Source: Candidatus Heimdallarchaeota archaeon | GTDB taxonomy: Archaea; Asgardarchaeota; Heimdallarchaeia; Heimdallarchaeales; Heimdallarchaeaceae | Direction: 5' to 3' | Assembly (NCBI GenBank): GCA_030668825.1 | Contig: DAOVET010000004.1 | Coordinates: 296 to 64,295, forward strand | Length of the DNA: 64,000 nt | Shown: positions 1-64,000 of the stretch, in pieces | Numbering within the stretch: the first letter of the stretch is position 1 | How the letters are laid out: the number at the start of each line of letters is the position of its first letter | The notes under the pieces: model-generated | The model's input: only the letters and a program-made list of their open reading frames with translations | Database searches by the model: none | Told to the model about the DNA's origin: nothing | Made by a program: the position numbers and the translations under genes

Positions 1-1
1 C

Positions 2-166
2 TACCATTATGATTTTGTTTTCCATCAAGAAACAATCAATCTAGCAATTGAAACTAACTTACCTAAAAGAATCCATTCAATAATAGCTAGACAGAAAGTA
101 TTGAGTGAAAGACCTAATATTGAAGAGATAATTGAAACTATTGAATATTTCAGAAGTGGAAGTTGA
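2..166 (+). CDS. 3' end of an upstream gene truncated by the window edge (hypothetical protein)
   Basis: Frame-2 ORF is open from the window edge to a TGA at 164-166. Its stop overlaps the TTG start of the next gene (TTGA), suggesting translational coupling. No recognisable domain in the 54 aa visible. Confidence 0.3.
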   Translation, partial: YHYDFVFHQETINLAIETNLPKRIHSIIARQKVLSERPNIEEIIETIEYFRSGS

Positions 167-1239
167 AGCAAGTGCTAATCAAACGAATCTTAATCATTAC
201 AGAACATGGTGTTCCTATCTTTGATTATGAAGAGTATGGAAGAGATGATGAAGTCTTAGTTTCAGGATTATTGACAGCAATCCTAAGATTCGTTGAGGAA
301 ATTGAAAAGGAAAAACTTTCAAGGCTTCTTCTCGAGGAAAGTCAGTTTCTTGTTATTTCCAAAGAATCTCTTATTTTCATTTTCCAGATTTCAGATGAGA
401 TGCCTAGTGATTATGCAGAATATGTAAGTAATTGTATGTTTGAAAAATTTGTGAAGGAGTATGGTGAGCAGATTAATTCTTTTAATGGAAACGTAAGCGT
501 TTTTCGTGAATTTCAAGATAGATGTAAGGAAATCCTCCTTGAATGTGGTGCAGATGTGGCTGATGTCTTAATTCATGATCAAGAAGGTCGAAATCTTCGA
601 GCTTGGTGTTTATTATCACTTGATTATGAACCACTTATTGTAAGAGCAAGTGCTCCAAACTATAATATTGATAGTTTTACCATTTTTCAGGTATTAGGTA
701 AAAGTGTGAAGAAGGTTACTTCTAAGTTAGCTAACTACTCTAAAGGAACTTGCTTCCACGTTACGCATAATGGAAATGTTATTCAAACAATTATTCTACC
801 TCACGCTATTATAATAACCGAATCATATGTAGAAGAGCTAAAAGCAAAAGGAATAAAACAATTTAAAACAAAAACAGCTCAGCAGTTGATTAAAATATTT
901 ACTAAAACATACACCCCAGATTCTATAGATGTTTATAGTAAAAACTTGGTTTCAACCACAACACAAAAAGAAATCCATGAAGATCAAAAGTTTATACTAG
1001 ATCTGTTCAAAGCAGCAGAAAAAGGATTTCAATACTTATTTGATTCCCCAACACATTTACAGATTCTAAACTATGATGAGAAAAGCTATATCTATGTTAA
1101 ATTAATTAATCGAACAATTATCATGGAATTTAACAGAACAGTTTCTGTGTCAACAATTATAGAACATACGAAGAAAGTGTTCGAAGAAGCGATAATTGTT
1201 AAGGACGATATCCCTGCAGCAGTGCTAGAAAGACAGTAG
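163..1239 (+). CDS. Soluble protein carrying the Roadblock/LC7-like module shared with the surface-receptor paralogs
   Basis: N-terminus 'ILIITEHGVPIFDYEE...VSGLLTAILRFVEEI...QFLVISKESLIFIFQISDE' aligns block-for-block with the cytoplasmic domains of ORFs 11744-15376, 15478-19062, 19170-22364 and with ORF 22473-23174. TTG or GTG start; no in-frame ATG until residue ~80. Confidence 0.6.
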   Translation: MKQVLIKRILIITEHGVPIFDYEEYGRDDEVLVSGLLTAILRFVEEIEKEKLSRLLLEESQFLVISKESLIFIFQISDEMPSDYAEYVSNCMFEKFVKEYGEQINSFNGNVSVFREFQDRCKEILLECGADVADVLIHDQEGRNLRAWCLLSLDYEPLIVRASAPNYNIDSFTIFQVLGKSVKKVTSKLANYSKGTCFHVTHNGNVIQTIILPHAIIITESYVEELKAKGIKQFKTKTAQQLIKIFTKTYTPDSIDVYSKNLVSTTTQKEIHEDQKFILDLFKAAEKGFQYLFDSPTHLQILNYDEKSYIYVKLINRTIIMEFNRTVSVSTIIEHTKKVFEEAIIVKDDIPAAVLERQ

Positions 1240-2203
1240 TGGCAGTAATGTCAGCTGTAGTTCCTGGATTTATTTGGGAATCTTGTGACGTTCTAAGATA
1301 GGCATCTAACTCTTTTATTTTTGTTTGGCCATCATCAGTAAATATTCCACCAGCTTGAACAACTTCCTTTGCTTCTTTATTAACATATGAAGCAATTTCA
1401 TTACCAAATCTTTTAGCTATATGAGTATCTTTCTTTTCTGAAAGCAATGTAATATAAGTTTGAGTAATTGATTTTCTGAAATTCTGATTCTCTTCAAATG
1501 CTCTCAAAAACGTAGTATAACCATATTTTAGTGTGATCTGGTATTTATGTGATAATTCGTGAAAGATGAGATCTCTACCCTTATAGAATTTTGTGTATTC
1601 GTAAAGATTTGTTCTTTCATGTTTATAGATTTCCAAAAATGAATTGAAATCATCTTCCTCCTTATCAGATGGGAGCAAATTATCTGAAACAGATTTATTT
1701 AAAGCTTCTGTGAGATAGATGCAATCTTCTGTAGTGGAATTTTTGAGAAACTGTTCCGATATATAGACTACGTTGTCTAGATTTAATCGAGTATTGGTCT
1801 TCATACCTTCATTAGCAAAACTATGAGCTGCTCCAAGCGTAAGTGGTGCAAACATTATCAAAGTCCCTAGTATAGTATTTCCTGGACTCTTGTACCATGT
1901 TAGTGCTCTGTCTAGAGCTCTTTCAATGAAAAAACCAATTTCCGCATCCTCATACCACAAATGATTTTCAGCAACAAGAATTCCTCTCTTTGAAAGTCCA
2001 AAAATTGGAGCATAAAGATTACTACCTCCCACTAAGAAGTGCTCAGTTTTAGTATCTTTAAATTCATTTCTAAAGGAAGCACCTCCAGGCTTTGAATCTG
2101 TTGCATATAAGAGGTTATGTGAAAGAACAGCACATTGAGAGACATATAATTGTACATCAAGTACCTTACCTTTAACATCATTAGATATTTTTGAGAAAGG
2201 CAT
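1199..2203 (-). CDS. CitG/MdcB-family triphosphoribosyl-dephospho-CoA synthase-like protein
   Basis: 'DSKPGGASF' near the N-terminus and 'NPGTTADITATTVFLALL' near the C-terminus match the conserved 'PKPGLVDR' and 'SPGGSADLLxxTxFL' blocks of CitG-family enzymes. 334 aa. Confidence 0.55.
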   Translation of the reverse strand: MPFSKISNDVKGKVLDVQLYVSQCAVLSHNLLYATDSKPGGASFRNEFKDTKTEHFLVGGSNLYAPIFGLSKRGILVAENHLWYEDAEIGFFIERALDRALTWYKSPGNTILGTLIMFAPLTLGAAHSFANEGMKTNTRLNLDNVVYISEQFLKNSTTEDCIYLTEALNKSVSDNLLPSDKEEDDFNSFLEIYKHERTNLYEYTKFYKGRDLIFHELSHKYQITLKYGYTTFLRAFEENQNFRKSITQTYITLLSEKKDTHIAKRFGNEIASYVNKEAKEVVQAGGIFTDDGQTKIKELDAYLRTSQDSQINPGTTADITATTVFLALLQGYRP

Positions 2204-2431
2204 TCAAAAAAAGTAAATTGTATTCTATTTTGAATGCATCGGTAATTGAGAAACTAATAGATTGCGGGTTGTTGAAAAGATATCTTATGTATCATATCGG
2301 ACTAACGTTAAGTTTAATTATGTTCGTGTGCTACTAATTATTGTAATGTTTCCAAAAGGGAAAGATTCGATTTTTGTTTGTAAATTTTCAATAGACATAG
2401 TATTATCTTTTCATGGTATAGGTGATTAAAA

Positions 2432-3001
2432 GTGAATAAAAATCTAAGAAAAAGTGATACACTTGCACACACAACAGGTTCTTTTATTAGCATTTTGAAG
2501 GATGTAAACAATGTTTGGGATGAAAAAACCCAGAAAATAATTTCCTTAAGCCCTGATGTGTTTAGAGATGTTAAAGAGGTCATTTCTTCAAAAGGCAAGA
2601 TCGTTACAAAAAAGGAAAAAATAATTGCAAACCTTACAACATTATGTAATCTTTACAATGAGATGGAGCAAGTCAGTGCAGAACGAGTTGATCTAATGAT
2701 TGAGATGGAAGGCTTAGACTTTCCCATTAAAACGCCCAAAAAATTGCTCGATTTATGCAAAAGGGATGTAGAAACGAATAAATTGTTGAAAACCATTGCT
2801 CATAACATCAGTAAGACAATGAATTTCATAGAACAAAATATAACATATGTTGAATTATTAGAAACCTCATTAAAATCATTTGAATCTGCTTTTACAGAAT
2901 ATAATGAAGTCATAGATATCAGTAGATTTCTAACTGCAAATCTAGAGAAAGAATTAGAAAAAGAGTTCAAAAAAGCACGCAAATATGGAGACATTGTCTA
3001 A
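2432..3001 (+). CDS. hypothetical protein
   Basis: 189-aa ORF with K/E-rich helical composition typical of this genome. No recognisable motif. Confidence 0.4.
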   Translation: MNKNLRKSDTLAHTTGSFISILKDVNNVWDEKTQKIISLSPDVFRDVKEVISSKGKIVTKKEKIIANLTTLCNLYNEMEQVSAERVDLMIEMEGLDFPIKTPKKLLDLCKRDVETNKLLKTIAHNISKTMNFIEQNITYVELLETSLKSFESAFTEYNEVIDISRFLTANLEKELEKEFKKARKYGDIV

Positions 3002-3024
3002 TTTTCTCTTTTATTTTCTAATAT

Positions 3025-4608
3025 TTGAAAAAAGTTATTAGAAGATACTGTTTATTTGATTCAATGAATAATAATTCTGAAAAAGTTTTTACTATCAAAA
3101 TGACTAGAGCTTTAGAAGACAATGTCTTTTTTACAGGAGTAACAATTTATGAGATGATGGAAACCGCTGGACAAGTAATAGCTGAAGAAATCGAAAATTA
3201 TTTTAATTCAAAATATCTGAAGGATATTGTCTTTCTGGTTGGATTTGGAAATAATGGAGGCGACGGATTAGTTGCTGCTAGATATCTTCTAGAAAAAGAA
3301 TACAGCTGTAAGATAGTTGTGGTAGGGGATAAGACCAAATTCAACTCTTTGGCATCACAAGAAAATTACAATAAACTGAAAGCTGTTTTACCAATAGAAA
3401 ACTGGTATCAGATAAGAGAAATATCTGATATTGAACGAATATTTGTGGAGATTGGAAAAGAAAACCTTCTCATAGACTGCATCTTTGGAATTGGAATCCA
3501 AGGAAGTTTGAGAGAGCCTTATTATTCTTTGATTGATTTCATTAATCAAGAATACAAGGGAGGCATAATTTCCGTAGATCTACCATCTGGGTATGATTCT
3601 GAAGTAGATAATGAGATGTTCATCAGAAATCCCAAAAAAATAATATGCATTGGAAGAAACAAAATTGTAGCAAAGATTTTCTCTGAAACCGAAACTGTAG
3701 TCAGAAATATAGGAATCCCATTAAAAGCTGAGAAATACATTGGTTTCGGAGATTTGAAATGGTATTACCCTAGAAGAAAATCAAACAGCCATAAGCGCCA
3801 AAACGGTGTGATTACAATCATTGCAGGTTCGATGGACTATATTGGTGCTCCAGCTTTAGCTGGAATGGGAGCTTTTAGGACAGGTGCGGATCTTATCTTT
3901 ATTCTTACTCCTTCTGATATTAGGAATACAGTAGCATCTTACAGACCAGATTTTATTACTATTCCAGCTAGTCAAAAAGAGATAGAACCGTCAGATATAG
4001 AAGACCTTTTCTCACATCCAAGGATTGAAGGTTCCAGTTTTATTATAGGACCTGGAATGATGAATTCACAAACTACGAGAAACACTCTACTTAAATTCTT
4101 GGAGAATGAAGAAAAGCGACAGGTTGTGATTGATGCAAGTGCTCTAAGTATGATGGATGAAGAACATCTCAAACTGCTTAAGAATCATAATGTTGTTTTA
4201 ACACCACATAAAGGAGAGTTTAGGAGTATTTTTGGCATAAATTTGACAGGAGATTTAGAATCCAATTCAAAGATTGTTACTGAAACAGCTCAGAAATGGA
4301 ATACCACAATTCTACTGAAAGGAGAAATTGATATAATCTCAAATGGTAAAATAACCAAATTTAATGAAACAGGTCATCCTGGAATGAGCGTAGGAGGAAC
4401 TGGAGATGTTCTAACAGGAATAGTTGCAGCGTTATTATCAGTAACTGAAGATCCTTTTCTTTCTTCATGCTTAGGTGTTTTTATCTCAGGTGCGGCTGGA
4501 GAACTAGCGGCTAGAAGTTTCGGTGATGGTCTCATAGCATCAGATATACCTAATTTCATATATCCTATTATAGAAAAGGCATTAAATTTTAGAGCTAAAG
4601 AAATTTGA
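3025..4608 (+). CDS. nnr: Bifunctional NAD(P)H-hydrate repair enzyme (YjeF-N epimerase + ADP-dependent dehydratase)
   Basis: N-terminal YjeF_N motif 'LVGFGNNGGDGLVAARYL'. C-terminal carbohydrate-kinase-like dehydratase motif 'GGTGDVLTGIVAALL'. 527 aa; the true start is probably an internal Met ('MNNNSEK'). Confidence 0.88.
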   Translation: MKKVIRRYCLFDSMNNNSEKVFTIKMTRALEDNVFFTGVTIYEMMETAGQVIAEEIENYFNSKYLKDIVFLVGFGNNGGDGLVAARYLLEKEYSCKIVVVGDKTKFNSLASQENYNKLKAVLPIENWYQIREISDIERIFVEIGKENLLIDCIFGIGIQGSLREPYYSLIDFINQEYKGGIISVDLPSGYDSEVDNEMFIRNPKKIICIGRNKIVAKIFSETETVVRNIGIPLKAEKYIGFGDLKWYYPRRKSNSHKRQNGVITIIAGSMDYIGAPALAGMGAFRTGADLIFILTPSDIRNTVASYRPDFITIPASQKEIEPSDIEDLFSHPRIEGSSFIIGPGMMNSQTTRNTLLKFLENEEKRQVVIDASALSMMDEEHLKLLKNHNVVLTPHKGEFRSIFGINLTGDLESNSKIVTETAQKWNTTILLKGEIDIISNGKITKFNETGHPGMSVGGTGDVLTGIVAALLSVTEDPFLSSCLGVFISGAAGELAARSFGDGLIASDIPNFIYPIIEKALNFRAKEI

Positions 4609-4612
4609 ATAT

Positions 4613-5482
4613 TTAGGGACTTGGTGATAAAGAGACTACAATTGTTCCAATTCCCAAATGAGTAGCAAGTGCAGGTGTTAAATAATTAATAATCTTTTCA
4701 CCTAAAGGTATCTTAGTTTCGAGTTCTTTCATAATCTTGGCTGCTGCTTCCTCATCATCACCATGAGTTATCATTAGATCATATTGTTTGTTCTTCTTTA
4801 TTCTACTTAGAACTTCTTTAATAACTCTATTTTGAGCCTTTTCTTTTCCTGCGGCTTTGTCTACTGGTACCAAAACTCCATCTTTAAGCTCAATAATTGG
4901 TTTTGCTTTAAGCAGATTCCCAACGAAAAATCTAAGATTAGATATTCTTCCTGATTTCTTAAGATTATCTAGATTCTCTACATATCCAACAAGAAGAGAT
5001 TCGTCTCGTATCTCTTCTGCTCTCTTAACTATCTCTTCTTCAGGAACCCCCCTTCTCGCCAGTTTAGCAATTGCTAAAGAGACAAATGCTAAAACACCAG
5101 AACCAAATTTTGAATCTATTAAATAAATTTTTTTATCTTTGATTCTTTTTGTAACAATTCTTGCTGATTGAAATGTTGCTGATAATTTAGATGATAAAGT
5201 TGTTATAAATATGGAGGAGTAACTTTTCATTGCTTCTGAGATTTTGTCAAGAAAATCTTTAGGACTTGGAGCTGAAGTTGTTGGTAATTCTTTGAATTCT
5301 CTAAGCATTTTATAGTAATCTTCAACTTTGAGATCAATTCCATCTGCATACATTTTATCTTCATAATGAATATAAACCGGCACTATATCGATATCATACT
5401 TCTCAGCTAATTCCTGAGGAAGATCAGAGGTACTATCAACGATTACTTTCACTTTCTTAATTTCCATACTAATCATCTTCAA
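4613..5482 (-). CDS. DegV family fatty-acid-binding protein
   Basis: 'KVKVIVDSTSDLPQELAEKYDIDIVPV' is the DegV N-terminal signature. Length (~280 aa) is typical. Confidence 0.8.
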   Translation of the reverse strand: MKMISMEIKKVKVIVDSTSDLPQELAEKYDIDIVPVYIHYEDKMYADGIDLKVEDYYKMLREFKELPTTSAPSPKDFLDKISEAMKSYSSIFITTLSSKLSATFQSARIVTKRIKDKKIYLIDSKFGSGVLAFVSLAIAKLARRGVPEEEIVKRAEEIRDESLLVGYVENLDNLKKSGRISNLRFFVGNLLKAKPIIELKDGVLVPVDKAAGKEKAQNRVIKEVLSRIKKNKQYDLMITHGDDEEAAAKIMKELETKIPLGEKIINYLTPALATHLGIGTIVVSLSPSP

Positions 5483-5613
5483 ATTTTACTTTCTGTTAAT
5501 TGGTACAATTGATGATAAATAATCTAAATGGTTGAGAACAATCATCTATGAACTATATAAATTATTTCACTAAACATTCTCTGATAAAAGAATATATGAA
5601 GAAAAACAAACAA

Positions 5614-6534
5614 CTATTTTCGAATTTTTCTTGTTTTTCGAACTGCTCTTTCTTCTTCTTTTGCTTTCTTTTTAGCTCTTTTTTCTTCTGCAGTTCTAGC
5701 TCTCTCTCTTCGTTTTTCTCGTTCTTTCATTTGTTTATCTTTCTCTTTCTCTTGCTTTTGTTTCTCTTTGTCAGAGAGTTTCTTAACTTCCTTCTTTACA
5801 ATAGTTGGAATGGGTAAATCCTTTGTTTGAGCAGTAACTTTAGCAAAATACTTGAGAACTGTCATAGCAAATTTTGTGAGTACTAGGAGATCTGCAGGTT
5901 TTTTAGTCATGTTGAATTTTAGCTCGAAATGAGGTTCATCAGTTCGAACAGAAATCCACTGAATTTCCTTTGGATATTCTCCAAGAGCTTTCAGGAAAGT
6001 TTTGCTCCTTATCAATTGATTAATGGCTCTTACTCTATTGGACTTTATCAAGAATGAGTCATTAACTTTTTGTTCAGGAGAAGCTATATCGTCAATTTCT
6101 ACAAGATAATCAAAATCCTTTCGAATAGCTGATTTCATCTTATAAGGTATCACTTCGAATAATACTCTAGGTTTATCTGGAAAATTCGCTGCTAAACCGA
6201 ATGAATCTTTATTTCTAAAGAACAATCCATCTACTAGCATGGTTGGAAAAGAGGTTCTTGGTAATAAAATAATCCAAGCAGAAGTACTCGTTACAGCATA
6301 CTCTTCACCCATTTGGCACCTAATTTCTATTTGACGATCATTAGGGTCTTTTCTAGAATAATTCATAATATACGGATCTATTGCTGTAAGAACTTCATCT
6401 ATATAGAACTCTTTCTTCTTCTTATTGGCAAATTTACCCCAAACATAAAAACCAAGATATAATCCAATAAATATAAGTACGGGAAGAAGCATTACTAGAA
6501 TTGATCCAAAGTCGAATAAATCTGAATTAGTCAT
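5614..6534 (-). CDS. Membrane-anchored hypothetical protein with a Lys/Glu/Arg-rich C-terminal tail
   Basis: N-terminal TM helix 'ILVMLLPVLIFIGLYLGFYVW', a central globular region, and a C-terminal ~70 aa that is almost entirely K/E/R. The opposite-strand ORF 5548-5817 is a low-complexity shadow. Confidence 0.5.
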   Translation of the reverse strand: MTNSDLFDFGSILVMLLPVLIFIGLYLGFYVWGKFANKKKKEFYIDEVLTAIDPYIMNYSRKDPNDRQIEIRCQMGEEYAVTSTSAWIILLPRTSFPTMLVDGLFFRNKDSFGLAANFPDKPRVLFEVIPYKMKSAIRKDFDYLVEIDDIASPEQKVNDSFLIKSNRVRAINQLIRSKTFLKALGEYPKEIQWISVRTDEPHFELKFNMTKKPADLLVLTKFAMTVLKYFAKVTAQTKDLPIPTIVKKEVKKLSDKEKQKQEKEKDKQMKEREKRRERARTAEEKRAKKKAKEEERAVRKTRKIRK

Positions 6535-6596
6535 GATAATTACCGGTATTATTCTAACCCTTCAGAGAAGAACACCTATTTTAATTCTTGGTTTTG

Positions 6597-7160
6597 TTAT
6601 ATCTTCATCTTGTCGCTTTTTCTTCTGATAATGTCACGTCCCAAATCGATAAAAGCTTCATTAACATTTGTTCCTACAAGAGCACAAGTTGAATAGAAAT
6701 CAGTTAATTCAATGTGAGGATATTTATCTTTGAAATTATCTACAAAAGTCTTCGCTTGCTCGTTCCAAAAGTTATTTTGAGCTTCTTCCATCAAATCGTC
6801 TTTGTTACCTAATACTAATATTGGAATTTTTTCCTTGATAGATGAATTAAGTTCTTTTAACCATTTCTCCAGATTAGCAAACGTTTCAGGGCGACTCTTG
6901 TCAAAAACTAGTAAGCCCCCTTCAGAACCAAGATATTGTTTCTCTCTAAGTCTAGCAAATTCTTCCTGACCACCAAGATCCCAGATTTGAAACATTATCT
7001 CTATATCCTCGTCTATATGTTTGTGAGAGGCTAAATCCACTCCAAGAGTGCTCATATATGCTTCTTCAAGATGAAGTCCCATAAAACTCCTTTTTAAAGT
7101 GGTTTTTCCAGTAGCATAATCTCCTAGAAGTACAATTTTGACAGTTCCGTAAACAGACAT
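6597..7160 (-). CDS. Ras/Rab-like small GTPase
   Basis: G1 'LLGDYATGKTTL', G3 'WDLGGQEEF', G4 'LGNKDDL' and a G5-like 'YSTCALVG'. The ORF-track entry 6597-7622 is a stop-free run through the divergent promoter. The real start is the ATG at 7158-7160 ('MSVYGTVKIVLLG'), giving 187 aa. No C-terminal CAAX Cys. Confidence 0.85.
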   Translation of the reverse strand: MSVYGTVKIVLLGDYATGKTTLKRSFMGLHLEEAYMSTLGVDLASHKHIDEDIEIMFQIWDLGGQEEFARLREKQYLGSEGGLLVFDKSRPETFANLEKWLKELNSSIKEKIPILVLGNKDDLMEEAQNNFWNEQAKTFVDNFKDKYPHIELTDFYSTCALVGTNVNEAFIDLGRDIIRRKSDKMKI

Positions 7161-7274
7161 GACGGTTCTATTCCTAAATTGTATATTTATTAGGTTTTCT
7201 AATATTCCTTCTGTTTCACAAATGATGAGGTTAGATGAAAAGTTTAACAATATGTAATAAAATAACAAAGTTGT

Positions 7275-8285
7275 ATGCCTTTCACAGTAGTTTGCGGTGG
7301 TTTTTGGGGAGATGAAGGAAAAGGAAAACTCCTCTCCTATCTGGCCTTGAAAGATGATCTTGAAAGCGTTGTTCGTGCTGGTGTTGGAACAAATGCTGGT
7401 CATACAATCGAATTTGAGAATCGTGAATATAAACTTCGAATGGTTCCTTCTGGTTTTGTTAACCCTAAGGTAAGAATGCTCATTGGAGCTGGAGTGTTGG
7501 TAGATCCAAAGGTCTTGTTTAAAGAACTCAAGGAAACTAAGACTGAGGATAGAATGGGCGTTGATTATCAATGTGGTATAATTGAGCAAAAACACATAGA
7601 AATTGATTCTACTAATGCTCATCTAAAAGAAAAAATAGGCTCTACAGGCAGCGGAACAGGTCCTGCTAACATGGACCGAGCTATGCGTTCTCTCAAACTA
7701 GCACGAGACATCCCCGAGTTACAACCGTATCTAACCGATGTCAGTGTTGAAATAAATGATTCTTTAGATGAAGGAAAAAATGTTATGGCGGAGGGAAGCC
7801 AAGCTATTCTACTCTCATTATTCCATGGCTCATATCCCTATGTTACTTCAAAAGATACTTCTGCAGCCGCAATTTGCTCCGATGTTGGAGTAGGTCCTAC
7901 AAGAGTTGATGAAGTGATAGTTGTTATGAAAGCATTCCTTACTAGAGTTGGTGCTGGTGATTTGCCTGGTGAATTATCTGAAGAAGAAACTGTGAAACGT
8001 GGATGGACTGAATACGGAGCTGTTACTGGGAGATTAAGAAGAGCTGCTCCATTCAATTACGCTTTGGCTAAGAAATCAGTTAGACTAAATGGTGCTACTC
8101 AAATTGCTCTAACTAAACTTGACATTGTCTTTCCCGAGATAAAAAAATCAAATGATATTGGTCAGATTAAAGGGGATGTTGCTGAATTCGTTGATAAAAT
8201 AGAAGAAGCTACCAAAATCAAAGTAGCTATAATTGGTACTGGCCCTTCAGCTGAGGACATTATAGATTTAAGAAATTCCATCTAA
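7275..8285 (+). CDS. purA: Adenylosuccinate synthetase (short archaeal form)
   Basis: 'VVCGGFWGDEGKGK' P-loop of the AdSS family and 'GTNAGHT'. 336 aa, typical of archaeal PurA. Confidence 0.9.
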   Translation: MPFTVVCGGFWGDEGKGKLLSYLALKDDLESVVRAGVGTNAGHTIEFENREYKLRMVPSGFVNPKVRMLIGAGVLVDPKVLFKELKETKTEDRMGVDYQCGIIEQKHIEIDSTNAHLKEKIGSTGSGTGPANMDRAMRSLKLARDIPELQPYLTDVSVEINDSLDEGKNVMAEGSQAILLSLFHGSYPYVTSKDTSAAAICSDVGVGPTRVDEVIVVMKAFLTRVGAGDLPGELSEEETVKRGWTEYGAVTGRLRRAAPFNYALAKKSVRLNGATQIALTKLDIVFPEIKKSNDIGQIKGDVAEFVDKIEEATKIKVAIIGTGPSAEDIIDLRNSI

Positions 8286-8297
8286 CTGAACTGCATA

Positions 8298-9215
8298 ATG
8301 TTTATATTAGATGAAATCTGTTTTAAATCGAATAAGAGAATGACTAAAATTCCCTCCAAATTACACCCAGATTATCAAGATGAATTTTTCCTAAATCTGG
8401 ATAAAATATTAGTACCAATTGGAGGAAAACCGTTCGAATGTACAGGTTTAGAATTAGCTTTTTACATATCTCATGAATATGGAGCAAAATTAGACTTACT
8501 CCATATTGGAACTGATCCTGGTAGTAATATTGATGGTTATCTCAAAAAACTTCATAAGTTTGAAGTTGAACATGATCTGGTTACAATAAAGAAACCTCAT
8601 GTTCCCAAAGCTATTGTTGATTATTGGAGGGAATATAGACACGATCTCGTCATAATGTCTGGGAAAAGACGACCAACTATTTTTGATAAAATGACCATTC
8701 CAAGCATATCTAATTCAGTGATACCACAAATTGAAACAGAAATCCTTCAAATATTTCCTCCCACGATGCAAAAAGTTTCTGACAAACTCAAGAATATTGC
8801 TGTACTATTACCCTATTCTAAAAGAGACCCATTTCTATTGAGGTGGGCTTCAGCTATAGCAGCACCTCAAAAGGGTGCTAAGGTGAAAGTTTACTATATA
8901 GCTCAAGTTCCAGGGACAGTTCCATTGAGTGGAGCTGCACAGGAAAAAATAATAAAGAAAGAGAAAAGTGTTTTCAAAAAGTATATTGAAGAATATGAGA
9001 GGGTTTTTGGACGGATAATCAAACCTAGCTTCATATTAGGTCATGGGGTTTTGCCTGCCCTAGAATCTATCTTTCAGAAAGATGAACCAGATTTAGTTAT
9101 TATCGGTAGAACAAAAGAAAGAAATTTCTGGCAGAAAATATCAAAATGTCTTTCAAGTAAAATAAGAGATAAACTTCTGAATCCTGGAGTTTGTATTCAT
9201 CATATGTCGGAATAA
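8298..9215 (+). CDS. Tandem universal-stress-protein (USP)-like domain protein
   Basis: Two halves each show a USP-like beginning ('KILVPIGGKP...ELAFYISHEYGAKLDLLHI'; 'KNIAVLLPYSKRDP...') and a USP-like C-terminal 'DLVIMSGKRR' / 'DLVIIGRTKER'. Confidence 0.5.
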   Translation: MFILDEICFKSNKRMTKIPSKLHPDYQDEFFLNLDKILVPIGGKPFECTGLELAFYISHEYGAKLDLLHIGTDPGSNIDGYLKKLHKFEVEHDLVTIKKPHVPKAIVDYWREYRHDLVIMSGKRRPTIFDKMTIPSISNSVIPQIETEILQIFPPTMQKVSDKLKNIAVLLPYSKRDPFLLRWASAIAAPQKGAKVKVYYIAQVPGTVPLSGAAQEKIIKKEKSVFKKYIEEYERVFGRIIKPSFILGHGVLPALESIFQKDEPDLVIIGRTKERNFWQKISKCLSSKIRDKLLNPGVCIHHMSE

Positions 9216-9230
9216 AAAGAGAGTGAATAT

Positions 9231-10160
9231 ATGAAATCTTGTTCTTTAGATGGATGTATGGAAAGGGATTCTCTCCCCTTTAAATGCAAATTATGTGGTC
9301 AGATGTACTGTGCTAAACATCGACTACCAGAACAACATAATTGCATACAAATAGGAATCTATCAAACAGATGAATATAAAAAAGCTAAAGTTTCACCACC
9401 TAAACCAGAAAAAAAGGATAAAGTAAAAATAAAGAGATATGGAGAAAGTATATATGGACCAAGAGATTCTGAACGGAAATCAATACAGCTTGAATCTCAA
9501 GACAGATTTATGATGAGGTCATCATTCTTTACACTCTTTGATTTGAAATCAGATTTTATTAATATATTAGTTGCTTCTTTATTGTTTAGTTTATTCTTAG
9601 GGACCCATAGTATAGTCACTAGATCAGTTTATCAAGGAATTCAATTAACACCTCTATATCTATATACAACACTGCTCAATTTTGGTGTTACAGTTTTTAT
9701 TTTCTCAGGATTCTATGCTGTTCAAAAAATGGTTGCAAAACGCATGAAATTAAGATCAGGTGTTACATTATGGCTACAAGGGATTCTTCTTGGCTTGTTC
9801 AGCATTTTTGTACCTATTTTCGTTGTTCCAGCCTTTCTTGTTTTCAGAGATTTCTCTGGAAGTGATAGAGAAAGAGGTATTGTAGCGCTTAGTGGTATTG
9901 TTTGGATGCTGTTCTGGTCAATTGTTTGTCTAGTACTTATGTTTGCAAATGGATTTGAGGTCGTATGGTTATATGCTCTGAAAGAGATACCTATGTTTCT
10001 GCTGCTTTTTTCATTCTTTACTCTATTACCATTTGGTATTTTTACAGGTCGATATATTGCAAGATGGAATAGGAAATTATCATGGAGTCTTGTAGCTTTT
10101 ACTTTTGCTCTATTCATTGTTTATCTAGTGAAATCCTCCAGAATGGCCCCGATATATTAA
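9231..10160 (+). CDS. AN1-type zinc-finger protein fused to a polytopic membrane domain
   Basis: N-terminus 'CSLDGCMERDSLPFKCKLCGQMYCAKHRLPEQHNC' fits the AN1 finger (C-x4-C-x9-12-C-x2-C-x4-C-x2-H-x5-H-x-C). It is followed by a K-rich linker and ~6 predicted TM helices. Confidence 0.65.
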   Translation: MKSCSLDGCMERDSLPFKCKLCGQMYCAKHRLPEQHNCIQIGIYQTDEYKKAKVSPPKPEKKDKVKIKRYGESIYGPRDSERKSIQLESQDRFMMRSSFFTLFDLKSDFINILVASLLFSLFLGTHSIVTRSVYQGIQLTPLYLYTTLLNFGVTVFIFSGFYAVQKMVAKRMKLRSGVTLWLQGILLGLFSIFVPIFVVPAFLVFRDFSGSDRERGIVALSGIVWMLFWSIVCLVLMFANGFEVVWLYALKEIPMFLLLFSFFTLLPFGIFTGRYIARWNRKLSWSLVAFTFALFIVYLVKSSRMAPIY

Positions 10161-10204
10161 AGTAAAAATGAAGATTACCCAAAGAAATATAAATTCCATT
10201 CTGA

Positions 10205-10213
10205 TTTTTTTTT
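10205..10213 (+). terminator. Oligo-T tract (T9) downstream of the AN1/membrane gene
   Basis: T9 run 45 nt after the stop at 10160. Archaeal intrinsic termination uses oligo-T tracts. Confidence 0.4.
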
Positions 10214-10231
10214 CATTCAGTTGGGGTACAA

Positions 10232-11524
10232 ATGGCAAAAGACCAAACCACCGACACTAACAATGTAAAAATTGAATTATCTAAAGAGCTTGGCTTAAAG
10301 GAAGCTCTAGGTATTGCAGTTGGTGCTCTTATTGGTGGAGGTGTTTTTAGCGTTCTAGGTATAGTAATCAATAACACAGGTCCAATGGCATTTTTATCAT
10401 TCATTCTAGCAGGTGTTGTAAGTTCCTTTACTGCTTACAGCTATGTTCATTTAGCCTTGAGATATCCTAAAGCTGGTGGAGCTTTTATTTATGCTCAACA
10501 AGCTTTCAAGAAGAAATGGTTTTCAGGTTTCTTAGGTATAATTCTATGGTTTGGATATACTTTCTCTATTAGTCTTTATGCTATGACATTTGGGAGATAT
10601 TTGGGAGAAGTTTTACCTATTTTTGGAGAAAAGGTTCTTTGGGAGTTTCATCCTCCTTTTGGTGCATTTGATTATACAGTCACTTCATCAGCTTTTATTT
10701 ATCAGCTAATTAGCATACTTTTGTTTATTGGGCTTAATATGCTTGGAGTTAAAGAATCGAGTAGAGCACAAAACTTACTTGTTTTAACAAAAGTATCAAT
10801 TTTGGTTTTTTATATCATTACTGGTATTTTTGCTGTTCAAAAAACTAATTTCTCCCTTTCTGGTAGTTTTGGTCAAACAATAATACCTGTAATAACGAGC
10901 TCTGTTCTTATTTTTGTTTCCATGGAGGGTTTTGAAATTCTCTCTAACTCTGTTGAAGAGATGAAAAATCCAGAAAGAGATTTACCAATTGGGATGTATC
11001 TTTCTATTATCATTGTACTCATTCTTTATGTTTTTGTAGCCGTTATAACTGTAGGAATATTAGGTTCGGATGTTGGAGAAATGGGAGAGGTAATATTATC
11101 TCATTCAGCTCGACAATCATTTCTGAAAGAAACAGGTGCAATTATTATGGCAATTGCTGCTATTATTTCAGCTGCATCAGCAATAAACGCTACTTTAATG
11201 GGTTCTTCTAGATTGTCCTACATGCTTTCTCATGAACGAATAATTCCAAAGGCATTTGCAAAAATAAGTCCAAAAACAAGAGTTCCTATGAGAGCGATAA
11301 TCATTTCAGGTATTCTAAGTCTGATTTTTGTTTTATTATTCAGTTTAGAAGTAGTTGCTATGGCTGCAAGCGTCATTTTCATGATAATTTTTGGAGCTGT
11401 GAATGCTTCTGGAATCAAACTTCTGGAAGGGAAAAAGAGAATAGTTAGTGGAATTGGTATCATTTTAATTATAGGTTATTGGATAATTTGGGTAATAACT
11501 TTTATTAATCCAAATATAGTTTAG
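10232..11524 (+). CDS. APC-superfamily amino acid permease
   Basis: 430 aa, ~12 TM segments. The N-terminus 'ALGIAVGALIGGGVFSVLGIV' and 'FAYSYV' are typical of the amino acid/polyamine/organocation family. Confidence 0.85.
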   Translation: MAKDQTTDTNNVKIELSKELGLKEALGIAVGALIGGGVFSVLGIVINNTGPMAFLSFILAGVVSSFTAYSYVHLALRYPKAGGAFIYAQQAFKKKWFSGFLGIILWFGYTFSISLYAMTFGRYLGEVLPIFGEKVLWEFHPPFGAFDYTVTSSAFIYQLISILLFIGLNMLGVKESSRAQNLLVLTKVSILVFYIITGIFAVQKTNFSLSGSFGQTIIPVITSSVLIFVSMEGFEILSNSVEEMKNPERDLPIGMYLSIIIVLILYVFVAVITVGILGSDVGEMGEVILSHSARQSFLKETGAIIMAIAAIISAASAINATLMGSSRLSYMLSHERIIPKAFAKISPKTRVPMRAIIISGILSLIFVLLFSLEVVAMAASVIFMIIFGAVNASGIKLLEGKKRIVSGIGIILIIGYWIIWVITFINPNIV

Positions 11525-11543
11525 ACTAATCTCATTCTTTAGA

Positions 11544-11557
11544 ATTTTTCTTTTTGT
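11544..11557 (+). terminator. T-rich tract after the permease gene
   Basis: 'atttttctttttgt' 20 nt after the stop at 11524. This is a convergent intergenic region with the receptor gene that ends at 11744. Confidence 0.3.
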
Positions 11558-11743
11558 ATATCAACACAGATATGAAACCAATTACAGAAAGCATGACTAT
11601 TACCGTATGTTTGTGAATTCATGTTTCTACAGCAGAATTCCTTTCTAAAAGCACAGTTTTTTATAGATGTTTTTTTTCTTAACGTTTATGTATAAATTGA
11701 TTGATTTGTTCGAAGCAACGCAAAAAGAAAGAGAAAAAAGAGA

Positions 11744-14700
11744 TTAGAAACGAACTGTAGCAATTTTATATGCATCGAAAAAGGGAATTAAAATTCCATT
11801 TTCAATAAATTCAAAAATTATTGGGAGTCCTTTTTCAATCTTAACATCATCAAGTTCATCAAAGATTCGACTGATTGTCATATTATCTCCATCTGTAATA
11901 TATTCAATTAAACGCTTTTGTAAGCCATTCAATTCTTCAATCTCAGCTTGTTTATATGGAGATACTGTAAATGGATAGAAAATCCATAAATGAATCTCTT
12001 TCATGATTTTTTCAGTTATCCCTTGGAGGTTGATACGAAAGACTTCTGTTGAACCATCCCATTCTTCATTTATATTACTAAACATCTTAGCAAACCAATC
12101 ACTAATAACAGTTAGTTTTTCTTCTATTTCTTCATTTAAGTCTGTTTCTGAAAAAGTGTATAGTGTAAACTGACCAGATTCTGAACCAGCAACTAAGAAA
12201 TTTCTATATTGTAGTCTTTTAACTGATCCTGTTTTATCTCCTCGTAATTCAACTCCCATGGAGGCAATAGCTGTAAGGAAACCTGTAATTAGCGAAGGAT
12301 CCAAAGAGATTTCAGAACCCAGATCCATCTCATAAACAGGTAATCCTGTAGCACTATGAACAATTATCAATTTGGTAATAGATAAAACACTTTCATATAA
12401 ACCATATATTCGTGCAAAAAGTGCTTTTTCAGCTCTTCTATCCTTATCAAGCTTTCTTCTAATAAAGACTGTTAGAGGAGTAACCATTGCAACTAAAGCA
12501 AAAATTCCAATAATTACGAAAATATAAATTGGAATGCCTTCTTCTGGATTAATAATTGATATTGATTTGATTAGTTGATTAGATTTTGTTTCGTATCCTG
12601 TTTTATTTATTGTAACAAAGATGTTAATACTGGTTTCTTGAGGTTCGAATATTCTAAAAGTTACTGAATATAATCCTAGATTTTCAGTTTGTTGAATTAT
12701 CTCTGCATCTTCTGCTTGTAAATCCAGTGAGATATTAAAACTTGCCTCTGGAATATTTTCTGGATTAATGGTATCAACATAATAAAATGTGATTGTTGTT
12801 TCATTACCCCAATGAACTTCATCATCTGAAGATACAATATCTATAGTCGTGGGTGTAGTGAGAATTTCTAAATTGACAGTGGTTGTTGCATTTTCTTGTC
12901 CATAATTAACAATGAAATCTTGTTTTGAAACAGAAATTCTTATTGAATAAGAACCCGGTACTAAATCTCGTCCTTCTCTACCACTAAATAACTCTAATTG
13001 GATTAGACTTGTAACAGCAAATTCTGTCACAACATATTCTGTTGTTTTAATTAGCATTTCATCAAGATAGAAGGCTATTTCATCAGGAATCACAGGACTA
13101 CTGGAATTCGATGTATCTTCAACAGTGAATTGAACATAAGACTCTTGATCACTATAATAAGCTTCAAAATCCCCTCCAGCTGAAGGTGTAATTGTAAAAG
13201 TATGAAAAACACGCACGTCAAATGTGAATGTATGAGTTTCCAAATATATTCCAGTTGCCATAAGCGTAATTGAATAATTTCCAACCACTGCATTTATTAG
13301 AATATTTGTTTCATAGTATGGACCAATATAGCTAAAAAAGCCAGATGTTCCCCATGAAGTATTGTATGCAACTGGAGCTGCTTTTATTGGTGTTCCGTCT
13401 TCTGAATAGAATGGATCGCTAACATTATTATAATAGATTTTTGCTTTAACAGATTCTTGGTTAATTCTATCTATTGAGATAGAGGAATTAGTAAAATCAG
13501 AACTCCCCAAGGTTTCTTCCCAAAAGAAAGAAGCAGTGGTTGATTTACTGACTGAAATTCTTAAAGTGTAAAATCCTACTTCTGTTCCATTTTGCCACAA
13601 ACAAACTGCAGTCCAATCTCCCTCAATATCAGTTCCATTGATGGATGGATCAAAAACTGTATTAATGGAGTATTTTCCAGCACTAATTTGAGTAGTTTCC
13701 AAAACAGTATATGATGTTAAATCTGTGAAAATTATATTGGTGTAATCCGATTCATTTTTTATAGGTACAATAGCACCATTAGGATCATAAAGTGAGAAAT
13801 TAACACTTCCTGTCAAGACATCTTGCATGAAAGAATCTTTTATAAAAATGTCCACTAAGACAGTTGAACCATTATATCCAGTTGCATGAGTTCCATTAGC
13901 CTCCCAGTATCCTAAATTGTAAGAATTTGAATTCAGAGCAGAATCAAACAAATAATTCTGACTAGTGGTTGTAAAATTTAATGAAGCCCCTTGATAAGTA
14001 TCACTAACTAGAAGAGAAGACAAATCAAATGAATAACCTTGAGTATCTTTCCAGCCAGTCATTGGTAGTGATCCGTTTGCTATTAAGCTAAAATCTGAGT
14101 TACTCCAATCATCAGGCGTATAAATGACATGACTTCTATTGGGGTTGGAATAAGAAGAAAAATTAATTGAAGGAATATCCCACGAAAGATTCCAATCTAT
14201 TGAATATTCACTGTGGGATGAATTTGAAACACGGTAATTTGAAACAATATTTAGAGCAATATAGAAAATATAACTATTGTTAAATACTATTCTAACAGAT
14301 TCTGTGGATTCAAGATCATGAATCCCTGTTCCTAAAATTATTTGATTCAAAGATGTAATAGGATCTGAATTATCTTCTAATTCAATATCAGCTGGATTAG
14401 TGAAACTAAGAGGTTCTTGAAATTGATTTAAAGGTAAAAGCTTTGGAGCTAGAGTATAATCTACATTTACAGTACAGTTGTCCCAAGTAGGACCTGATGA
14501 ATCCCATCTATAAGATTCACCTAGAAATGGGGCGCCATTTTTTGATCTCCATGCAAAAGTTTGTGCAGGATCGGTTAAGTCTAAAGTAGATAGATTTGCT
14601 ACAATAAAATATTTTCCCTTATCCAGAATAACATCATCAAAATCATAATAAGTAAGATCAGATGCTGCTGCTGATGGAACAGGATTAGAATTAGTAAAAG

Positions 14701-15376
14701 AGTTATCTGTACAGTTAGATAATATTTTGCTAGAATTTGTTACATCTGGAAAAACAGCACCCTCATCTTTTATAAGAAACAAGTCCAGCTCTACTGTACC
14801 CAGTGATCCAGAACCTATGATATCCAGATAAATATCAGTTCCATAAAATTCTGCATAGTCCCAAGAGATAGTAAACCCTTGAGCTATTGCTAAATATTGA
14901 TCATGGGCTAGTTCGTCATACCCACTTTGAGTAGCTTCAACAACAAAATATTCAGGTATTGATTCTATTTTCTCAATACCATACGCTAGTTGATTAGAGT
15001 ATCCTGCTATATCATCGATTGAAAATTGATTAGAACTCAAGGAAGAATAGGTAGGTTTTGTCAAATTTAGTTCAAATGAATGATAAAGGCCAAGATCATC
15101 GTTTATTGTAAAATCATCACCTGTACCTATATGGTCATCTACTGGTATATATGAGAGATGTGGGAACTTTAAATACTCTCCATTGTTTAGATTGATATTT
15201 GTTGTGAAACTTGAATCTTGTAGCGTATTAGAGTTTAAAGAAAAGTCTGTTGCTTCATAGTAATTTATCCCATAAGAAGCAAGAGCTGGTGATATAAGAA
15301 AAATATACATTAATAGCATACATAGTAATTTATTTTTTATTATTTTATTAGCCATCTGACCAAAAACCCCTTTCAA
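11744..15376 (-). CDS. Giant single-pass surface protein (receptor-like paralog 3): signal peptide, N-glyco-rich ectodomain, TM, cytoplasmic Roadblock-like module
   Basis: 1210 aa. Signal peptide 'LLCMLLMYIFLISPALASYG'. The ectodomain is Asn/Ser/Thr/Tyr-rich with dozens of N-x-S/T sequons. TM 'IPIYIFVIIGIFALVAMVTPLTVFI' is followed by 'RRKLDKDRR' (positive-inside). The cytoplasmic ~230 aa ('ITKLIIVHSATGLPVYEMDLGSE...ITGFLTAIASMG...FTLYTFSE') ends in 'YKIATVRF'. Probable ATG start at M8. Confidence 0.8.
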   Translation of the reverse strand: MKGVFGQMANKIIKNKLLCMLLMYIFLISPALASYGINYYEATDFSLNSNTLQDSSFTTNINLNNGEYLKFPHLSYIPVDDHIGTGDDFTINDDLGLYHSFELNLTKPTYSSLSSNQFSIDDIAGYSNQLAYGIEKIESIPEYFVVEATQSGYDELAHDQYLAIAQGFTISWDYAEFYGTDIYLDIIGSGSLGTVELDLFLIKDEGAVFPDVTNSSKILSNCTDNSFTNSNPVPSAAASDLTYYDFDDVILDKGKYFIVANLSTLDLTDPAQTFAWRSKNGAPFLGESYRWDSSGPTWDNCTVNVDYTLAPKLLPLNQFQEPLSFTNPADIELEDNSDPITSLNQIILGTGIHDLESTESVRIVFNNSYIFYIALNIVSNYRVSNSSHSEYSIDWNLSWDIPSINFSSYSNPNRSHVIYTPDDWSNSDFSLIANGSLPMTGWKDTQGYSFDLSSLLVSDTYQGASLNFTTTSQNYLFDSALNSNSYNLGYWEANGTHATGYNGSTVLVDIFIKDSFMQDVLTGSVNFSLYDPNGAIVPIKNESDYTNIIFTDLTSYTVLETTQISAGKYSINTVFDPSINGTDIEGDWTAVCLWQNGTEVGFYTLRISVSKSTTASFFWEETLGSSDFTNSSISIDRINQESVKAKIYYNNVSDPFYSEDGTPIKAAPVAYNTSWGTSGFFSYIGPYYETNILINAVVGNYSITLMATGIYLETHTFTFDVRVFHTFTITPSAGGDFEAYYSDQESYVQFTVEDTSNSSSPVIPDEIAFYLDEMLIKTTEYVVTEFAVTSLIQLELFSGREGRDLVPGSYSIRISVSKQDFIVNYGQENATTTVNLEILTTPTTIDIVSSDDEVHWGNETTITFYYVDTINPENIPEASFNISLDLQAEDAEIIQQTENLGLYSVTFRIFEPQETSINIFVTINKTGYETKSNQLIKSISIINPEEGIPIYIFVIIGIFALVAMVTPLTVFIRRKLDKDRRAEKALFARIYGLYESVLSITKLIIVHSATGLPVYEMDLGSEISLDPSLITGFLTAIASMGVELRGDKTGSVKRLQYRNFLVAGSESGQFTLYTFSETDLNEEIEEKLTVISDWFAKMFSNINEEWDGSTEVFRINLQGITEKIMKEIHLWIFYPFTVSPYKQAEIEELNGLQKRLIEYITDGDNMTISRIFDELDDVKIEKGLPIIFEFIENGILIPFFDAYKIATVRF

Positions 15377-15477
15377 CTTTATGTTCTGTTCCTTTTGAAA
15401 TGATTACTAGATTATTACTTATAAATTATTAGTTAATATTGGTAAGCTTTTTGATAAAAAATGAGGTTATGAGAAGC

Positions 15478-18400
15478 TCAGAATCGAACAGTAGCGATTT
15501 TGTAGGCATCAAATTCAGGTTCTAGGATGTTAGTTTCAATTAAATCAAAAATTATTGGTAATCCTTGTTCCAATTTAACATCATCAAAATCTTCAAAAAG
15601 ACGACTTATTGTTATAGTGTCACTTTTACCTATATAATCAATCATTCGTTTCCTTATTCCTGACATTTCTTCAATTTCTTTGTTCTTATAGGGTGAAACT
15701 CTGAATGGATAGAATATCCAGAGATGAATCTCTTTCATGATTTTCTCTGTTATTCCTTTAAGGTTTAATCTAAACGGCTCAGTTGAACCATCCCAATCAG
15801 CATCTATTTGTGGAAACATCATGTCAAACCAATCACTAATTACTGTAAGTTTCTGCTCTATTTCTTCATTTAATTCAGACTCTGAAAATGTATAAAGAGT
15901 AAAAAAACCAGATTGTGATGCTGTTACTTGGAATTCTTTGTATTGTACTCTTCTTACACCACCAGATCGTTCTCCTCTCATTTCACTTCCTACTGATGAA
16001 ACAGCTGAAAGGAATCCTGAAATTAATGAGGGGTCTACATCAATCTCTGATCCAAGATCCATTTCATAAACAGGTAAACTTGTCGCTCTGTGAACTATAA
16101 TCAGCTTTGTTATTGATAGTACCCCTTCATAGAAATTGTAAGTTCTTGTGAAAATATCTTTTTGAGCTCTTTTTTCTCGGTTTTTTCTTCGTCTTAATAG
16201 TAAAATCGATGGTGCAATCACAGCTCCTGCGCCAAGAACACCGATTATGATAAAGAGATAAAAAGGCATTTTGGAATCTGGATCAGTTGGAATATTAATC
16301 TGAATGGAAGCAAGTCTAAAATTATCAATTGATTCATAATTTGATACTGAAATTGAAACGAAAACATTCAATGAAGCAACTGTTGGTTGCAGTATTTTTA
16401 CAATTACAGTGTAAACTCCTGCTGATTCAGAGTCTAACCATACTTCTACACCTTCAATATCTACGCTAAGTTCGATTTCAGACTCAGTGAGTCCTGTAAC
16501 CTTTGTAGAATGATCAGTATCCATAACACTGAATTTGAGTTCTGATTGAGTATTAGTATCCATTTCATCTATATCTTGTTCGATAACAATAGCTATTTTG
16601 ATTGGGATAATTTCCAATTGTGGGAACGACAAAGAAGCGCTGTTCTGCCCCATTTCATCAAAGAAATTTGTTTTTGTAACTATAACTTCTATACTGTGAC
16701 TTCCAACCTCAAGACCTAATGATTGTGTATCTAGCTCTATCTCCATTATTCCATCCAAAAGTGAAAGATTGAATTCTTCACTAGTCAAGTTAACGGCATT
16801 AAGTATAACAGTTATTTCCTCAGGATATAGCTGAACACTCATATTTGAGATGTCAATTAATTCAAAACTAATAGCTGTAGGATCTGTATAAGTAATTTGA
16901 CCTGGACTTTGAATCATATTAATCCTAAATATGTGGACAATTTTTACTGGAAATTGCAATGTGTGGTTTTGTAGAAATTGACCATTTGCGAATAATTGAA
17001 CATTCGAGGATCCTTCTGGTGCATTCGTTAATATTTCTGTATCATATGAAGAAGTATTGAAGTTTATTGAACCTGAATCAAACCAACTTGTAGAATATGA
17101 GACTAAAGCAGCTGTTATAGGTGTTCCATTTCCTACAAAAAATGGGTCACTAATATTATAGTAATTCACTCTAATCCTTATACTCTCGCCGCTAATACGA
17201 TTTATTTCTGTACTTGGATTATTAATCCAGATATCACTATCTACTTGTTCTTCCCATTCAAATTCAGCAAATGTAGGTTTTACTACAGTAATCGTTCTAG
17301 CATAGAAGCCTACAGCAGTACCATTAGTCCATTCAGAGGTAACTGTCCAATGGCCTTCAGTGTCGCTTCCATAAACAGAGGGATCAAACGAAGTACTAGC
17401 TGAGTACACTCCAGGACTGGACTGAGAGGATATAATTTGAGAATAGCTAGTTGTATCTACAAATGAGATATTTGAATCAAGATTTGTTTTCATAACTATT
17501 ATTTCACCATCTGGAGAATAAAGTGTAAAGTTTAATTGACCAGTGATGATATCAGAAAGCAAATCTTCCTTAACTGATATCACAGCATCTAAATCAGACC
17601 CGTAATAACCTATAGCATGAGTTGTATTAGTTGTCCAGTACCCTAAATTGAATGTTTCAGAGGATATACTTGAATCATAAAGGTAATTCCTACTAGTTGA
17701 ATAGAATACAAAATCACTTTCGTAATAATTACTGCCATGAAGCAGAACATCTAAATCTAGCGTATGAATATTAATATCTACAGAACTTACAATTGGAATA
17801 GAGTCATTAATTAAGAAAATCTGACTGAGGTTATTCCATCCGTTGGGAATAGTTATCGATTGTAATCGAATTGGATTGGTGTATTGATATATATCAACTA
17901 AAGGAGTAAACCAATTGATACTCCAAGAAATACTGTAATCATAAAAAGAAGAATTGATAGCTGTATAAAATGACTGACCCATAAAAGATCTACTATAAGT
18001 ATATGGATTGTTCATTTCTATATCAACTGAAGTGTTTGAAGTTATTGTATGAATTCCAACTCCACTTATCACTTGGTTAAAAGAGGTTATATCTACTCCA
18101 TCATCTCTCAATTGTACTTCAGCTGGATCCGAGAATCTCATTGCTGTACCATTTGCATATGCAGGAGTTAACTCTGGAGCTAAGACATAATCCTTATTGA
18201 CTAATGAAGACCATACTGAACCATCGTGAGTATACGAATCTGCATAAACTGATCCTTGTTGGCCTCTCCAATTGAAACCATCTCCATCGGTTGCATCATA
18301 GCTAGAAGCATTAGCTACTACATAGTATTTACCTGTTGAAAGAGTTATATCATTAAAATCGTAATAAACCGTATTTCCTGATGTACTTTCATTAATTGGA

Positions 18401-19062
18401 TTCAATACGGTATAAGGTCCATTCGTTGCACTACTCAAGATGGATGACATATCTGGTTTTCCATCGGAGATATTTGCATTGACTATGAATAAATCTAATT
18501 CATCACCGCCAATAGCATTTTCAATGATAAGATAAATTTTAGCACCAGAAAAAATAGCAGTTGGCCATGTTACATCAAAACTCTGAGCTATTCTTATAGT
18601 TGATGAATCAAGAATCTCATCTTTATTCTGAATTGTCTGTTGATAGTCGAAGTACTTGCTTGCAGAAATAGCTGTTATATTATATTGAAGCGAATCTGTG
18701 GTATAATCTGTAATACTAGAAATTGTGTAAGTATCTGAATAACTATTATCTGTATTAAGTGATACATTCACTCCTTGATTAACTTGCAGGTTATCTGAAA
18801 TAATAAAATCATCACCACTCCCATCGGAGTTTGTAATGGGTATGTATGAATATTTCAGTGATTGTTCTAGATTTGGACCTTCCAAACTATTTAGGAACCC
18901 ATTCTGAGAATGAATTAAGTCATCTTCAATGTTTTTGCTATGGTTATTAATTGAAAAAAATCCATTTGAAATACTATTTGATGTGAAAGGTAAAACGGGG
19001 ATGATTATAAAAGCTATGAAGGTTAATGATAAGAGCTTTCTAAATCTGAAATAATTTAACAA
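15478..19062 (-). CDS. Giant single-pass surface protein (receptor-like paralog 2)
   Basis: 1194 aa with the same architecture. Shares conserved ectodomain blocks with its neighbours ('GYWTTNTTHAIGYYGS', 'NFTLYSPDGEI', 'FDPSVYGSDTEGHWT...WTNGTAVGFY'). TM 'FYLFIIIGVLGAGAVIAPSILLL' + 'RRRKNREKR'. Cytoplasmic module ends in the identical 'YKIATVRF'. Confidence 0.8.
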   Translation of the reverse strand: MLNYFRFRKLLSLTFIAFIIIPVLPFTSNSISNGFFSINNHSKNIEDDLIHSQNGFLNSLEGPNLEQSLKYSYIPITNSDGSGDDFIISDNLQVNQGVNVSLNTDNSYSDTYTISSITDYTTDSLQYNITAISASKYFDYQQTIQNKDEILDSSTIRIAQSFDVTWPTAIFSGAKIYLIIENAIGGDELDLFIVNANISDGKPDMSSILSSATNGPYTVLNPINESTSGNTVYYDFNDITLSTGKYYVVANASSYDATDGDGFNWRGQQGSVYADSYTHDGSVWSSLVNKDYVLAPELTPAYANGTAMRFSDPAEVQLRDDGVDITSFNQVISGVGIHTITSNTSVDIEMNNPYTYSRSFMGQSFYTAINSSFYDYSISWSINWFTPLVDIYQYTNPIRLQSITIPNGWNNLSQIFLINDSIPIVSSVDINIHTLDLDVLLHGSNYYESDFVFYSTSRNYLYDSSISSETFNLGYWTTNTTHAIGYYGSDLDAVISVKEDLLSDIITGQLNFTLYSPDGEIIVMKTNLDSNISFVDTTSYSQIISSQSSPGVYSASTSFDPSVYGSDTEGHWTVTSEWTNGTAVGFYARTITVVKPTFAEFEWEEQVDSDIWINNPSTEINRISGESIRIRVNYYNISDPFFVGNGTPITAALVSYSTSWFDSGSINFNTSSYDTEILTNAPEGSSNVQLFANGQFLQNHTLQFPVKIVHIFRINMIQSPGQITYTDPTAISFELIDISNMSVQLYPEEITVILNAVNLTSEEFNLSLLDGIMEIELDTQSLGLEVGSHSIEVIVTKTNFFDEMGQNSASLSFPQLEIIPIKIAIVIEQDIDEMDTNTQSELKFSVMDTDHSTKVTGLTESEIELSVDIEGVEVWLDSESAGVYTVIVKILQPTVASLNVFVSISVSNYESIDNFRLASIQINIPTDPDSKMPFYLFIIIGVLGAGAVIAPSILLLRRRKNREKRAQKDIFTRTYNFYEGVLSITKLIIVHRATSLPVYEMDLGSEIDVDPSLISGFLSAVSSVGSEMRGERSGGVRRVQYKEFQVTASQSGFFTLYTFSESELNEEIEQKLTVISDWFDMMFPQIDADWDGSTEPFRLNLKGITEKIMKEIHLWIFYPFRVSPYKNKEIEEMSGIRKRMIDYIGKSDTITISRLFEDFDDVKLEQGLPIIFDLIETNILEPEFDAYKIATVRF

Positions 19063-19169
19063 TAGCTTACATCTCTGTTATTCTAACAGACTAATAATAT
19101 CTTCTAACTTAAATTATTTTTCTATTTTACAGTGATTTTCAGCTGAATTTATGTCTGTTAAGGGATTTT

Positions 19170-22100
19170 CTATCCTTTGAATGAAGAGAATTGATTTCGG
19201 AGCAGTATTCCTTTATTGACTAGTCTGAATATAGATGTAAGATTATCTTCCATTTCATAATCGCTGAATTTCTTAAGTAAGACACTGATAGATGTTTCTT
19301 CTTTTTTCTTGACAAATTCTGCAATTCTTTGATCATGTTTCTCCAGTTTTTTTATTTCACCTGATTTTTGTTTGTTAAATTTGAGAGGGAAGTAAATCCA
19401 TAGATAAAGAGATTCTGAAACCTTATCTTCAATGAGTTTCTTCTTAGAACCGAACACTTCTTTCTTTCCATCCCACACTTTTCCTTTGGTTTTGAAACTA
19501 TATTCAAACCACATTATCAAGTCAAACAACCTTACTTGAAATTCCTTTATGACTTCATTTGAAGAGAAGAGAAAAACTGTATAGGTTTCTGAACTAGCGC
19601 CTGTAACAACAAAATTCCTATATTCGAGTCGTTTAATTTCTCCAGTATCACTACCTCCAAGGGTTTTGCCCATGGTTTCGATAGCACCCAGAAAACCTAA
19701 TACAAGAGCGGTTTCTATTGCATGTTCACTTCCTATATCTAACTCAAATACAGGTAAGCTAGTTTCAGAATGAATAAATAATATTTTTCGCATAGAAAGA
19801 ACACTATCTAGCAACCCTACTACTTTAGCTTTACTCTGCACATCTACAATTGGAGCTTTGGATTTCCTGGATCTTGGAATTGCTATTACAGCTATTAAAA
19901 GAGTTATTAGGAGAATACCCCCAACAACTATGATAATTATGAGATAAGGGGGAAGTTGTTCAGTTGTTTTGACTTTAACTGTGTACTCAAAACTACTCTG
20001 TTCATCAACATATCCAGCTCTGAAGTTTGCTTTAGAAACAGTCACGTTTACTTTGTGTGTTCCTGAGGTTTGCATACTCATTGTTAATACAACCCAATCT
20101 CCATCGATAGTCTGCTCGTAAAAACCTTCAGCTATAAGTACATCATTGATATAGACACTGACATCATCAGGATAAATGACACTCTGCAATGGATCTGTCA
20201 TATTCAATAATTTGAACCTTAGAACTGCTTCATCAGTAGAATTAATCTCAATAGAATCCTGATCTACAACTAATGAGAACAAGTTGAAAACTTCTAGATT
20301 TAGTTGTATCTTCCTGGATTTGCACTGCGAGCTAGAAGCTTCCAAAGTTATTGTATGAAAACCCGCATCAATATCTATTGGAACTGTTGAATTGAAAAAT
20401 ATTCCATTCTCACTAAAATTACTAGAAAGACCCCAACTTGTAGTATAAGAAACAGTTGCATTTACTAATGCTTGCCCCATACTACCAAAGAAAGGTTCAC
20501 TTATAGAGTAGAAATCTGAGCGAGCTCTTAACGAATCACTGTTCATCCTTAAGATTGTATTTGAGGTAATATAGGTCCATACATCACTATTTGGAAGTGT
20601 TTCCCAAGAAGGATTGAAAACTATCTCAGTTTCAACAAATATTTTTTTAGCAAATAAACCAGCTTGAGTACCATTGGTCCAATAAACAAAAGCTGTCCAT
20701 TCACCGGTCATATCAGATCCATATACAGATGGATCAAAAGTTAAGTTTGAGGTGTATAATCCCGAACCACTAGAGAATATTCCATTCTTTGTATACGAAG
20801 AAATATCAATATACGAGAGGTTTGAGGGAAGAGCTATCTTTTGAGGTAAAATATTTCCATTTGGATCAAACAAAGTTACATTTATACTTCCAGTATCCTC
20901 ATTATTCTGAATATTAATCTCGAAATTCACTGTTGAACCTTCATTTCCATATGCATCGATAGTATCAGTAGTCCAGTATCCTAAAGAGAAGATATCTGCT
21001 GGTCCGGAATCATCTGAAAGAATCAGTTGTTGAACATAATTAAGACTCGTAGTTTCTAATCTAAATGTTCCTGCAGAAATATTAAATCCATAATTAACTA
21101 AATATCCATCAATCGTTTTCTGAGAGCTAAGGATATCAGTATCATTATAATAACAAGTAGAACTATCAGACCAGTCAGTAGGAGTGAATATTAAACTGGA
21201 TCTTTCCATACTAGGGTAGGGAGAATAATCAGCTTCTGAAGTTGACCATTGTAATGTCCATATATTAGAGTAAATACCAGATGTTGAATTGATTGCTGTA
21301 AAAGAAGTATCAACTGTCACATCTTTTGAAAAAGAATAAGAATTATTGAACACTAACTCCACTGAAGTATCACAGCTAAGCAAATGAAAACCAGTAGTAG
21401 AAATTGGAGATGTGGTTGTTAGAACATCTGAAGAATTATCTTGCAAAGCTATTTGGTTTAAATCACTAAAAGTCACTGCTGTTCCATTATCATAACTTGG
21501 AAGAAGTTGAGGAATAAAGGTATGATCTACCAATTTGAGGTTCCAAACACCAGAATTGTCCAAATAATACGTATCACTGTCTAGTGGTGCAGTACTATAA
21601 CTATACCAACGGAAATTCCATGGACTTCCAGCAACTGTCAGATTTGCAACTACAAAATATTTTCCGTTTTCTAAAACTATATCTGTGAAATCATAGAATG
21701 GGAGATTATCAATAGTACTAAAAGGAAAAGGATTAGCATTTGTATATGGACCATGAACATCACTGGAATAGATATAGGACATATTTGGTTTACCTGTTAG
21801 TTCATCAGCTTTTACAAGAAACAGCTCCAACTCTGTTGTACCAACATTCCCATCATCATCAAAAAAAAGTTTAGCACCTGAAAACACTGCATAATCCCAA
21901 TTTATATCGAAACTTTGAGCTATAGCCCATCTAGAAAAAGTATCACCTATCTCTATTGGTGTATCTCCTTCAATTTCTATTGGATACAAATCAGTTTTTG
22001 CAGTGATGCTTGAAATATTATAATTAAGTCTAAAAGGGTCATAACCTGTGATTGTATCAATCGTATAATTATCTTCAAATTGCTCACTTGTTACATTGTA

Positions 22101-22364
22101 AGAAAGGTTAAGAGTTTGATAGTCATTTACAGTTAGAACATCTTTCCCTGATAAACTACTTCCTACTCCAGATACATTAGTGATTGGAGTGTAAAGAAGT
22201 TCAGTTTCAGAAATAGAGATAGGATTATATTGTTCTAAAGTTATAATATCATTTTTCTCTTGAGAGTCTGATTTAGAAACAAGTTGTTCTTGATAAATTG
22301 ATAAACTAAGCACTATAAGAAACACAACAGAATAAATTTTGACTTTATGCGCTACTCTTTGCAT
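19170..22364 (-). CDS. Giant single-pass surface protein (receptor-like paralog 1)
   Basis: 1064 aa. Signal peptide; the ectodomain has the same conserved blocks ('GYWTTDTIDAYGNEGS', 'NVTLFDPNGNI', 'FDPSVYGSDMTGEWT...WTNGTQAGLF'). TM 'LIIIIVVGGILLITLLIAVIAI' + 'PRSRKSK'. Cytoplasmic module 'KILFIHSETSLPVFELDIGSE...LGFLGAIETMG...YTVFLFSSNE'. Confidence 0.8.
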   Translation of the reverse strand: MQRVAHKVKIYSVVFLIVLSLSIYQEQLVSKSDSQEKNDIITLEQYNPISISETELLYTPITNVSGVGSSLSGKDVLTVNDYQTLNLSYNVTSEQFEDNYTIDTITGYDPFRLNYNISSITAKTDLYPIEIEGDTPIEIGDTFSRWAIAQSFDINWDYAVFSGAKLFFDDDGNVGTTELELFLVKADELTGKPNMSYIYSSDVHGPYTNANPFPFSTIDNLPFYDFTDIVLENGKYFVVANLTVAGSPWNFRWYSYSTAPLDSDTYYLDNSGVWNLKLVDHTFIPQLLPSYDNGTAVTFSDLNQIALQDNSSDVLTTTSPISTTGFHLLSCDTSVELVFNNSYSFSKDVTVDTSFTAINSTSGIYSNIWTLQWSTSEADYSPYPSMERSSLIFTPTDWSDSSTCYYNDTDILSSQKTIDGYLVNYGFNISAGTFRLETTSLNYVQQLILSDDSGPADIFSLGYWTTDTIDAYGNEGSTVNFEINIQNNEDTGSINVTLFDPNGNILPQKIALPSNLSYIDISSYTKNGIFSSGSGLYTSNLTFDPSVYGSDMTGEWTAFVYWTNGTQAGLFAKKIFVETEIVFNPSWETLPNSDVWTYITSNTILRMNSDSLRARSDFYSISEPFFGSMGQALVNATVSYTTSWGLSSNFSENGIFFNSTVPIDIDAGFHTITLEASSSQCKSRKIQLNLEVFNLFSLVVDQDSIEINSTDEAVLRFKLLNMTDPLQSVIYPDDVSVYINDVLIAEGFYEQTIDGDWVVLTMSMQTSGTHKVNVTVSKANFRAGYVDEQSSFEYTVKVKTTEQLPPYLIIIIVVGGILLITLLIAVIAIPRSRKSKAPIVDVQSKAKVVGLLDSVLSMRKILFIHSETSLPVFELDIGSEHAIETALVLGFLGAIETMGKTLGGSDTGEIKRLEYRNFVVTGASSETYTVFLFSSNEVIKEFQVRLFDLIMWFEYSFKTKGKVWDGKKEVFGSKKKLIEDKVSESLYLWIYFPLKFNKQKSGEIKKLEKHDQRIAEFVKKKEETSISVLLKKFSDYEMEDNLTSIFRLVNKGILLRNQFSSFKG

Positions 22365-22472
22365 GTAAGAAACCCCACATTTAATGACCTATATTCAATA
22401 TTTGAAAGTTAATTTATTATTTATATCTATGTAAAGTAGCAATTAAACGATTTTTATTTGTACTTCTAAAGT

Positions 22473-23174
22473 TCATACTTTATTTCTATCAAGTTCGAAA
22501 AATGTTTGAGTATACTGATCAGATATACTGGTTATAACAAATTCTTTCTCAACAAGTTTGAATATTATCCCTAATGCTTCATTTACTGGATATTTCTTCA
22601 AATCGTCTAATAATCTCATTATTGAGGTTTGCTTATTTTCTGCAAAATGTGTTAATATATCTCTTAATATCATACTCTCGCTTTCGATTTCTGCAAGCTT
22701 GCGAATATCTATTTCGAGTGGGTAGAGCAACCACAGATGGAACAGATTAGTTATTTTGTCCATTATACTTATTTTGTAATAATCAGAAAATTCTTCGGAA
22801 TACTCTCCTTCTGAACTATCAAAACCAAAAACTAAATCAAACCATTTTACTAATTCTACGATACTTTTTTCGAGATCACTCTGCAAATCTCGTTCAATGA
22901 ATAGATAAGCTGTGTATGGCCCATAACTTGTAGTTAAAACAATGAAACCATAATACTTTATTTTTGTTATATCAGCTGTTGAACTGATTTTCTCAACTTG
23001 AGTAGAATCTTGTGTCTGTAAAACATCGCAGATAAGAGAAGGGTCAAGGTTAACCTGGCTATTTAAGTCCATTTCAAAAACTGGTAAACACTGTTCATGT
23101 TGAACTACAAGTAATTTTCTTACCATGAAAACATCTTGAAGTATTATTTCGTAGTTCAACACCAGCTCTACCAC
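22473..23174 (-). CDS. Standalone soluble copy of the receptor cytoplasmic (Roadblock-like) module
   Basis: 233 aa. 'KLLVVQHEQCLPVFEMDLNSQ...DPSLICDVL...YTAYLFIERD...LWLLYPLEID' is collinear with the cytoplasmic domains of the three giant proteins and with ORF 163-1239. Confidence 0.7.
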   Translation of the reverse strand: MVELVLNYEIILQDVFMVRKLLVVQHEQCLPVFEMDLNSQVNLDPSLICDVLQTQDSTQVEKISSTADITKIKYYGFIVLTTSYGPYTAYLFIERDLQSDLEKSIVELVKWFDLVFGFDSSEGEYSEEFSDYYKISIMDKITNLFHLWLLYPLEIDIRKLAEIESESMILRDILTHFAENKQTSIMRLLDDLKKYPVNEALGIIFKLVEKEFVITSISDQYTQTFFELDRNKV

Positions 23175-23662
23175 TTTATTTCTCTTAAATTATAATATAC
23201 TTCTTTACATATTTTAAAATTGTTCAAGTGACCATCAAACCATTAATGTTAAATATTTCCGAATGTATCTTATATTTGAAAGGAAATGAGTAAAATTGGA
23301 AAGTTTGTCTCTAATTTTTTACTAAAGATGTTTCCTCAAACCCCACCAGAGTTTCAAACTGAAGAAAGAAGAGACTTTGAGAAAGGTGGAAGGCAATTTA
23401 GAGGTATAAAAGGTAAGAAAGATAAAATTGCGATGATTGAGGGAGTATTCAAAAGAAACTCAGGGAACTAAAACTGATTTTTTCTCAACCTATCAAATAA
23501 TAACCTATCTTTTTGTATAGTCTCCCTTATTGGAAGAAGACCTTTAGATAAACTCATCAAAAGATTAAAAATTAGTGAAGACCTCAAGAATCTCTTCAAT
23601 CATTTTCTCTGATTCAAAGGGAGTTTTTGGGAAAAAAAGATTGGAAAGAAAATTTTGAATCT

Positions 23663-24793
23663 TTAGTTCTTCCTTTTCTTTCTAAATCTCAAACTTAAAG
23701 CTAAAATACCTATAGCCAAGACAATGTAGATAGATGAAGAAAATGAACTATCTAATATCTCTTCAACTTCACCTAGACCTGTAAATACTGGAATAGCATC
23801 AAGAGGGTACAAATCTTCTGAAGTTGTGAGACCACCTATTTGATATGATCCAATTCCACTCCAGTCGTCCCAATAATTCCCTTCATTGCTCTCATTATCA
23901 TACCAAGTGTTTGATGAGCCTTCATCCTCTGCTTGAGAAGTACCTAGTAAATTGTTATCTATAAACGCATTATGATGGATTTTATTTTTACTTGCTATGT
24001 TACGTAGGTATATACCATATTCAGTATTGTTAACAAGTGTATTATACATCAAGTTGTTATTTTGGGCATCAAACAATCTTATACCATATTCTAAATTATT
24101 TGCACAAGTGTTATTAGCTACTGTACAGTCTGAAGCTGTCCCTAGACTTATCCCTTCTGTACTCTCTGCTAATGTATTGTTTACTATTGTACAATCATTG
24201 GTTTGATACAGAGAAATTCCTTTTATTGTATTTTGGTAACAGAGATTTTCCATGATTACAGAACCATCTGCTGTGTCTAGATAAATTCCATACATTGCTC
24301 TAACAATAGTATTCCTTTCTACTAGGAGATTATAACCGAATCTGATTTCCAATCCATAACCTGTACTCTCATAAATATAATTATTAATAACATCACAAGC
24401 ACCTTTGTTAACTCTTTTTATGGTGATACCGTCACCCATAGTTTGAACAAAGCAATTTTGTATAGTAAAATACTTCTTTACGTTATCAATCAATATTCCT
24501 GGAGTTCCAAATTCATCTGATGTTATATTATAGTTTTGAATTAGATATGGATCTTCTTCAGTTCCTGAACCAGGGAATCCATAATCTGTGAAATTTGCGT
24601 CGTTGATTATTTCTATTACTTCATGAGGAATCAATCCTTCAGGTATTGGCGGTATAACTACTGAAATATTCCAGTTTTCCTGTCTGCTATCTGGTTTTGC
24701 TAAACAAATCTCACTAGAGGCTAAGGAGAAAAGGATAATGCAAAATAATAATCCAGATAGGAATTTAAGTTTGTTTTTTCTTTCTTTATACAT
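23663..24793 (-). CDS. Surface-anchored right-handed parallel beta-helix (pectate-lyase-fold) repeat protein
   Basis: Signal peptide 'LLFCIILFSLASSEICLA'. Repeated ~22-aa PbH1-like units ('NNTLAESTEGISLGTASDCTVANNTCANNLEYGIRLFDAQNNNLMYNTLVNNTEYGIYL'). C-terminal TM anchor 'IYIVLAIGILALSL' plus basic tail 'RFRKKRKN'. Confidence 0.7.
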   Translation of the reverse strand: MYKERKNKLKFLSGLLFCIILFSLASSEICLAKPDSRQENWNISVVIPPIPEGLIPHEVIEIINDANFTDYGFPGSGTEEDPYLIQNYNITSDEFGTPGILIDNVKKYFTIQNCFVQTMGDGITIKRVNKGACDVINNYIYESTGYGLEIRFGYNLLVERNTIVRAMYGIYLDTADGSVIMENLCYQNTIKGISLYQTNDCTIVNNTLAESTEGISLGTASDCTVANNTCANNLEYGIRLFDAQNNNLMYNTLVNNTEYGIYLRNIASKNKIHHNAFIDNNLLGTSQAEDEGSSNTWYDNESNEGNYWDDWSGIGSYQIGGLTTSEDLYPLDAIPVFTGLGEVEEILDSSFSSSIYIVLAIGILALSLRFRKKRKN

Positions 24794-24940
24794 TTCATTA
24801 CTTCCCTATAGTAATCTTTAGTTAACGAAAACTTGCTATTTAAGCGTTATGTGCTAAAAAATGGTTTTCTACTTGAAAACTTTAATATTTTTATTTCTCC
24901 CTAGTTAGAATTTTGAAAAATAATATTTCGATTCAATTTT

Positions 24941-25789
24941 GTGGATTTCTTGGATTTTTATATCAATGGTCAAAAAAATTATAATTGTTCAAACAAAAAA
25001 GCAAATGATTCTATGAAAGATAGACAAAGATTCCTTCTTGTATTAACAATTTGTACTTGGATAATTGGAAGCATTATTGGGATTGTATTTGTATTTGTAA
25101 TGTTGGATGATATCTCAGGCTTAGAATGGTTTGGTAGCCCAACATTTGGAATGGTAATTCTTATAGTGTTGATGACTAGTTTTTATCTTGTCTTTAGAAA
25201 AAAGAATCTTCAACCAACTATAATTGTTATAATTTGGTTCTTCTTTCTCTTTATAGCTACTACTGTGTGCATGGTTGCTTTTGCATATCATGACCTAGGC
25301 CAATGGGAAGATTTTCAAACTATGCCCTTGTTGGGAACTTTCCTTTTAATTCTATGGGCAGCAGGAGTGCATTTTAGTTTAAAAAATGTAGAAAGAAAAT
25401 CACTATATATTTTCACTCTTTGGACCGTAGAATTCTTTCTAACTGTATTATTTACTATGATAGCATTAGCTTATGGACCTCTTAGAATGTGGGAAGATTG
25501 GCAACCTTATCCAATTATGGGAATAGGGATATGGGCAGGTCTCATTACAATCGCATACTTTGCAATTAGAAGTTCATCTATTTCATGGATCGATGCAGGA
25601 TTTTACTGGTCATGGTCTATGTTCATTGGCATAACAACAAGCATGTTGAGTGTTTTCATAGTGTTACTAGATTATACAAATTTATGGCCTATTTATCCTA
25701 TAGCTGGAACATTAGGATTTGCAGCTTTATTTACCACGTTGAAATTTACTTTGAAAAAATCAAATGTGAATGAAAAACTGAAGGAGTAA
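24941..25789 (+). CDS. Polytopic membrane protein with internal repeats
   Basis: ~8 TM helices. A repeated unit contains 'HDLGQWEDFQTMPLLG' / 'GPLRMWEDWQPYPIMG' / 'NLWPIYPIAG'. Confidence 0.5.
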   Translation: MDFLDFYINGQKNYNCSNKKANDSMKDRQRFLLVLTICTWIIGSIIGIVFVFVMLDDISGLEWFGSPTFGMVILIVLMTSFYLVFRKKNLQPTIIVIIWFFFLFIATTVCMVAFAYHDLGQWEDFQTMPLLGTFLLILWAAGVHFSLKNVERKSLYIFTLWTVEFFLTVLFTMIALAYGPLRMWEDWQPYPIMGIGIWAGLITIAYFAIRSSSISWIDAGFYWSWSMFIGITTSMLSVFIVLLDYTNLWPIYPIAGTLGFAALFTTLKFTLKKSNVNEKLKE

Positions 25790-26002
25790 AATGGTTGCAC
25801 ATTTCAATTCTGAAATTATGAGATGTCTTGGAAGACCTTAAGTCAACCATTGTAATTTCAGATTAGAAATGACATCAAAATCCCACAATAATTCCAATAA
25901 ACTTAAGATTTGTATTTACCTTTTAAAATCTAAAGAATAAAATTGGAATATTGATGCTTCTAACTTTGTTATTCTAATAACATTTGGTTAGGGTGATCTA
26001 GT

Positions 26003-27802
26003 TTGACTGAAACAGTGCTAAAAGAATTGCTTCGCGTAGAACAATTAATTGTTGAAGAAGATAATAATACTGCATTAGAACTTGTAAGAAAGATTTCCAA
26101 AAGAGAGGGGTTGTCTAATGAAGATAAGCTTGCTTGTACTCTACTAGAATCTCGAATTGATTTTAAACTAGGTGAAAGAGAAAAAGTACTTAAAAAAGCT
26201 GAGAAAATTTGGCCAACAATTCGTAAACTAGAAAATCCATTATTTATTTTGGATTATTTAATAATTAAAACGAATGCTTCTTGGATTAGGGGTGAATTTG
26301 ATAGTGGCATCAAAGTATTTGAAGAGCACTTGGAGTTAATTGAAGAATTACAAAAAAAAGTGCCCAAAAATAATGAGATACGTTTCAAGATAAGAAGAAG
26401 TGAATTTCTGCGAAATGGTGGCATCTTATATTGGTATAAGGGTGAACTTGATACCTCTCTAGAAATTCATAAACAAAGTTTAGCTTTTGGTGAAGAGATT
26501 AACAATAAAACTTCCATTGCAGGTTCTTATAATAATATGGGTCTTGTTTATTGGTCAAAAGGTAATATCGATAAATCAATTGAGTATTACAATCGTTCTT
26601 TGAGCCTCTTTGAGGAGTTAGGGATGAAACAAAAAGCTGCGGGTATTTTGACAAATTTAGGCAATGCATACTCAATAAAAGGGGATCTTGACAAAGCATT
26701 AGAAACTCAGCAACGTAGTTTGGAAATTAAAAAGAAATTTAGTAATAAGGGACTAATAGCTGTTTCACTTATCAATATAGGAGTAATATTTCAATTGAAA
26801 GGTGAACTCGACAAAGCACTAGACTATTATCAAGAAGGATTGTTACTAAGTGAAGAAATAGATTCCAAGTCTAATATCGCTCTCGCCCTAAATAACATCG
26901 GTAATATATTTGATTTAAGAGGCAATCCCAATTTAGCCATAGAGTATTATGAACGAAGCTTGAACCTTTACGAAGAGATTGGTATTAAAGATAAGGTTGC
27001 CTTATTACTCGTTAATATTGGCGCCAATTGTAGACAAAAGGGCAATATTAAAGAAGCATTTGATTATTTTAATCAAAGTTTAATAATTTATGAAGAAATA
27101 GGGAATAATTTGGGTTCCTCAGTAGTTCTTCTTGAACTTGTACAGGAAACACTTGAACAAAATGATCAGGAATTAATTCAAGAATATTTGGAAAAATTAG
27201 AGCAAATCAATAAATCTGAAAACATTCGTTTAATTGATCAACGTTTCCGTTTAGCAAAAGCGCTTTCACTTAAGGATAGTAGTCAATCTCGCATCAAAAC
27301 AAAAGCAATAGTAATGTTTGAACAAATCATTGAAGAAGAAATCATAGATCATTCACTAACTGTTAAAGCAATGGTTCACCTAAGTGATTTGTTGATAAAA
27401 GAATTAAAACAAACAGCAGAATTTGAGTTATTAGAAGAGATTAAGGAATTAGTACAAAAACTTCAGGAAATTGCTGAAGAACAATCATCCAATTCGATTC
27501 TTGCAGAAATATACAGATTGGAAGCATTGCTAGCTTTAGCAGAGCTTGATTTGAAGGAAACTAGGCAGTTATTACAAAAAGGTCTTGTTCTTGCTGAGGA
27601 AAAAGGTCTTGAGAGCATTGCATCAAATATACGTGAAGAACAGAATAGATTAACAGAACAAATTAAACTGTGGGAAGAACTTCAAAAACGAAAAGCTCCA
27701 TTAAAAGAAACATTACAATACATAAAAATAGAGGAATCTATGAAACAGTTACAACATGAAGAAACAGTCACATCCAGGAAATTATTTTCATTAAAGATTT
27801 AG
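26003..27802 (+). CDS. TPR-repeat protein
   Basis: At least 7 consecutive 40-aa TPR_12-type repeats ('AGSYNNMGLVYWSKGNIDKSIEYYNRSLSLFEELG', 'AAGILTNLGNAYSIKGDLDKALETQQRSLEI', ...) followed by a coiled-coil C-terminus. TTG start. Confidence 0.8.
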   Translation: MTETVLKELLRVEQLIVEEDNNTALELVRKISKREGLSNEDKLACTLLESRIDFKLGEREKVLKKAEKIWPTIRKLENPLFILDYLIIKTNASWIRGEFDSGIKVFEEHLELIEELQKKVPKNNEIRFKIRRSEFLRNGGILYWYKGELDTSLEIHKQSLAFGEEINNKTSIAGSYNNMGLVYWSKGNIDKSIEYYNRSLSLFEELGMKQKAAGILTNLGNAYSIKGDLDKALETQQRSLEIKKKFSNKGLIAVSLINIGVIFQLKGELDKALDYYQEGLLLSEEIDSKSNIALALNNIGNIFDLRGNPNLAIEYYERSLNLYEEIGIKDKVALLLVNIGANCRQKGNIKEAFDYFNQSLIIYEEIGNNLGSSVVLLELVQETLEQNDQELIQEYLEKLEQINKSENIRLIDQRFRLAKALSLKDSSQSRIKTKAIVMFEQIIEEEIIDHSLTVKAMVHLSDLLIKELKQTAEFELLEEIKELVQKLQEIAEEQSSNSILAEIYRLEALLALAELDLKETRQLLQKGLVLAEEKGLESIASNIREEQNRLTEQIKLWEELQKRKAPLKETLQYIKIEESMKQLQHEETVTSRKLFSLKI

Positions 27803-27943
27803 GTTTCAGCTTTTTATACAGCAATGGTTTTTTCTCTTTTATTCATTTAGCTAAAACTACCGTCTCTAATGGTTTAACAAATGTTATTGAAGCGCTTATT
27901 TCTTTTGAATATTTTTATTAATCAGTATTCCTACTAGAGTAAG

Positions 27944-28327
27944 ATGAAATTCTTCTGTAAAAAATGTGAGAGCAAATTCGATGACGATTATAAAGATCTT
28001 TTTGAGCAGTTAAAATGTCCAAAATGTAAAAAAAAGGATATTGTACTAAATTTCATCATTCAGGGTGTACACCCTCCTGAAGCTGGTTTAGGCATATCTT
28101 ATTGGGAATTTGAAGATATCTTGGAGGAGGGTAAGGTAAGTTATCTTAATGAGTTCTTTGAAGAAGAATTCAATCTTCACTATTCTAGAAATGGTGATGA
28201 ATTTATTTTAGCAGAGAAATCTGGTCAGAAGGTAGATTTAAAGATCATTTTTGAAAAAACTCAGAATGATGGTAAACTCCAAAGGATGATTTACAACATT
28301 TACTATGTCTTATTACATGGTTACTAG
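27944..28327 (+). CDS. Hypothetical protein with an N-terminal zinc ribbon
   Basis: 'CKKCES...(16)...CPKCKK' C-x2-C/C-x2-C pair, then an acidic globular region. Lies immediately upstream of the gelsolin gene. Confidence 0.5.
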   Translation: MKFFCKKCESKFDDDYKDLFEQLKCPKCKKKDIVLNFIIQGVHPPEAGLGISYWEFEDILEEGKVSYLNEFFEEEFNLHYSRNGDEFILAEKSGQKVDLKIIFEKTQNDGKLQRMIYNIYYVLLHGY

Positions 28328-28395
28328 AAAACAAACACTTTGAGTAATGACTATCTAGGAGAAAGGTTTTAACGCTATAACTAGAAAATCTACTC

Positions 28396-29079
28396 ATGAA
28401 TGTATTTCATATTGTAGGAAATGAACTTATTCCAATCAAGGAACCCTATCAGTTTCAAAATGGTGATGTTTATGTTATTGAAACAGAAAGCAATCTCTGG
28501 ATATGGTTAGGTTCCAAGTCTTTTGCAGATGAGAAGTTTATTGGTTCTTGGGGAGCAAAGAAGATTGAAAACCAAAATAAAGAACTGAAAATTGAAACTA
28601 TCAATCAAGGTTTAGAACCTTCAGTTTTTAAGGAACAGGTTGATTTTGAAGTTGTTGAAGGAGATACTCTGGGTTTTCTGAAATCAATTGATACAAAATA
28701 TGAGAAAGATTTCAAATTACTTCAAATTAAGGAGAATGATGAAGGAGAGATAATTGTTTCAGAACTGCCTGTTGAACACAAACACTTTCAATCCGATGAT
28801 GCTTTTGTCCTAGATGCTTTTAACATTCTTTATGTTTGGATAGGTAAAGATAGTCAAGTTAAAGAGAAATATGAAGCTGGTAGAATTACTAGACAGTTAG
28901 AAGTAGAGAGAAAAAGAGCTCCAATCATTTATGTGATTGAAGAAGAAAATGAACCAGATGGTTTTCGTGAGCTTATCTTTAAATTGGGATTAAGGGACGG
29001 AATTCTGGAATTAAGAAAGACAGTTAAAAAAGTAGAAGGATCTACATCCAAAAAATGGTGGCAGTTCTGGAAAAGGTGA
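28396..29079 (+). CDS. Two-domain gelsolin/villin-like protein (Asgard 2DGel type)
   Basis: Two gelsolin-repeat signatures: 'GDVYVIETESNLWIWLGSKSFADEKFIGSWGAKKI' and 'DDAFVLDAFNILYVWIGKDSQVKEKYEAGRITRQLE'. Compare eukaryotic gelsolin 'DxFILDxGxxIFVWxGKxASxxEK'. Confidence 0.72.
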   Translation: MNVFHIVGNELIPIKEPYQFQNGDVYVIETESNLWIWLGSKSFADEKFIGSWGAKKIENQNKELKIETINQGLEPSVFKEQVDFEVVEGDTLGFLKSIDTKYEKDFKLLQIKENDEGEIIVSELPVEHKHFQSDDAFVLDAFNILYVWIGKDSQVKEKYEAGRITRQLEVERKRAPIIYVIEEENEPDGFRELIFKLGLRDGILELRKTVKKVEGSTSKKWWQFWKR

Positions 29080-29364
29080 TTTAACCTCCCCTCTATGCCA
29101 TTTGTTTCATAAAAATAAGAAATAAACAAATAAACTGCTAAAAAACTATAATTCTACTAGGATTCTATACTATTTCATGTTTTATTGGATATCTGAGCTA
29201 TTTCAGCAAATTCTTTAGGCGGATAGGATAATTTATAAAGCCCCCTTCTAAATTCATATTGCAAGTTAAAAAGTAGTGAAATTAGATTGTTTTGTTTCGT
29301 TAAAGGAGTAAGAATTTTCTGAGAACTAGTTTTTAATTAAGATTGAACTTGAAAAAGTTCCAAT

Positions 29365-29589
29365 TTGAGCAAAAATATGGAGGAATCCAACTTGAAAGGC
29401 GTAGTTAAGAGAATAATGTATGACCGAAATTATGGGTTCGTCAATGTCGAAGGAGATGAAAAAGAAGTCTTCTTCCATCGTTCTGGTGTTAAAGAAGACT
29501 TTAACGACCTGAAAGAAGGAGACGAAGTAGAATTCGATGTTGAAGAAACTGATAGAGGTTCTCAAGCAGCAAATTTGGTTAAAATATAA
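29365..29589 (+). CDS. csp: Cold-shock domain protein (CspA family)
   Basis: 'KGVVKRIMYDRNYGFVNVEGDEKEVFFHRSGV' carries RNP1-like 'YGFV' and RNP2-like 'VFFH' motifs. ~70 aa. Preceded by a 'ggagg' Shine-Dalgarno. Confidence 0.85.
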   Translation: MSKNMEESNLKGVVKRIMYDRNYGFVNVEGDEKEVFFHRSGVKEDFNDLKEGDEVEFDVEETDRGSQAANLVKI

Positions 29590-29721
29590 TCAGATTTGAG
29601 GAAATTTAGAAGAGTTTCTTAGTAAAACTGAATCTTCTTACTGAAACAATTAATTTTGTTTCACAATTCCTTTTTCTAATTTTTTGTACAAGCTTTAGAT
29701 GACAGAATATTGAATTACTAG

Positions 29722-30972
29722 CTATCCCTTTAGTATCAACCTTATGTAGAGATCTATTTCTTCACCATTTTTGGTCAAACTTGTAACAAATAGAGTTTCA
29801 TGATTCCTAATATCCTGTTCTTTTAGCGTTAGATTGAGTTCAACTTCTTCTGGATCTTTCTTATCAATCAACCAGAAAGAAGGTTCAAATTCAGGATCAT
29901 AGCTATAACCTTTATTCTTAATTATTGAAAGAAGCATATTGAAAGTTGTAGTTTCTGGAATTGCTATTTCCTCGATTATGGTCGCAGCTGAACCGCACAA
30001 AGCACACTTTTTGTTAGGTGGCTTCTCTATGTAAAAGAATTTACCAACCAAACCATTGTAAATAACATATTCTTTGTTTACTGTTCCAAGTTTGATTCCT
30101 TTGACATGATGGAGTATCTTAATAGCTTCCTGTGATTGTAAAGAAGCTATAACTGCATTCATTGTAATTATTGTTGGATCATGCTGATCAACCATCTTTA
30201 CAGCTTCGTCAATTGAAAAAATACTTTTATCTGGAAAATGCTCTTTGACTAAATTGTTAGCATAATCTAGAACAACATTCATTTCTTCTATGACTGTAGT
30301 ATCTGGAGTTCTGTTATGTTTTGATTCAAAAGATAGCTGTCCCTTAAGCAAGCAGTGCGATCTTTTTCTTGGAATTCCAACCAAAGTACAAGCTGCTAAA
30401 GTTTCTCTTTCTCTCTCAATCTGAGGATCACATTGAAGACAAGCATTCTCTCCTGGAGAGTAAGTGTAAACATGACCGTAGTATGTAGCTGTTCCTCCAT
30501 CAATCATAGGTTTCTTGAAATGAACAGCTCTACGATTTAATTCAGCTCTTGCAGTAACTGAATCTAATCCAGAAATTATTAAATCAGCTGTTGCATATAC
30601 TTCAGGATCAATATCTTCAAGATTTGAGTGATGCCAGATATATTTGCTAAAAGGATTAATTTTCTTTAAAGCTGTAGCTGAAACTTTGGATTTAGGTTCC
30701 CCCTCATCTGCATCAGAAAATAAAATTTGTCTATTAAGATTAGCGTATTCAATAATGTCCAAATCTATCAAATGTAAAGTACCAACTCCTGCCATGGCCA
30801 GATTTTTAGCAACTTCGGTACCTAATCCTCCAATTCCTGCTATAACCACTTTTGAATCCTTCAAAGCTTTTTGATTCCACCCCGGTAATCTAAGTTGCCT
30901 ATCTAGACGTTTTCGTTCTTCTTCAGAGAATGTTTCATCAAAAAAGTTTGATTGTTGTGATTCGTTGCTCAT
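29722..30972 (-). CDS. Ubiquitin-activating E1-like enzyme (ThiF/MoeB/Uba-type adenylation domain with C-terminal extension)
   Basis: Nucleotide-binding 'VVIAGIGGLGTEVAKNLAMAGVGTLHLIDLDIIEYANLNRQ'. Zn-binding pairs 'CLQCDP' and 'CALCGS'. A ~100-aa C-terminal domain (possible ubiquitin-fold/E2-recruiting domain). Adjacent to the Ubl gene. Confidence 0.85.
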   Translation of the reverse strand: MSNESQQSNFFDETFSEEERKRLDRQLRLPGWNQKALKDSKVVIAGIGGLGTEVAKNLAMAGVGTLHLIDLDIIEYANLNRQILFSDADEGEPKSKVSATALKKINPFSKYIWHHSNLEDIDPEVYATADLIISGLDSVTARAELNRRAVHFKKPMIDGGTATYYGHVYTYSPGENACLQCDPQIERERETLAACTLVGIPRKRSHCLLKGQLSFESKHNRTPDTTVIEEMNVVLDYANNLVKEHFPDKSIFSIDEAVKMVDQHDPTIITMNAVIASLQSQEAIKILHHVKGIKLGTVNKEYVIYNGLVGKFFYIEKPPNKKCALCGSAATIIEEIAIPETTTFNMLLSIIKNKGYSYDPEFEPSFWLIDKKDPEEVELNLTLKEQDIRNHETLFVTSLTKNGEEIDLYIRLILKG

Positions 30973-31085
30973 TGTATACTCCTCAAGTATTACTCTGCTT
31001 CTAGTATGAAAAAATAATGATTGTTTGAAAAATAAATGGAGGGAGAAAGAGAAATTCTTTCTTAGATGTTGATTACTTCTTCCAT

Positions 31086-31445
31086 TTATCCAGCAGTTGA
31101 TACTGGGATAAGTAGAATGGTATCTCCATCTTCAACTCCATAATCATCTAAGACATCATCTGAATCACAAGTTCTTCCTGCATGAGACAGATGAAATTCA
31201 TCTGGAGGTAGTCCAAATATCTGACTAACAGTATATTTGATGTCACCAATTGGTGCATCAATGGCAACAACAAGTTTCTCTTGTTTTGGACTTGGTCCAA
31301 TAGTGCTTTGAAAATAAACACTAATTTTCTTACTTCCAGGAGTCTTTGACTTTGTAGGAGTCTTTGAGATAATTTCTTCTTCTTCGACTTCCTCTTCTTC
31401 TTCATCAAAGGATAATTCTTCAAATTCTTCGCTCATAATAATCAT
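31086..31445 (-). CDS. Ubiquitin-like beta-grasp modifier protein with an acidic N-terminal extension
   Basis: The C-terminal 78 aa align with ubiquitin: 'LPPDEFHLSHAGRTCDSDDVLDDYGVEDGDTILLI' vs ubiquitin '[35 protein letters not shown]'. The protein terminates in '...VSTAG' (single terminal Gly). The N-terminal 40 aa are poly-Glu/low-complexity. A likely start is the second ATG, which has an 'aagga' Shine-Dalgarno. Confidence 0.75.
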   Translation of the reverse strand: MIIMSEEFEELSFDEEEEEVEEEEIISKTPTKSKTPGSKKISVYFQSTIGPSPKQEKLVVAIDAPIGDIKYTVSQIFGLPPDEFHLSHAGRTCDSDDVLDDYGVEDGDTILLIPVSTAG

Positions 31446-31688
31446 TCCTTGTTAATTACAATTTATGCATATTGCATTGGACTGTTAAAAAACTATGCTT
31501 TTCGGTATAAAAAGCATTTTATTTAGGTTGTTGAAGAAAGCAACAGTAATATAAATAAGGAAAAAGAGGATATATATCTTGATTGATAACTAGAGGAATT
31601 CAGAACTGTTAAAAGACAGACTTGGAGTTTTAGAATTTCTTGAAAACAGATCCTTAGAAGAAAGGCAAAGTATGGATTTGACTTACAA

Positions 31689-32156
31689 ATGGCAAACAAA
31701 AAAAAGAAAAGTAAGATTTCTTCCAAAATTCCAAAGCAAAAATATCCCTTTGATTCTAAAATCCCCAAGGAAAAAATTCCAAAACAAAGATTAGATGCTA
31801 GTGAACTAATTCCTCCGAAAAAACAAAAAAGGGGTAAAGAGAAGAAGGAAGAAGTGATTCCTAAAAGAGAAATTTTCAAAGATATTGAAAGCATGGAATC
31901 AAGAGCTATGGAGAAACAGAAGAAAGAAAAAAAGGAAGAAACGCTCCCTTCAAGAGATAAGGATAAATTCTCTGAAATCGAAAGTATGGAATCTAGACCA
32001 CTTCCAAAGGAAGAGAAAAAGGAGAAAAAGGAGAGAGAATCTCCAGCTGCTTCCCAAATTGAAGAAGTTGTGCAAGAGAAAACTCCAAAGCAAAAAGTAC
32101 CAACACAAAAATATCCTAGTCAAACAAAGTTACCAAAGCAAAAGAAACCAAAGTAA
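31689..32156 (+). CDS. Lys/Glu/Pro-rich repetitive (intrinsically disordered) protein
   Basis: 155 aa with 'KIPKQK'-type short repeats and a longer repeat ('DIESMESRAMEKQKKEKKEE' / 'EIESMESRPLPKEEKKEKKE'). The two DNA copies differ mainly at synonymous positions (att/atc, agc/agt, tca/tct), which argues for real coding on this strand. The minus-strand ORF 31523-31894 is its low-complexity shadow. Confidence 0.5.
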   Translation: MANKKKKSKISSKIPKQKYPFDSKIPKEKIPKQRLDASELIPPKKQKRGKEKKEEVIPKREIFKDIESMESRAMEKQKKEKKEETLPSRDKDKFSEIESMESRPLPKEEKKEKKERESPAASQIEEVVQEKTPKQKVPTQKYPSQTKLPKQKKPK

Positions 32157-32200
32157 AATGAAAATAATCTTCTCTATACCTAATTAATTTCTAGAACAAT

Positions 32201-32794
32201 TTATACAAACAGCATCAATAGGGCTGAATAGAAATACACCCCACCGAAAATCACAAGAAAGAGATTTTCAAGATAAAATACTGAAGTCAAGATATAAGTT
32301 GCAGGAATTATGAACATAAGTAAGAATCCAAAGAATTTTGGAGAAATACCTTTTTCGCTTGTTCCCTTGAGTCTGATGAAAGGGTATCGAATAAATGTTC
32401 TAAAAATCATGAAGTTACTAACTATATAATAAGGTAATAAAACAAAATCTACAGCATTGATATAGAAAATATAGTCAAGACCTTCTGTAGATATTCCAGT
32501 TGAAACTATAAAAGGCTCGTAAAGCAAAAATAACTTCTGAGTTAAAATAATTAAAACAGGAATTAGAGGAACCATTAGAACAAAAAACACTTCGTTGAAT
32601 GTTGCTTTGTGTTTCAAATAAAAGAAACTTCTAAAAATTATAAATAAAGAGAGGAAAACAAAAATTGCAGCAAAAATGTAAACTCTTCCGAGGAAATTGT
32701 TATCTTCTATGAAATAATAAATTGAAACACCAACTAATGTTAGTGATAGTAGAAATGCTGCAGATAGTTGTTTCCAAGTGGCCATGAATAACAC
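32201..32794 (-). CDS. Polytopic membrane protein, hypothetical
   Basis: 197 aa, 5-6 predicted TM helices. Lies between the RING and Ubl/E1 genes. Confidence 0.5.
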   Translation of the reverse strand: MLFMATWKQLSAAFLLSLTLVGVSIYYFIEDNNFLGRVYIFAAIFVFLSLFIIFRSFFYLKHKATFNEVFFVLMVPLIPVLIILTQKLFLLYEPFIVSTGISTEGLDYIFYINAVDFVLLPYYIVSNFMIFRTFIRYPFIRLKGTSEKGISPKFFGFLLMFIIPATYILTSVFYLENLFLVIFGGVYFYSALLMLFV

Positions 32795-32859
32795 CTTTCC
32801 TTCTATTTTCCAACTTGTTTATATTTATTCAGTTATTAAACAATTGGCTACTCGAATTA

Positions 32860-33963
32860 TTATAGCTTCTCAATCACTTTTTCAATATAGAGCTTTATAT
32901 TGATTCTATATTTTGGATTGTTTACATATCTGGTAGAAATAATTTGATTACATCTAGCACAGAGTCTTGATGTCTTAAACCAACTCATAAATTCGTCTTC
33001 ATGTGCAGGATATCGACAGTGGGGGCATAAAATGATTTTTCTGCGGTCTTTCTTATCAAAATCCATATAACATATTATACATTGCATCTCTTCTTTCTTG
33101 GGTGTACCAATTGGAAAGATTTTCTTAGAAACCGTTGTTATTTTGGATTTTTTCTTTAGAGTAGTAGAGCGTGTTGTTTTTACTTCTATCCCAGGAGCAA
33201 TTCTTGCATTAGAATACCTAGAAGTTTTACTAGTAGATGATGTAGAAGCTGTTGGTCTTCTTGACCTAGTGGAAACAGATCTTTGGTTACTTCGAGTTGT
33301 TGAAGCTGTTGTTCTGCTTCTACTGGTTGATGATGTGGATCTGGATGAAGTAACCTGAGCTTGTTGGTTAGATCTCACTGCAAATGCAATTATGAAGTAT
33401 CTAAAGATAAAAATGAAGTATAAAATAACAAAAATGAAACTTACAAAATCAATTTGCCAATTGATAAAGAATCCAACTAATAAAATTGCAATATATGTTG
33501 TATGTATCAAAAGGGGTATTTTTCTTCCTCTTCGTACTTTTCTGTTTACAGCAATAGCAGGCCATTTCTCATAGTAAAAGTTTCGAAAATAAAGAGAAAG
33601 AACAATTACAGGAAAAATTAAAGATATAGATATTAGATTAAAAGGAGAATATATTGAGCTCCCACCTGATAAACCGATATCTATTCTGAAAATTTCATAA
33701 GCAGCGGCTATGGGAGAGATATAATTTCCCATTAACATAATGCAAAATGGAAGTAGTAGGAATTGAGTGCTCGCGAGAATAGTTTTATGTTTTTTATAAT
33801 GTCTTCTTTCAAGAAAGAATCTCAGAGCAACAACAACATACAGGGTTATAAAAAATATAGTGAGTGTTTTCGGCAAATCTTTTTGAATTGCCATATATAG
33901 TACTCCAACGGTTAATCCAACAATTCCAATTGCTAGATAGGTTTTGATGTTGTTTAGTTCCAA
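32860..33963 (-). CDS. Membrane-anchored RING-like zinc-finger protein (candidate E3 ligase)
   Basis: An N-terminal ~190 aa with ~5 TM helices, then an ~80-aa Ser/Thr/Arg-rich low-complexity linker ('SSRSTSSTSRSRTTASTTRSNQRSVSTRSRRPTASTSSTSKTSR'), then a C-terminal Cys/His cluster 'CIICYMDF...(14)...LCPHCRYPAHEDEF...(10)...CARCNQII' resembling a small RING/RING-variant finger. Confidence 0.65.
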   Translation of the reverse strand: MELNNIKTYLAIGIVGLTVGVLYMAIQKDLPKTLTIFFITLYVVVALRFFLERRHYKKHKTILASTQFLLLPFCIMLMGNYISPIAAAYEIFRIDIGLSGGSSIYSPFNLISISLIFPVIVLSLYFRNFYYEKWPAIAVNRKVRRGRKIPLLIHTTYIAILLVGFFINWQIDFVSFIFVILYFIFIFRYFIIAFAVRSNQQAQVTSSRSTSSTSRSRTTASTTRSNQRSVSTRSRRPTASTSSTSKTSRYSNARIAPGIEVKTTRSTTLKKKSKITTVSKKIFPIGTPKKEEMQCIICYMDFDKKDRRKIILCPHCRYPAHEDEFMSWFKTSRLCARCNQIISTRYVNNPKYRINIKLYIEKVIEKL

Positions 33964-33984
33964 TTATAACCCAACTTTCATTTT

Positions 33985-34704
33985 TTATGAATCATTTTCA
34001 TATTTGTTTTTCATGAAGAGATTTATTGATTCATAACCTGCTTCAACGCTCAAACCATGTACTTCACTCGATAGTTCATAGTATGATTCTTTATCTTTGT
34101 GAATTCTGAAAACTCCAACTCCAAAATTCTTAGGAGATATCATTAAAGGATCTAAAACAACAGCAATAGATTTATTCCAAAAGGTTTGATAACGGAGATG
34201 TGTGCCAAAGTCATCACCACTTAAAAAGGGAGTATAGCTAGGGTGTGAATGCGCCCATCCGATTATAAAATGTTCATCGTCCTTCTTGTGAAATATCTCT
34301 GTGAAAATCTGTTGATCAACAATTTCTACACTGACTGCATCACCTTGATCTACTGGCCAATAATCTTCAACAAAAATCTGTTCTAGAGGAGTGTCTTCAT
34401 GTTTAATTCTTCCTGTTAATAAACCAATAATTTCCACCCAATCTTTCTTTGGGATGTTTTCGTTTGCATAAGTTAAAGCATGTTTAGCTAACTTTAGATA
34501 AGCTTTGGGGGAGATAACTATTTCATTTCTCACTTTGATTTGTAAATCATCTTCAGTGATTGTATCCTCACTTATTTCTTGTTTCACATCTACTTTTTCC
34601 TTAATAATATCATCAACTTCATGAAGTCCTAGGGCTTTCTCTAGCGCTTCTATTTTTTTTAGGAGTTTTTCGTATTGTTCGGGAAATTCAGTTTCATTTT
34701 CCAT
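33985..34704 (-). CDS. JAB1/MPN/Mov34 (JAMM, MPN+) metalloisopeptidase, Rpn11-like deubiquitinase candidate
   Basis: JAMM motif 'HSHPSYTPFLSGDD' (H-x-H-x7-S-x2-D) with the upstream conserved Glu ('VEIIGLLTGR'). There is an N-terminal ~70-aa coiled-coil extension. Confidence 0.85.
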   Translation of the reverse strand: MENETEFPEQYEKLLKKIEALEKALGLHEVDDIIKEKVDVKQEISEDTITEDDLQIKVRNEIVISPKAYLKLAKHALTYANENIPKKDWVEIIGLLTGRIKHEDTPLEQIFVEDYWPVDQGDAVSVEIVDQQIFTEIFHKKDDEHFIIGWAHSHPSYTPFLSGDDFGTHLRYQTFWNKSIAVVLDPLMISPKNFGVGVFRIHKDKESYYELSSEVHGLSVEAGYESINLFMKNKYENDS

Positions 34705-34737
34705 TATAAGCTCACCTTCTTCATATTTTATTCAATT

Positions 34738-35268
34738 CTACCAGTAGGATTTTGCATATTTCTTACTAATAGAACTTGCCTTTTTAATGAATTTCTTCTT
34801 ATCATTTAAGAATTCTAGAGCTGCTTCTTTATTGAATACATCTTTGGGATTTACATAAGCTCCATCAATATTAAACATTGCAAGGATAGAATAAATAACA
34901 GTCGTGATATTCTTAGCAGGAGACCATCCATCATGTTTTCCTACTAATTCATTATCAACTAAAGCTAAGCAAATATTTCTTTTATTTGGATATTCTTTAG
35001 GATTTGGCCAGAAATTGGGATGCCAGATAGGTGTATGTAATCTTACATATGGTGGTTTATATGGATAGTTTGATCCAAAGAGAATTTCAAGTTTATACTT
35101 ACCACCAGCATAAGGTGTCTTCTCAGGTCCAACAAAACCTATAGCTAGATGTCCCATAGATTTCTTCTTACTTGGAAATGCTTTTACTTGAGCTAAAATA
35201 CCTTCTTTATGAAGTTTTCTTAGCGCATCAAAATCTTTGATAACTCGTTGTTTTCTAATTTTTGTCAC
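34738..35268 (-). CDS. Ubiquitin-conjugating enzyme E2 (UBC fold)
   Basis: 'YPYKPPYVRLHTPIWHPNFWPNPK...RNICLALV...W' carries the HPN motif and the catalytic Cys context of UBC enzymes. 176 aa. Confidence 0.8.
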   Translation of the reverse strand: MTKIRKQRVIKDFDALRKLHKEGILAQVKAFPSKKKSMGHLAIGFVGPEKTPYAGGKYKLEILFGSNYPYKPPYVRLHTPIWHPNFWPNPKEYPNKRNICLALVDNELVGKHDGWSPAKNITTVIYSILAMFNIDGAYVNPKDVFNKEAALEFLNDKKKFIKKASSISKKYAKSYW

Positions 35269-35450
35269 CTTTTATCAAGTGATATTTATGTATGGTTTGA
35301 ACCACGTTCTAACAAGTAAGATAGCTGAATTATTGTTTAAAAAAGTTGTTTTGAAGGATATTCAAGTAAAGAAGCTTCAGATACTCTTTCTAAAAATTTT
35401 AAAGGAAAATTAAAGTACTGGAAAAATCCTTTGCTAGTTTTTGGAATTGT

Positions 35451-35849
35451 TTACTCAGACAATAATTCTGTGAATTTATCAGAATATTCTGTCTTAATCT
35501 GACCTTCGGTTTTTTCCATTTCAGCTCTAACTTTCTGGAATTCTAGTTTCTTCTTTTCAATTTTCATTAGAATGCTTTGAATTTTAGATTTATTCTCTGC
35601 TATAGTAACTTCTTTTTTCTTAAATTTGGCTTCTTCCTTGAGAACTTTGTCTCCTTTTCCACTCTCTTTCAGTTTATTTATCTTCATTAATCGTTCTTGT
35701 AACTCTTGATTGACTTCTGCATTCTTTTTCTTAAAATAAACTTTCTTTCCATCTAGCTCATCTAGATCCTCTTTAACATCAAAAAATTTCTCTTTAGTAC
35801 CATAAAATTTAGCTAATAGCTTGTAATACTTAATCTCTCTTTCACTCAT
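35451..35849 (-). CDS. Coiled-coil hypothetical protein
   Basis: 132 aa, K/E-rich with heptad periodicity. No motif. Confidence 0.45.
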   Translation of the reverse strand: MSEREIKYYKLLAKFYGTKEKFFDVKEDLDELDGKKVYFKKKNAEVNQELQERLMKINKLKESGKGDKVLKEEAKFKKKEVTIAENKSKIQSILMKIEKKKLEFQKVRAEMEKTEGQIKTEYSDKFTELLSE

Positions 35850-35927
35850 GATAATTAGAAATAGATTTGAGTGTTTAAAACTCTTATTAAAGTGTAATCT
35901 AACTACCGAATTATTGAAACTTTAAGA

Positions 35928-36803
35928 TTATTGATGTTCTTTCAAACTCCACATATTATCGAAAAACTCCTTAGATGGATGAATTAAATCTTTGTTAATC
36001 CTGATATCATGAAGAACACAATCACAATAAGGATATCCTTCTACTATTGTATGTTTCATGGTTAAAATGAAGTTCTCATTATTATTATTGTAACCCTGAA
36101 AATCCCCATAACATGCAGCTAGATATTTCAGTTCAATATCTGTTAAGTTAGTTATAGCATCTTTCCACATGCATGTATCTTTCCTCTGAGGAAACTTACC
36201 ATCCTCAATCACTCCTTGAACAATTACCCAGCCTATACTTGGAGAATCATCATCCTTTGGAATTCTAGCATTTCTAAACTCTACAAGAGTTTCATATTTG
36301 CTCCTTCCTGAGGATATTGATTTGACATAAGCTTCTATATATCCTTTGAATAAGTCTATCGCTATATTCCTTTCAATAATCTCTGTTAAGATTTTTACAT
36401 TATAGTATCTGTGATAGAGAAATGAATTGATGTAATTTCTATTAAGGACATTAATTTTATCTTGAATCCAGTCTTTATTACTACTGAAATCAAGTAATTG
36501 GAGATAATAATCAAAACAAGCACTCATTAATTCTGGAAAAACTTTCAAGTGAATAAAATCCTTACTTAACTCTGCAAAATCTATATTCTGCTCTTTTGAA
36601 AAAGAAGTTTTGAGAAACTGATTGAATTGATTTGTTAATCTAGTAACAAAACTATTCAAGATTTCTGGTTTCTCTTTCTTTATGTATCCAAGCAGATAAT
36701 TCAATCTTTTCAGTACAGTTCTTTTAGCAAATTCTAGTGGCTGAAGTTCCTGTAATTTTTCTAAATCACTAATATCATACTGACCTGTTCTAAAAACTTC
36801 CAT
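35928..36803 (-). CDS. Hypothetical protein, tandem paralog A (Cys/His motif family)
   Basis: 291 aa, similar in length and pattern to the adjacent ORF: 'IELKYLAACYGDF...ILTMKHTIVEGYPYCDCVLHD' vs 'PDIAYLSSCYIADVPEF...LRRTQTLHHAKFCDELYWNDDVHPD'. Confidence 0.55.
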   Translation of the reverse strand: MEVFRTGQYDISDLEKLQELQPLEFAKRTVLKRLNYLLGYIKKEKPEILNSFVTRLTNQFNQFLKTSFSKEQNIDFAELSKDFIHLKVFPELMSACFDYYLQLLDFSSNKDWIQDKINVLNRNYINSFLYHRYYNVKILTEIIERNIAIDLFKGYIEAYVKSISSGRSKYETLVEFRNARIPKDDDSPSIGWVIVQGVIEDGKFPQRKDTCMWKDAITNLTDIELKYLAACYGDFQGYNNNNENFILTMKHTIVEGYPYCDCVLHDIRINKDLIHPSKEFFDNMWSLKEHQ

Positions 36804-36806
36804 ACT

Positions 36807-37679
36807 TCATTCCTCCAGATCTTTCCCAATATTTTCTGTAAAATCTAAAGATGGCTGCTCTGCATCTGGATGGACGTCATCATTCCAATAAAGCTCATCA
36901 CAGAATTTAGCATGATGTAGAGTTTGAGTTCTTCGTAGGTGGATTGTTCTACCTTCATTAAATTCTGGAACATCTGCAATATAGCAGGAACTCAAGTAAG
37001 CGATATCTGGGTCATTGAATTCTTTCAGAGCTTCCGGTGTTAAGCAACTATCAAAACGGTAGATCACTTTATGATCATCAAATATACAAAATGCAAAATC
37101 TGCAAGACCCATTTTGCACCATATTTCTATTGAACTCTTATTGGAATCCAGAATCGTAACTGTTTTGGGATCTGTTGGTTTTTCTGTTTTATCTTTAGAC
37201 CTCATTTCTTTTATTAAATAAGGGACTATTTGTTTATAGATTCTTGTTCCTTCCTCTTTTCCGTAGGTATCAGCTAAAGCTTTTACCAGATAATATGAGG
37301 TTCTTTCGAGAGCCTTGATGCGATCGAAATGAAATAATTCTATTTCTCCTTGATCTGATGTATAGTTATTAGGTAACTTGATTGTCTTACATACGAAAAG
37401 AAAGACCGATTTCTCTAAGTCAGGGAAATTTGGTATCAATTCCAACCTTTCTCTAATTATTTTCCAATTAAAAGCATTATAATTATAATCATAATCACCT
37501 ACAGCTTCACTAAACTTTTCTTTCAATTTTGAAATATAGAAACTCAGATCTTCTGGTAGAATCAATCTGAAAAACTTTGTAACAGAATCTACTCGTTCAA
37601 GTCTAGCTTTTATAATATCTTCAGGCTTAGATTTTCCTTTCTTAGTTAAACTAAAACACTTATGGTTTTCAATTTGCAT
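36807..37679 (-). CDS. Hypothetical protein, tandem paralog B (Cys/His motif family)
   Basis: 290 aa, separated from paralog A by 3 nt. Conserved C/H positions suggest a metal site. Confidence 0.55.
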   Translation of the reverse strand: MQIENHKCFSLTKKGKSKPEDIIKARLERVDSVTKFFRLILPEDLSFYISKLKEKFSEAVGDYDYNYNAFNWKIIRERLELIPNFPDLEKSVFLFVCKTIKLPNNYTSDQGEIELFHFDRIKALERTSYYLVKALADTYGKEEGTRIYKQIVPYLIKEMRSKDKTEKPTDPKTVTILDSNKSSIEIWCKMGLADFAFCIFDDHKVIYRFDSCLTPEALKEFNDPDIAYLSSCYIADVPEFNEGRTIHLRRTQTLHHAKFCDELYWNDDVHPDAEQPSLDFTENIGKDLEE

Positions 37680-37826
37680 TAAATTACAACTCTTGTTTTT
37701 ATTAGAAGTTTATTTGTAAACATTCACTTTACTTTTTAGACCATTATTAATCTTTTGAGTTAATTTCTTTTTTTAAACTCCAATATTTTCTCTGTTTTTA
37801 TAGGAAATTCTAATTTCACATATGAG

Positions 37827-38027
37827 ATGAAAAGCGAATTATTTGTTAATCAATACGATGTCGCAAAATGCAGTGTTGATGGAGAGAATTGGTATGATAT
37901 TTCAGAGATAGCTGCTTTATGTTGTATTAACGACCACTATGCCACCAAGGATATAGATGCAGTTCTTCAGCATTACAATAAGGGGCACATTGTTCCTGTA
38001 GAATATGTTCTTTATAAGAAAGTGTGA
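37827..38027 (+). CDS. small hypothetical protein
   Basis: 66-aa ORF. No motif; position upstream of the amidohydrolase gene. Confidence 0.3.
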   Translation: MKSELFVNQYDVAKCSVDGENWYDISEIAALCCINDHYATKDIDAVLQHYNKGHIVPVEYVLYKKV

Positions 38028-38050
38028 CTTCACAGATTTCTAACTAGAAC

Positions 38051-38881
38051 TTGACATTAAGAGTAAAGATAGATTTAATTAAATGGATAATAAATTTATT
38101 ACTAATGGATGTCATTGATTCTCATTCCCACATCTCTTCAACACCAGACCATGTTTTAGAACTTTTGACTGAAATGAATCGGTTAGATATCTCAAAAGCT
38201 TGCATCAGTGGATTAGGGTCAATGTTTAACTCCGTATCTAATAAGGAAATACTTGAAATTGTTGAGAATTTCAAACCTCGTTTCATAGGTACGTATTTTG
38301 TCCGTCCAGGAGTTACCAATACTCTAGATATACAAGATGCATATGAACAAGGATTCAGAATGCTTAAAGCTATAATACCAAAAAAACCTTATAGTGATCA
38401 ATCATTTTATCCGCTTTGGGGTGCAGCTCAGAGATTAGGAATGCCTATCCTTTTTCATACTGGTCTAGTAACTGTTTCAGAATCCTCTCCCAAAGACATC
38501 ATTCTCTCTTTAGATATGCATCCTTTACAGATAGAACCAATTGCCAACTCCTTCCCTGATTTGAATATCATCTTAGCTCATTTTGGAGGGCATTGGAATA
38601 AAGATGCTGCAGAACTTGCTCGAATGCGTCATAATGTTTATGTTGATTTAACAGGTGATTCAGAGGGATGGAGATCTAAACTGGATGAAGAAGGCTTTGA
38701 GAAATATCTGTGGTGGAAAAACGCTTTTCAAAATGTCGTTTTTGGTACCCATGTTCATCCTGATCAAATAAATCAGGTACTCAAAGAAGATAAGGAAAGA
38801 TATTCAAAGCTTAACCTTGATCAACAAACAATAGAAATGATTTTCTCAGGTAACATTAAAGGAATGCTCAAGTTGCCTTAA
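38051..38881 (+). CDS. Amidohydrolase-2 family metal-dependent hydrolase (TIM barrel)
   Basis: 'MDVIDSHSHI' (HxH metal ligands at the first strand), 'LFHTG' and 'ILAHFGGHW' are typical of the amidohydrolase_2 / ACMSD-like family. The start is probably the internal 'MDVIDSH'. Confidence 0.72.
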   Translation: MTLRVKIDLIKWIINLLLMDVIDSHSHISSTPDHVLELLTEMNRLDISKACISGLGSMFNSVSNKEILEIVENFKPRFIGTYFVRPGVTNTLDIQDAYEQGFRMLKAIIPKKPYSDQSFYPLWGAAQRLGMPILFHTGLVTVSESSPKDIILSLDMHPLQIEPIANSFPDLNIILAHFGGHWNKDAAELARMRHNVYVDLTGDSEGWRSKLDEEGFEKYLWWKNAFQNVVFGTHVHPDQINQVLKEDKERYSKLNLDQQTIEMIFSGNIKGMLKLP

Positions 38882-38883
38882 AG

Positions 38884-39528
38884 TCATTCATCAAATTTGT
38901 ATCCTCTCTTTTTCCAAGCCTCATACATCTTAGGATTCTTTTTAAGAAATTCATCTCTGATTTCTTTGGGTACTCTGTTAAGGACACAAGAGAAATTGAT
39001 ACAATCTGTACAGACTTTCAGTTGAATTACTAGATACCATAAAACTACTCCAAAAACAGTTAGTCCTAGAAAAACCCACTTCCCCTCAATTGCTAGAAAC
39101 ACAATAGGTATTGCAAATATTATGTTGGCCCCTATCAAGAATTGTATTTTCTCCCACAAACTAGTAGGACCAGGTTTAAATTTAGCTGTTTTCAAGAAGC
39201 CATAATTAATTGAACAATGTAAAGTCCTTGATTCTCCCTCTGCGTAATATGGGCAATGAGCACAGAGCATAAGTGGTTCCCAAACCAAGAAAAAGAAGAT
39301 TATATAGCCCATCCAAACAAGGGAAGAGATCAGATTCAATGGATAACTCAGAAGTATAAGACCTATAAATGCTGGAATAAAACCAATAAAGAATGGAATT
39401 CCAAAAATAATTGCATATTTCTTATCAAGATGACAATGGAGTTTACCTTTTAGATTACAATCCTCACAGCTCTCTTTGTCTTCCCATATACAAATGCAAT
39501 GAGGATTGCTAGAACTCATCAAGCGCAA
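38884..39528 (-). CDS. Membrane protein with an N-terminal Cys cluster, hypothetical
   Basis: 'CICIWEDKESCEDCNLKGKLHCH' followed by ~5 TM helices and further Cys pairs ('CAHCPYY', 'CTDCINFSC'). Confidence 0.5.
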   Translation of the reverse strand: MRLMSSSNPHCICIWEDKESCEDCNLKGKLHCHLDKKYAIIFGIPFFIGFIPAFIGLILLSYPLNLISSLVWMGYIIFFFLVWEPLMLCAHCPYYAEGESRTLHCSINYGFLKTAKFKPGPTSLWEKIQFLIGANIIFAIPIVFLAIEGKWVFLGLTVFGVVLWYLVIQLKVCTDCINFSCVLNRVPKEIRDEFLKKNPKMYEAWKKRGYKFDE

Positions 39529-39620
39529 TTATGTTCTACAACTATAAACTTTCTGTAGTATTTTCATCAAGTTTCTTTACTCGATAAACAATGTTAAACA
39601 TCAAACTTCTTTGTAGTATT

Positions 39621-39653
39621 GTCACAACTTGTGACCATAACTTGTGGTCAACC
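39621..39653. promoter_or_regulatory. Palindromic candidate operator in a divergent promoter region
   Basis: Perfect 7-bp inverted repeat GTCACAA-c-TTGTGAC (39621-39635). It is followed by a second copy of 'aacttgtgg' and an overlapping TGACCA...TGGTCA inverted repeat. A direct repeat TGTAGTATT lies at 39553 and 39611. Confidence 0.3.
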
Positions 39654-39911
39654 TATTTTTAAAGGATAGATTATGTTAGGATAAGTGCAAAAAATGAAGA
39701 AAAACATGAAAAAAGCAGTAAAACTCGGAAAAACAATGAAAGAATTGAGAATTAGCAGTCTAGAAAAGATGGTTCTAGTCAATGGAACCTTACTCTAACT
39801 CATCTCACATCTCTTCTAATTTATCTACTTCTTCTATTATTAATTTCTATTACAAAACTCTTCTCCAAAATCATATGAAAAATTTAAAAGTCAGTCATTA
39901 ATATTAATGAC

Positions 39912-40445
39912 ATGGCATCTCGAAGAATGCATCTTTTTGCAGGAACACTCTTTTGGGGAATTTTCATAGGAATCTTCTATGCACTCGATTTCACAGGTTT
40001 CATAGATTTAGGATTATCAGGTAGTCTTACGAACTTGGAATTTCATTCACTCTGGATAGTAATCTCATTTATGGTCACACATTTTGGAGCACAACTCCCT
40101 GATTATGATCTTCTATGGGATAAAATACTCCCTCACAGAAATGTTGTAACTCATTCAGTATTCCTTCCATTGATAATTTGTATCCCTCTCTACGCTGTAA
40201 AACCTGAAACCACATTTTTAGTACCTATTTATGCTTTTTATTTAATCGGTCATGCTTCACATTTGTTCTTTGACCTTCGACCAAAAAGCTGGAAGGGTTC
40301 AGCATTAATTCATATTTTTTGGGTTAATGAAAATGGAAGAAAAACCTTGCCTCCCAAAGCTTCAAAACTTTTTCTTCTTATAAACGGAATAATAGTCCTT
40401 GCAGCTGGAATTGTACTTCTATACTTCTTCCAATTATGGGTATAG
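39912..40445 (+). CDS. DUF457/YdjM-like membrane-bound metal-dependent hydrolase
   Basis: Conserved His blocks 'VVTHSVFLPLI' and 'IGHASHLFFDL' in a 4-5 TM protein of ~175 aa. Confidence 0.6.
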   Translation: MASRRMHLFAGTLFWGIFIGIFYALDFTGFIDLGLSGSLTNLEFHSLWIVISFMVTHFGAQLPDYDLLWDKILPHRNVVTHSVFLPLIICIPLYAVKPETTFLVPIYAFYLIGHASHLFFDLRPKSWKGSALIHIFWVNENGRKTLPPKASKLFLLINGIIVLAAGIVLLYFFQLWV

Positions 40446-40461
40446 AGAGAGAAGACTCTCC

Positions 40462-41583
40462 CTATTTTTTATTTTTTATTTTCTCATAGTTGCTTTCTAA
40501 TGTTTTTAGGAAAGCTGAAGCAAGAGTTAGTAGTTTTTCAGGTTCCAAAACAGTCAATTTGATTTGATACAGACGATTTAGTCTATCTCTTGAATGAATA
40601 CACCATTCAACAGGTTCATTTAATTGGTCATTATATTCCATAGCAGTTTTTTCTATTGCTTTAACACCATCAGAGTGTCTATCGTCTGAATGAGTAGCCC
40701 AGTTTAGTGGGTATACATAATCTGTTTTAGCAATTCTTTCACCATACATAAAGAATTTAGAGATATCTTTATCTTTATGTTCCTCATATTCTGCAATTGC
40801 AATGTTGATTATCTCGTGCTCTCTTATTTTTCTAATAGGGATAACTGCTGTGGTTTCATTTGGTTGAATAATAGTAATATAGGTGACTGAAATGCTCTGT
40901 ACTACACCTTCAACATTCATTTCTGGTATGAAAATATAGTCTCCTACATTATGATGTTTAGAGAATACCATTGAGAGTCCAGATATTAAATCGCCTACTG
41001 ACCTTGCAGCAGCTATACCAAAAGCTGCACCCAGAGTTGCTGCAACACCTATGATCGACCCTGTGAAAGGTTCAAATTTGCTAATATATGCTACTATGAA
41101 GACTGGTAAAACTATTGATCGAATCAAAACATGTAAAGTATTGTGGATATCGGGTGATACACGCTTTTTAACCGCACGAAGAATCAGTTTTGCAATCCAC
41201 AAGATAACAAAAGCACTTACTAGATAAATGAATAAATCATCAATATATTCAGATAGAAAACCGTCAAATGTAGCCAACAGTGGTGCGTCTGCTTTCAATG
41301 TTCCATTAATGAAATACCAATCAAGATTTTGTTCCATTTTCGAATTATAAATATTTTCTACAAGATTGTCATCGTTAATCTTAGCAGTTAAGTATATGGT
41401 AAATATGGCAATAAATAATGCAAGTAGTATCACATAAAACACATACTTTCTTTTATTATTCTTAATGTGTTCTTTGAATTTCAAATAAATCACTATTAAA
41501 TCAATTTCGATGATAAATTTAAGCTTTATCCCAAAATATTGATTATTATCAAAATTAATCAAAAAAAGAAATATATCCCCCAA
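40462..41583 (-). CDS. Small-conductance mechanosensitive channel (MscS family)
   Basis: TM region followed by 'VGDYIFIPEMNVEGVVQSISVTYITIIQPNETTAVIPIRKI', matching the MscS beta-domain signature (GDxIxI...G.V..I....T.I......IPN). Confidence 0.72.
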   Translation of the reverse strand: MGDIFLFLINFDNNQYFGIKLKFIIEIDLIVIYLKFKEHIKNNKRKYVFYVILLALFIAIFTIYLTAKINDDNLVENIYNSKMEQNLDWYFINGTLKADAPLLATFDGFLSEYIDDLFIYLVSAFVILWIAKLILRAVKKRVSPDIHNTLHVLIRSIVLPVFIVAYISKFEPFTGSIIGVAATLGAAFGIAAARSVGDLISGLSMVFSKHHNVGDYIFIPEMNVEGVVQSISVTYITIIQPNETTAVIPIRKIREHEIINIAIAEYEEHKDKDISKFFMYGERIAKTDYVYPLNWATHSDDRHSDGVKAIEKTAMEYNDQLNEPVEWCIHSRDRLNRLYQIKLTVLEPEKLLTLASAFLKTLESNYEKIKNKK

Positions 41584-41595
41584 AACTTCTAAGTG

Positions 41596-42504
41596 TTAAG
41601 TTTTCTTTCTCTTAAACCAAGGAATGAGCATCGGTACTTTCTTTTTATATATCTTATATGTTGGATATTTCTTCAACATTTTCTTCTCAATTAGTGGAAT
41701 GCTAATTACTACAAATAGTAGAGTTACAACTAATGGTCCTACGATTGTCCACCAGTAGCTAAAATCCGCTGCAAGTGAAAAGAAATATATTCCCCACCAA
41801 AAGCCAACTTCTCCCAAATAGTTAGGATGTCTAGAAGTAGCCCACAAACCCCTAATAAGCAATTCTCCTTCCTTTTTCTTATCATTAAAAATCTTCAACT
41901 GCTCATCTGCTACTGCTTCTAAAATGATTGCTCCAATACAGATCATTAAACCTAACCAGAAGAAGATGTTCATGGTTTCTAGAGTTGGAGAAATTATAGC
42001 AGGATAGAGAGATAAACATCCAGCATACACCACTAATGTTGGCATAAGGTGTAATCCAGTCAAATTAATAAACCAGAAAAGTTTAGGATAATTTTTTCTA
42101 TAATTGGCATATCTCCAGTCTTCATGATGGAGTCCTTTCCAACCTCTAGCCCAATTATATGTTAGTCTTACTCCCCAAACTCCAACAACAACCATAATCC
42201 AGATATGGGTAGATCTGAAACCAATTACAGGAGCTATAGAGATAATCCAATAGAAAATTATGATAATAGGGATAACACTCCAATAAGGATCATATAAACT
42301 TGTATTTTTGAATATTGTACTAATTATGTAAATAACAAGAGTTGCTGCTACATCAGCAATCAGAGTTGCCAATAAAGGATGTACTAAGCCGTTTATTCCA
42401 AAAAGAACACCAACAGCTGCACCCAATGCAACAACATATGATATTATACATATTACGAATGAGGTTAAACGACTAAATTCGAGCTGAGAGGTACTCATAT
42501 TCAT
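41596..42504 (-). CDS. ICMT/DUF1295-clan integral membrane methyltransferase-like protein (isoprenylcysteine carboxyl methyltransferase-like)
   Basis: C-terminal 'LIRGLWATSRHPNYLGEVGFWWGIYFF...IEKKMLKKYPTYKIYKKKVPMLIPW' matches the 'RHPxYxGE...EExL...Y..Y...VP..IP' AdoMet-binding region of the ICMT / phospholipid methyltransferase / DUF1295 clan. ~8 TM helices. Confidence 0.7.
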   Translation of the reverse strand: MNMSTSQLEFSRLTSFVICIISYVVALGAAVGVLFGINGLVHPLLATLIADVAATLVIYIISTIFKNTSLYDPYWSVIPIIIIFYWIISIAPVIGFRSTHIWIMVVVGVWGVRLTYNWARGWKGLHHEDWRYANYRKNYPKLFWFINLTGLHLMPTLVVYAGCLSLYPAIISPTLETMNIFFWLGLMICIGAIILEAVADEQLKIFNDKKKEGELLIRGLWATSRHPNYLGEVGFWWGIYFFSLAADFSYWWTIVGPLVVTLLFVVISIPLIEKKMLKKYPTYKIYKKKVPMLIPWFKRKKT

Positions 42505-42602
42505 GGGTGATATTGGAACAAAATCACTTCATTAAATGCTTTTCTTCTTAGTAGATTGTAGAAATCAAGAATTAGTCTTCTCAATTGTTGATGATTAGTT
42601 TC

Positions 42603-43562
42603 TTAAACCATATCTATAGAAGGTTCTAATATAGCCTTCACATCTTCCGTTTTGTTAGGCCACTTTTTATAAACAAAATAGATAATTAAGCATCCAACAG
42701 CGCATGGAACTATTCCAATCCCTGAAGCAGTCATCATTAACAAGCGGATAATAATATCAGTCATTGTAGTTTCAGGGAAATAGAACACAAATGTTAGGAA
42801 AGTGATGAAAGCATCTATGAGATAATGGATTATGATAACTGAAATCAGACTCTTTGTCTTCGAGTACAGATAAGCCAAGAGTATACCTATTGCTGTAGCA
42901 TAAATTACCTGGAATAATGTAGAATACAAAAAACGGAGAATTAACTCTGTTTCATAACCCCATAAGAAGAATAAAGAAATCAGATTAATCAAATGGAACA
43001 AACCAAACATAACCCCATTAATGATGATTGTCTTTCTCTGGGAATATTTTTTCAACAATAAAGCAAAAACAACGCCTCGAAATGCCACTTCCTCCCAAAT
43101 ACCAGGGGTTAGAGCATAATAAATGTTTAAAGGTATTGTTTTTTCTACTAATAAACGTCCCCAAAAGATTTGGAAACCCCCTCTAGACTTTGCTTCCAAC
43201 CAACTTGTAAAGACAGCAAAACACAGGATAATCCCACCTATCAAGATGCCTAAACCTATTGTTTTGATAACAGGTTTAAACTTGTTAAGATTAATACTAT
43301 TAAGATATTCTTTGAAGGATCCCTTACTGTCAGGTAATTTTAGAAGAGGTACAATAACTAACCATAAAACTACCATAAGTGCGAAATTAATTAGCCAAAA
43401 GTTCACAATATTATTGACAAACCAGTTAGCAACATTTGAATTATTCATTGCTAGTATGTTTAGTACAATACCTGGAACCAACAAGAAAATAACATAAAGA
43501 ACTAATACTAGAGTTATTGACCACCAAGGTCTAATTGAAGCAGGTTTTTCTTCATTCATCAT
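42603..43562 (-). CDS. CPBP-family intramembrane glutamic metalloprotease (CAAX protease/Rce1-type, Abi domain), copy 1
   Basis: Motif 1 'GIWEEVAFRG', motif 2 'FGLFHL', motif 3 'IIHYLIDAF' (EExxxR, FxxxH, HxxxD); all are intact. Confidence 0.8.
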   Translation of the reverse strand: MMNEEKPASIRPWWSITLVLVLYVIFLLVPGIVLNILAMNNSNVANWFVNNIVNFWLINFALMVVLWLVIVPLLKLPDSKGSFKEYLNSINLNKFKPVIKTIGLGILIGGIILCFAVFTSWLEAKSRGGFQIFWGRLLVEKTIPLNIYYALTPGIWEEVAFRGVVFALLLKKYSQRKTIIINGVMFGLFHLINLISLFFLWGYETELILRFLYSTLFQVIYATAIGILLAYLYSKTKSLISVIIIHYLIDAFITFLTFVFYFPETTMTDIIIRLLMMTASGIGIVPCAVGCLIIYFVYKKWPNKTEDVKAILEPSIDMV

Positions 43563-43577
43563 TTTTTCACCTTTAAT

Positions 43578-44555
43578 TCACATCTCATTAACAACTATTT
43601 TAGCAATTTCTGGTTTAACCAATGTAGCTTCTTTAGGTATCAGTTTATAGACTCCCCAAATGAGTAAAGAGTTTAGTATTGCTGGAAGAACCCCAATCCC
43701 TATTAGTGCATGAGTTGTGAGAAAAGTGTAGAAATTAGGTACTGACCCAGGAAGGAACATTATAACGAACGCATCTATCAAGTAATGACAGATTATACCT
43801 GGAAGCAAGCTATTGGTCTTTACACACATATATGCAATGAATATACCTAAAGCACTGGCAAATAAGACTTGAAATAACACAGGAACAACGGTTTCTAAAG
43901 TATACACTCCAAGTACCAACATATTGACTAAGTGAAAGAATCCAAATACCAACCCATCAATAATTATAGCTCTAGTTCTCGAGTAGACTTTCAAGAGCAA
44001 AACAAGAATTACACCTCTAAAAGCAACTTCTTCCCAAAAACCAGGGATGAGTGAATAATAAAAAAGATAACCAGATTCTTGAAAATATTGTTTGGCATTG
44101 ACTGTGAAATCACCACCGTTGATAGTTGCTATTGTAGAAGAAAGAGAGATACAGCCTATTGTAATAGCAGCCGTCATAAGCCCTAGACTAATGGTAAGAA
44201 ATATTGGTTTAGCTTTATTAAGTTTAATAACTCTGAAAAAATGCTTTAAAGATTTGGACTTCTGTGGCAATTTAAAAACTAATGGAACAAGAAGAAACCA
44301 GAACAATCCAAGTAAAGTAAAAATAACAAGAAAAATAGCCACAACTGGGGCTTCTAGAACTGCCATAATAAGATTACCTCCTACTAGAATCGCAGCATAT
44401 ATAATTAGTATTAGTAAGATCATAATCCATATATTACTTTTTAATGGTGGTTTAATTGCTGTTTGTGTAATATGGGGTGCATCTGGTTCAAAGATGCTTT
44501 GTGCTTCAACTACTTCTTCTGGCTTAGCTGATTCATTTTGTTCCATAAATCCCAC
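43578..44555 (-). CDS. CPBP-family intramembrane metalloprotease, copy 2 (tandem paralog)
   Basis: 'PGFWEEVAFRG', 'FGFFHLVN', 'CHYLIDAF'; same three motifs. 15-nt spacing from copy 1. Confidence 0.8.
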   Translation of the reverse strand: MGFMEQNESAKPEEVVEAQSIFEPDAPHITQTAIKPPLKSNIWIMILLILIIYAAILVGGNLIMAVLEAPVVAIFLVIFTLLGLFWFLLVPLVFKLPQKSKSLKHFFRVIKLNKAKPIFLTISLGLMTAAITIGCISLSSTIATINGGDFTVNAKQYFQESGYLFYYSLIPGFWEEVAFRGVILVLLLKVYSRTRAIIIDGLVFGFFHLVNMLVLGVYTLETVVPVLFQVLFASALGIFIAYMCVKTNSLLPGIICHYLIDAFVIMFLPGSVPNFYTFLTTHALIGIGVLPAILNSLLIWGVYKLIPKEATLVKPEIAKIVVNEM

Positions 44556-44715
44556 TCCTGTTTTTCTCTAAGTATATTTTCATCTAACTACAGCAAACAT
44601 CAAATTAAACTTATCGTTCAAAAACGAGAAATCCAAAATAGAAATCTGTTCATGTCAACAAAGAGAAGTATTTAAAAGAAATAGTAAAAAAATTACATCG
44701 ATACTTGAAAATGCT

Positions 44716-44940
44716 GTGTCCACAGGGACTGGAAAAGAGAAAAGGAAATACATAGAGATTGTTATTAAACAATATAGACCTCTTGTATTTGGATTATTAT
44801 CTACATTGTGTCTCGTTCTGGCTTCCTTAGAAATAGTAGCAGTAATCTTTTTTGTATTTTCATTAGCTTTTCTCATGGTTACAATAATCTCTATTCTAAC
44901 AGCTCAAAAGAGAAGTACTAGAAAGCTTAGATTAATATGA
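44716..44940 (+). CDS. small two-TM hypothetical protein
   Basis: 74 aa with a GTG start and two hydrophobic helices ('LVFGLLSTLCLVLASL', 'VIFFVFSLAFLMVTIISIL'). Sits in an otherwise ORF-poor 670-nt gap. The antisense ORF 44655-44876 is an alternative. Confidence 0.3.
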   Translation: MSTGTGKEKRKYIEIVIKQYRPLVFGLLSTLCLVLASLEIVAVIFFVFSLAFLMVTIISILTAQKRSTRKLRLI

Positions 44941-45059
44941 ATGTCTTTAAAGAAGAATTGTTCGAAAACTCTTTTCCTTGCTGAAAAAACAAACGTTTTT
45001 ATGTTAGAATCCGACAAAGTTAAGCTTGAAAAATGAATTAAGGTATATTGGTTGATTTA

Positions 45060-45208
45060 ATGAAGTGCTCTAAATGTGGTAAATTTCTGGATGCTATAAG
45101 TTTCCAAAAGTAAAACTGCAAGAGCTGTAACTTACTCTATTACTATTTGATACCTAATCAAAGTCCAAAAATATATAAAATGAGTTCTGAAGAATTAGCG
45201 TCAGGATA
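45060..45208 (+). pseudogene. Small zinc-ribbon ORF interrupted by an in-frame TAA
   Basis: 'MKCSKCGKFLDAISFQK' [TAA at 45111-45113] 'NCKSCNLLYYYLIPNQSPKIYKMSSEELASG'. The C-x2-C ... C-x2-C spacing (13 aa including the stop) is that of a 4-Cys zinc ribbon split by a stop codon in the same frame. Confidence 0.3.
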
Positions 45209-45224
45209 AGAAATAGTAAAAAGG

Positions 45225-45668
45225 TTATTTTTCCTCAAGTTCTGATACATCTGCTCCCGTTTGTTTTAAATGGTGTACATCATGCGACCAGAGAGAAAAG
45301 AAACCTACAAAATCTTTGTTGTTTTGAGGATATTTAGTTAAGATTTCATCATACACTGAAATCATTTGTTTTCGTATTTCTAGAAATTGTTTTTCAGCTG
45401 TAGAATCATCTAAACCCTCATTTTCATCAAAAAATCGTTGATTATATTCATCAAGCCCTTCTTCTAAAACTATATGAAATGGTTTTCCTTGACGCAAATC
45501 TTTAGCATACACTATAAATTCTTTATCCCAGCTAAACAAGTGGATGTGTAATTTCCTTTTATCCCAACCATTAGTTAGAATCGTGCCAGCTGGAATATCT
45601 TTAACCATCTGGGTGGTTGTTTTTAGTTTTTCTAGCCAAGATTCAGCTTGTTTAAGAAATTCGGTCAT
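45225..45668 (-). CDS. hypothetical protein
   Basis: 147 aa; C-terminal 'WSHDVHHL' His cluster. No confident family. Confidence 0.45.
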   Translation of the reverse strand: MTEFLKQAESWLEKLKTTTQMVKDIPAGTILTNGWDKRKLHIHLFSWDKEFIVYAKDLRQGKPFHIVLEEGLDEYNQRFFDENEGLDDSTAEKQFLEIRKQMISVYDEILTKYPQNNKDFVGFFSLWSHDVHHLKQTGADVSELEEK

Positions 45669-45744
45669 ATGCTTACTTTACTAGATACTTTATATTTTTT
45701 TGCAAAATGTATAACTGTGGTTTTACTTCAGTTTTTATATCAAT

Positions 45745-46146
45745 TTGAATATAATAATAATAGGAGAAGTTGTTATGTCAAATAGACTAACTCATGTCGC
45801 TGTAGGTTTCATTTTCAGTGTCCCTCTAGTGGGTATATCATATTATTTCTTTTCCAATGATTTTCAATATCTACGCTTAGTATTAATTCTATCCATTTCC
45901 ACCTTACCTATATTCATCGGTTCCATCCTTCCCGATATCATTGAACGACCTACTAATCCAGGTCATAGAAAATTTTTCCATTCTTGGTTTATGTTGTCTG
46001 TCTTCTTTATAGCATCCTTTGTCATAGCTTTTGTTGTTATTCCACGATATGATAACTTACTCTATGTTTATTTGATCTTCGGATTTCTTTTGGGATATTT
46101 CAGTCATCTACTTCTAGATGCAACTACCAAAAGCAGCTTACAATAA
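45745..46146 (+). CDS. DUF457/YdjM-like membrane hydrolase (second copy)
   Basis: 'PGHRKFFHSWFML' and 'GYFSHLLLDATT' His blocks in a 133-aa 4-TM protein. Paralogous to 39912-40445. Confidence 0.55.
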   Translation: MNIIIIGEVVMSNRLTHVAVGFIFSVPLVGISYYFFSNDFQYLRLVLILSISTLPIFIGSILPDIIERPTNPGHRKFFHSWFMLSVFFIASFVIAFVVIPRYDNLLYVYLIFGFLLGYFSHLLLDATTKSSLQ

Positions 46147-46293
46147 AAGAAAAAGGAGTTAGAGAGTTAGACCTATTCCTCCTACAGTAATAAATGAGAA
46201 AGTAATGATAACCCTAGAGAAATTACCATTCCTAACAGCTAAATTGTTAGAAAAAATTATAATCTCTTTATTTATTCATAGTTTGAGTCAGAT

Positions 46294-47706
46294 ATGAATG
46301 CCCTAAATGAAGAGAAACTGATTCAGAAGCAGATTCTCAAAGAACCCCTTATGTGGAAGTTCAAATTATACGGTTTCTTCAAGAATTTACGATTTTTTGA
46401 GCCATATCTGATTATAATGCTCTATGAATATCTTTCCAATTCATACCAAGATTCAATTTACTTTCTGACTGGATTTTATCAAATATCACTTAAGACTTCC
46501 TTTAGCTCCCCTGAGGGTGTTTCTTTCATTCTTTTTAAGATTGGGTTGATTTTCTTAGTTCAAGAAGTAATTACTTATGTTTTAGAAGTTCCCTCTGGTA
46601 TTCTTGCTGATAAATTTGGAAAAAAGAATGAACTTCTCTTTTGCTTCATCTTCTATATTTTATCTTTTGTGATTTATTTTATAGGTATTAGTCTTCCATT
46701 CAGATTCTTCTTTGTAATTTTCCTTGGAGCAGCAACCTATGGTTTAGGAGAAGCGTTTAGATCTGGAACACACAAAGCTATGATTTTGACGTGGATGGAT
46801 AAGAAAAACTACCAAGATCACAAAGCTTTTGTCTATGGAAGAACAAGATCTTGGTCTTTAATTGGCTCGACTTTGAACGGATTAATATCAATAATTTTTA
46901 TTTTGTTCGTTCCTAATGCACAGTGGGTTTTTCTAATAACAATTATACCCTATATAATAGATTTCTCATTAGTTGCTACTTATCCATCATTTATGAATGA
47001 AAGAGTAACAACGGAAACGAATGTCTTCAAGGAATTTGGAAAAGGCTATAAGGATATATTTGTAGCTATGAAGAGTCGACAGATGAGAAGAGGCATCTTT
47101 TCATCATCGAGTTATGATGCGGTTTACAAAAGCCTGAAAGACTATATTCAACCAATACTAAAAATATACATAGTATTTGTACTTCTCAATGTTGGGCTCA
47201 AAGGAAACCTGAACTTAGCTGAAGGAGATATAATAAAAATAATTCTTGGTGTAATGTACTCAGTTTTCTATCTCCTTTCATCAATTTCATCCCTCAATGC
47301 TTACAGAATAAAGAAATTATTCAAAAAATCGAAAACTGCTATGGATATATTATTCTACATATTTGCAGGAATTCTTCTATTGAATGCCATATTCATACAT
47401 TTTGAATTACCAATTGTGGTTATTTTTCTTTATTTACTTATTTACATTTTAGAAAATATTCGACGACCAATAAGTGTTGATTATTTAGGGGATATTATGA
47501 AAAAAGAGCAAAGAGCTACCATGCTTAGTGTTGAAGCCCAAATCAAATCTATACTAGTTTTTATTTTTGCCCCATTATTCGGTTTAATCGCAGATTTCAA
47601 TATTCCAATCTTGTTCCTTGGGATTGGAATTCTGATGGTAATTGTTAACTTCTTCTTTATAAGTGGAGATGGGAGGAGCAAAACTTCAGATACTGTGAAA
47701 AAATAA
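46294..47706 (+). CDS. MFS-type transporter
   Basis: ~12 TM helices. 'LEVPSGILADKFGKKN' resembles the MFS loop 2-3 motif (G-x-L-a-D-r-x-G-r-r). Confidence 0.65.
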   Translation: MNALNEEKLIQKQILKEPLMWKFKLYGFFKNLRFFEPYLIIMLYEYLSNSYQDSIYFLTGFYQISLKTSFSSPEGVSFILFKIGLIFLVQEVITYVLEVPSGILADKFGKKNELLFCFIFYILSFVIYFIGISLPFRFFFVIFLGAATYGLGEAFRSGTHKAMILTWMDKKNYQDHKAFVYGRTRSWSLIGSTLNGLISIIFILFVPNAQWVFLITIIPYIIDFSLVATYPSFMNERVTTETNVFKEFGKGYKDIFVAMKSRQMRRGIFSSSSYDAVYKSLKDYIQPILKIYIVFVLLNVGLKGNLNLAEGDIIKIILGVMYSVFYLLSSISSLNAYRIKKLFKKSKTAMDILFYIFAGILLLNAIFIHFELPIVVIFLYLLIYILENIRRPISVDYLGDIMKKEQRATMLSVEAQIKSILVFIFAPLFGLIADFNIPILFLGIGILMVIVNFFFISGDGRSKTSDTVKK

Positions 47707-47810
47707 TTCTGTAGACACTTAAACGACGAAATTTAGGATGTTAAAGTTGTCTTTTGCTATATTTTTTATATGGCTTTCATTTACTTAGTCAAAAATGACA
47801 CTGTCACAAG

Positions 47811-48365
47811 GTGAATCTTATGAGTGAAACATTAATCGTCTATGGCACTAGATATAGTGCAACAATAGAAGCATGTGCTGAAATTCAAAAAATTCTTGAA
47901 AAAGAATATAATCAACATGTCGAAATTTGGGATTTAGAAAATTATAGAGCTTGCCCAGATCTCAGTGACTATGATAACATTATTATCGCTAGCGGAATCA
48001 AATATGGAAAATGGACTAAGAATGCACAGAAGTACTTGAGTAATAATTTTGAAGGTAAAAAGGTTGCAGTTTTCATCTCTTCAGCTTTTGCTGGTGATGA
48101 TGATCACTATGAGTATGCTTATGAAAATTTCCTAATCAAAGTTCTAGAAGAGTACCCTAATCTGGAACCTGTCGCTAAAGCAGCTTTTGGCGGAAGAATT
48201 CCAAAGAAAGAGTTACCTGAATTTGCTAAAGGACCTAAGAACTTGATACCAAAAATAGCCAGTAGTCAAATTCTTACAAGATTACATGAGAATCAGTATG
48301 ATAACAGAGACTGGAACAAAATTGAAAAATGGGCTCATGAAGTAGGAAAGCTATTCAACAGTTAA
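47811..48365 (+). CDS. Flavodoxin-like fold protein
   Basis: 'TLIVYGTRYSATIEACAEI' is an N-terminal flavodoxin-type phosphate-binding loop. 'IIIASGIKYGKW' and 'KKVAVFISSA' are strand-loop elements of the fold. Confidence 0.6.
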   Translation: MNLMSETLIVYGTRYSATIEACAEIQKILEKEYNQHVEIWDLENYRACPDLSDYDNIIIASGIKYGKWTKNAQKYLSNNFEGKKVAVFISSAFAGDDDHYEYAYENFLIKVLEEYPNLEPVAKAAFGGRIPKKELPEFAKGPKNLIPKIASSQILTRLHENQYDNRDWNKIEKWAHEVGKLFNS

Positions 48366-48375
48366 TTTGAATCTA

Positions 48376-48897
48376 TTAGATTCTCAACAATTCTATTTTC
48401 TCAAAATTTCCATCTTTTAAGTACATTCGTACACCTTCGCACGTTCCAAGATATTTTCCCCAAGAACTATAGTCCTCATTAGGGAAACTTCCTATAGCCA
48501 CTAGTTCAATTAACCCTCCATGACTGACAAGTAATGCAGAACCATTATCCGGTAGTTTTTTTGCAAATTCCAGTAGAAAATTAGCCATCTCTTGAACATA
48601 TTTGTATGTTTTACCCTCTTTTCTAATCACATCGGCAAACTCACTAAAATTCATCCCCCAAACAACTTCATCTTCAATATAATCAGGAGTCATGCTTAAT
48701 TCATCACATATCTCATCAACGGCATACCCCATTGCTACAGCAGTTTCTATAGCTCTTGGAGCATAGCTAGAACCTACTAAATCATATTCTCCCAGTTCCT
48801 CCCCTATTTTTCGAGCTTTATCAATCCCTTCTTGATTCAGGTGTGGAGAAGGTTTTGTTCGTTTTGAGTGTCGTCTAAATTCCAGAACTTTCATCAT
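48376..48897 (-). CDS. Histidine phosphatase superfamily (PGAM/SixA-like) protein
   Basis: N-terminal 'LEFRRHSKR' (RHG-type catalytic His context) and C-terminal 'LLVSHGGLIEL' (second His). Confidence 0.6.
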   Translation of the reverse strand: MMKVLEFRRHSKRTKPSPHLNQEGIDKARKIGEELGEYDLVGSSYAPRAIETAVAMGYAVDEICDELSMTPDYIEDEVVWGMNFSEFADVIRKEGKTYKYVQEMANFLLEFAKKLPDNGSALLVSHGGLIELVAIGSFPNEDYSSWGKYLGTCEGVRMYLKDGNFEKIELLRI

Positions 48898-49000
48898 CTC
48901 TAGTTTAGCTTTGAGTCTAATATGTTTTGTGACAAATCTAAGATGGTTTCATTCTTCTGAATAAAACAAAATTGTTATTAGTATAAAGTAAAAGACATTA

Positions 49001-50365
49001 TTGAAATCTATGAGCTTACTGAAATCAAAAACATTCATTATTAGTATGGCTGTTTTAATAGCAATCGCTATCATTACTCCTACTACAATTGTTCTTTTAA
49101 AAGATGAAACTCCACCCACTATTCAAATACTCAATCCCAAAAACGGATATGGTTATTCTGGAACTGTATTGATTGAAATTATAGCCGAAGATGATTCTAA
49201 AGTGATGAAAATAGAGATTTCTATTGATGATACTCTTCAAAATGAATCGTCAACATTTAACTGGGATACTACAGTGTATTTAGACGGCTTTCATAACATA
49301 ACAGCTATTGCTACAGATAAAGCAGGAAACACTGCAACAGCTTCAATAATATGCACTGTAGACAATTTCATCAACCCCCCACCAACTGATGAATTTAAAA
49401 TTCTTAATTACAATGTCAAAGAATCTGGTATAGGAGATGAATGGATGGAGGTTGTTAAGGTAGAAAATCCAGACATAGCCATTTTTGTAGAAACAGGTAC
49501 ATGGGATAATAGTGGAAATAGGAAATTAAACGATATAATCAATCAGTTCAACGGTTATTTCTATGAAGAAGCACCCTATATTGGGTATACAGTACAAGGT
49601 GAACCTTATAGTACATCAGGCGAAGCAATTCTAAGCAGATATCCAATTCTTGAATTTAATCAAATTTTTCCATTAACACTGGATGATGATACAATTCACT
49701 ACCCAGCTCATGATTTTATTCATGCAATAGTGGATATTCAAGGGAAGGATGTACATATCATAGGATATCATCTTAAATGCTGTGAAGGTAAAAATGAAGA
49801 AGAACGTAGAGAAAAGGAACAAGAAGGGATTATCAATTACATGGATGATTTAGGTGATGTCCCATTAATGTATATAGGGGATTTGAATTCTCTTTCACCT
49901 GCAGATATAAACGACACTACAAGAGGTACGCTCACTAATTTTGGGTATGGTCCTGCAACAATGTTACTTAATCCAAGTGATGAAGTATATGGTAATTACT
50001 CTTCGAAAGTTCATAATTTTACAGACGTTTATAGGACGCTTCATCCAAACGATCCAGGTCACACACTAAATATTCTCAACTATGAGTCGCGAATAGATTT
50101 TATCTTCGTAAATCAATATTTCAATAACACTTTGATAAGTTCTAATATTGGAATTGGTACTGAATTAGATGACACAGCATCAGATCATTATACTGTTGAT
50201 GCAGTGATTTCGATCACTAATATTTCTATTCTACCTAAATCGGAAAAAACGAAACAGACTTATCACTCTTCTACTGAAACAACAAGAGTACTTGAAGATT
50301 TAGAAATCAAAAATGTAGAGCTAATCACTCTCGATATTTCTTTCTATTGGACTAAACGAAAATAG
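49001..50365 (+). CDS. Secreted endonuclease/exonuclease/phosphatase (EEP) family protein with N-terminal Ig-like domain
   Basis: N-terminal signal/TM 'FIISMAVLIAIAIITP'. A Big/Ig-like segment ('TAIATDKAGNTATASIICTV'). EEP motifs 'DIAIFVETG', 'RIDFIFVN', 'SDHYTVDAVI'. Confidence 0.72.
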   Translation: MKSMSLLKSKTFIISMAVLIAIAIITPTTIVLLKDETPPTIQILNPKNGYGYSGTVLIEIIAEDDSKVMKIEISIDDTLQNESSTFNWDTTVYLDGFHNITAIATDKAGNTATASIICTVDNFINPPPTDEFKILNYNVKESGIGDEWMEVVKVENPDIAIFVETGTWDNSGNRKLNDIINQFNGYFYEEAPYIGYTVQGEPYSTSGEAILSRYPILEFNQIFPLTLDDDTIHYPAHDFIHAIVDIQGKDVHIIGYHLKCCEGKNEEERREKEQEGIINYMDDLGDVPLMYIGDLNSLSPADINDTTRGTLTNFGYGPATMLLNPSDEVYGNYSSKVHNFTDVYRTLHPNDPGHTLNILNYESRIDFIFVNQYFNNTLISSNIGIGTELDDTASDHYTVDAVISITNISILPKSEKTKQTYHSSTETTRVLEDLEIKNVELITLDISFYWTKRK

Positions 50366-50422
50366 GTCTATGATGTTTCTAAGTCGCTTTTTCTTCTTTT
50401 TACATAATCTCTTTATACTTGA

Positions 50423-51106
50423 ATGCTAGTCTTACTATTTGGTAGTTCATTTATGTCGGGTGAAAAAAGAACTCAGAAAGAAGTTGTTGACACAATTCTT
50501 CATTGTTCTGTTTTGGTAAGTGACACATTAATTCGAATGGCAGATCTTGTTACGCTAACACTTCTTTATCATCCGGGTATTGAGGAAAGAGCAGATAAAA
50601 TGGAACAGCTTTACCAGAATGTTCTCAATTTCATCGATGATATAACTACTACCATTTATCATCCCCTAGATAAAGAAAGTATGTCAATTAATCAATATGA
50701 CCCAATATTCACTAATCTAAAAAATGCAGCTAAATTAATGGCAGATTTAATATCCTTATTATCTCAAGAACACATCAACATGCACTTACAAACAATGGAA
50801 TATTTCTATAACTTGAATAAATCTATACTTGAATGCATTAATGTCTTTAATCACTTGGTACATGCAAGTTCTTCAGATATACTGAATTTTGATAAATCGA
50901 GAATAACAGGGTTTGAGATAGTAGCTCACCATTTTTATAGGTCATTATTAAAGGAATTGTCAGCAGAAAATAGTGAATGGCAACAGACTTTTATTCTCTA
51001 TTTAATTGGAGAAAAAATGAGTTCTATAGTTTTTCATTGTTGTGAGGCATGTAAGAAGATGTATGCTGCTAGATTAGTTATAATTGGTTCAAAAAGAGAG
51101 AATTAA
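50423..51106 (+). CDS. hypothetical helical protein
   Basis: 227 aa, predicted all-alpha. No motif; possibly PhoU/DUF47-like, but this is not supported by a clear signature. Confidence 0.4.
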   Translation: MLVLLFGSSFMSGEKRTQKEVVDTILHCSVLVSDTLIRMADLVTLTLLYHPGIEERADKMEQLYQNVLNFIDDITTTIYHPLDKESMSINQYDPIFTNLKNAAKLMADLISLLSQEHINMHLQTMEYFYNLNKSILECINVFNHLVHASSSDILNFDKSRITGFEIVAHHFYRSLLKELSAENSEWQQTFILYLIGEKMSSIVFHCCEACKKMYAARLVIIGSKREN

Positions 51107-51182
51107 TGAGCAAACTTAGAAAAAACTTCCCAAAATATCTCATTTTATTTGTTAAAAATAGACAAAGAGGCAAGTCTATATA

Positions 51183-51980
51183 TTGATTCAACCGATTTCT
51201 AACAAAGGGGAGTTAATGTCCATACAATTATTTAATATTAATGATAAAATGAAGATTGTTAATGGATTACCCTTACTGTTCTTAGAGGACATTAGTGCTC
51301 TAGTTGCAGCTGATCTTCATCTGGGTATTGAATCTATTATGAGAGAGGAAGGAACATCTGCTCCCCATAATCAAACCGATAAACAGATTGAAATTTTTAT
51401 TACTTATCTTGCCAAACTTAAACCAAAATATCTCATCCTCAATGGAGATGTTAAACATAGTTTTAGCGAACCTTCAAAAATTGAGAACAGAGATGTAAAA
51501 AAATTCATTAGAAAAGTTTCCTCCAAAGTATCTCAGGTCCACATCATTAAGGGGAATCATGATGTCTTTCTGTCATGGGCTTTGCAAGATTTTGATAATG
51601 TTACGCTTCATGATGAGTTCTTTCATTTGGAAGAATACTTCTTCATTCATGGTGATCAACAACTTCCTGAAACCATTCCAGAAGAAGCTCAGTATATAAT
51701 AATCGGTCATGAGCATCCTGTTTTACAAGCTCGAATTAGAAGTTTACAGAAGATTAGAGCTCAAGCTTTTATGTTAGGTCCTCTCAACAATATGACAAAG
51801 AAAATTTTAGTTCTTCCAGCTTTTACTGACTATTCAATTGGAACACCTATCAATCCAAAGAATAAGTCTAGTCTATTATCTCCTATTCTACGTGAGAAAG
51901 TTGACTTAGAAAAAGTTGAAATGTTTGTTTTGAGTGATAACGAAGTTTTTCATTTCCCTGAGTTCAGATTGTGGTTTTAA
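51183..51980 (+). CDS. Calcineurin-like metallophosphoesterase
   Basis: 'LVAADLHLG' (D-x-H), 'LILNGDVKH' (GD-x-x-H), 'IKGNHD' (GNHD/E), 'IIGHEHP' (GH-x-H) in canonical order. Confidence 0.75.
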   Translation: MIQPISNKGELMSIQLFNINDKMKIVNGLPLLFLEDISALVAADLHLGIESIMREEGTSAPHNQTDKQIEIFITYLAKLKPKYLILNGDVKHSFSEPSKIENRDVKKFIRKVSSKVSQVHIIKGNHDVFLSWALQDFDNVTLHDEFFHLEEYFFIHGDQQLPETIPEEAQYIIIGHEHPVLQARIRSLQKIRAQAFMLGPLNNMTKKILVLPAFTDYSIGTPINPKNKSSLLSPILREKVDLEKVEMFVLSDNEVFHFPEFRLWF

Positions 51981-52047
51981 ACCAAGGAATCCCTAAAGTT
52001 AATAAACTAATAATCAATAATAATTATGCAATTATTGATGAGCTCCG

Positions 52048-52347
52048 TTGATAAGTATGTCTCCGAAAGAAAGTTTTCGCCCTACAATTTGTATATTCCC
52101 TTGTCCGGTTTGTGCCATAGACTCTGATTTGGAAATCTTTGAAGAAGCAACTCGTTCTACCCTCTATTGTCGAACTTGTGGAAGGGTATACATATGCAAT
52201 TTACCATTAGGAATCATTAATGTGGGAGAGGAAAAAAGATATATTTGTCCAATTGACCATTCTGAATTAGAAGAATCTCCTTTTAGAGCAAGAGAAATTG
52301 AATTACTTATCGAAAAGGCTAAAGAAGGTAATGAGTCAAAACATTAG
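52048..52347 (+). CDS. Zinc-ribbon hypothetical protein
   Basis: 'CIFPCPVCAID' ... 'CRTCGRVYIC' Cys pairs. 99 aa. Immediately upstream of and nearly abutting dys. Confidence 0.45.
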   Translation: MISMSPKESFRPTICIFPCPVCAIDSDLEIFEEATRSTLYCRTCGRVYICNLPLGIINVGEEKRYICPIDHSELEESPFRAREIELLIEKAKEGNESKH

Positions 52348-52353
52348 AGACTA

Positions 52354-53322
52354 ATGAATCACAAAGACAAATATCCCAGAGTCAGCCCAATCAATTTGGA
52401 TGAAGATGCTACAATTAATGAAATAGCGAATGAGTTCAAGAATTCAGGTGTTTTTGGAGCTGGAAGAATCGCAAAGGCAATTGATATTTATTCAGAAATG
52501 CTGGAAAAGAAAGCAACTGTTTTTCTTGGAATAGCGGGTGCTCTTGTTCCTGGAGGGATGAAAAAAATCATTACTGATATGATAAGAAACGATATGGTAC
52601 ATGTTATAGTAACGACAGGTGCCAACGTAACACATGATATCATTGAAGCTTTTGGTGGAGAGCACCTCCGTCATGTACCTTATACCTCAGATTCAGAATT
52701 AAGAGAAAAATCAATTGACAGAATATATGATGCATTCGTTGCTGATGAATCGTTTATGAAACTCGAGGACAACATTCAACCAATCTTTAAGGAAATTTAC
52801 GAGAAGAATAAAGATTCAAATAACATTTTAGCGATATCTACAAGACAATTAATGTCTTTAATAGGAGAAAAATTAGATGATCCTGATTCATTTGTTAGAG
52901 CTGCTTACGAGAAAAATGTGCCAATTTATGTCCCAGCATTCGGAGATAGCATACTAGGTCTTCAGCTTTGGTTATTTTCTCAAATGAAAAAAATCTATAT
53001 TGATGATATGGGGGATTTAGGTGAAATTCAGAGATCTGCTTGGGATTCAGATTTAGCAGGAGCTTTCTTCCTTGGAGGAGGAGTTCCCAAAAACTATATC
53101 TTCCAGTCAAGGCTTATGTCTCCCAAGACATTTGATTATGCTATTCAAATTACTATGGATAGAGTTGAAACAGGGGGACTCTCTGGTGCTTCCTTAGAAG
53201 AAGCTATTTCTTGGGGAAAAGTAGATCAGGAAAGTCGCATGACCACTGTTGTTTCTGATGTTACTATTGCTTTACCACTTATTTATTCTGCTACTTTATC
53301 TCGAATAAGAAAATCTGACTAG
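52354..53322 (+). CDS. dys: Deoxyhypusine synthase
   Basis: 'FLGIAGALVPGGMKKIITDMIRNDMVHVIVTTGANVTHDIIEAFGG' is a near-canonical DHS NAD/spermidine-binding core. 322 aa. Confidence 0.88.
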   Translation: MNHKDKYPRVSPINLDEDATINEIANEFKNSGVFGAGRIAKAIDIYSEMLEKKATVFLGIAGALVPGGMKKIITDMIRNDMVHVIVTTGANVTHDIIEAFGGEHLRHVPYTSDSELREKSIDRIYDAFVADESFMKLEDNIQPIFKEIYEKNKDSNNILAISTRQLMSLIGEKLDDPDSFVRAAYEKNVPIYVPAFGDSILGLQLWLFSQMKKIYIDDMGDLGEIQRSAWDSDLAGAFFLGGGVPKNYIFQSRLMSPKTFDYAIQITMDRVETGGLSGASLEEAISWGKVDQESRMTTVVSDVTIALPLIYSATLSRIRKSD

Positions 53323-53367
53323 TACTAGGACAAAATTATTATTTGAACGATATTTCTTTATTAATAG

Positions 53368-54171
53368 ATGTGTGGGAATAATGTTCATACCTTCGTCTCT
53401 ACAGAGGAATTACTTAGTCTTATGACTAACTCTAATTACAAAATATTAGATTTGCGTGATTACTCTAGATTTCAGAAGGGTCATATTACTGGATCGATAC
53501 ATATTGATGACAGTATTTTTGTTGAACAAGATGAAGACGGGTTCAATGTTATTCCTGAACGTAAAAAAATTGCAAACTATCTTAACCAAAAGGGGATTAA
53601 AAATGAAGACATACTTGTTCTAGTTGATGATGTTTTTAATCTTAATTGTTCTATAGCTGCTTGGACTCTTCACTATTTTTGTTTCAAAAATGTTATTCTC
53701 TTGGATGGTGCCTTTTCTAAATGGGAAAAGGAAAATAATGAATTATCTATAGAAGAGATACAATTAGAGCGAGGAGACCTCACACTTAACCAACAAGATG
53801 ACTCTATATTGATTTCGAAAGATGAGATAATATTAAACATCAATTCTGAGGATTTCATATTTGTAGATAATCGTTCTGAATATGCTATCCTTTTAGATCA
53901 ACAAGGTGGGAATATTCCTGGAGCTGTTCATTTCTGGTATCTAGATCTTTTCGAAGAATATCTTGATTATTTCATTATTAAGAAAAAAGAAGATTTAATT
54001 GAAGAAATGAAAGTAAGGGGAATAAAGAAGGATAAAACAATAATTGTATATTGTGGGTCAGCTCCCCAGTCAGCTCTAGTCTATCTGGTTCTAAAAGAAA
54101 TGGGTTATCCTGATGTCAGGTTGTATTTAGCAGGATATGATGAGTGGAGATTAAAGTGCGGTTATGTGTGA
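53368..54171 (+). CDS. Tandem rhodanese-domain sulfurtransferase
   Basis: First domain 'YKILDLRDYSRFQKGHITGSIHID'. The second domain carries the active-site loop 'IVYCGSAPQSA' and 'YLAGYDEW'. Confidence 0.78.
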   Translation: MCGNNVHTFVSTEELLSLMTNSNYKILDLRDYSRFQKGHITGSIHIDDSIFVEQDEDGFNVIPERKKIANYLNQKGIKNEDILVLVDDVFNLNCSIAAWTLHYFCFKNVILLDGAFSKWEKENNELSIEEIQLERGDLTLNQQDDSILISKDEIILNINSEDFIFVDNRSEYAILLDQQGGNIPGAVHFWYLDLFEEYLDYFIIKKKEDLIEEMKVRGIKKDKTIIVYCGSAPQSALVYLVLKEMGYPDVRLYLAGYDEWRLKCGYV

Positions 54172-54189
54172 AAAATATCCTTAATAACT

Positions 54190-56004
54190 CTATTTAAGAC
54201 CTAATTTTCTAAAATCAAAATCATACATTTTAGATACTTCTAAGTTTAGTTTGTCTTCAATAGCTTTCACTTCGTCTTCTTCACCATCATCAGATTTCTT
54301 GACTATCTTTAATAATTCCTTAACTAAGGGAGTTATCTCATTTCTTATTTCAAACCTAGGAATGGGAATTTTCTTCAAAGGATAGGAAAAAAATTCCAGC
54401 ATTCTACCTTTCCTTTTACCTGCTAAAGAATACCAGAAGTGAATGAAATCACTGTTTAGAATTCCTAGAATCGAATATATATCTGTACTTTCAACTGGAA
54501 GAATTGCATAAATATCTGTAGCAGCAAATGACCCATTTTCATCAAGAGCAAATTTTGTTGTTAGACTTCTATAAGGACAAAGAATTCTCTTTTCCTTCGA
54601 CAGAAACAAGTCTAAATTCCTATATACGCTATAATCAAACCACCTAATTTTTCCTGATTTCATTAATTTCTGCCTATCTGGTCCAGATTTTAATCTCTCT
54701 TTATTAATCAACAGATATTTGTTTGTATTTGGATAGTTATCTAGTGAATCAATCTTTGATGGTAAAATAGCTTGTTTTTCTACTTTCTCTGTAATAAACC
54801 ACTTTTGTACATCACTGTTTGTTACAAAGGGAACAAGTACATCTGGTTCAATTGAATATTGTGTAACTTTGGATTTTGGAATTACAAATATATCTTTTAC
54901 ACCTGGAGATAAACCTTGAAAAACTATTGAGATGTCGCTTAATTTTTCCATTGAAGTGTTATTTTCTAAACTACGTAAATACTCATTATAAGGCGATATT
55001 ATCCATTTCTCTTTCCCTAAATAGGATTGTTTAATTGGAAAGAATTGCTCATTGAATAGCTGATTAATTTTTTCTTTTTGAATGATTGACTCAATGAAGA
55101 AATTTTTTGCTGCTGAAAAAGTTTGAGAAGGATGGCTTTCTTCTAAGGTTAAGATACAAGTGGAAATGTTTAACCATTTTCCCTCATCTTTGAAAATCTT
55201 ATTGCCTTCCAAATCTATAATTTCTAAGATATTCCTTTTCAGGAGATCTTCTCTAAGTTTGTCTGCGTATTTGTTTTCAATCCAGTAATTAGGAATGATG
55301 AATGAAAAAATGCCTCCCACATTCAACATATCAATAGATTGTTTCACAAAATAATAATAAATATCAGAAGAGGAACGAAAGAAATTCTTCCACAAATGCG
55401 AAGATTTCAAATAATCATACAAAATCTGAGCATCTTCATCAATCAAGACCATTTTTTTTAGATTGAAATAAGGAGGATTTCCAATTATAACATCAAATTT
55501 ATTGTTTTCACCGAAATTATCTTTCCAAGAAAAGGGATTGAGTTTCTCTGCTTTTTTTATGCCCAGAATATCAAGAGCATCTAAACTCACTATACTATTT
55601 CCACATTTTAGATTTGGTAAATCACTGTTCTTTAGTAAAGGATACTGCTCTTTCAAGATATTTTTACAGGTATCTAAACTTCCTTTATCCAGTTCTATTC
55701 CATAAATATTTGAAGATGCAAAATGATGAAAAAACTCATTTTTCTTTTCATTTTCTACTGAATCGAATCCTATGAGTATAGAGTTTAATTTTTTAAGTAG
55801 TCCAACAATGAAATTTCCAGAACCAATTGCAGGATCACAAAATCTAAGTTTGAGAATTGAGTTTTGAAAATCTATGAAAGAATCAAGAACAAGCTTATTA
55901 TTCTCTTGAAGATGATAAAAGACCCTCTCTACCATGAAATCAACAATAAAACTAGGAGTGTAGAAAGCTCCTGTTTGTTTCTTTACTCGATTAAGTCCCA
56001 TCAT
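54190..56004 (-). CDS. Gamma-class N6-adenine DNA methyltransferase (Eco57I/TaqI-like), apparently orphan
   Basis: Motif X 'GAFYTPSFIVDFMV', motif I 'FCDPAIGSGNF', motif IV 'DVIIGNPPY', then a ~350-aa target-recognition region. No endonuclease motifs, and none in the neighbours. Confidence 0.8.
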   Translation of the reverse strand: MMGLNRVKKQTGAFYTPSFIVDFMVERVFYHLQENNKLVLDSFIDFQNSILKLRFCDPAIGSGNFIVGLLKKLNSILIGFDSVENEKKNEFFHHFASSNIYGIELDKGSLDTCKNILKEQYPLLKNSDLPNLKCGNSIVSLDALDILGIKKAEKLNPFSWKDNFGENNKFDVIIGNPPYFNLKKMVLIDEDAQILYDYLKSSHLWKNFFRSSSDIYYYFVKQSIDMLNVGGIFSFIIPNYWIENKYADKLREDLLKRNILEIIDLEGNKIFKDEGKWLNISTCILTLEESHPSQTFSAAKNFFIESIIQKEKINQLFNEQFFPIKQSYLGKEKWIISPYNEYLRSLENNTSMEKLSDISIVFQGLSPGVKDIFVIPKSKVTQYSIEPDVLVPFVTNSDVQKWFITEKVEKQAILPSKIDSLDNYPNTNKYLLINKERLKSGPDRQKLMKSGKIRWFDYSVYRNLDLFLSKEKRILCPYRSLTTKFALDENGSFAATDIYAILPVESTDIYSILGILNSDFIHFWYSLAGKRKGRMLEFFSYPLKKIPIPRFEIRNEITPLVKELLKIVKKSDDGEEDEVKAIEDKLNLEVSKMYDFDFRKLGLK

Positions 56005-56091
56005 CTAATATTTTTAATGTCACAGAAGGACAAATATAAAACTATCTACTAAGAAGCTTCTTTCCCCCTCCAGGCAACATGAATGAAAAGC

Positions 56092-56877
56092 TTATTCAAA
56101 CTCAAATTCTGCTACTTCACCACCAACGACATGATAGTGAATATCAATCTTTTGATTTTCAGGTATCTTTTCTTTCTCCATTTCTTCAGCAATTTCCTCT
56201 TTTAATCTTGCAAATTTAGCAGCAATTTCTGTCAAGATACTAAGAATCTGAAAAAGATGTCGAGGTTTAGAAATCTTCATATCCAAAGGAAAATTGGATA
56301 TACTTCCAAGAGGATAATTCTTATTCATCGGCTTAGCTCCCTTTTTGAAAGCTTTTTCAGCTGTTTCCAGATTGTTTAACATCATACTCTCAAGATAGTG
56401 ATTATAAGCAATACTCCTTCTTTCCTTATCTATAATAATACCCAGATCAGGATGTTCAGAAAGTAGTTTCATGTGCATTTGAGTGATTTCTTCATCTGTC
56501 TGTTCTAATATTCTTTTGTACGCTTCTTGCAATTTTGTTTCTAATATCTCAAGAGGTGGTTCCCCAAAATTCCTTTCGGCTACCTTAGAAAGTTCATAAT
56601 AAATTCCTTTATTCTCACGTGTTTTCTTGTTATCAACAACTAGTAATTCAGGTTCTCTGGTTAAATCTTTCAAATGATGATAAATTGTAGCTTCATTTTT
56701 CCCTAAAATTTTAGCTAGTTTCTTAATGTTTGCTGAACCAAAATTGCTGATAGCCATAATAATACCATACCTGGTCTCAACTTTGTAAACTTCATTTACT
56801 CTATCAAGAATCTTTTTCCCTTGTGCCTTTAGTTTCTTGTAGTCAACTTCGATTTTTTCGGATTTGTTCATTTCCAA
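56092..56877 (-). CDS. Winged helix-turn-helix (ArsR-like) domain protein
   Basis: 'YGIIMAISNFGSANIKKLAKILGKNEATIYHHLKDLTREPELLVV' is wHTH-like. The remaining 150 aa are helical with no motif. Confidence 0.5.
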   Translation of the reverse strand: MEMNKSEKIEVDYKKLKAQGKKILDRVNEVYKVETRYGIIMAISNFGSANIKKLAKILGKNEATIYHHLKDLTREPELLVVDNKKTRENKGIYYELSKVAERNFGEPPLEILETKLQEAYKRILEQTDEEITQMHMKLLSEHPDLGIIIDKERRSIAYNHYLESMMLNNLETAEKAFKKGAKPMNKNYPLGSISNFPLDMKISKPRHLFQILSILTEIAAKFARLKEEIAEEMEKEKIPENQKIDIHYHVVGGEVAEFEFE

Positions 56878-57023
56878 GTCGCCCTTTAATCCTCTCTAAT
56901 AACTCTTTCATCGAAACTATATAAATTTAACCGTCAAATTAATTTGATGCCGAAATGTTTAATAGTGTTTATCGAAAACACAATTTGATGATTAAATTAT
57001 TATGATATTCAAACTTTTAAATT

Positions 57024-58061
57024 ATGGAAAATGGTGTAAAAATGAATGTAAAAATTGAATCTGAAAATAGCGAATTAAAGATGCGAGCATGGGATTTTGC
57101 AAAAGATCATGAAAATGTCATTAAACTATTAGATATTGTTTTTGAGAAAGAGTTGGAAGCAAAGGGATTGAATGTCAAAGTGATATTTGATGAATTCAAA
57201 GCTGTGCTTCCTCTTATGAATTTCTTGGGGATTTTTTCTAAAAACTATAAACATATGCTAGATGGTTACGTTTTTGAAAAAGAAGATGGAGAAATTGTTG
57301 CTTCAGTTAATGTAGGTTATAGTATTTTTTATTGGGAAATAGCAATGGTTGCTACTCATCCGGATTATAGACGACGAGGGTTGGCTAGACAGCTTGTAAC
57401 AACTGCAATTGACCATGCTAAAGAACTTGGAGCTAAGCTGTGCGTGTTAGAAGTTTTAGATGTAAATGAACCCGCTTACAAATTATACCGTAACTTGGGT
57501 TTTGTTCATTATGACAGTATCACTAGACAAAAATTAGATTTTAGTAAACTTTCTAATATTCCTACTGTTGATCTTCCTGAGGGGTACGAGCTTCGAAAAC
57601 TTGATAGGAACAAGAAATCTAACCAAGCAAGATATGATTTAGATTTGAGGGTTACACCTGAAGATGTTCAAGTTTTTCATCCCATTGATAAAAGAAGATA
57701 TTTCAAACCCCTATTGATTCGATTGATACGACCTTTAGCTAAGTTTCTACTCAAGATTAAATGTTTTGATTGGTTAATTTATACTGGAGAAAATCTCGAG
57801 GGTCATGTTTCTGTATTTCCAAGCCGAAAAGCAGGTTCACCTCACAGAATAAATTTGATGCTTGATCCAGCTCATAGCCAAGTTCTTTCGGAACCAATGA
57901 TAGCTCACAGTTTAGTAACTCTCAAGAAAAACACAACAAATGAAGAAAATATAATTGTGGAGTTTAGAACATCAGAGATAAAACAATTGGAAACAACTAG
58001 AAAGTATGGTTTTACTGATGTTGAAACGATGCATCTGTTAGGGTTGAAAATTGAGGAGTAG
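57024..58061 (+). CDS. GNAT family N-acetyltransferase
   Basis: 'IAMVATHPDYRRRGLARQLVTTAIDHAKELGAKLCVLEV...AYKLYRNLGF' carries the acetyl-CoA binding motifs A/B (R-x-x-G-x-A). The C-terminal half is a second, degenerate GNAT-like region. Confidence 0.75.
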   Translation: MENGVKMNVKIESENSELKMRAWDFAKDHENVIKLLDIVFEKELEAKGLNVKVIFDEFKAVLPLMNFLGIFSKNYKHMLDGYVFEKEDGEIVASVNVGYSIFYWEIAMVATHPDYRRRGLARQLVTTAIDHAKELGAKLCVLEVLDVNEPAYKLYRNLGFVHYDSITRQKLDFSKLSNIPTVDLPEGYELRKLDRNKKSNQARYDLDLRVTPEDVQVFHPIDKRRYFKPLLIRLIRPLAKFLLKIKCFDWLIYTGENLEGHVSVFPSRKAGSPHRINLMLDPAHSQVLSEPMIAHSLVTLKKNTTNEENIIVEFRTSEIKQLETTRKYGFTDVETMHLLGLKIEE

Positions 58062-58364
58062 GCTCAATCAGTTCTTTTTCGATGAATCTAATCTAAAGAT
58101 ATTCTAAACTATTTACTTTTGAACAAATGGTGAAATTTAATGGTGGAGCTATTAGGAAGAAGCTTCCTTCTCCCTCCCTTATCCGGTGTTGAAGCTCCTA
58201 CCACTAGGATATTATGAAGCCAGTCAAGAAAGGAAACCATTAAGTTCCTTTAAGAATGCCGAAAAAAATTGCAGTTAGATTGCATGTCACTAGATTTTCT
58301 TAGTGTTTTTATACCATTCACTTGGCAAGGTAAACTTTAACAATTCTTGGAGTGATTTTATTCT

Positions 58365-59837
58365 GTGCCAGAGCTAAGATTGCTTGAAAAAGCTACTACC
58401 CGACTAAAAACCAACAATTACGCTCTTCTTATCCAGATTGGCATATGCCTTGTTCTTTTTCTCACTTCTGTATTTGTTCGAATAGCTCTTCGTACTTGGT
58501 TTTTGTCTCGCTACGACACTAGCTCTTATTTTTCTCTTGAAGGGTACCAATGGGAAGTCTATAATGATCCTGAAGTATATTATCAGCATTATCTTTATGC
58601 ATTCAAATATGAATCTTGGAATCCTTATGCTTTCGACAGAGAATTTCCACTTACTGGTTATGTTTATGGTCCTTATTTTGTTTTCTTCTTAGTAATTATT
58701 TCCTATTTTATTGATATCTTCTATCCGGGATTACCTCGTCTAGACAGAGCCTGGATGACCGTTACTTTTACTCCTCTGATCTTTGATTCTATCACTGCAG
58801 TTTTCATCTATCTTATATTATTAAAGAAACCACAAAATGGTAAAAGAAACAAGTTAAATCAGTTCTACTCGCTCTTTGCAGCTGTTATTTTCATTTTCAT
58901 GCCTTTGGTTTTATTCTACAATGATTTTATATTTCTCAATTCATACATGTTCACTACTTTCGCTGTAATCTCTTTTTATTATTTACAAAAATCTAAATAC
59001 AAGCTTTCAGCTTTCTTCATTGCATTATCAGTTCTCACTAAACTTAACGCGCTATTTTTAGTACCTCTCTGGTTTCTCTATCTCTTCAGACTCGATAGAA
59101 AAATTGCTCTTAAATATCTAATTTATTTAATAATTTTCTTTTCCCTTCTCTCATTTCCCTGGATTTTAATCAAACCTTTCAAGTATGTTTGGTTACAAGT
59201 ATGGCCTGGAGGAACGTATAATACTATATTCTCTATTTCACCCACATTCAAAAGATGGCCAACCACGCCTTTTCATGCGCTATTATTTTGGGGGATGGAA
59301 GGATTAGCAAAAGTCTATTATTATCTCAATATGGCTTATGTTCCCTTGCTTCTATTCCTTATTCTCAGCTATTTTACAGTTCTACTCAAAGCAAACCATT
59401 TTCAAAAAAAAGAGAGCTCATTCATCTCTTTTCAAGCGATGTTTATCATAGGTACTCATGTTTTTCTCTCTCGAGGAAACTACAAGTATTATGATTCATT
59501 CTTAATTCCTTTTGTTGTTCTTGCTTTAGCTTCCAGAGCTCAGGATTTTGATAAGAAATGGGTAGGGTTGGGACTTTTTGTAGTATTCGCGGGATGGATT
59601 TCTTTACTTAGCATATGGATCATAGTTAAAGTCAAATGGTTACACATTTTCTACACTATCCTTATGATGCTAACCATGGTTGTCACTTTTGATATCCCTC
59701 TTCACACAGCTTTTTACAGAAAAACGAATTACAAAGATCTCTTTGACTACCTTAAAATTCAACTAAAAGAAATAAAGGAAAATAGATTTAAGAAAAGGGA
59801 AAAGAGAAAAGAAAAGAAAAATTCTAAACACAAGTAG
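58365..59837 (+). CDS. Polytopic membrane protein, possible GT-C-fold glycosyltransferase
   Basis: 490 aa, ~12 TM helices, aromatic-rich loops, lysine-rich C-terminal tail. No catalytic motif recognised; the call is by topology only. Confidence 0.4.
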
Positions 59838-61908
59838 CTTTTGTTACGAGCCTTTCCCATTTTTCATCGACAGTATCTTGAATTTCAATCAATTTCTTCT
59901 TCCATTCTGGCTTGAATAAATGTCTGAATCTTCCTTGAGGTTTTAAGTAATCTTCAATTGGTAATTTTCTATCTGGATTTTTAGCTAATCTAGAAGAAAT
60001 TCCGGTTAAAACCCAATCTTCTTTATAAGTGTAAAACAATGGAAAGAAACAGGTTTTCACAGCTAATTTTGCAATTTCCATGGACATATCTGGAGCATAC
60101 CTTTGCCCTAGATTACATGGGGAATCAACTAACATAAAGGCAGGACCATCGTGTTTCAGAGCTGCTTGTACTTTAGCCATAAGATCTCTTGGATAAGCTG
60201 GACTTGCTGTAAATGTTGGGATATCATGTGCAGCCATAATCTCAGCTAAGGGTTTTTGCCATTCTATTTTACCCGGAATAACAGTTCCAGGTGGGGTTGT
60301 TGTTGTTGCAGCTCCTTGAGGAGTACCACTAGAACGTTGAATGCCTGTATTATGAACTACAATACCATCTGCAATAAAATTATGTTCATCCTCAACTCTA
60401 AGGTCAATTGTTGGTTCTTCTTTAATGAATTCGATAGAAACAATTTTCTCTGAACTGAAGTATTCATTATCAGCTAAGAAATCCCTTTGTTTAGCTTGTG
60501 AAAGATATTTGTTTATATTTGGTTTCTTCTTTTTGCTAAAACAAACATAACCATAGGTACTATCTTCTAATAACTGTCTATAAACTACAAAGGTCCCTTT
60601 TTTCTTTGTCTGTTGGTGGATTTTACCAACTCTATAATTTATGGTTTGTAATAACAATCTTAATGTTTTGAGTAATTCATAACTTGCAGATACATACCTA
60701 TTACTTTTACCTATAGAATATCCATCAGATTGCATTAATCCCTTAACGAAGGCTTCCTTTTCTTCATAAGGTAAAGTAAAGACCCATGAAGGAATAATTT
60801 TATTTTTGGCGCCTTTACCAAAATCAAGACTATCAACAAAACGTGCAAGATTTACGGAATAGAGATAGACATCATTTTGATGAGCTGTACTGGGTTCCAA
60901 ATCAAAGAGTTTTTTCGACAAGAATACTAACCTTGATCTAGCTTCAGAGTTTTCTGGAAATGAAAATCCTGTTTCTGCTTTATGTGGTCTAGTCCAACCA
61001 TCACCTACGTATAGTCCCAGAAATTCCATCAAATCAGGATTACTCTCTTCTGGAAGTTTTATTTCATTAATTTTGTGAACTTTATAATCTCCTTTCTTTG
61101 AAATTTTAATTTCCTTAAAAGAATAACGCTTCCCATCATTCATATCTTTTAAAACTATTATTTCATCACCAGGTTTTAATTTTTCTAAAGTTTTCCAAAT
61201 CAACTTGTTTTCATAATTTTTCCGACTTCGTTGCACAGTTAAAAATGGGTGATTTATTGTTGTTTTTATCGAATGATGTAATGTTTTTAATTCATACACT
61301 TCTTTTATTCCGTTATCAAATATTCCACTACATTCTTTCAAAACTAAATCATTAGTATTTTGATCAAAAGCATAAACTAGTTCCCCCAATTGGATATCAG
61401 TAACTCGCTTAAGACCATCCTTTGTCATAATATGAGTATCTAGGCTTAAACAATTCATGTATGCGCCATTATTGTAACATACGTAAAGGAAGTCATGACC
61501 CCGTTCTATAGCCCCAGAAAGGCTCTGGAGCCCAATATCATAAGTCCCACCATCACCTCCGAATACTATCATGTTAACATTGCGCTCTCTCATTAATCCT
61601 TTTCTTTGCATTGACTTCATAGCTTCTATTGCTCCAGAAGCTGTTGCTGCGGCATTTTCGAATGCATTATGTAACCATGGTACATCCCACGCTGTGTATG
61701 GATAAACTGTGGAAGCTACTTCTAGACATCCTGTTGCATTAACTATCATCATTGGATCTCCAAGAACCTTTGCAGCTAATGTGACTTGTCTTGCCATTGT
61801 TCCAGCTCCACATCCAGCACATAATCTGTGCCCAGATGTGAATACTTCACCAAGTTTTGACCATTCTTGTAAATCTTTTACAGATACTTTTGGTAATACT
61901 ATCGCCAT
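59824..61908 (-). CDS. porB: 2-oxoacid(pyruvate):ferredoxin oxidoreductase beta subunit (TPP-binding), containing an intein
   Basis: Extein: 'CAGCGAG' Cys cluster, '[39 protein letters not shown]' | '[10 protein letters not shown]' (the canonical PorB 'YMNTGxQ' TPP/Mg motif is split). The spliced extein is 326 aa, typical for PorB. Fourth gene of the porGDAB operon. Confidence 0.85.
60349..61452 (-). mobile_element. Intein (368 aa) with LAGLIDADG homing-endonuclease domain, inserted in porB
   Basis: Begins '[13 protein letters not shown]' (block A, Cys1) and has 'TINHPF' (block B). Two LAGLIDADG motifs: '[13 protein letters not shown]' and '[14 protein letters not shown]'. Ends '[10 protein letters not shown]' followed by Thr+1. 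The insertion lies exactly between N and T of YMN|TG. Codon positions were verified on the DNA (TGT at 61450-61452, AAT at 60349-60351, ACA Thr at 60346-60348; minus strand). Confidence 0.82.
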
Positions 61909-61915
61909 CTTTTCT

Positions 61916-63142
61916 TCACTTCCTATATCCTACCCAGTCAGTTGTTGAATTTATTCCAATATTATTGTACTCTTTTGACATTTCGTAAACTTCTTCAATT
62001 TCTGGTAGAGTCAAAACTCTTCCCCCTAGTCCATTTATGTATCCGTGGAGCGATGGAACATTTTCTTTTCCATACAAAGCTGATGCAATATCGGTTTGAA
62101 CTATGGTCCCAGGTGACCCAAATGTTGCTGATCTATCTAAGATAGTTGCAGCTTTTATTCCACTTAGCGCTTGAAACATATCCATAGATGGAAATGGTCT
62201 GAACAGTCTAATTTTGAGAGCTCCTACTTTTTCTCCTTTTGCCCTTAAGCGATCAACGACAGCTTTAGCATTTCCTGCTGTAGCTCCATATGAAACAAAA
62301 GCATAATCTGCATCTTCCAGTTGATATTTTTCTGTTATTTCCATTTTTCTTCCGGACAATTCACTAAACTCTTGCATAGCATCCTCCGTTACTTTGTATG
62401 CATTTTGCATTGCTTCTTCTTGTTGCCTTTTTATTTCCATATAATAATCTTGTAAAACTAATGACCCAAAGGTTTTATTTTCATCAGGACAAAATCTATC
62501 TCTTACTATTCTTGAAGCTGGAATAAAGTCGTCTACTTGTTGTTTACTTAGAGTTTCAACCCTTTCTAATGCGTGTGTAACAATAAAACCTTCAATACCA
62601 AACATTGCTGGTAACATGACATCAGGATGTTCTGCTATTTTGAAAGAGAGTATCGTTTCATCATATGCTTCTTGTGCTGATTCACCAAACAGAGAGACCC
62701 ATGATGCATCTCTACAAACGAGTTGATCTGTACATTCTCCATGAATATTGATTGGTGCTGAAAAAGCTCTATTCGCTACTGCTAGAACTATAGGACATCT
62801 CATTCCTGATGCAACATACAATATTTCATACATCAGAGCAAGACCAGCTGATGCAGTTGCTGTAAACACTCTTGCGCCTGTTAATGAGGCCCCTACACAA
62901 GCTGACATCGCACTATGTTCTGATTCAACTGATATAAAACTTGTATCGACCTCGCCATTATTAACAAAATCACTGTATCTTTCGGCAATTATTGTCTGTG
63001 GAGTTATCGGATATGCTGCTACAACATCAGGATTTACAAGTTTAGCTGCATGAGCTACAGCTTCATCTCCTGTCATTCCAACTACTTGTCTTACTCCACT
63101 CATCTTGTAACCCTCCTCATTTCGATAGCATCTGCTGGACAA
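61916..63142 (-). CDS. porA: 2-oxoacid(pyruvate):ferredoxin oxidoreductase alpha subunit
   Basis: '[35 protein letters not shown]' is the PorA N-terminal signature. The true start is probably the ATG at 63101-63103 ('MSGVRQ'), preceded by 'gaggaggg' 7 nt upstream and overlapping the porD stop (ATGA). Confidence 0.88.
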
Positions 63143-63417
63143 TGTTTACTACAAATTCCACATCCTTTACAGAAAGCCATGTCACATTCAGCCTTTAAGT
63201 CATCATCCATAATTATTGCTGAATCTGGGCAATAGTAATAACAATTCATACAACTAATACATTTTTCTTTATCTATGATGGCTTTAAATGCAGACCAATC
63301 TCCAGTCTTATACCCATAAGCTGTATGGTAAGGAACTGTTCCCCCCATCGGGAGTTGGGATGATCCCCATTTTTCTTTAGTCCATCTAGAAAATTCATCT
63401 GGTGCTTCTTTTGTCAT
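63100..63417 (-). CDS. porD: 2-oxoacid:ferredoxin oxidoreductase delta subunit (2x[4Fe-4S] ferredoxin)
   Basis: Two CxxCxxCxxxCP motifs: 'CISCMNCYYYCPDSAI' and '[16 protein letters not shown]'. The start codon overlaps the porG stop (TAATG). Confidence 0.85.
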   Translation of the reverse strand: MTKEAPDEFSRWTKEKWGSSQLPMGGTVPYHTAYGYKTGDWSAFKAIIDKEKCISCMNCYYYCPDSAIIMDDDLKAECDMAFCKGCGICSKHCPADAIEMRRVTR

Positions 63418-63980
63418 TATTCCACCTCTTCAAATGCTCTATTAATAGCAACAACATTTTTCTCCCCCAAAACACCTTTAAATCTGTTTAGAGTAACTTT
63501 TTTTAAGCTCTCTATCTCTACCAATTTTGTAACTTTGATTAACGCTCCTAACATTACCAAATTAGGAACATTTCTCCCGATTTCCTCTGTTGCGATTATT
63601 GACCCTGCTACCTTGTAGATGTTTGCATGAACCCCCTCAAAATATTTAACAAGTGAATCTTTTTCCCCATCATAATTCACTACAATTGTCCCCCCATCCC
63701 TTAATCCTTCAACTACAGGAACATCATCTAATAATGTAGGATCTATGACAACCACAATATGGGGTTCATAGACTTCAGTTTTTTCGTAAAAAGGTTCTGG
63801 TGAAATTCGAGCATAAGAAGTTACTGGAGCTCCAGCTCTTTCTGGACCAAAATTTGGAAAAGCATGCACATATTGTCCTTCTAAGATAGCTGCTTCAGCT
63901 AGTAATCTGGATGCAGTAACCGCTCCTTGTCCACCTCGACCATTAATTCTTACATCAGTGATTTCAGCCAATATTTTCAC
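63417..63980 (-). CDS. porG: 2-oxoacid:ferredoxin oxidoreductase gamma subunit
   Basis: 'VRINGRGGQGAVTASRLLAEAAILEG' is the PorG N-terminal glycine-rich signature. GTG start at 63980, or a TTG 3 codons downstream that has a 'gggtga' Shine-Dalgarno at good spacing. Confidence 0.85.
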   Translation of the reverse strand: MKILAEITDVRINGRGGQGAVTASRLLAEAAILEGQYVHAFPNFGPERAGAPVTSYARISPEPFYEKTEVYEPHIVVVIDPTLLDDVPVVEGLRDGGTIVVNYDGEKDSLVKYFEGVHANIYKVAGSIIATEEIGRNVPNLVMLGALIKVTKLVEIESLKKVTLNRFKGVLGEKNVVAINRAFEEVE

Positions 63981-64000
63981 CCTTTAAACAAGAAATATAT

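Follow-up and report, generated by a model that had tools for sequence, protein, structure and literature searches.

A Rab-like small GTPase of Heimdallarchaeaceae encoded next to a CCDC47-like membrane protein

In the SR-beta/SR-alpha system, a small GTPase is docked on the longin-like SRX domain at the translocon. Eukaryotic CCDC47, a subunit of the PAT complex of the ER multipass translocon, is about 480 amino acids (aa) long and has no known GTPase partner. About 2% of the genes of Asgard archaea code for small GTPases. In these archaea, a GTPase is commonly fused to a longin or Roadblock domain, as are 26 of the 74 GTPases of MKD1 (PMC10933270), and one Rab-like representative, Thor-Rab, is already crystallized (PDB 7EZB; Tran et al. 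2024, PMC10933270). "Mon1" domains are already among the listed Asgard ESPs (Eme et al. 2023, supplement). The known substrates of tri-longin GEFs need a Y-K/R motif in switch I, for example Y37-K38 of Ypt7 (PMC12383261).

The window (the whole stretch of 64,000 nt analyzed here, from a Candidatus Heimdallarchaeota archaeon) contains on its minus strand, at 6597..7160, the gene of a Rab-like small GTPase of 187 aa, identified by Pfam, by PDB matches, and by the motifs of its orthologs. The match to Pfam Ras (PF00071; E = 3.7e-33, 114.8 bits) is far beyond chance, and Roc (7.4e-25) and NCBIfam small_GTP (2.2e-19) are matched as well; GTP_EFTU reaches only 2.3e-4, under the model cut-off. The 60 best PDB sequence matches are all Rab or Rab-related proteins (one of them a RAS and EF-hand domain protein), headed by "Thorarchaeota Rab" (7EZB, E = 6.5e-26) and then by Rab11 and Rab1. 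The preliminary description had placed the gene in the Ras superfamily, apart from MglA-type and translation-factor GTPases; the Pfam score, the intact G1–G5 motifs with a canonical DxxGQ, and the Rab matches bear this out. They show a single-domain cytosolic Rab-like molecular-switch protein.

The mechanical ORF extends to 7622 (341 aa, 462 nt beyond the GTPase start) and is an antisense read-through into purA, the divergent neighbor coding for adenylosuccinate synthetase (7275..8285, plus strand; Pfam Adenylsucc_synt 9.2e-82, and synteny). About 40 orthologs have 187 aa and an N-terminus MS[VIA][FY]G, and therefore the ATG at 7158-7160 is the true start, as was already read when the ORF track was seen to merge the gene with upstream DNA. 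By the ortholog starts, the stop-free extension (7161..7622, minus strand) is non-coding on this strand; it covers the divergent intergenic region (7161-7274) and a part antisense to purA (7275-7622). The misleading 341-aa call is the sole point in favor of a pseudogene in decay or of an open frame that arose by chance, a reading that is scarcely credible, and that we reject, in view of the Pfam E-value and of more than 40 full-length orthologs with the same length and invariant catalytic motifs. The orthologs, each 187 aa long and 53–96% identical, are restricted to Heimdallarchaeaceae within the reach of the searches; the 48 homologs all come from Heimdallarchaeota MAGs or metagenomes, with source names Heimdallarchaeota "GTP-binding protein" or "Rab family GTPase." The protein is an ordinary member, forming one conserved ortholog group, of the large and well-known Asgard small-GTPase expansion, and alone it adds little to what is known of these abundant proteins.

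The five G motifs are present and conserved in orthologs: GDYATGKT (G1, residues 13-20), T38 (G2), WDLGGQE with Q65 (G3, residues 60-66), NKDD (G4, residues 119-122), and TCA (G5, residues 158-160). The completeness of G1, G3, and G4, noticed at the outset, is therefore kept across the orthologs, and the catalytic set is full (P-loop, T38, DxxGQ with Q65, NKxD). By eye, against the PDB alignments, the RabF-like segments F1 (LGVDL), F2 (FQIWDLGGQE), and F5 (LVFDKS) can be recognized, whereas the RabF3 (EFARLR) and RabF4 (YLGSE) segments diverge from the Rab motifs. In switch I, the window GTPase has Y35-M36, and Y-M or Y-L occurs in all 18 aligned orthologs; the orthologs read Y-M/L-S-T, and the Y-K/R motif is absent. 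Residue S37 stands at the position of R37 in Thor-Rab and R53 in MglA, so that there is no intrinsic arginine. An MglA-type GTPase is rejected on account of this S37 in place of the switch-I arginine, together with the lack of a Robl_LC7 match among the neighbors. The C-terminus ends in RRKSDKMKI (conserved form KSDxMKI); no ortholog carries a Cys in the tail, and the C-terminal Cys motif of Rab geranylgeranylation is missing from the GTPase. As a stand-alone G-domain from an Asgard genome without a lipidation site, the protein belongs with the Asgard Rab-like GTPases of the Thor-Rab type. Since it has neither a lipidation Cys nor an intrinsic arginine, it would be expected to cycle slowly by itself and to depend on protein partners, which may supply both membrane attachment and GAP/GEF action.

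Downstream of the GTPase gene, a single-pass membrane protein of 306 aa is encoded at 5614..6534 (minus strand), characterized by Pfam, an AF2 model, Foldseek, and synteny. A TM helix at its N-terminus is followed by a beta-rich domain in the cytosol (about residues 40-250) and by a long helix, rich in Lys and Glu, at the C-terminus; by analogy with CCDC47, this helix would be predicted to bind rRNA. The window copy scores only 12.8 bits for PF07946 (gathering score 27.7), but its ortholog in L004 scores 33.6 bits, over profile positions 8-315 of 326, and further orthologs (P0120, 29.7 bits; P0122, 29.1 bits) are also above gathering. In precomputed annotations, 17 of 32 homologs carry PF07946, and some are named "DUF1682" by NCBI. 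In the AF2 model (pLDDT 80.6), the TM helix, the cytosolic globular domain, and the long helix of the CCDC47 fold are all present, and the top PDB match in Foldseek is 7tm3_4 (E = 6.2e-10, probability 1.0, TM 0.53 over 319 columns). Entry 7TM3 is a multipass-translocon structure; only the entry title was available for chain 4, which, from the chain size and the concordance with Pfam, we take to be CCDC47. PDB sequence searches with family profiles and single members gave no meaningful match, CCDC47 included, so that the homology to CCDC47 rests on Pfam and on the fold. When the core of the protein was searched as a profile against 1.84 billion representatives, 25 archaeal-size relatives came back, none of them above 302 aa. 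On this basis, the product of 5614..6534 appears to be an archaeal protein related to CCDC47 of the ER multipass translocon. A literature search for CCDC47 with Asgard or Heimdall archaea found no paper linking them.

The gene neighborhood was followed in 25 loci, from species-level genomes retrieved with the CCDC47-like query, 23 of them with usable upstream DNA. The GTPase gene is directly upstream of the CCDC47-like gene, on the same strand, in 23 of these 23 loci. The gap between them is 62 nt in the window and ranges over 53-150 nt where it was measured, in 17 loci. The pair stays intact despite an insertion of ~1 kb upstream (L012-L018; confirmed in L004 as a Lactamase_B gene), an insertion of ~2 kb downstream (L028/L029), and, in L026, a change in which DegV is lost and YjeF inverted. 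In L024, it is kept without the longin block. The spacers were inspected directly. The 62-nt spacer contains a BRE/TATA-like element, AAGAATTAAAATAGG (6575..6589, minus strand), about 45-50 nt before the CCDC47-like ATG and conserved in about 13 of 17 loci. It is probably the CCDC47-like gene's own promoter. In 5 of the 17 loci (L001, L020, L026, L028, L029), a T-run comes after the stop codon of the GTPase gene, and in L004 and L028/L029 there is one closer to the CCDC47-like ATG. With such an element and such T-runs, the pair may be transcribed separately.

In four of seven distant CCDC47-like loci, from other Asgard lineages, the gene directly upstream codes for a KaiC-like/DUF835 protein of ~220 aa; no such gene was found in the Heimdallarchaeaceae loci, and an HMM built from three KaiC-like upstream proteins did not recognize the 211-aa upstream protein of L030. 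In two further lineages, a Rab-like GTPase with 35% identity lies 1-2.4 kb from the CCDC47-like gene. Our best reading, tentative and given somewhat less than an even chance, is that of a Rab-like switch GTPase whose likeliest partner would be the CCDC47-like membrane protein. The GTP-bound GTPase would dock on the cytosolic domain of that protein on the inner side of the cell membrane (perhaps, like eukaryotic CCDC47, at the ribosome/Sec translocon), and would fill the role of the KaiC-like ATPase-fold protein encoded beside the CCDC47-like gene in other lineages.

Several observations go against such a partnership. The whole ~17-kb housekeeping block is collinear across the family, and adjacency within it carries limited information. 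Other Asgard lineages have the CCDC47-like gene without an adjacent GTPase, and no GTPase/CCDC47-like fusion is found among the 25 representative clusters. The window copy has a low PF07946 score, and the profiles find no CCDC47 in the PDB. The promoter-like element and the T-runs of the spacer count here too, as does the lack of a known GTPase partner for eukaryotic CCDC47. It is a serious possibility, although short of a probable one, that none of the neighbors is a functional partner and that the GTPase acts elsewhere (in the cytoskeleton, membrane remodeling, or signaling), its surroundings being frozen by family synteny. The mostly housekeeping genes kept in collinear order in all loci (permease, AN1, Usp, purA, DegV, YjeF, CitG) agree with this, as do the promoter-like element belonging to the downstream gene itself and the other lineages that keep a GTPase beside neither the CCDC47-like nor the tri-longin gene. 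On the other hand, the GTPase/CCDC47-like junction is the only one that all three kinds of local rearrangement have left unbroken, and the same slot is held in other lineages by another protein with a P-loop fold. The context is interesting, but any functional link between the GTPase and its neighbors is hypothetical.

At the beginning of the window, a protein of 358 aa is encoded at 163..1239 (plus strand), for which the preliminary description had used the label "soluble Roadblock-like protein." Its AF2 model (pLDDT 84, pTM 0.83) contains three longin domains with the order beta-beta-alpha-beta-beta-beta-alpha. The top 19 PDB matches in Foldseek are all tri-longin RabGEF subunits, with E between 1e-9 and 3e-5 (BLOC-3, 1.3e-9; MON1A-CCZ1, 4.3e-9; Fuzzy-Inturned, 4.5e-8), and a dynein Roadblock chain comes only at rank 43 (E = 8e-4). 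Robl_LC7 (PF03259) gives no match even at E ≤ 10, and the first longin domain (LD1) begins with a strand, not with the Roadblock N-terminal helix; the Roadblock/LC7 identity is therefore rejected and the label dropped. Pfam Fuz_longin_1 is weakly matched (E = 0.011). According to the model, the protein is folded like the tri-longin RabGEF subunits of eukaryotes, and any GEF activity is putative. At the sequence level, LD2 and LD3 matched neither the receptor tails described below nor each other, a search of the PDB with family profiles and single members gave no meaningful match, and no paralog is present in the window or in the loci searched. A literature search for tri-longin proteins with Asgard found nothing. 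The preceding gene, of which the window holds the 3′ end (2..163, plus strand), codes for 292 aa with weak matches to the GIFT domain of IFT52. A GIFT-like gene is immediately before the tri-longin gene in all 22 loci holding both, and the two form a tight operon; in L003/L004, the tri-longin gene follows a TPR gene.

The GTPase gene is located, as originally noted, between the tri-longin gene and a receptor array (11744..23174, minus strand) made of three large surface proteins (11744-15376, 15478-19062, and 19170-22364) and one tail-only paralog (22473-23174). Each of these proteins has a cytoplasmic module of ~230 aa, with an N-terminal part like a longin LD1 and a C-terminal part resembling a winged helix. 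The alignment by hhalign between the LD1 of the tri-longin protein and the N-domain of the tails (77.6%, E = 1.9e-5) covers only 36 columns, with the G-x-P turn included, and the comparison of full-length profiles gives a probability of only 14%. A BLASTP comparison of the tri-longin protein with the tail-only paralog gave nothing significant, Pfam Robl_LC7 has no match in the tails, and the search of PDB sequences with profiles and single members of the tail family gave no meaningful match. The tails thus weakly resemble the first longin domain of the tri-longin protein, and that domain only.

The tri-longin protein could be a GEF (or a GAP) for the GTPase, alone or paired through LD1 with the receptor tails, in which case extracellular inputs to the surface proteins would switch the GTPase. 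We consider this unlikely. The three-longin fold with RabGEF subunits as its 19 best matches, the weak Fuz_longin_1 match, and the alignment of LD1 with the tail N-domain point in this direction. So do the presence of a single small GTPase in the window, the Asgard fusions of GTPases with longin or Roadblock domains (26 of 74 in MKD1; PMC10933270), and the distance of 5-7 kb between the tri-longin and GTPase genes, kept in 19 of 20 informative Heimdallarchaeaceae loci. But the two are separated by four unrelated genes, some on each strand, within the collinear block, so that this closeness gives little support, and the operon of the tri-longin gene is with the GIFT-like gene. With small GTPases at ~2% of Asgard genes, one in a window of ~55 genes is the background rate and the proximity is unremarkable. 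The Y-M/L-S-T switch I is without the Y-K/R required by the substrates of Mon1-Ccz1, Fuzzy-Inturned, and BLOC-3, and the full-length match between the tri-longin and tail profiles is poor. By the test that the preliminary description proposed, linkage in related genomes, the specific coupling of receptor, module, and GTPase does not hold up: only 7 of 25 loci have receptor-tail genes within 10 kb on the flank; in the more distant lineage of L038, the longin block is kept, but the contig, which runs ~2 kb past DegV, shows no GTPase and no CCDC47-like gene there; and L024 has the pair without the block. What stands of the earlier circuit is a Rab-type GTPase with a family of GTPase-regulator fold encoded nearby (the product of 163-1239, which folds like the tri-longin RabGEF subunits); the coupling from receptor through module to GTPase has little support from linkage.

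With the CCDC47-like protein as the preferred partner, the tri-longin protein and the receptor tails, both of longin fold, are possible secondary regulators that the evidence does not single out. A combination of all these elements is very improbable: the LD1-like tails and the LD1 of the tri-longin protein would form an exchange factor, acting by a mechanism other than the eukaryotic one with Y-K/R, that loads the GTPase, and the loaded GTPase would bind the CCDC47-like protein at the ribosome/Sec translocon. Such a primitive membrane-anchored Rab module of Heimdallarchaeaceae would couple outside signals to membrane-protein biogenesis and, if real, would foreshadow in archaea both TLD-RabGEF signaling and the PAT complex. 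More interesting than the GTPase are its neighbors, namely the CCDC47 relative, the compact three-longin protein, and the surface proteins with tails of the Mon1-type first longin. If any of them binds the GTPase, the locus would offer a tractable prokaryotic model for pre-eukaryotic Rab regulation or for GTPase-controlled membrane-protein insertion.

Among known systems, CCDC47 (PF07946/DUF1682) has the same layout as the downstream neighbor, but the archaeal protein lacks the luminal acidic N-terminal domain and has about 300 aa versus about 480; a reciprocal sequence link from its family to eukaryotic or PDB CCDC47 was not found in the searches of the PDB and of the representatives. The tri-longin RabGEF subunits (HPS, Mon1/Ccz1, Fuzzy/Inturned) share with the product of 163-1239 three consecutive longin domains and the Mon1/Fuz-type G-x-P signature of LD1, whereas the archaeal protein is smaller, its global TM-scores are low (0.2-0.3), and no second subunit was found. 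With MglA/MglB, the common logic is a small GTPase under a regulator of the Roadblock/longin superfamily. Unlike MglA, the window GTPase has the canonical DxxGQ in G3, best matches of the Rab type, and no MglA features; no MglB-type Roadblock gene adjoins it, the nearby domains being of longin type. SR-beta/SR-alpha offers an analogy only, with a small GTPase and a membrane-anchored partner at the ribosome–translocon junction. The Arf-type, TM-anchored SR-beta itself is rejected, since the window GTPase has no TM anchor and scores 114.8 bits for Ras/Rab versus 49.6 bits for Arf/SRPRB, and the Pfam search gave no SRPRB match.

The eukaryotic Rab1, Rab11, and Rab7 resemble the window GTPase in the fold and the sequence of the G-domain (E of about 1e-20 to 1e-23, a ranking by similarity only), but the latter is without the hypervariable tail and the geranylgeranylation Cys, and its RabF3 and RabF4 are divergent. 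The best sequence match among solved structures is Thor-Rab, also a single G-domain with full G1–G5, Rab-type switch regions, and no C-terminal prenylation Cys. The identity between the two is only about 35-40%. In switch I, the K36-R37 of Thor-Rab (giving a Y-K motif and a possible intrinsic Arg finger) is replaced by M36-S37 in the window GTPase, and the latter is further distinguished by an insert of ~10 residues between G4 and G5 and by its conserved KSDxMKI C-terminus.

The GTPase gene (6597..7160, minus strand) lies in an AT-rich window (32.8% G+C), where the mechanical ORF extends over 6597..7622 (341 aa) and the gene is only its last 187 codons. The 462 nt 5′ of the ATG at 7158-7160 overlap, in antisense, the divergent adenylosuccinate synthetase gene (purA, 7275..8285, plus strand; Pfam Adenylsucc_synt 9.2e-82). 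The 187-aa product matches Pfam Ras (E = 3.7e-33), Roc (7.4e-25), and Arf (4.1e-13) as well as NCBIfam small_GTP (2.2e-19); the match to GTP_EFTU (2.3e-4 only) is under its cut-off. Among solved structures (PDB), the top match is "Thorarchaeota Rab" 7EZB (E = 6.5e-26), and matches 2-60 are Rab or Rab-related throughout (Rab11, Rab1, Ypt51, Rab2, Rab5, Rab7, and others), with one RAS and EF-hand domain protein among the best 60. A database search gives 48 homologs, about 40 of them full-length at exactly 187 aa (52-95% identity), and the sources that give a name call them Heimdallarchaeota or Heimdallarchaeaceae "GTP-binding protein" or "Rab family GTPase." In a 22-sequence alignment, the start MS[VIA][FY]G, G1 (GD.A.GKT), T38, G3 (DLGGQ, with the catalytic Q65), G4 (NK.D), and G5 ((S/T)CA) are invariant or nearly so. 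Because the ORF, the Pfam and PDB matches, and the ortholog alignment agree, the preliminary description is confirmed on the Ras-superfamily gene with its G1/G3/G4 motifs, on the true start, and on the merging of the ORF track with stop-free upstream DNA, and its statement that this is not a translation-factor GTPase holds. Among the known Asgard Rab-like GTPases, this gene codes for an ordinary and well-conserved one, an identification that we regard as virtually certain.

Directly downstream, on the same strand, is the gene for a 306-aa, single-pass, CCDC47-like membrane protein (5614-6534). Orthologous loci were collected by two routes, by tracing three GTPase orthologs to their contigs and by one scan of species-representative genomes with the CCDC47-like family as query. 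The scan gave 25 loci, all in Heimdallarchaeota, among them those of the closed Ca. Heimdallarchaeum aukensis and Ca. H. endolithica genomes. With all window proteins in tblastn, one collinear block is found throughout, in the order permease, AN1, Usp, and purA; GTPase, CCDC47-like, and DegV; YjeF and p189; CitG; tri-longin. The GTPase gene is directly upstream of the CCDC47-like gene in 23/23 loci with usable upstream DNA; the two others start inside the gene (L027) or with a TnpB-like insertion sequence (L011). In L011, the contig opens on a 533-aa TnpB/OrfB-like transposon protein (121-1722), directly upstream of the CCDC47-like gene and with C-terminal Zn-finger/RuvC-like motifs by eye; this is the sole locus in which the GTPase gene is not seen at that place. 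The gap between the paired genes is 62 nt long in the window and ranges over 53-150 nt across the 17 loci that were measured. The junction is kept despite an upstream insertion of ~1 kb (L012-L018; in L004, a confirmed Lactamase_B gene), a downstream insertion of ~2 kb (L028/L029), and, in L026, the loss of DegV together with an inversion of YjeF. A conserved element, AAGAATTAAAATAGG (6575-6589, minus strand), occurs in the spacer in most orthologous loci, ~45-50 nt before the downstream ATG; from its archaeal BRE/TATA look, it is probably the promoter of the CCDC47-like gene. Runs of at least five Ts follow the GTPase stop in 5/17 loci examined, and L004 and L028/L029 have a further T run nearer the CCDC47-like ATG. 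With such a promoter-like element and T runs, the two genes may be transcribed separately.

CCDC47 is a subunit of the PAT complex of the ER multipass translocon. As judged from the orthologs' Pfam family PF07946 and the predicted fold, the CCDC47-like family is related to it. Orthologs score above the gathering score of PF07946 (33.6 bits, over profile positions 8-315 of 326); the window copy, at 12.8 bits, is under it. PF07946 is carried by 17/32 homologs, some of them named "DUF1682" at NCBI. The top PDB fold match of the AlphaFold2 model (pLDDT 80.6) is chain 4 of 7TM3 (E = 6.2e-10, TM 0.53 over 319 columns), the ribosome–multipass translocon structure; only the entry title being given, this chain is presumably CCDC47, as its size and the concordance with Pfam suggest. 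Reciprocal sequence searches from the family to CCDC47 failed. Searched with a profile, 1.84 billion representatives gave only 25 relatives (159-302 aa), several of which reach the PF07946 gathering cut-off or come close to it; at least one cluster (P0130) has members named Jordarchaeaceae. In the 306-aa protein, a TM helix lies at the N-terminus with a basic stretch behind it, which implies an N-out/C-in topology; the layout further comprises a beta-rich domain and a long helix rich in Lys and Glu. A literature search found no paper tying CCDC47 to Asgard or Heimdall archaea, and the term is absent from the accessible part of the supplements of Eme et al. (2023); a CCDC47 relative in Asgard archaea seems unreported in the searchable literature.

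The GTPase gene is not adjacent in any of seven distant CCDC47-like loci. Four of them have, directly upstream of the CCDC47-like gene, a KaiC-like/DUF835 protein of ~220 aa (L032 1932-2588, L036 3193-3873, L037 3205-3873, and L040 4226-4891), those of the first three being 31-36% identical to each other. YjeF is kept, convergent and downstream, in L037 and L040. No KaiC-like gene was found in the Heimdallarchaeaceae loci, and thus the GTPase holds there a slot that another P-loop-fold protein has elsewhere. This common slot is suggestive of a functional one, short of proof. Rab-like GTPases do occur near the distant CCDC47-like gene in L036 (35% identical to the window GTPase, 2.4 kb upstream) and L033 (33%, 1 kb downstream), at about chance level. 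The L033 and L035 contigs, probably from distant Asgard archaea, also carry giant (>3100 aa) type-I polyketide-synthase-like genes near the CCDC47-like gene (1-5844 and 6636-8759, respectively). The 189-aa protein p189 (2432-3001, plus strand; coiled-coil by eye) adjoins YjeF in the Heimdallarchaeaceae loci, L037 (7011-7580), and L038, and has a homolog beside the CCDC47-like gene in L033 (6932-7492); its surroundings look like an old neighborhood.

The 64-kb window encodes no small GTPase besides the Rab-like one. Small GTPases make up ~2% of Asgard genes, according to Eme et al. (2023), so that a single one among some 55 genes matches the background density and nearness to any given gene family is unremarkable in itself. 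That the GTPase has no functional tie to any neighbor is quite possible, against the unbroken pairing with the CCDC47-like gene.

The gene at 163..1239 (plus strand, 358 aa) had been called a soluble Roadblock-like protein; the gene stands, and the fold is another one. There is no Pfam match at normal thresholds; the N-terminal part alone weakly matches Fuz_longin_1 (E = 0.011, under the cut-off), the first longin domain of FUZ/MON1/HPS1. An AlphaFold2 model from an alignment of 25 homologs (pLDDT 84, pTM 0.83) has three successive beta-beta-alpha-beta-beta-beta-alpha units. With Foldseek against the PDB, its best 19 matches are tri-longin-domain RabGEF subunits: BLOC-3 (E = 1.3e-9), MON1A-CCZ1 (4.3e-9), Mon1-Ccz1-Bulli/RMC1 (about 6e-9), Fuzzy-Inturned (4.5e-8), and CPLANE (2.7e-7), at probability ≥0.99 and with 370-465 columns aligned. 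The global TM-scores of 0.2-0.3 are low, which is normal where domains are oriented differently. No dynein Roadblock chain appears before rank 43. On the modeled fold, the product is a tri-longin-domain protein and not a plain Roadblock protein. Eme et al. (2023), in their supplement, already list "Mon1" domains among the Asgard eukaryotic signature proteins; a literature search turned up no paper that joins "tri-longin" and "Asgard."

Linkage of the GTPase gene to Roadblock-family genes had been proposed as a sign of a common circuit. The nearness is there (5-7 kb to the tri-longin gene in 19/20 loci reaching far enough, the exception being L024), and specific linkage is not. Between the GTPase and tri-longin genes are four unrelated ones, on both strands. 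The tri-longin gene closes a conserved operon-like row (in L003, 16982-17860 and 17918-18982), immediately preceded in 22/22 loci with both by a GIFT-like gene (292 aa, weak IFT52 GIFT-domain matches; 3′ end at 2..163, plus strand), with a TM/TPR gene further upstream in L003 and L004. Of the tri-longin homologs found, the most distant (35% identity) comes from L038, in an intact block of TPR, GIFT-like, tri-longin, CitG, p189, YjeF, and DegV, with neither the GTPase nor the CCDC47-like gene in the ~2 kb of contig past DegV. Only 7/25 loci have receptor-tail genes in their 10-kb flank, and such genes are absent, by tblastn coordinates, from about ten loci with several kb past the permease gene. 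Substrates of the known tri-longin GEFs must carry a Y-K/R motif in switch I (PMC12383261); it is found in none of the aligned orthologs, which all have Y-M or Y-L. Together, these points remove the linkage argument. We give regulation of the GTPase by the tri-longin protein or the receptor tails a low but real probability.

A ~230-aa cytoplasmic module is common to the three large surface proteins (11744-15376, 15478-19062, and 19170-22364) and a tail-only paralog (22473-23174), all on the minus strand. Its sequence relationship to the tri-longin protein is weak: BLASTP between the two gives nothing, and a full-length profile comparison gives 14% probability. With the first longin domain and the tail N-domain only, the probability is 77.6% (E = 1.9e-5) over 36 columns, which run from strands 1-2 through the G-x-P turn into the first part of helix 1. 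The C-terminal part of the four tails resembles a winged helix (weak Z-alpha match, E = 0.59), which may be a DNA/RNA-binding fold in a receptor tail. Elsewhere, the window has a eukaryote-like ubiquitin system cluster (29722-35268, minus strand) with a ThiF-type E1 (29722-30972), a TM protein with a C-terminal Cys-rich RING-like segment and no Pfam match (32860-33963), a JAB/MPN deubiquitinase (33985-34704), and a UQ_con E2 (34738-35268). A two-repeat gelsolin-domain protein (28396-29079, plus strand; Pfam Gelsolin 2e-19) belongs to the Asgard cytoskeletal signature proteins. On the minus strand, a TPP-dependent enzyme beta-type subunit (59824-61908) is split by an intein (Intein_splicing 3e-15) with a LAGLIDADG homing-endonuclease domain (LAGLIDADG_3 5e-6), and an Eco57I/MmeI-type N6-adenine DNA methyltransferase with a TaqI-like specificity domain (54190-56004) is possibly a type IIG/IIL restriction-modification protein.

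Our best guess, a tentative one at somewhat less than even chances, is that the Rab-like GTPase would act as a cytosolic switch at the inner membrane face, working with the CCDC47-like protein. It is a stand-alone G-domain with the conserved end KS(D/E)xM(K/L/V)I, and no C-terminal cysteine occurs in it or in the aligned orthologs, in agreement with Asgard Rab-like proteins generally (Tran et al. 2024, PMC10933270). The proposed intrinsic arginine finger (R37 in Thor-Rab, R53 in MglA; Tran et al. 2024) is S37 in the window GTPase, and the Y-K of switch I in Thor-Rab is replaced by Y35-M36. From these features, we infer that the GTPase would depend on partners to associate with the membrane and to hydrolyze or exchange nucleotide rapidly. 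The compact 358-aa tri-longin protein, for its part, has its best structural matches in the Mon1/Ccz1, Fuzzy/Inturned, and HPS1/HPS4 RabGEF subunits.

Follow-up and report, generated by a model that had tools for sequence, protein, structure and literature searches.

A cluster of ubiquitin-like (Ubl) conjugation genes in a Heimdallarchaeial MAG raises the question of whether these genes form one conjugation system and where in the cell it would act. In the 64 kb stretch of DNA analyzed here (the window), positions 29722 to 35268 contain genes for an E2, a JAMM protease, a polytopic protein with a RING-like finger (TM-RING), a second membrane protein (TM2), a Ubl, and an E1, all on the minus strand (Table 1). 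The preliminary description of a complete eukaryote-type Ubl/E1/E2/RING/JAMM locus was upheld, with all six features that it named found in place on this strand; the RING-like and polytopic membrane features are both real, but proved to be parts of one polypeptide rather than separate proteins. It was likewise right that a second membrane protein and a Lys/Glu-rich gene (KE) are embedded in the cluster, but not that every gene is on the minus strand. KE lies on the plus strand, convergent with TM2 and divergent from the Ubl gene, and the cluster therefore comprises at least three transcription units. Based on orthologs and MAG gene calls, translation of the Ubl likely starts at ATG 31436 and that of TM2 at ATG 32785. 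We consider that the locus is probably the Heimdallarchaeial form of a core Asgard Ubl conjugation system that acts at the cell membrane.

Table 1. Features of the Ubl conjugation locus, in window coordinates.
Feature	Position	Strand	Evidence
E2 ubiquitin-conjugating enzyme, 176 aa	34738..35268	-	Pfam UQ_con 92.3 bits; HPN + Cys100
JAMM/MPN+ metalloprotease, 239 aa, Rpn11-like	33985..34704	-	PF01398 46.5 bits; H152-x-H-x7-S-x2-D
TM-RING (polytopic, C-terminal RING-like finger), whole gene, 367 aa	32860..33963	-	
TM-RING membrane domain, aa 1-205	33349..33963	-	Hydropathy, loop charges, AF2 model
TM-RING disordered Ser/Thr/Arg/Lys-rich linker, ~aa 206-283	33115..33348	-	Low pLDDT
TM-RING RING-type zinc finger, aa 284-367 (range includes stop codon)	32860..33114	-	
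TM2 (second membrane protein), 194-197 aa	32201..32794	-	RING-less TM-RING paralog by profile alignment
KE, Lys/Glu/Pro-rich, 155 aa	31689..32156	+	Open frame and dN/dS
Ubl modifier, 116-119 aa	31086..31445	-	PF00240 27.1 bits vs 25.4 cut-off
E1 activating enzyme, 416 aa	29722..30972	-	Pfam ThiF E=1e-55

The soluble components carry the catalytic motifs expected of their classes, all of them present in the window and invariant among 63-78 orthologs. The E1 combines a ThiF adenylation domain (GxGGxG), two CxxC zinc motifs, Cys195 in the catalytic loop, and a C-terminal ubiquitin-fold domain, with motifs invariant in 61-63 of 63 orthologs; the orthologous HeimAB125 E1 (OLS32357) is likewise recorded with a C-terminal UBL domain (PMC5654768, Suppl. 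Table 2). Its closest solved structures are the SUMO E1 UBA2 (E=5e-32), UBA1, and NAE. In the UBA2 alignment, Cys195 falls on the Cys of the ‘PGCT’ loop, and a second, weak stretch extends toward the UBA2 C-terminal region. The E2 is closest to UBE2L3 (E=3e-15), with Cys100 aligned to the UBE2L3 catalytic Cys, and has an insertion of 6-7 residues adjoining the active-site Cys; the resulting HPN-x14-Cys spacing is family-specific (69/69 orthologs). In the JAMM protein, HxHx7SxxD is kept in 78/78 orthologs and follows an acidic, helical N-terminal extension of ~60 aa; the closest solved structure is Caldiarchaeum Rpn11 (6fju; E=5e-11).

The beta-grasp domain of the Ubl is preceded by a tail of ~40 aa that is first acidic and then Lys-rich. 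Among single-domain solved structures, the closest relatives of the Ubl are archaeal entries titled ‘ubiquitin-like protein’ (6fj7, 6fnn, and 2mqj; E ~2-4e-6). The protein ends ...LLIPVSTAG, i.e., with -AG rather than -GG, a detail missed in the first reading. All 70 operon Ubls contain the motif ‘IP[AV]STAG’; Gly is the last residue in 50 of these and is followed by 1-3 more residues in the other 20. Such short extensions in ~30% of orthologs indicate that this Gly is the processed, conjugated end.

TM-RING is the sole E3-like gene of the locus. Its membrane domain contains six TM helices together with one extracytoplasmic and one cytoplasmic beta-hairpin, modeled by AF2 with pLDDT mostly 81-95, and its K/R-rich loops all fall on the same side as the C-terminal tail. 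Hydropathy, the positive-inside rule, and the AF2 model predict an N-in/C-in topology with a cytoplasmic RING. The earlier proposal of an integral membrane protein as candidate E3 thus withstood analysis: the only candidate carries its RING on a six-TM domain, with the finger predicted to face the cytoplasm. For residues 1-205, Pfam yielded nothing and Foldseek no convincing fold match in the PDB; an exhaustive profile search recovered, among 1.84 billion representatives, only 94 clusters of this domain, whose lengths are distributed as in the Asgard family. Residues 208-278, in the linker, have pLDDT <50; across 79 members, the linker spans 76-147 aa with median contents of 37% S+T, 23% R+K, and 2% D+E.

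The finger has the motif C295-x2-C298-x14-C313-P-x-C316-x4-H321-x2-E324-x10-C335-x-R-C338, and this ligand pattern is kept in 80/80 distinct family members. Because there are only seven Cys/His ligands, with an invariant Glu at ligand position six, binding of two zinc ions is putative. The RING-only AF2 model (pLDDT 89) retrieved nearly exclusively RING/U-box E3 domains as top Foldseek matches, with probabilities up to 1.00 (RNF24, rmsd 1.6 A over 49 columns; RNF165, TM-score 0.77). In profile comparisons with the PDB, the RNF24 RING was matched at E=1.9e-3, alongside the RINGs of ARK2C/RNF165, EL5, RNF38, and RNF4. The classical E2-contact positions, an Ile after the first Cys and a Trp four residues past ligand six, are invariant or nearly so.

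Several features of the finger nevertheless suggest that TM-RING might not be a catalytic E3, and that the finger might instead serve as a structural or oligomerization module or as a Ubl receptor on a membrane anchor, leaving E1 and E2 to conjugate the Ubl directly to substrates. The best match in both sequence and fold is the C-terminal zinc finger of IFT144/WDR19 (8bda_I, E=2.8e-5; Foldseek against 8bbg_A, probability 1.00, 75 columns, 23% identity), GATOR2 RINGs also rank high, and weak Zf_2nd_IFT121 matches occur in 7/24 members. The IFT144 and GATOR2 fingers are generally taken as structural. TM-RING shares with IFT144, to which the IFT121 and GATOR2 RING-like fingers are related, the pattern CP-x-C-[KR]-[YF]-P-A...C-x-x-C-N; the IFT144 finger lacks the His and Glu ligands and is attached to the end of a protocoatomer-type WD40/TPR protein and not to a membrane domain, and IFT144 is not known to work with an E2. 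Pfam RING models also fall below their cut-offs on the finger (zf-RING_2, 18.6-22.2 bits vs 27.3, in every member), while zf_UBZ, a ubiquitin-binding zinc finger, is weakly matched in 16/24. Strongly activating RINGs typically have a basic ‘linchpin’ after the last Cys; family sequences have N, D, or S there, in addition to Glu at a canonical ligand position. Moreover, the Caldiarchaeum system shows E2-only auto-modification (PMC5654768). Against this, the E2-contact Ile and Trp are retained, true RING-H2 ligases (RNF24, RNF165/ARK2C, RNF38, and EL5) likewise score among the leading matches by sequence and by structure, and neither the window operon nor most of the 80 loci examined offer another E3 candidate. 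We therefore regard a non-catalytic TM-RING as rather unlikely and favor a membrane-anchored ligase.

Relatives of TM-RING were located at 164 sites in species-representative genomes, of which 80, from Asgard or archaeal MAGs, were examined. TM-RING directly follows the JAMM gene in 78/80, and in 78/80 species-level loci, across the Asgard lineages that the records label, it is syntenic with the JAMM/E2/E1/Ubl core set. TM-RING is conserved as gene five of the operon in MAGs labeled Heimdall-, Loki/Prometh-, Thor-, Hermod-, Hod-, Odin-, and Borr-; a membrane E3 is hence no distinguishing mark of this locus, contrary to what had been suggested. This membrane-built ligase arrangement, near-general in the Asgard relatives examined, is apparently not discussed in the literature searched. 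The usual gene order is Ubl-E1-E2-JAMM-TM-RING. The rearranged order of the window clade, E2-JAMM-TM-RING-TM2-(KE, opposite strand)-Ubl-E1, was found again with the same gene set in 16 complete and several partial Heimdall-type loci; this recurrence, together with that of the core, shows that the arrangement is not due to chance. The rearranged order, TM2, and the opposite-strand KE are specific to the window’s Heimdall clade. Some relatives encode an additional 2-TM RING-H2 protein in the same place (zf-RING_2 32.6 bits, above cut-off), reinforcing the membrane theme.

Bacterial Ubl/E1/E2/JAB operons function in phage defense, and the locus could in principle be an anti-viral system of this kind (Bil-like or CBASS Cap2/Cap3-like) rather than a housekeeping pathway. 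The E1 adenylation domain does match PADLOC ‘E1-E2’ (Cap2) models (E=1.5e-18) and NCBIfam cap2_3. However, the PADLOC matches span the generic ThiF domain only, the JAB match is marginal, and E2, Ubl, TM-RING, TM2, and KE have none. At 92 bits, the E2 matches the eukaryote-type UQ_con domain, genes around the locus in the window are of the housekeeping or eukaryotic-signature type, and the Asgard Ubl operon is near-universal and syntenic, unlike patchy defense islands. A defense role is accordingly very improbable. The notion that the Ubl is a sulfur carrier (MoaD/ThiS/SAMP-type), the ThiF protein its adenylyltransferase, and the other genes unrelated neighbors is effectively refuted: the E1 matches MoeB/ThiF NCBIfam models (E down to 1e-37, far below cut-offs), but its top PDB matches are eukaryotic-type E1s with the catalytic Cys aligned, the Ubl resembles ubiquitin-family proteins and archaeal ubiquitin-like structures rather than ThiS/MoaD, E2, JAMM, and RING genes accompany Ubl/E1 in 46 complete loci, and the 64 kb window contains no MoaE or ThiG gene, as first reported, and no ThiS or MoaD gene, its only rhodanese gene lying >20 kb off. 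Archaeal SAMP/UbaA and bacterial MoaD/ThiS-MoeB/ThiF systems share with the locus a beta-grasp modifier activated at its C-terminal Gly by a ThiF-family enzyme; they differ in lacking E2 and RING, usually ending in -GG, and being linked to sulfur transfer, whereas here E2, RING, and JAMM are conserved partners and sulfur-transfer genes are not adjacent.

In the conjugation system that we favor, the E1 would adenylate the terminal Gly of the Ubl, form a thioester through Cys195, and pass the Ubl on to Cys100 of the E2 by means of its ubiquitin-fold domain. The membrane-anchored RING would bind E2~Ubl via the Ile296 and Trp328 positions and promote modification of lysines on proteins located on or close to the cytoplasmic side of the membrane; candidate targets are membrane proteins and possibly the Lys-bearing linker of TM-RING itself. 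The JAMM protein would trim the 1-3 residue extensions of some orthologous Ubls and reverse conjugation.

Archaeal cascades have been biochemically reconstituted for Caldiarchaeum (PMC5654768) and for a Helarchaeial cluster (bioRxiv 10.1101/2023.07.25.550441). The operon of Caldiarchaeum subterraneum encodes Ub, E1, E2, and the small RING finger protein srfp, with Rpn11 adjoining (PMC5654768; Rpn11 is treated in PMC6043591). It shares with the window locus the five functional classes, operon organization, an E1 C-terminal ubiquitin-fold domain, an E2 with HPN and Cys, and the Rpn11 that is the closest solved relative of the window JAMM. In contrast, its RING protein is small and soluble rather than a 367-aa six-TM protein with a long disordered linker, and its Ub ends in -GG with a 9-residue propeptide, whereas the window Ubl ends in -AG, is mostly already mature in its family, and has the acidic/basic N-terminal tail; the E2 insertion is a further difference, as are, in the window clade, the gene order and the two extra genes (TM2 and KE). 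In the Helarchaeial system, E1, E2, and a soluble RING E3 act on UEV-Vps23 in an ESCRT-linked cascade (bioRxiv 10.1101/2023.07.25.550441; synteny in PMC9192718). This system comes from the same phylum and has the same E1-E2-RING logic and a proposed link to membrane biology, but its modifier is a di-Gly (pro-)ubiquitin, its soluble RING E3 has an N-terminal loop, and its genes lie together with those of ESCRT; the window locus has an -AG Ubl, a membrane-embedded RING, and no ESCRT gene nearby. The two Asgard systems appear to be parallel.

Eukaryotic TM RING-H2 ligases (RNF24, plant ATL/EL5; more loosely Hrd1 and the RING peroxins Pex2/10/12) resemble TM-RING in architecture, with a soluble E2 recruited by a cytosolic RING that comes after one or more membrane segments; by sequence and by structure, the finger has some of its best matches in the RINGs of RNF24 and EL5. 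They differ in ligand pattern (C3H2C3 vs C4-H-(E)-C2), and their membrane domains have no detectable similarity to residues 1-205. In the Pex RING complex, an active subunit is paired with paralogous subunits; by analogy, TM-RING and TM2 would parallel this pairing. Profile alignment relates TM2, as a RING-less paralog, to the membrane domain of TM-RING (hhalign, 166 columns aligned with a probability of 95.4% and E=1.7e-8), and exhaustive searches with the TM-domain profile retrieve TM2-like proteins of 192-199 aa. The TM2 gene comes immediately after that for TM-RING in 22 loci; in one further locus it is close by but on the other strand. In the window clade, the membrane domain was probably duplicated, yielding TM2 with loss of the linker and RING. 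From gene linkage, TM2 would most likely be a non-catalytic partner that pairs with the membrane domain of the ligase.

Purifying selection marks KE as a real gene: its frame is the only one open at full length in 16 orthologous loci, with dN/dS of 0.09-0.25. It matches nothing in Pfam, NCBIfam, or PADLOC, and from its linkage we would guess at a possible role as regulator or as dedicated substrate. KE is shorter in the window than its orthologs (211-267 aa) and disorder-prone in composition, with the conserved motifs KIPKQK(I/Y)P and FSEIESMESR.

The ubiquitin-like locus had been described as a minus-strand cluster with an embedded lysine/glutamate-rich protein. Six of its genes are indeed encoded on the minus strand. 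The Lys/Glu-rich ORF (KE), by contrast, lies on the plus strand and divides the cluster into three or more transcription units. From the E2 through the JAMM isopeptidase and the membrane protein with a RING-like finger (TM-RING) to a second membrane protein (TM2), the intergenic gaps are 33, 21, and 65 nt. The G+C content of the window is approximately 32%, its E2 is identical in two NCBI assemblies (GCA_021399335.1 and GCA_022096915.1), and its proteins have their nearest relatives among entries that bear the label Candidatus Heimdallarchaeota or Heimdallarchaeaceae. Genes flanking the locus include those for a gelsolin-repeat protein and a cold-shock protein, and an Rfam scan of the window detected no RNA families.

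Genes of the ubiquitin-like locus, with positions in the window (Ubl, ubiquitin-like modifier)
Feature	Position	Strand	Remark
E2	34738-35268	-	1st in transcription order
JAMM	33985-34704	-	2nd in transcription order
TM-RING, 367 aa, membrane protein with C-terminal RING-like finger	32860-33963	-	3rd in transcription order
TM2 membrane protein, 194-197 aa	32201-32794	-	4th in transcription order
Ubl	31086-31445	-	5th in transcription order
E1	29722-30972	-	6th in transcription order
KE, Lys/Glu-rich ORF	31689-32156	+	Same call by all MAG gene callers

When one genome per species was scanned, TM-RING relatives were located at 164 places. The best 80 of these 164 all derive from Asgard or archaeal MAGs, with labels spanning Heimdall-, Prometh/Loki-, Thor-, Hermod-, Hod-, Odin-, and Borrarchaeum, and include HeimAB125, Loki_b32, and one closed chromosome. 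The genes of these 80 loci were annotated by phmmer with the window proteins as queries. JAMM lies directly upstream of TM-RING in 78 of them, the exceptions being one contig end and one locus where no ORF was recovered. Gene order follows two main arrangements, i.e., Ubl-E1-E2-JAMM-TM-RING on one strand (46/80 loci) and the window order E2-JAMM-TM-RING-TM2-(KE, opposite strand)-Ubl-E1 (16 loci and several truncated ones). The parts of the locus, their motifs, and the conservation of their linkage are thus directly shown. The preliminary description had singled out the membrane E3 candidate as what sets the window locus apart; given the Asgard-wide occurrence of TM-RING beside JAMM, that distinction falls away. 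The window locus is instead a typical member of its clade, of interest for what it reveals about the family as a whole.

Hydropathy and loop charges place six transmembrane helices in TM-RING. Residues 52-60 and 127-148, which form K/R-rich loops, fall on the same side of the membrane as the basic C-terminal half, from which an N-in, C-in topology with a cytoplasmic RING is predicted. An AF2 model based on 64 homologues is in agreement: six long helices are accompanied by two beta-hairpins (pLDDT mostly 81-95), residues 208-278 are disordered (pLDDT <50), and the C-terminal domain is folded (pLDDT 84-93). The linker, of about 80 aa in the window, ranges from 76 to 147 aa across 79 members, with a median composition of 37% Ser+Thr, 23% Arg+Lys, and 2% acidic residues. 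Foldseek searches with the full-length model returned no match at E<1e-3 and no persuasive hit to the membrane domain, for which no homology was found to the membrane domains of Hrd1, Pex2/10/12, MARCH, or Dsc/Tul1. An exhaustive HMMER search of 1.84 billion representative proteins with a membrane-domain profile recovered just 94 clusters, nearly all of 340-465 aa. TM-RING is thus a small family that, so far as can be judged from sequence, lacks a broad eukaryotic counterpart.

The C-terminal finger (32860-33114) follows the pattern C295-x2-C298-x14-C313-P-x-C316-x4-H321-x2-E324-x10-C335-x-R-C338 in all 80 distinct members. It therefore has seven invariant Cys/His ligands, versus eight in a cross-brace RING, with an invariant Glu at ligand position 6; read as a cross-brace, it would form site 2 from Cys4 and site 1 from Cys2-His plus this Glu. 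Trp328 is invariant, and at least 90% of TM-RING members share Ile296. These residues, which follow ligand 6 and Cys1, respectively, occupy the E2-contact positions of c-Cbl and RING-H2 structures, and an alignment with RNF24 puts the Trp in register. The finger scores under the Pfam zf-RING_2 cut-off of 27.3, both in the full-length protein (18.6 bits) and as a domain alone (22.2 bits); zf-RING_2 was matched at E<=0.1 in 13/24 members, with none reaching the cut-off, and a word-based profile search with the RING domain found short Asgard fragments only. Searched against the PDB, the RING-domain profile matched the RING of RNF24 (E=1.9e-3) and, more weakly, ARK2C/RNF165, EL5, RNF38, listerin, and RNF4. 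For a domain-only AF2 model (pLDDT 89.2), the top 50 Foldseek PDB matches were almost all RING/U-box E3 domains (probability up to 1.00, E-values 0.013-0.3), including those of RNF24 (rmsd 1.6 Å over 49 columns), RNF165 (TMt 0.77), and EL5 (TMt 0.71). On the strength of these profile and model matches, and despite the sub-threshold Pfam scores, we accept that the predicted structure of the finger is a RING/U-box fold.

The main rival to a ligase role is that the finger is structural or acts as a receptor, rather than being catalytic. In both sequence and fold, its best single match is the zinc finger at the C-terminus of IFT144/WDR19, a subunit of IFT-A: the RING-domain profile has its top PDB match there (8bda_I; E=2.8e-5), the two fingers carry CP-x-C-[KR]-[YF]-P-A...C-x-x-C-N, and the IFT144/WDR19 finger is among the top Foldseek matches of the domain (8bbg_A). 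The GATOR2 RINGs rank high too, and an evolutionary link of the Asgard finger to protocoatomer-associated RING-like fingers is possible. The use of Glu as one ligand and a non-basic residue following the last Cys likewise favor a non-catalytic finger. We consider this reading unlikely; E3 catalysis, although inferred, is the most likely function of the TM-RING finger.

BLASTP detected no similarity between TM2 and TM-RING. An hhalign comparison of TM2 with the TM-RING membrane domain, in contrast, gave an alignment of 166 columns (probability 95.4%, E=1.7e-8), in which the juxtamembrane motifs match (Y-L-K-H-K-A-T with Y-K-K-H-K-T; R-Y-P-F-I-R with K-W-P-A-I-A). The exhaustive membrane-domain search independently recovered TM2-like proteins of 192-199 aa (E 2e-6 to 8e-4), together with a 239-aa form that has a Ser/Arg-rich tail and no RING. 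The alignment, the motifs, and this recovery together indicate that TM2 is a duplicate of the TM-RING membrane domain that has lost the linker and RING, and a heteromeric partnership between TM2 and the ligase can reasonably be envisaged. In two related Heimdall-type genomes, an extra protein is encoded between TM2 and KE (locus L008, 9933-10514; locus L025, 2719-3408), with an N-terminal zinc ribbon, two transmembrane helices, and a C-terminal RING-H2 that exceeds the zf-RING_2 cut-off (32.6 bits); this second membrane-anchored RING is absent from the window.

The KE frame is the only one open from end to end in 16 orthologous loci and shows pairwise dN/dS values of 0.09-0.25, which together indicate that KE is a genuine gene; a minus-strand L/F-rich ORF (31523-31894) was rejected in its place on the same grounds. 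At 155 aa, the window protein is internally shortened compared to orthologues of 211-267 aa, which contain KIPKQK(I/Y)P repeats, two F-S-E-I-E-S-M-E-S-R-like motifs, and a PKQKKPK end. Lysine accounts for 26% of the KE protein, for which a role as substrate or as regulator would be a guess.

Sequence and profile comparisons assign the remaining components, i.e., the E2, E1, JAMM, and Ubl, to a eukaryote-like ubiquitin type; motifs of the three enzymes were counted in orthologues drawn from the 80 species-level loci. The E2 matched Pfam UQ_con with 92.3 bits (cut-off 27) and has UBE2L3, UBE2T, UBE2D, and Rad6 as its best solved relatives. It contains the HPN motif, and its Cys100 aligns with the catalytic Cys of UBE2L3 and the other best solved relatives. 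HPN-x14-C is kept in 69/69 orthologues; this spacing represents an insertion of 6-7 residues relative to UBE2L3 (FWPNPKEYPNKRN; window 34960-35020, E2 residues 83-100), which lies between HPN and the catalytic Cys and is an invariant feature of all 69 operon E2s examined. The JAMM protein matched PF01398 (46.5 bits) and, as best solved relative, Caldiarchaeum Rpn11, in an alignment that spans the JAMM motif; HxHx7SxxD is present in 78/78 orthologues. The E1 matched Pfam ThiF (E=1e-55), and its best solved relatives are the SUMO E1 UBA2, UBA1, and NAE rather than MoeB/ThiF. In the UBA2 alignment, Cys195 pairs with the Cys of the ‘PGCT’ loop, the catalytic Cys of UBA2. GxGGxG and two CxxC motifs occur in 63/63 E1 orthologues and an ‘AACT’ loop in 61/63. 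The C-terminal part of the E1 gave a weak second alignment stretch (13.5 bits) toward the UBA2 C-terminal region, and a C-terminal UBL domain is listed for the orthologous E1 of HeimAB125 (Heimdall AB_125; OLS32357) with 95% Phyre2 confidence (PMC5654768, Suppl. Table 2). That the locus is an anti-phage defense system is a weak alternative: PADLOC (2023; Bil models possibly not included) does find a match, but this is confined to the generic E1 adenylation domain, with none for the E2 and Ubl and an E-value of about 3e-3 for JAB.

The Ubl matched PF00240 with 27.1 bits (cut-off 25.4), its PDB matches are to ubiquitin and archaeal ubiquitin-like proteins, and its best single-domain relatives are archaeal ‘ubiquitin-like protein’ entries (6fj7, 6fnn, 2mqj). 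The end ...IP[AV]STAG is invariant in all 70 operon Ubls; 50 stop at the Gly and 20 carry one to three extra residues. A C-terminal di-glycine is absent from all 70, which end in Ala-Gly and have the final Gly alone in common with ubiquitin. The occurrence of both Gly-ended and slightly extended forms would be expected if processing exposes the C-terminal Gly for conjugation, and the operon JAMM would be the obvious candidate processing enzyme by the Caldiarchaeum precedent (PMC5654768, PMC6043591). The possibility that this beta-grasp protein is a sulfur carrier of the MoaD/ThiS/SAMP type, for which the preliminary description had looked to MoaE or ThiG partners, can be set aside: no MoaE, ThiG, or ThiS gene occurs in the 64-kb window, the top matches are ubiquitin-type, and the conserved neighbors are E2, RING, and JAMM.

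The best-supported mechanism is a cascade from E1 to E2 to the membrane RING. The E1 would activate the terminal Gly of the Ubl and then charge Cys100 of the E2; the membrane-tethered RING, on its flexible basic linker, would recruit E2~Ubl and direct the Ubl onto lysines at the cytoplasmic membrane face, on substrates that we infer to be membrane-proximal. JAMM would trim Ubl precursors and reverse conjugation.

Ubiquitin operons of Asgard archaea and Caldiarchaeum are already well known, and the HeimAB125 E1 orthologue is already tabulated. TM-RING, with its six helices and long linker, differs from Caldiarchaeum srfp, a small soluble RING-only protein. The reconstituted ESCRT-linked cascade of Helarchaeia uses a di-Gly ubiquitin and a soluble RING E3 (bioRxiv 10.1101/2023.07.25.550441), whereas the window system has an Ala-Gly Ubl; the two look like parallel systems. 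In the searchable full-text literature, outside which lie subscription papers and supplements where an earlier annotation is possible, no membrane, transmembrane, or anchored RING E3 is described for Asgard ubiquitin operons, and there is no account of the -AG terminus, the RING-less paralogue, or KE. A 2026 review of membrane-associated Cdc48/ubiquitin pathways still credits archaea with no more than a ‘primitive precursor’ of the cascade and makes no mention of a membrane E3 (PMC13328587).

Asgard ubiquitin operons are central to the debate on the origin of eukaryotic protein sorting and degradation, which has so far centered on soluble small RING proteins and ESCRT links. In eukaryotes, membrane-localized ubiquitin tagging is the basis of ERAD, of endosomal sorting, and of the recycling of peroxisomal receptors. 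Should the E3 conserved in the most widespread Asgard operon prove to be an integral membrane protein, membrane-localized ubiquitin-like tagging would be older than eukaryotes. A broader reading, which we regard as unlikely, is that the ancestral Asgard Ubl system was a membrane machine. The six-helix RING ligase, joined in Heimdallarchaeia by its RING-less paralogue, would form an oligomeric membrane complex that tags, and perhaps helps to extract or sort, membrane proteins, as a prokaryotic forerunner of ERAD- and Pex-type membrane RING complexes. Its unusual C4-H-E-C2 finger would also be the source of the C-terminal RING-like fingers of protocoatomer-derived eukaryotic complexes (IFT-A, GATOR2), and the -AG conjugates would be missed by di-Gly remnant proteomics. 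Given the -AG terminus, conjugate searches in Asgard cultures should avoid dependence on the K-GG remnant.

Extra Ubl-domain genes lie beside the operon in many loci of the Ubl-E1-E2-JAMM-TM-RING order (e.g., L007 1906-3111; L035 9999-10781; L084 815-2557, each in its own coordinates). Some encode a second free Ubl with an [ST][IV]AG end and others a membrane or zinc-ribbon protein whose C-terminal Ubl has no AG end; the Borrarchaeum operon has beside it a fusion of a HerA-like ATPase to a Ubl that ends in SRAG. Directly upstream of the window E2 is a gene for a 132-aa coiled-coil K/E-rich protein (35451-35849, -), after which come two ATC_hydrolase-like paralogues of 290 and 291 aa (35928-37679, -; Pfam scores below or near cut-off). 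Many Heimdall-type loci have these coiled-coil and ATC_hydrolase-like genes next to the ubiquitin genes, in some cases with three to four paralogues in an array.

Elsewhere in the window, three adjoining membrane-enzyme genes (41596-44555, -) comprise one for a DUF1295 protein that is weakly similar to ICMT/PEMT and two, paralogous to each other, for Rce1-like CAAX proteases, a set that resembles the eukaryotic prenyl-CAAX processing steps. A Ras/Roc-family small GTPase has an N-terminal extension of about 160 aa (6597-7622, -), and a 309-aa protein begins with an AN1-type zinc finger (9231-10160, +), a domain often tied to ubiquitin/p97 pathways in eukaryotes. Three successive very large ORFs of 1210, 1194, and 1064 aa (11744-22364, -), which may be paralogues, have no Pfam match at E<=1e-3. 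The TPP-binding subunit of a pyruvate/2-oxoacid:ferredoxin oxidoreductase (59824-61908, -) is split by an intein with a LAGLIDADG homing-endonuclease domain and is followed by the genes for the POR alpha and gamma subunits.

Follow-up and report, generated by a model that had tools for sequence, protein, structure and literature searches.

What is a 368-amino-acid insertion doing inside the beta subunit of an oxidoreductase of central carbon and energy metabolism, and does it still move between genomes? The question is raised by a gene in the window, that is, the whole 64-kb stretch of DNA analysed here, from a Heimdallarchaeaceae-like archaeon. The insertion is very probably a class 1 intein with a LAGLIDADG endonuclease, lying in frame in the beta gene of a four-subunit oxidoreductase, and an actively cycling, horizontally moving one, because full, mini and empty alleles are found at the site, inteins mostly resemble one another more closely than their exteins do and the hosts span broad taxa.

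The original prediction had assigned 694 amino acids to the porB frame and placed a 368-residue insert at 60349-61452, coordinates that translation of the open reading frame reproduces exactly. The gene and its operon are laid out as follows.

59824..61908, minus strand: precursor open reading frame, 2-oxoacid:ferredoxin oxidoreductase beta subunit (PorB-like) plus intein, 694 amino acids
61453..61908, minus strand: N-extein coding part, 152 amino acids, ending ...GAYMN; collinear with positions 1-1471 of the empty allele L001 at 93%
60349..61452, minus strand: intein, 368 amino acids, class 1, with LAGLIDADG homing endonuclease; a clean 1104-bp gap in the orthologous contig L001
59824..60348, minus strand: C-extein coding part, 174 amino acids and stop, nucleophile Thr first (TGIQRSSG...); collinear with L001 1469-2165 at 94%
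61916..63142, minus strand: alpha subunit gene (POR_N and PFOR_II) of the same operon, from profile matches
63100..63417, minus strand: delta subunit gene (2x[4Fe-4S] ferredoxin-like) of the same operon, from profile matches
63417..63980, minus strand: gamma subunit gene (POR domain) of the same operon, from profile matches

The intein comprises residues 153-520 of the precursor (CLSLDTHI...GIVVHN, then TGIQRS). Its 1104 nt run from a TGT codon for Cys (61452-61450) to an AAT codon for Asn (60351-60349), and its removal leaves an extein of 326 amino acids. Base composition is 30.5% GC in the intein, 39.7% in the extein and 32.8% in the window; as a sign of foreign origin it is uninformative, since the value for the intein lies near that of the genome as a whole.

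Host enzyme and insertion site

The spliced extein matches the NCBIfam PorB model (NF008819) in one continuous stretch, over model positions 12-298 of 300 and with 340.4 bits, whereas the unspliced precursor matches it in two stretches with 319 bits. PorB is the best-scoring family, ahead of the VorB-type model NF008818 (278 bits), even though the equivalog cutoff of 405 bits is not reached. The Pfam domain TPP_enzyme_C scores 70 bits on the spliced protein against a cutoff of 21.9. The hallmarks of the beta subunit of a four-subunit POR/VOR-type enzyme are all present: a thiamine-diphosphate/Mg motif in the N-extein, with GDG at 118-120 and NN at 146-147; [4Fe-4S] cysteine ligands in CAGC (CxxC) and GC, both in the N-extein, and PC, aligned with 9bt4_C and 1b0p; and genes for gamma, delta and alpha subunits directly upstream. 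From these sequence features the protein is probably a PorB of a POR/VOR-type 2-oxoacid:ferredoxin oxidoreductase. Its specificity for pyruvate is likely, not proven, because the PorB score lies under the equivalog cutoff.

The insertion point separates Asn152 from Thr153 in the invariant segment YMN/TG, the slash marking the junction here and below. The intein had been predicted to split the thiamine-diphosphate-binding motif. That it sits in the active site holds, yet it lies outside the canonical GDG...NN motif, five residues past the Mg-ligand Asn. In the alignment, the -1 residue Asn152 corresponds to Asn996 of Desulfovibrio africanus PFOR and Leu123b of Sulfolobus tokodaii OFOR1, a position that lines the substrate pocket and influences substrate specificity (PMC5020499). 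The assignment of the site is based on that paper and on the alignment numbering; a literature search on the Mg-ligand residues Asp963 and Thr991 gave unrelated papers only. Judged by alignment, insertion at YMN/TG is thus an active-site insertion. Comparison with intein-free homologues, proposed as a check on the prediction, bears it out: precise excision yields one unbroken PorB match, and the spliced extein aligns without a gap across the junction to the beta subunit of a solved PFOR (9bt4_C).

Anatomy, fold and conservation of the intein

The element is organized into a splicing domain interrupted by an endonuclease, with the following parts.

61078..61452, minus strand: N-terminal splicing (Hint) region, residues ~1-125, with block A Cys1 and block B T65-x-x-H68; TIGR01445 match over 1-72, boundary approximate
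60463..61077, minus strand: homing endonuclease domain, residues ~126-330, from Pfam LAGLIDADG_3, the helices and strands of the model and a dN/dS of 0.05-0.11; boundary approximate
60994..61020, minus strand: LAGLIDADG motif 1, LGLYVGDGW, with predicted catalytic Asp151 (Asp in 115/118 homologues)
60718..60747, minus strand: LAGLIDADG motif 2, 10 residues, with predicted catalytic Asp243 (Asp in 117/118 homologues)
60349..60462, minus strand: C-terminal splicing region, residues ~331-368, with block F Asp350 and block G GIVVHN; TIGR01443 above cutoff, splicing residues invariant in 118/118

Three family models exceed their cutoffs: Pfam Intein_splicing (PF14890; E=3e-15, 56.8-58.9 bits against 35.8), Pfam LAGLIDADG_3 (PF14528; 27.1-29.5 bits against 22.5) and the C-terminal intein model TIGR01443 (27.1-28.6 bits against 15.6). 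The N-terminal model TIGR01445, at 22.6-24.1 bits, stays just under its cutoff of 24.5. With Pfam and NCBIfam models above cutoff, chance resemblance is excluded at the level of sequence profiles. An AlphaFold2 model of the intein has a pLDDT of 86.4 and a pTM of 0.86, and its best Foldseek matches are the TliVMA and PhoVMA inteins (TM 0.62-0.72, E down to 7e-23), PI-PkoII and PI-SceI.

Everything that defines a class 1 intein in sequence and fold is found: an in-frame insertion, Cys1, the TxxH motif (T65-I-N-H68 in this copy), the block F Asp, a terminal His-Asn followed by Thr, and a Hint fold. Assignment to class 3 or to the bacterial intein-like domains was considered and rejected, as Cys1 is present, the WCT triplet is missing, the canonical His-Asn precedes Thr and an endonuclease is present. 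The endonuclease is of the intein-borne LAGLIDADG (DOD) type, with two motifs each carrying an Asp and presence/absence polymorphism at a single site. The prediction of a complete intein, with Cys1, penultimate His, terminal Asn and +1 Thr and with two LAGLIDADG motifs, is therefore upheld in each of its parts.

Conservation across the family is stringent. C1, T65, H68, D350, H367, N368 and T+1 are invariant in all 118 full-length homologues that carry an intein at YMN/TG, and two non-catalytic cysteines are nearly so (Cys41 in 117/118, Cys304 in 114/118). The intein has a dN/dS of 0.08-0.12 and its endonuclease domain one of 0.05-0.11, against 0.05-0.09 in the extein. Constraint over the whole element is somewhat above that expected of a purely selfish element, so that an additional role at the level of the host is conceivable.

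One such role would be that of a domesticated regulatory intein, whose conditional splicing (in response to redox state, oxygen or a cofactor) gates the post-translational maturation of an oxygen-labile enzyme by delaying formation of the pocket. If true, this would explain the whole element, including the two near-invariant cysteines, being as constrained as the enzyme. Whole-intein dN/dS is indeed as low as that of the host enzyme, splicing would act as an all-or-none switch because the insertion lies at the substrate pocket, and the hosts, all apparently uncultured, are anaerobes by assumption, from their phyla and the oxygen-sensitive type of the enzyme. Such regulation is nevertheless quite improbable. 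Empty alleles occur among exteins 98-99.7% identical and mini-inteins are frequent, so the host does well without the intein; the catalytic residues of the endonuclease are conserved, for which homing is the only explanation; and no Cys stands at -1, -3 or +1 to form a disulfide trap of the kind known in redox-sensitive inteins. An actively homing intein is the better account of these observations.

Alleles, host range and movement

Empty alleles, which the original prediction had proposed to look for in related genomes, exist. Both flanks of the insertion in the window are collinear with contig L001 at 93-94% nucleotide identity, and L001 lacks exactly 60349-61452 (1104 bp); its beta gene totals 981 nt, the length of the spliced window gene. 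A syntenic locus in a Heimdall MAG (L083) is likewise intein-free. On the terminal branches of the extein tree, alleles that are full, mini (146 and 162 amino acids) or empty are intermingled, with exteins 98.4-99.7% identical. Mini-inteins are frequent at this site, one protein (P0243) has lost both endonuclease Asp residues, and the distribution of the intein over the extein tree is patchy; the closest intein-free exteins belong to other Asgard lineages. In the empty allele of L001 the candidate homing target reads TATATGAAT/ACAGGAATCCAACG. When the spliced allele is compared with the empty one, identity falls to 0.78 over the 60 nt around the junction. It falls equally far at nt 120-180, and a co-conversion tract is therefore not claimed.

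A metagenomic contig may a priori be misassembled as a chimera, or its gene may be a pseudogene or carry a non-splicing, inactivating insertion, and nothing else speaks for a non-functional locus here. That reading is already contradicted by the evidence and is almost certainly wrong: no fewer than 118 full-length proteins, independent of one another, and 193 GTDB species share the architecture, the frame is intact with a full set of splicing residues, extein and intein are both under strong purifying selection, and the window and L002, a contig of 14 kb, are collinear across the insert at 93%.

A further alternative concerns the window genome itself, in which the intein could be a fixed relic that splices, has an inactive endonuclease and is inherited vertically as baggage. 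Some family members do lack a catalytic Asp or the entire endonuclease domain, and endonuclease activity is not readable from sequence alone. The window copy, however, retains Asp151 and Asp243, and its endonuclease domain has a dN/dS of 0.05 against the closest relative, L002. Homing targets are also available, because an empty allele with a 95% identical protein exists. Inactivity of this copy is therefore unlikely.

For the homing intein, both protein splicing and DNA cleavage are inferred from the conserved residues, the modelled fold and the population pattern. The 694-residue precursor would be translated, and the Hint domain would excise itself in the four standard steps: an N-S acyl shift at Cys1, trans-esterification to Thr+1, cyclisation of Asn368 assisted by His367, and an O-N shift. 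Ligation of ...GAYMN to TGIQRS... would complete the substrate/thiamine-diphosphate pocket, an unspliced beta subunit being presumably unable to form the active site. The endonuclease of the freed intein would then cut intein-free alleles at a conserved site around TAYATGAAT/ACNGGNATHCARCG, and repair from the occupied copy would install the intein (homing). The population pattern itself shows an active homing cycle, which runs from gain, through decay to endonuclease-dead and mini forms, to loss, and horizontal movement between distant lineages.

The 118 or more full-length proteins come from NCBI, JGI, ENA and Logan assemblies, and the host species, at least 193 in GTDB, include Heimdallarchaeota, DPANN, Bathyarchaeia, Omnitrophota, Aerophobetes, Cloacimonadota, Planctomycetia and Parcubacteria, all of them apparently uncultured lineages. 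Taxonomic labels of MAGs may be wrong, as in bins labelled 'Methanosarcinales' that cluster with DPANN. In 90% of 6903 pairs, identity is higher between the inteins than between the exteins; between the window and DPANN proteins, for example, inteins are 70-75% and exteins ~50% identical. In the comparison with L005, dS is 0.43 for the extein and 1.31 for the intein. The intein and extein trees were built by neighbour joining and rooted at the midpoint, and they carry no support values; in that of the intein, Heimdall copies fall within a DPANN clade, those of Cloacimonadota within DPANN, and those of Bathyarchaeia within a bacterial clade. By sequence, the origin of the Heimdall copies lies in a DPANN-type lineage, and one possibility is that transfers from DPANN to Heimdall and from archaea to bacteria trace physical contact between episymbiont and host cells. 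The intein alignment, scanned against IMG/VR, gave no viral relative. Within the window the family HMM matched the precursor frame only, apart from a weak hit in the frame at 56095-56895 (E=4e-4, 11.8 bits) that is taken as chance.

Literature searches on inteins in pyruvate/2-oxoacid ferredoxin oxidoreductases, Asgard and DPANN returned no paper on an intein in this enzyme, and the main text of the survey by Novikova et al. (PMC4760082) mentions neither pyruvate nor ferredoxin. According to that text, intein hosts are concentrated in replication, repair and nucleotide metabolism, with 60-67% in COG category L and 8-22% in category F. The original prediction that an intein in a central-metabolism enzyme is uncommon holds relative to this classical host spectrum, but the allele itself is widespread in MAGs. 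Located in the active site of an enzyme of central carbon and energy metabolism, the intein extends the range of known intein hosts, and the family offers a clean natural example of cross-domain transfer in which every stage of the homing cycle is sampled. It also supplies a new compact pair of intein and endonuclease with a candidate target of ~20 bp conserved in both domains. A warning for annotation follows: beta subunits of ~690 amino acids are named 'hypothetical' or 'thiamine pyrophosphate-dependent enzyme', and such names can lead the metabolic reconstruction of Asgard and DPANN genomes astray. The mechanism of the PorB intein is ordinary and leaves the general understanding of intein function unchanged; its host gene and its cross-domain spread are unusual.

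Comparison with known inteins

A second intein resides in the same host protein and cofactor-binding region, directly after the Mg-binding GDG (site GDGx/S or T; P0246, P0255), and co-occurs with the YMN/TG intein in one polypeptide; it is absent from the window. Its sequence is unrelated (CYS(E/N)DTEI...SLNGN), with a penultimate Gly in place of His.

Among solved structures the best matches in sequence and fold are the Thermococcales VMA inteins TliVMA and PhoVMA (PDB 7QSU, 7QSS, 7QST; phmmer E=3e-11; Foldseek E=7e-23, TM 0.69-0.72). As in the PorB intein, a two-motif LAGLIDADG endonuclease sits within their Hint domain, the first residue is Cys and the C-terminus is His-Asn, but they are only 18-20% identical to it and reside in the catalytic subunit of the V/A-ATPase, at the P-loop site. 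The model also aligns, with a probability of 1.0, to PI-SceI of yeast VMA1 and PI-PkoII of the Thermococcus kodakarensis polymerase (PDB 2CW7), the archetypal bifunctional inteins that combine splicing with a homing endonuclease. At 13-16% identity, these differ in being larger, in their extra DNA-recognition regions and in their hosts, an ATPase and a DNA polymerase. Their activities have been demonstrated experimentally, and those of the PorB intein would follow by likeness to their mechanism.

The nearest relatives outside PorB are SufB inteins (P0242, P0253, P0260), ~32-33% identical over the full 368 amino acids. Like the PorB intein they occupy a protein outside replication with a link to iron-sulfur metabolism, although the host protein and the insertion site are different. 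Because identity drops sharply, from at least 53% within the PorB intein family to ~30% outside it, the PorB intein is, by sequence, an allele family of its own.

The insert in porB and the enzyme that carries it

The genes of a four-subunit 2-oxoacid:ferredoxin oxidoreductase lie in the order gamma-delta-alpha-beta, all on the minus strand, and the beta subunit gene harbours an intein.

63417-63980, minus: gamma subunit gene
63100-63417, minus: delta subunit gene
61916-63142, minus: alpha subunit gene
59824..61908, minus: precursor ORF of 694 aa, beta subunit (probably PorB), last gene of the operon
60349-61452, minus: intein of 368 aa

In the DNA, the intein opens with the codon TGT (61452-61450), preceded by ...TAC ATG AAT (Y-M-N), and closes with AAT (60351-60349), followed by ACA GGC (T-G). 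Division of the ORF by script yielded an N-extein of 152 aa, an insert of 368 aa (CLSLDTHI...GIVVHN, exactly 60349..61452) and a C-extein of 174 aa starting TGIQRS. The original prediction of a LAGLIDADG intein between YMN and TG is exact in its coordinates and description; the observation is confirmed and its interpretation supported. The GC content is 30.5% for the intein, 39.7% for the exteins and 32.8% for the window, the compositional outlier being the host gene and not the intein.

Precise excision gives a 326-aa product whose match to NCBIfam PorB is unbroken (positions 12-298 of 300, 340 bits); in the precursor the match is broken into two. Against 9bt4_C, a PFOR beta subunit of known structure, the spliced product aligns (E=2e-71) with no gap through a stretch of 19 residues. 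In spliced numbering, GDG occupies 118-120, the NN ending the thiamine-diphosphate/Mg motif 146-147, and the intein follows Asn152. This residue is equivalent to Asn996 of D. africanus PFOR (HMMER alignment; offset from 7plm numbering) and, by a spacing rule (GDG 89b-91b, Mg-ligand Asn118b, Leu123b), to Leu123b of S. tokodaii OFOR. Asn996 is part of the wall of the pyruvate pocket and turns when the substrate binds, and the Leu123b position affects substrate specificity (PMC5020499), which places the insertion at the active site. The claim that it splits the cofactor-binding motif holds in this wider sense, but strictly the site falls five residues past the Mg-ligand Asn, outside GDG...NN. With the Cys residues aligned with [4Fe-4S] ligands (CAGC, GC, PC) intact, the host protein looks functional once spliced. 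PorB is the top-scoring NCBIfam family, yet under its equivalog cutoff (340 vs 405 bits), and the alpha and delta subunits likewise miss the archaeal Por cutoffs; the substrate is probably pyruvate.

Empty alleles and the surrounding locus

A search with the spliced extein retrieved P0121, a 326-aa protein 95% identical, and many Heimdallarchaeaceae proteins of 321-327 aa at 75-85% identity. P0121 is encoded on L001, a contig collinear with the window (1-1471 with window 62923-61453, 93.1%; 1469-2165 with window 60351-59655, 93.8%); it shows the same locus, from which 1104 bp are cleanly missing. A second intein-free gene is found at L083, in the Heimdall MAG GCA_030668875.1, in the same neighbourhood, which includes a histone-deacetylase-like gene, CarS, ATPase, small GTPase, porGDAB, N6-methyltransferase, rhodanese and deoxyhypusine synthase. 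Related genomes thus supply empty alleles. The intein is present in L002, a 46.6-kb ENA contig that shares 93% identity with the window across 14 kb.

Several other features of the region were recorded.

58365-59837, plus: 490-aa ORF, apparently a multi-pass membrane protein
54190-56004, minus: 604-aa ORF
11744-15376, 15478-19062 and 19170-22364, all minus: three giant paralogous ORFs in tandem (1210, 1194 and 1064 aa)

The 490-aa ORF, for which no Pfam match was found, is convergent on porB, overlaps its 3' end by 14 nt, and adjoins it in L001 and L002 too; L083 has an MFS transporter in its stead. Just past the window's right end, related Heimdall contigs carry an Arf/Ras/Roc-family small GTPase gene directly upstream of the operon (L002 7150-7707; L083 3259-3819). 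The 604-aa ORF probably encodes a fusion enzyme, either a type IIG-like restriction-modification protein or a methyltransferase; its counterpart in L002 has N6_Mtase, Eco57I and TaqI_C Pfam matches. No Pfam family reached E<=1e-4 with the giant ORFs, which are 42% and 36% identical to each other. All three are laid out alike: the N-terminus is hydrophobic, a long region is variable, a segment around residue 950 appears to span the membrane, and the C-terminal domain, about 250 aa in length, is far better conserved.

Splicing domain, endonuclease and constraint

Pfam Intein_splicing scored 56.8 bits on the precursor and 58.9 on the isolated insert (cutoff 35.8), LAGLIDADG_3 27.1 and 29.5 bits (cutoff 22.5), and NCBIfam intein_Cterm matched both above cutoff. 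Both also match the intein portions of several NCBIfam intein-containing equivalogs (DnaB, AtpA, IF-2, GyrA, Tes, RtcB). Both predicted dodecapeptides were located.

60994-61020, minus: LAGLIDADG motif 1, LGLYVGDGW
60718-60747, minus: LAGLIDADG motif 2, ten residues

AlphaFold2 modelling of the insert with 8-residue flanks was confident (pLDDT 86.4, pTM 0.86). The best PDB matches by Foldseek were inteins that carry an endonuclease: TliVMA and PhoVMA (TM 0.62-0.72, E down to 7e-23), PI-PkoII and PI-SceI. Parts of the model also matched mini-inteins and I-DmoI, a free-standing LAGLIDADG enzyme. All defining features of a bifunctional intein that were tested are present in the sequence and the predicted fold.

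The precursor search gave 760 matches, and at least 118 full-length homologues (about 660-700 aa) are among the best 120, the sample to which the figures on full-length members refer; all 118 carry the insert at YMN-C...HN-TG. Residues C1, T65, H68, D350, H367, N368, T+1 and G+2, which include the splicing-competent termini, are invariant in 118/118; of the endonuclease residues, Asp151 is retained in 115 and Asp243 in 117. Against eight Heimdall relatives, the intein has a Nei-Gojobori dN/dS of 0.08-0.12, its endonuclease domain 0.05-0.11 and the extein 0.05-0.09. These low values indicate selection on the endonuclease as strong as on the enzyme, which argues for continuing homing and not a decaying relic.

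Full, mini and empty alleles (with endonuclease-bearing, endonuclease-deleted and no intein) are interleaved at the tips of a neighbour-joining tree of Heimdall-type exteins.

Extein identity between PorB proteins of different allelic state
P0130 (empty) and P0005 (full): 99.7%
P0125 (empty) and P0008 (full): 99.4%
P0125 (empty) and P0052 (146-aa mini): 99.1%
P0137 (empty) and P0010 (full): 98.4%

Decay stages of the intein are represented by P0052 and P0068, Heimdall-type PorB proteins with endonuclease-deleted mini-inteins of 146 and 162 aa, and by P0243, full-length but with a substitution at each LAGLIDADG Asp (ASG and TNG). A role for the intein as a regulatory switch is disfavoured by the abundance of near-identical empty alleles.

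Distribution, transfer and relation to known inteins

Precursor matches with a named source come from Heimdallarchaeaceae, Woesearchaeota, Nanoarchaeota, Omnitrophota and Aerophobetes, among others. When GTDB was scanned with one genome for each species, 193 carrier species were confirmed, all uncultured MAGs or SAGs: among Archaea, Heimdallarchaeota (including AB_125), Woese-, Nano-, Iain-, Micr- and Aenigmarchaeota and Bathyarchaeia; among Bacteria, Omnitrophota, Aerophobetes, Cloacimonadota, Planctomycetia, Parcubacteria, Clostridia and Vermiphilus. When 1.84 billion representatives were searched exhaustively, the inteins of PorB showed at least 53% identity, beyond which values fall to about 30-33% (inteins of SufB, of T4-like portal proteins and of a subtilase); this drop marks a distinct intein allele family. 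A second, unrelated PorB intein of 340-341 aa, absent from the window, occurs in the proteins P0246 and P0255 directly after the Mg-binding GDG (GDGx-CYS(E/N)DTEI...SLNGN-SYDIG); it coexists with the YMN-TG intein, and the pair brackets the thiamine-diphosphate motif.

In 90% of 6903 pairs, conservation is higher in the intein than in the extein (means 65% vs 56%). The window intein is 70-75% identical to DPANN copies, and their exteins about 50%; conversely, exteins 92-96% identical can house inteins just 72-74% identical, and at locus L005 dS is 0.43 for the extein and 1.31 for the intein. By these comparisons the two histories are uncoupled. The nearest intein-free exteins outside Heimdallarchaeaceae are other Asgard proteins (Kariarchaeaceae, Hodarchaeales, Thorarchaeota), which suggests vertical inheritance of the host gene. 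The intein tree places all Heimdall copies in a single clade surrounded by those of Woese- and Nanoarchaeota; copies from Cloacimonadota lie within that archaeal clade, and one from Bathyarchaeia falls among bacterial ones. The extein and intein trees were built without bootstrapping, and MAG labels are fallible; any direction of transfer should be taken as no more than an indication. Five loci (L010, L014, L020, L023, L029) come from bins labelled 'uncultured Methanosarcinales', with inteins clustering with Woese- and Nanoarchaeota copies; these may reflect unreliable labels or further transfers. The likely homing target is the DNA encoding AYMN-TGIQR, nearly invariant across hosts at first and second codon positions (1.57 bits vs 0.64 at third positions), which would explain the element's ability to cross domains.

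Automatic annotation has already flagged the element, as 'pyruvate/2-oxoacid:ferredoxin oxidoreductase beta subunit/intein/homing endonuclease' (JGI) and DOD-type homing endonuclease (UniRef). A full-text literature search found no description of an intein in a 2-oxoacid:ferredoxin oxidoreductase. In the text of one survey, 61.5-66.9% of intein hosts belong to replication and repair and 8.3-21.7% to nucleotide metabolism, other categories being much rarer, and that text makes no mention of pyruvate or ferredoxin oxidoreductase (PMC4760082); this host spectrum agrees with the prediction that a central-metabolism host is uncommon. What is unusual is the choice of host protein and how widely the element is distributed: the PorB intein represents a new host and a new allele of a well-known intein type. 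Its context is moderately interesting and its mechanism ordinary, the splicing and cleavage predicted here from sequence and fold being those of PI-SceI-type bifunctional inteins.
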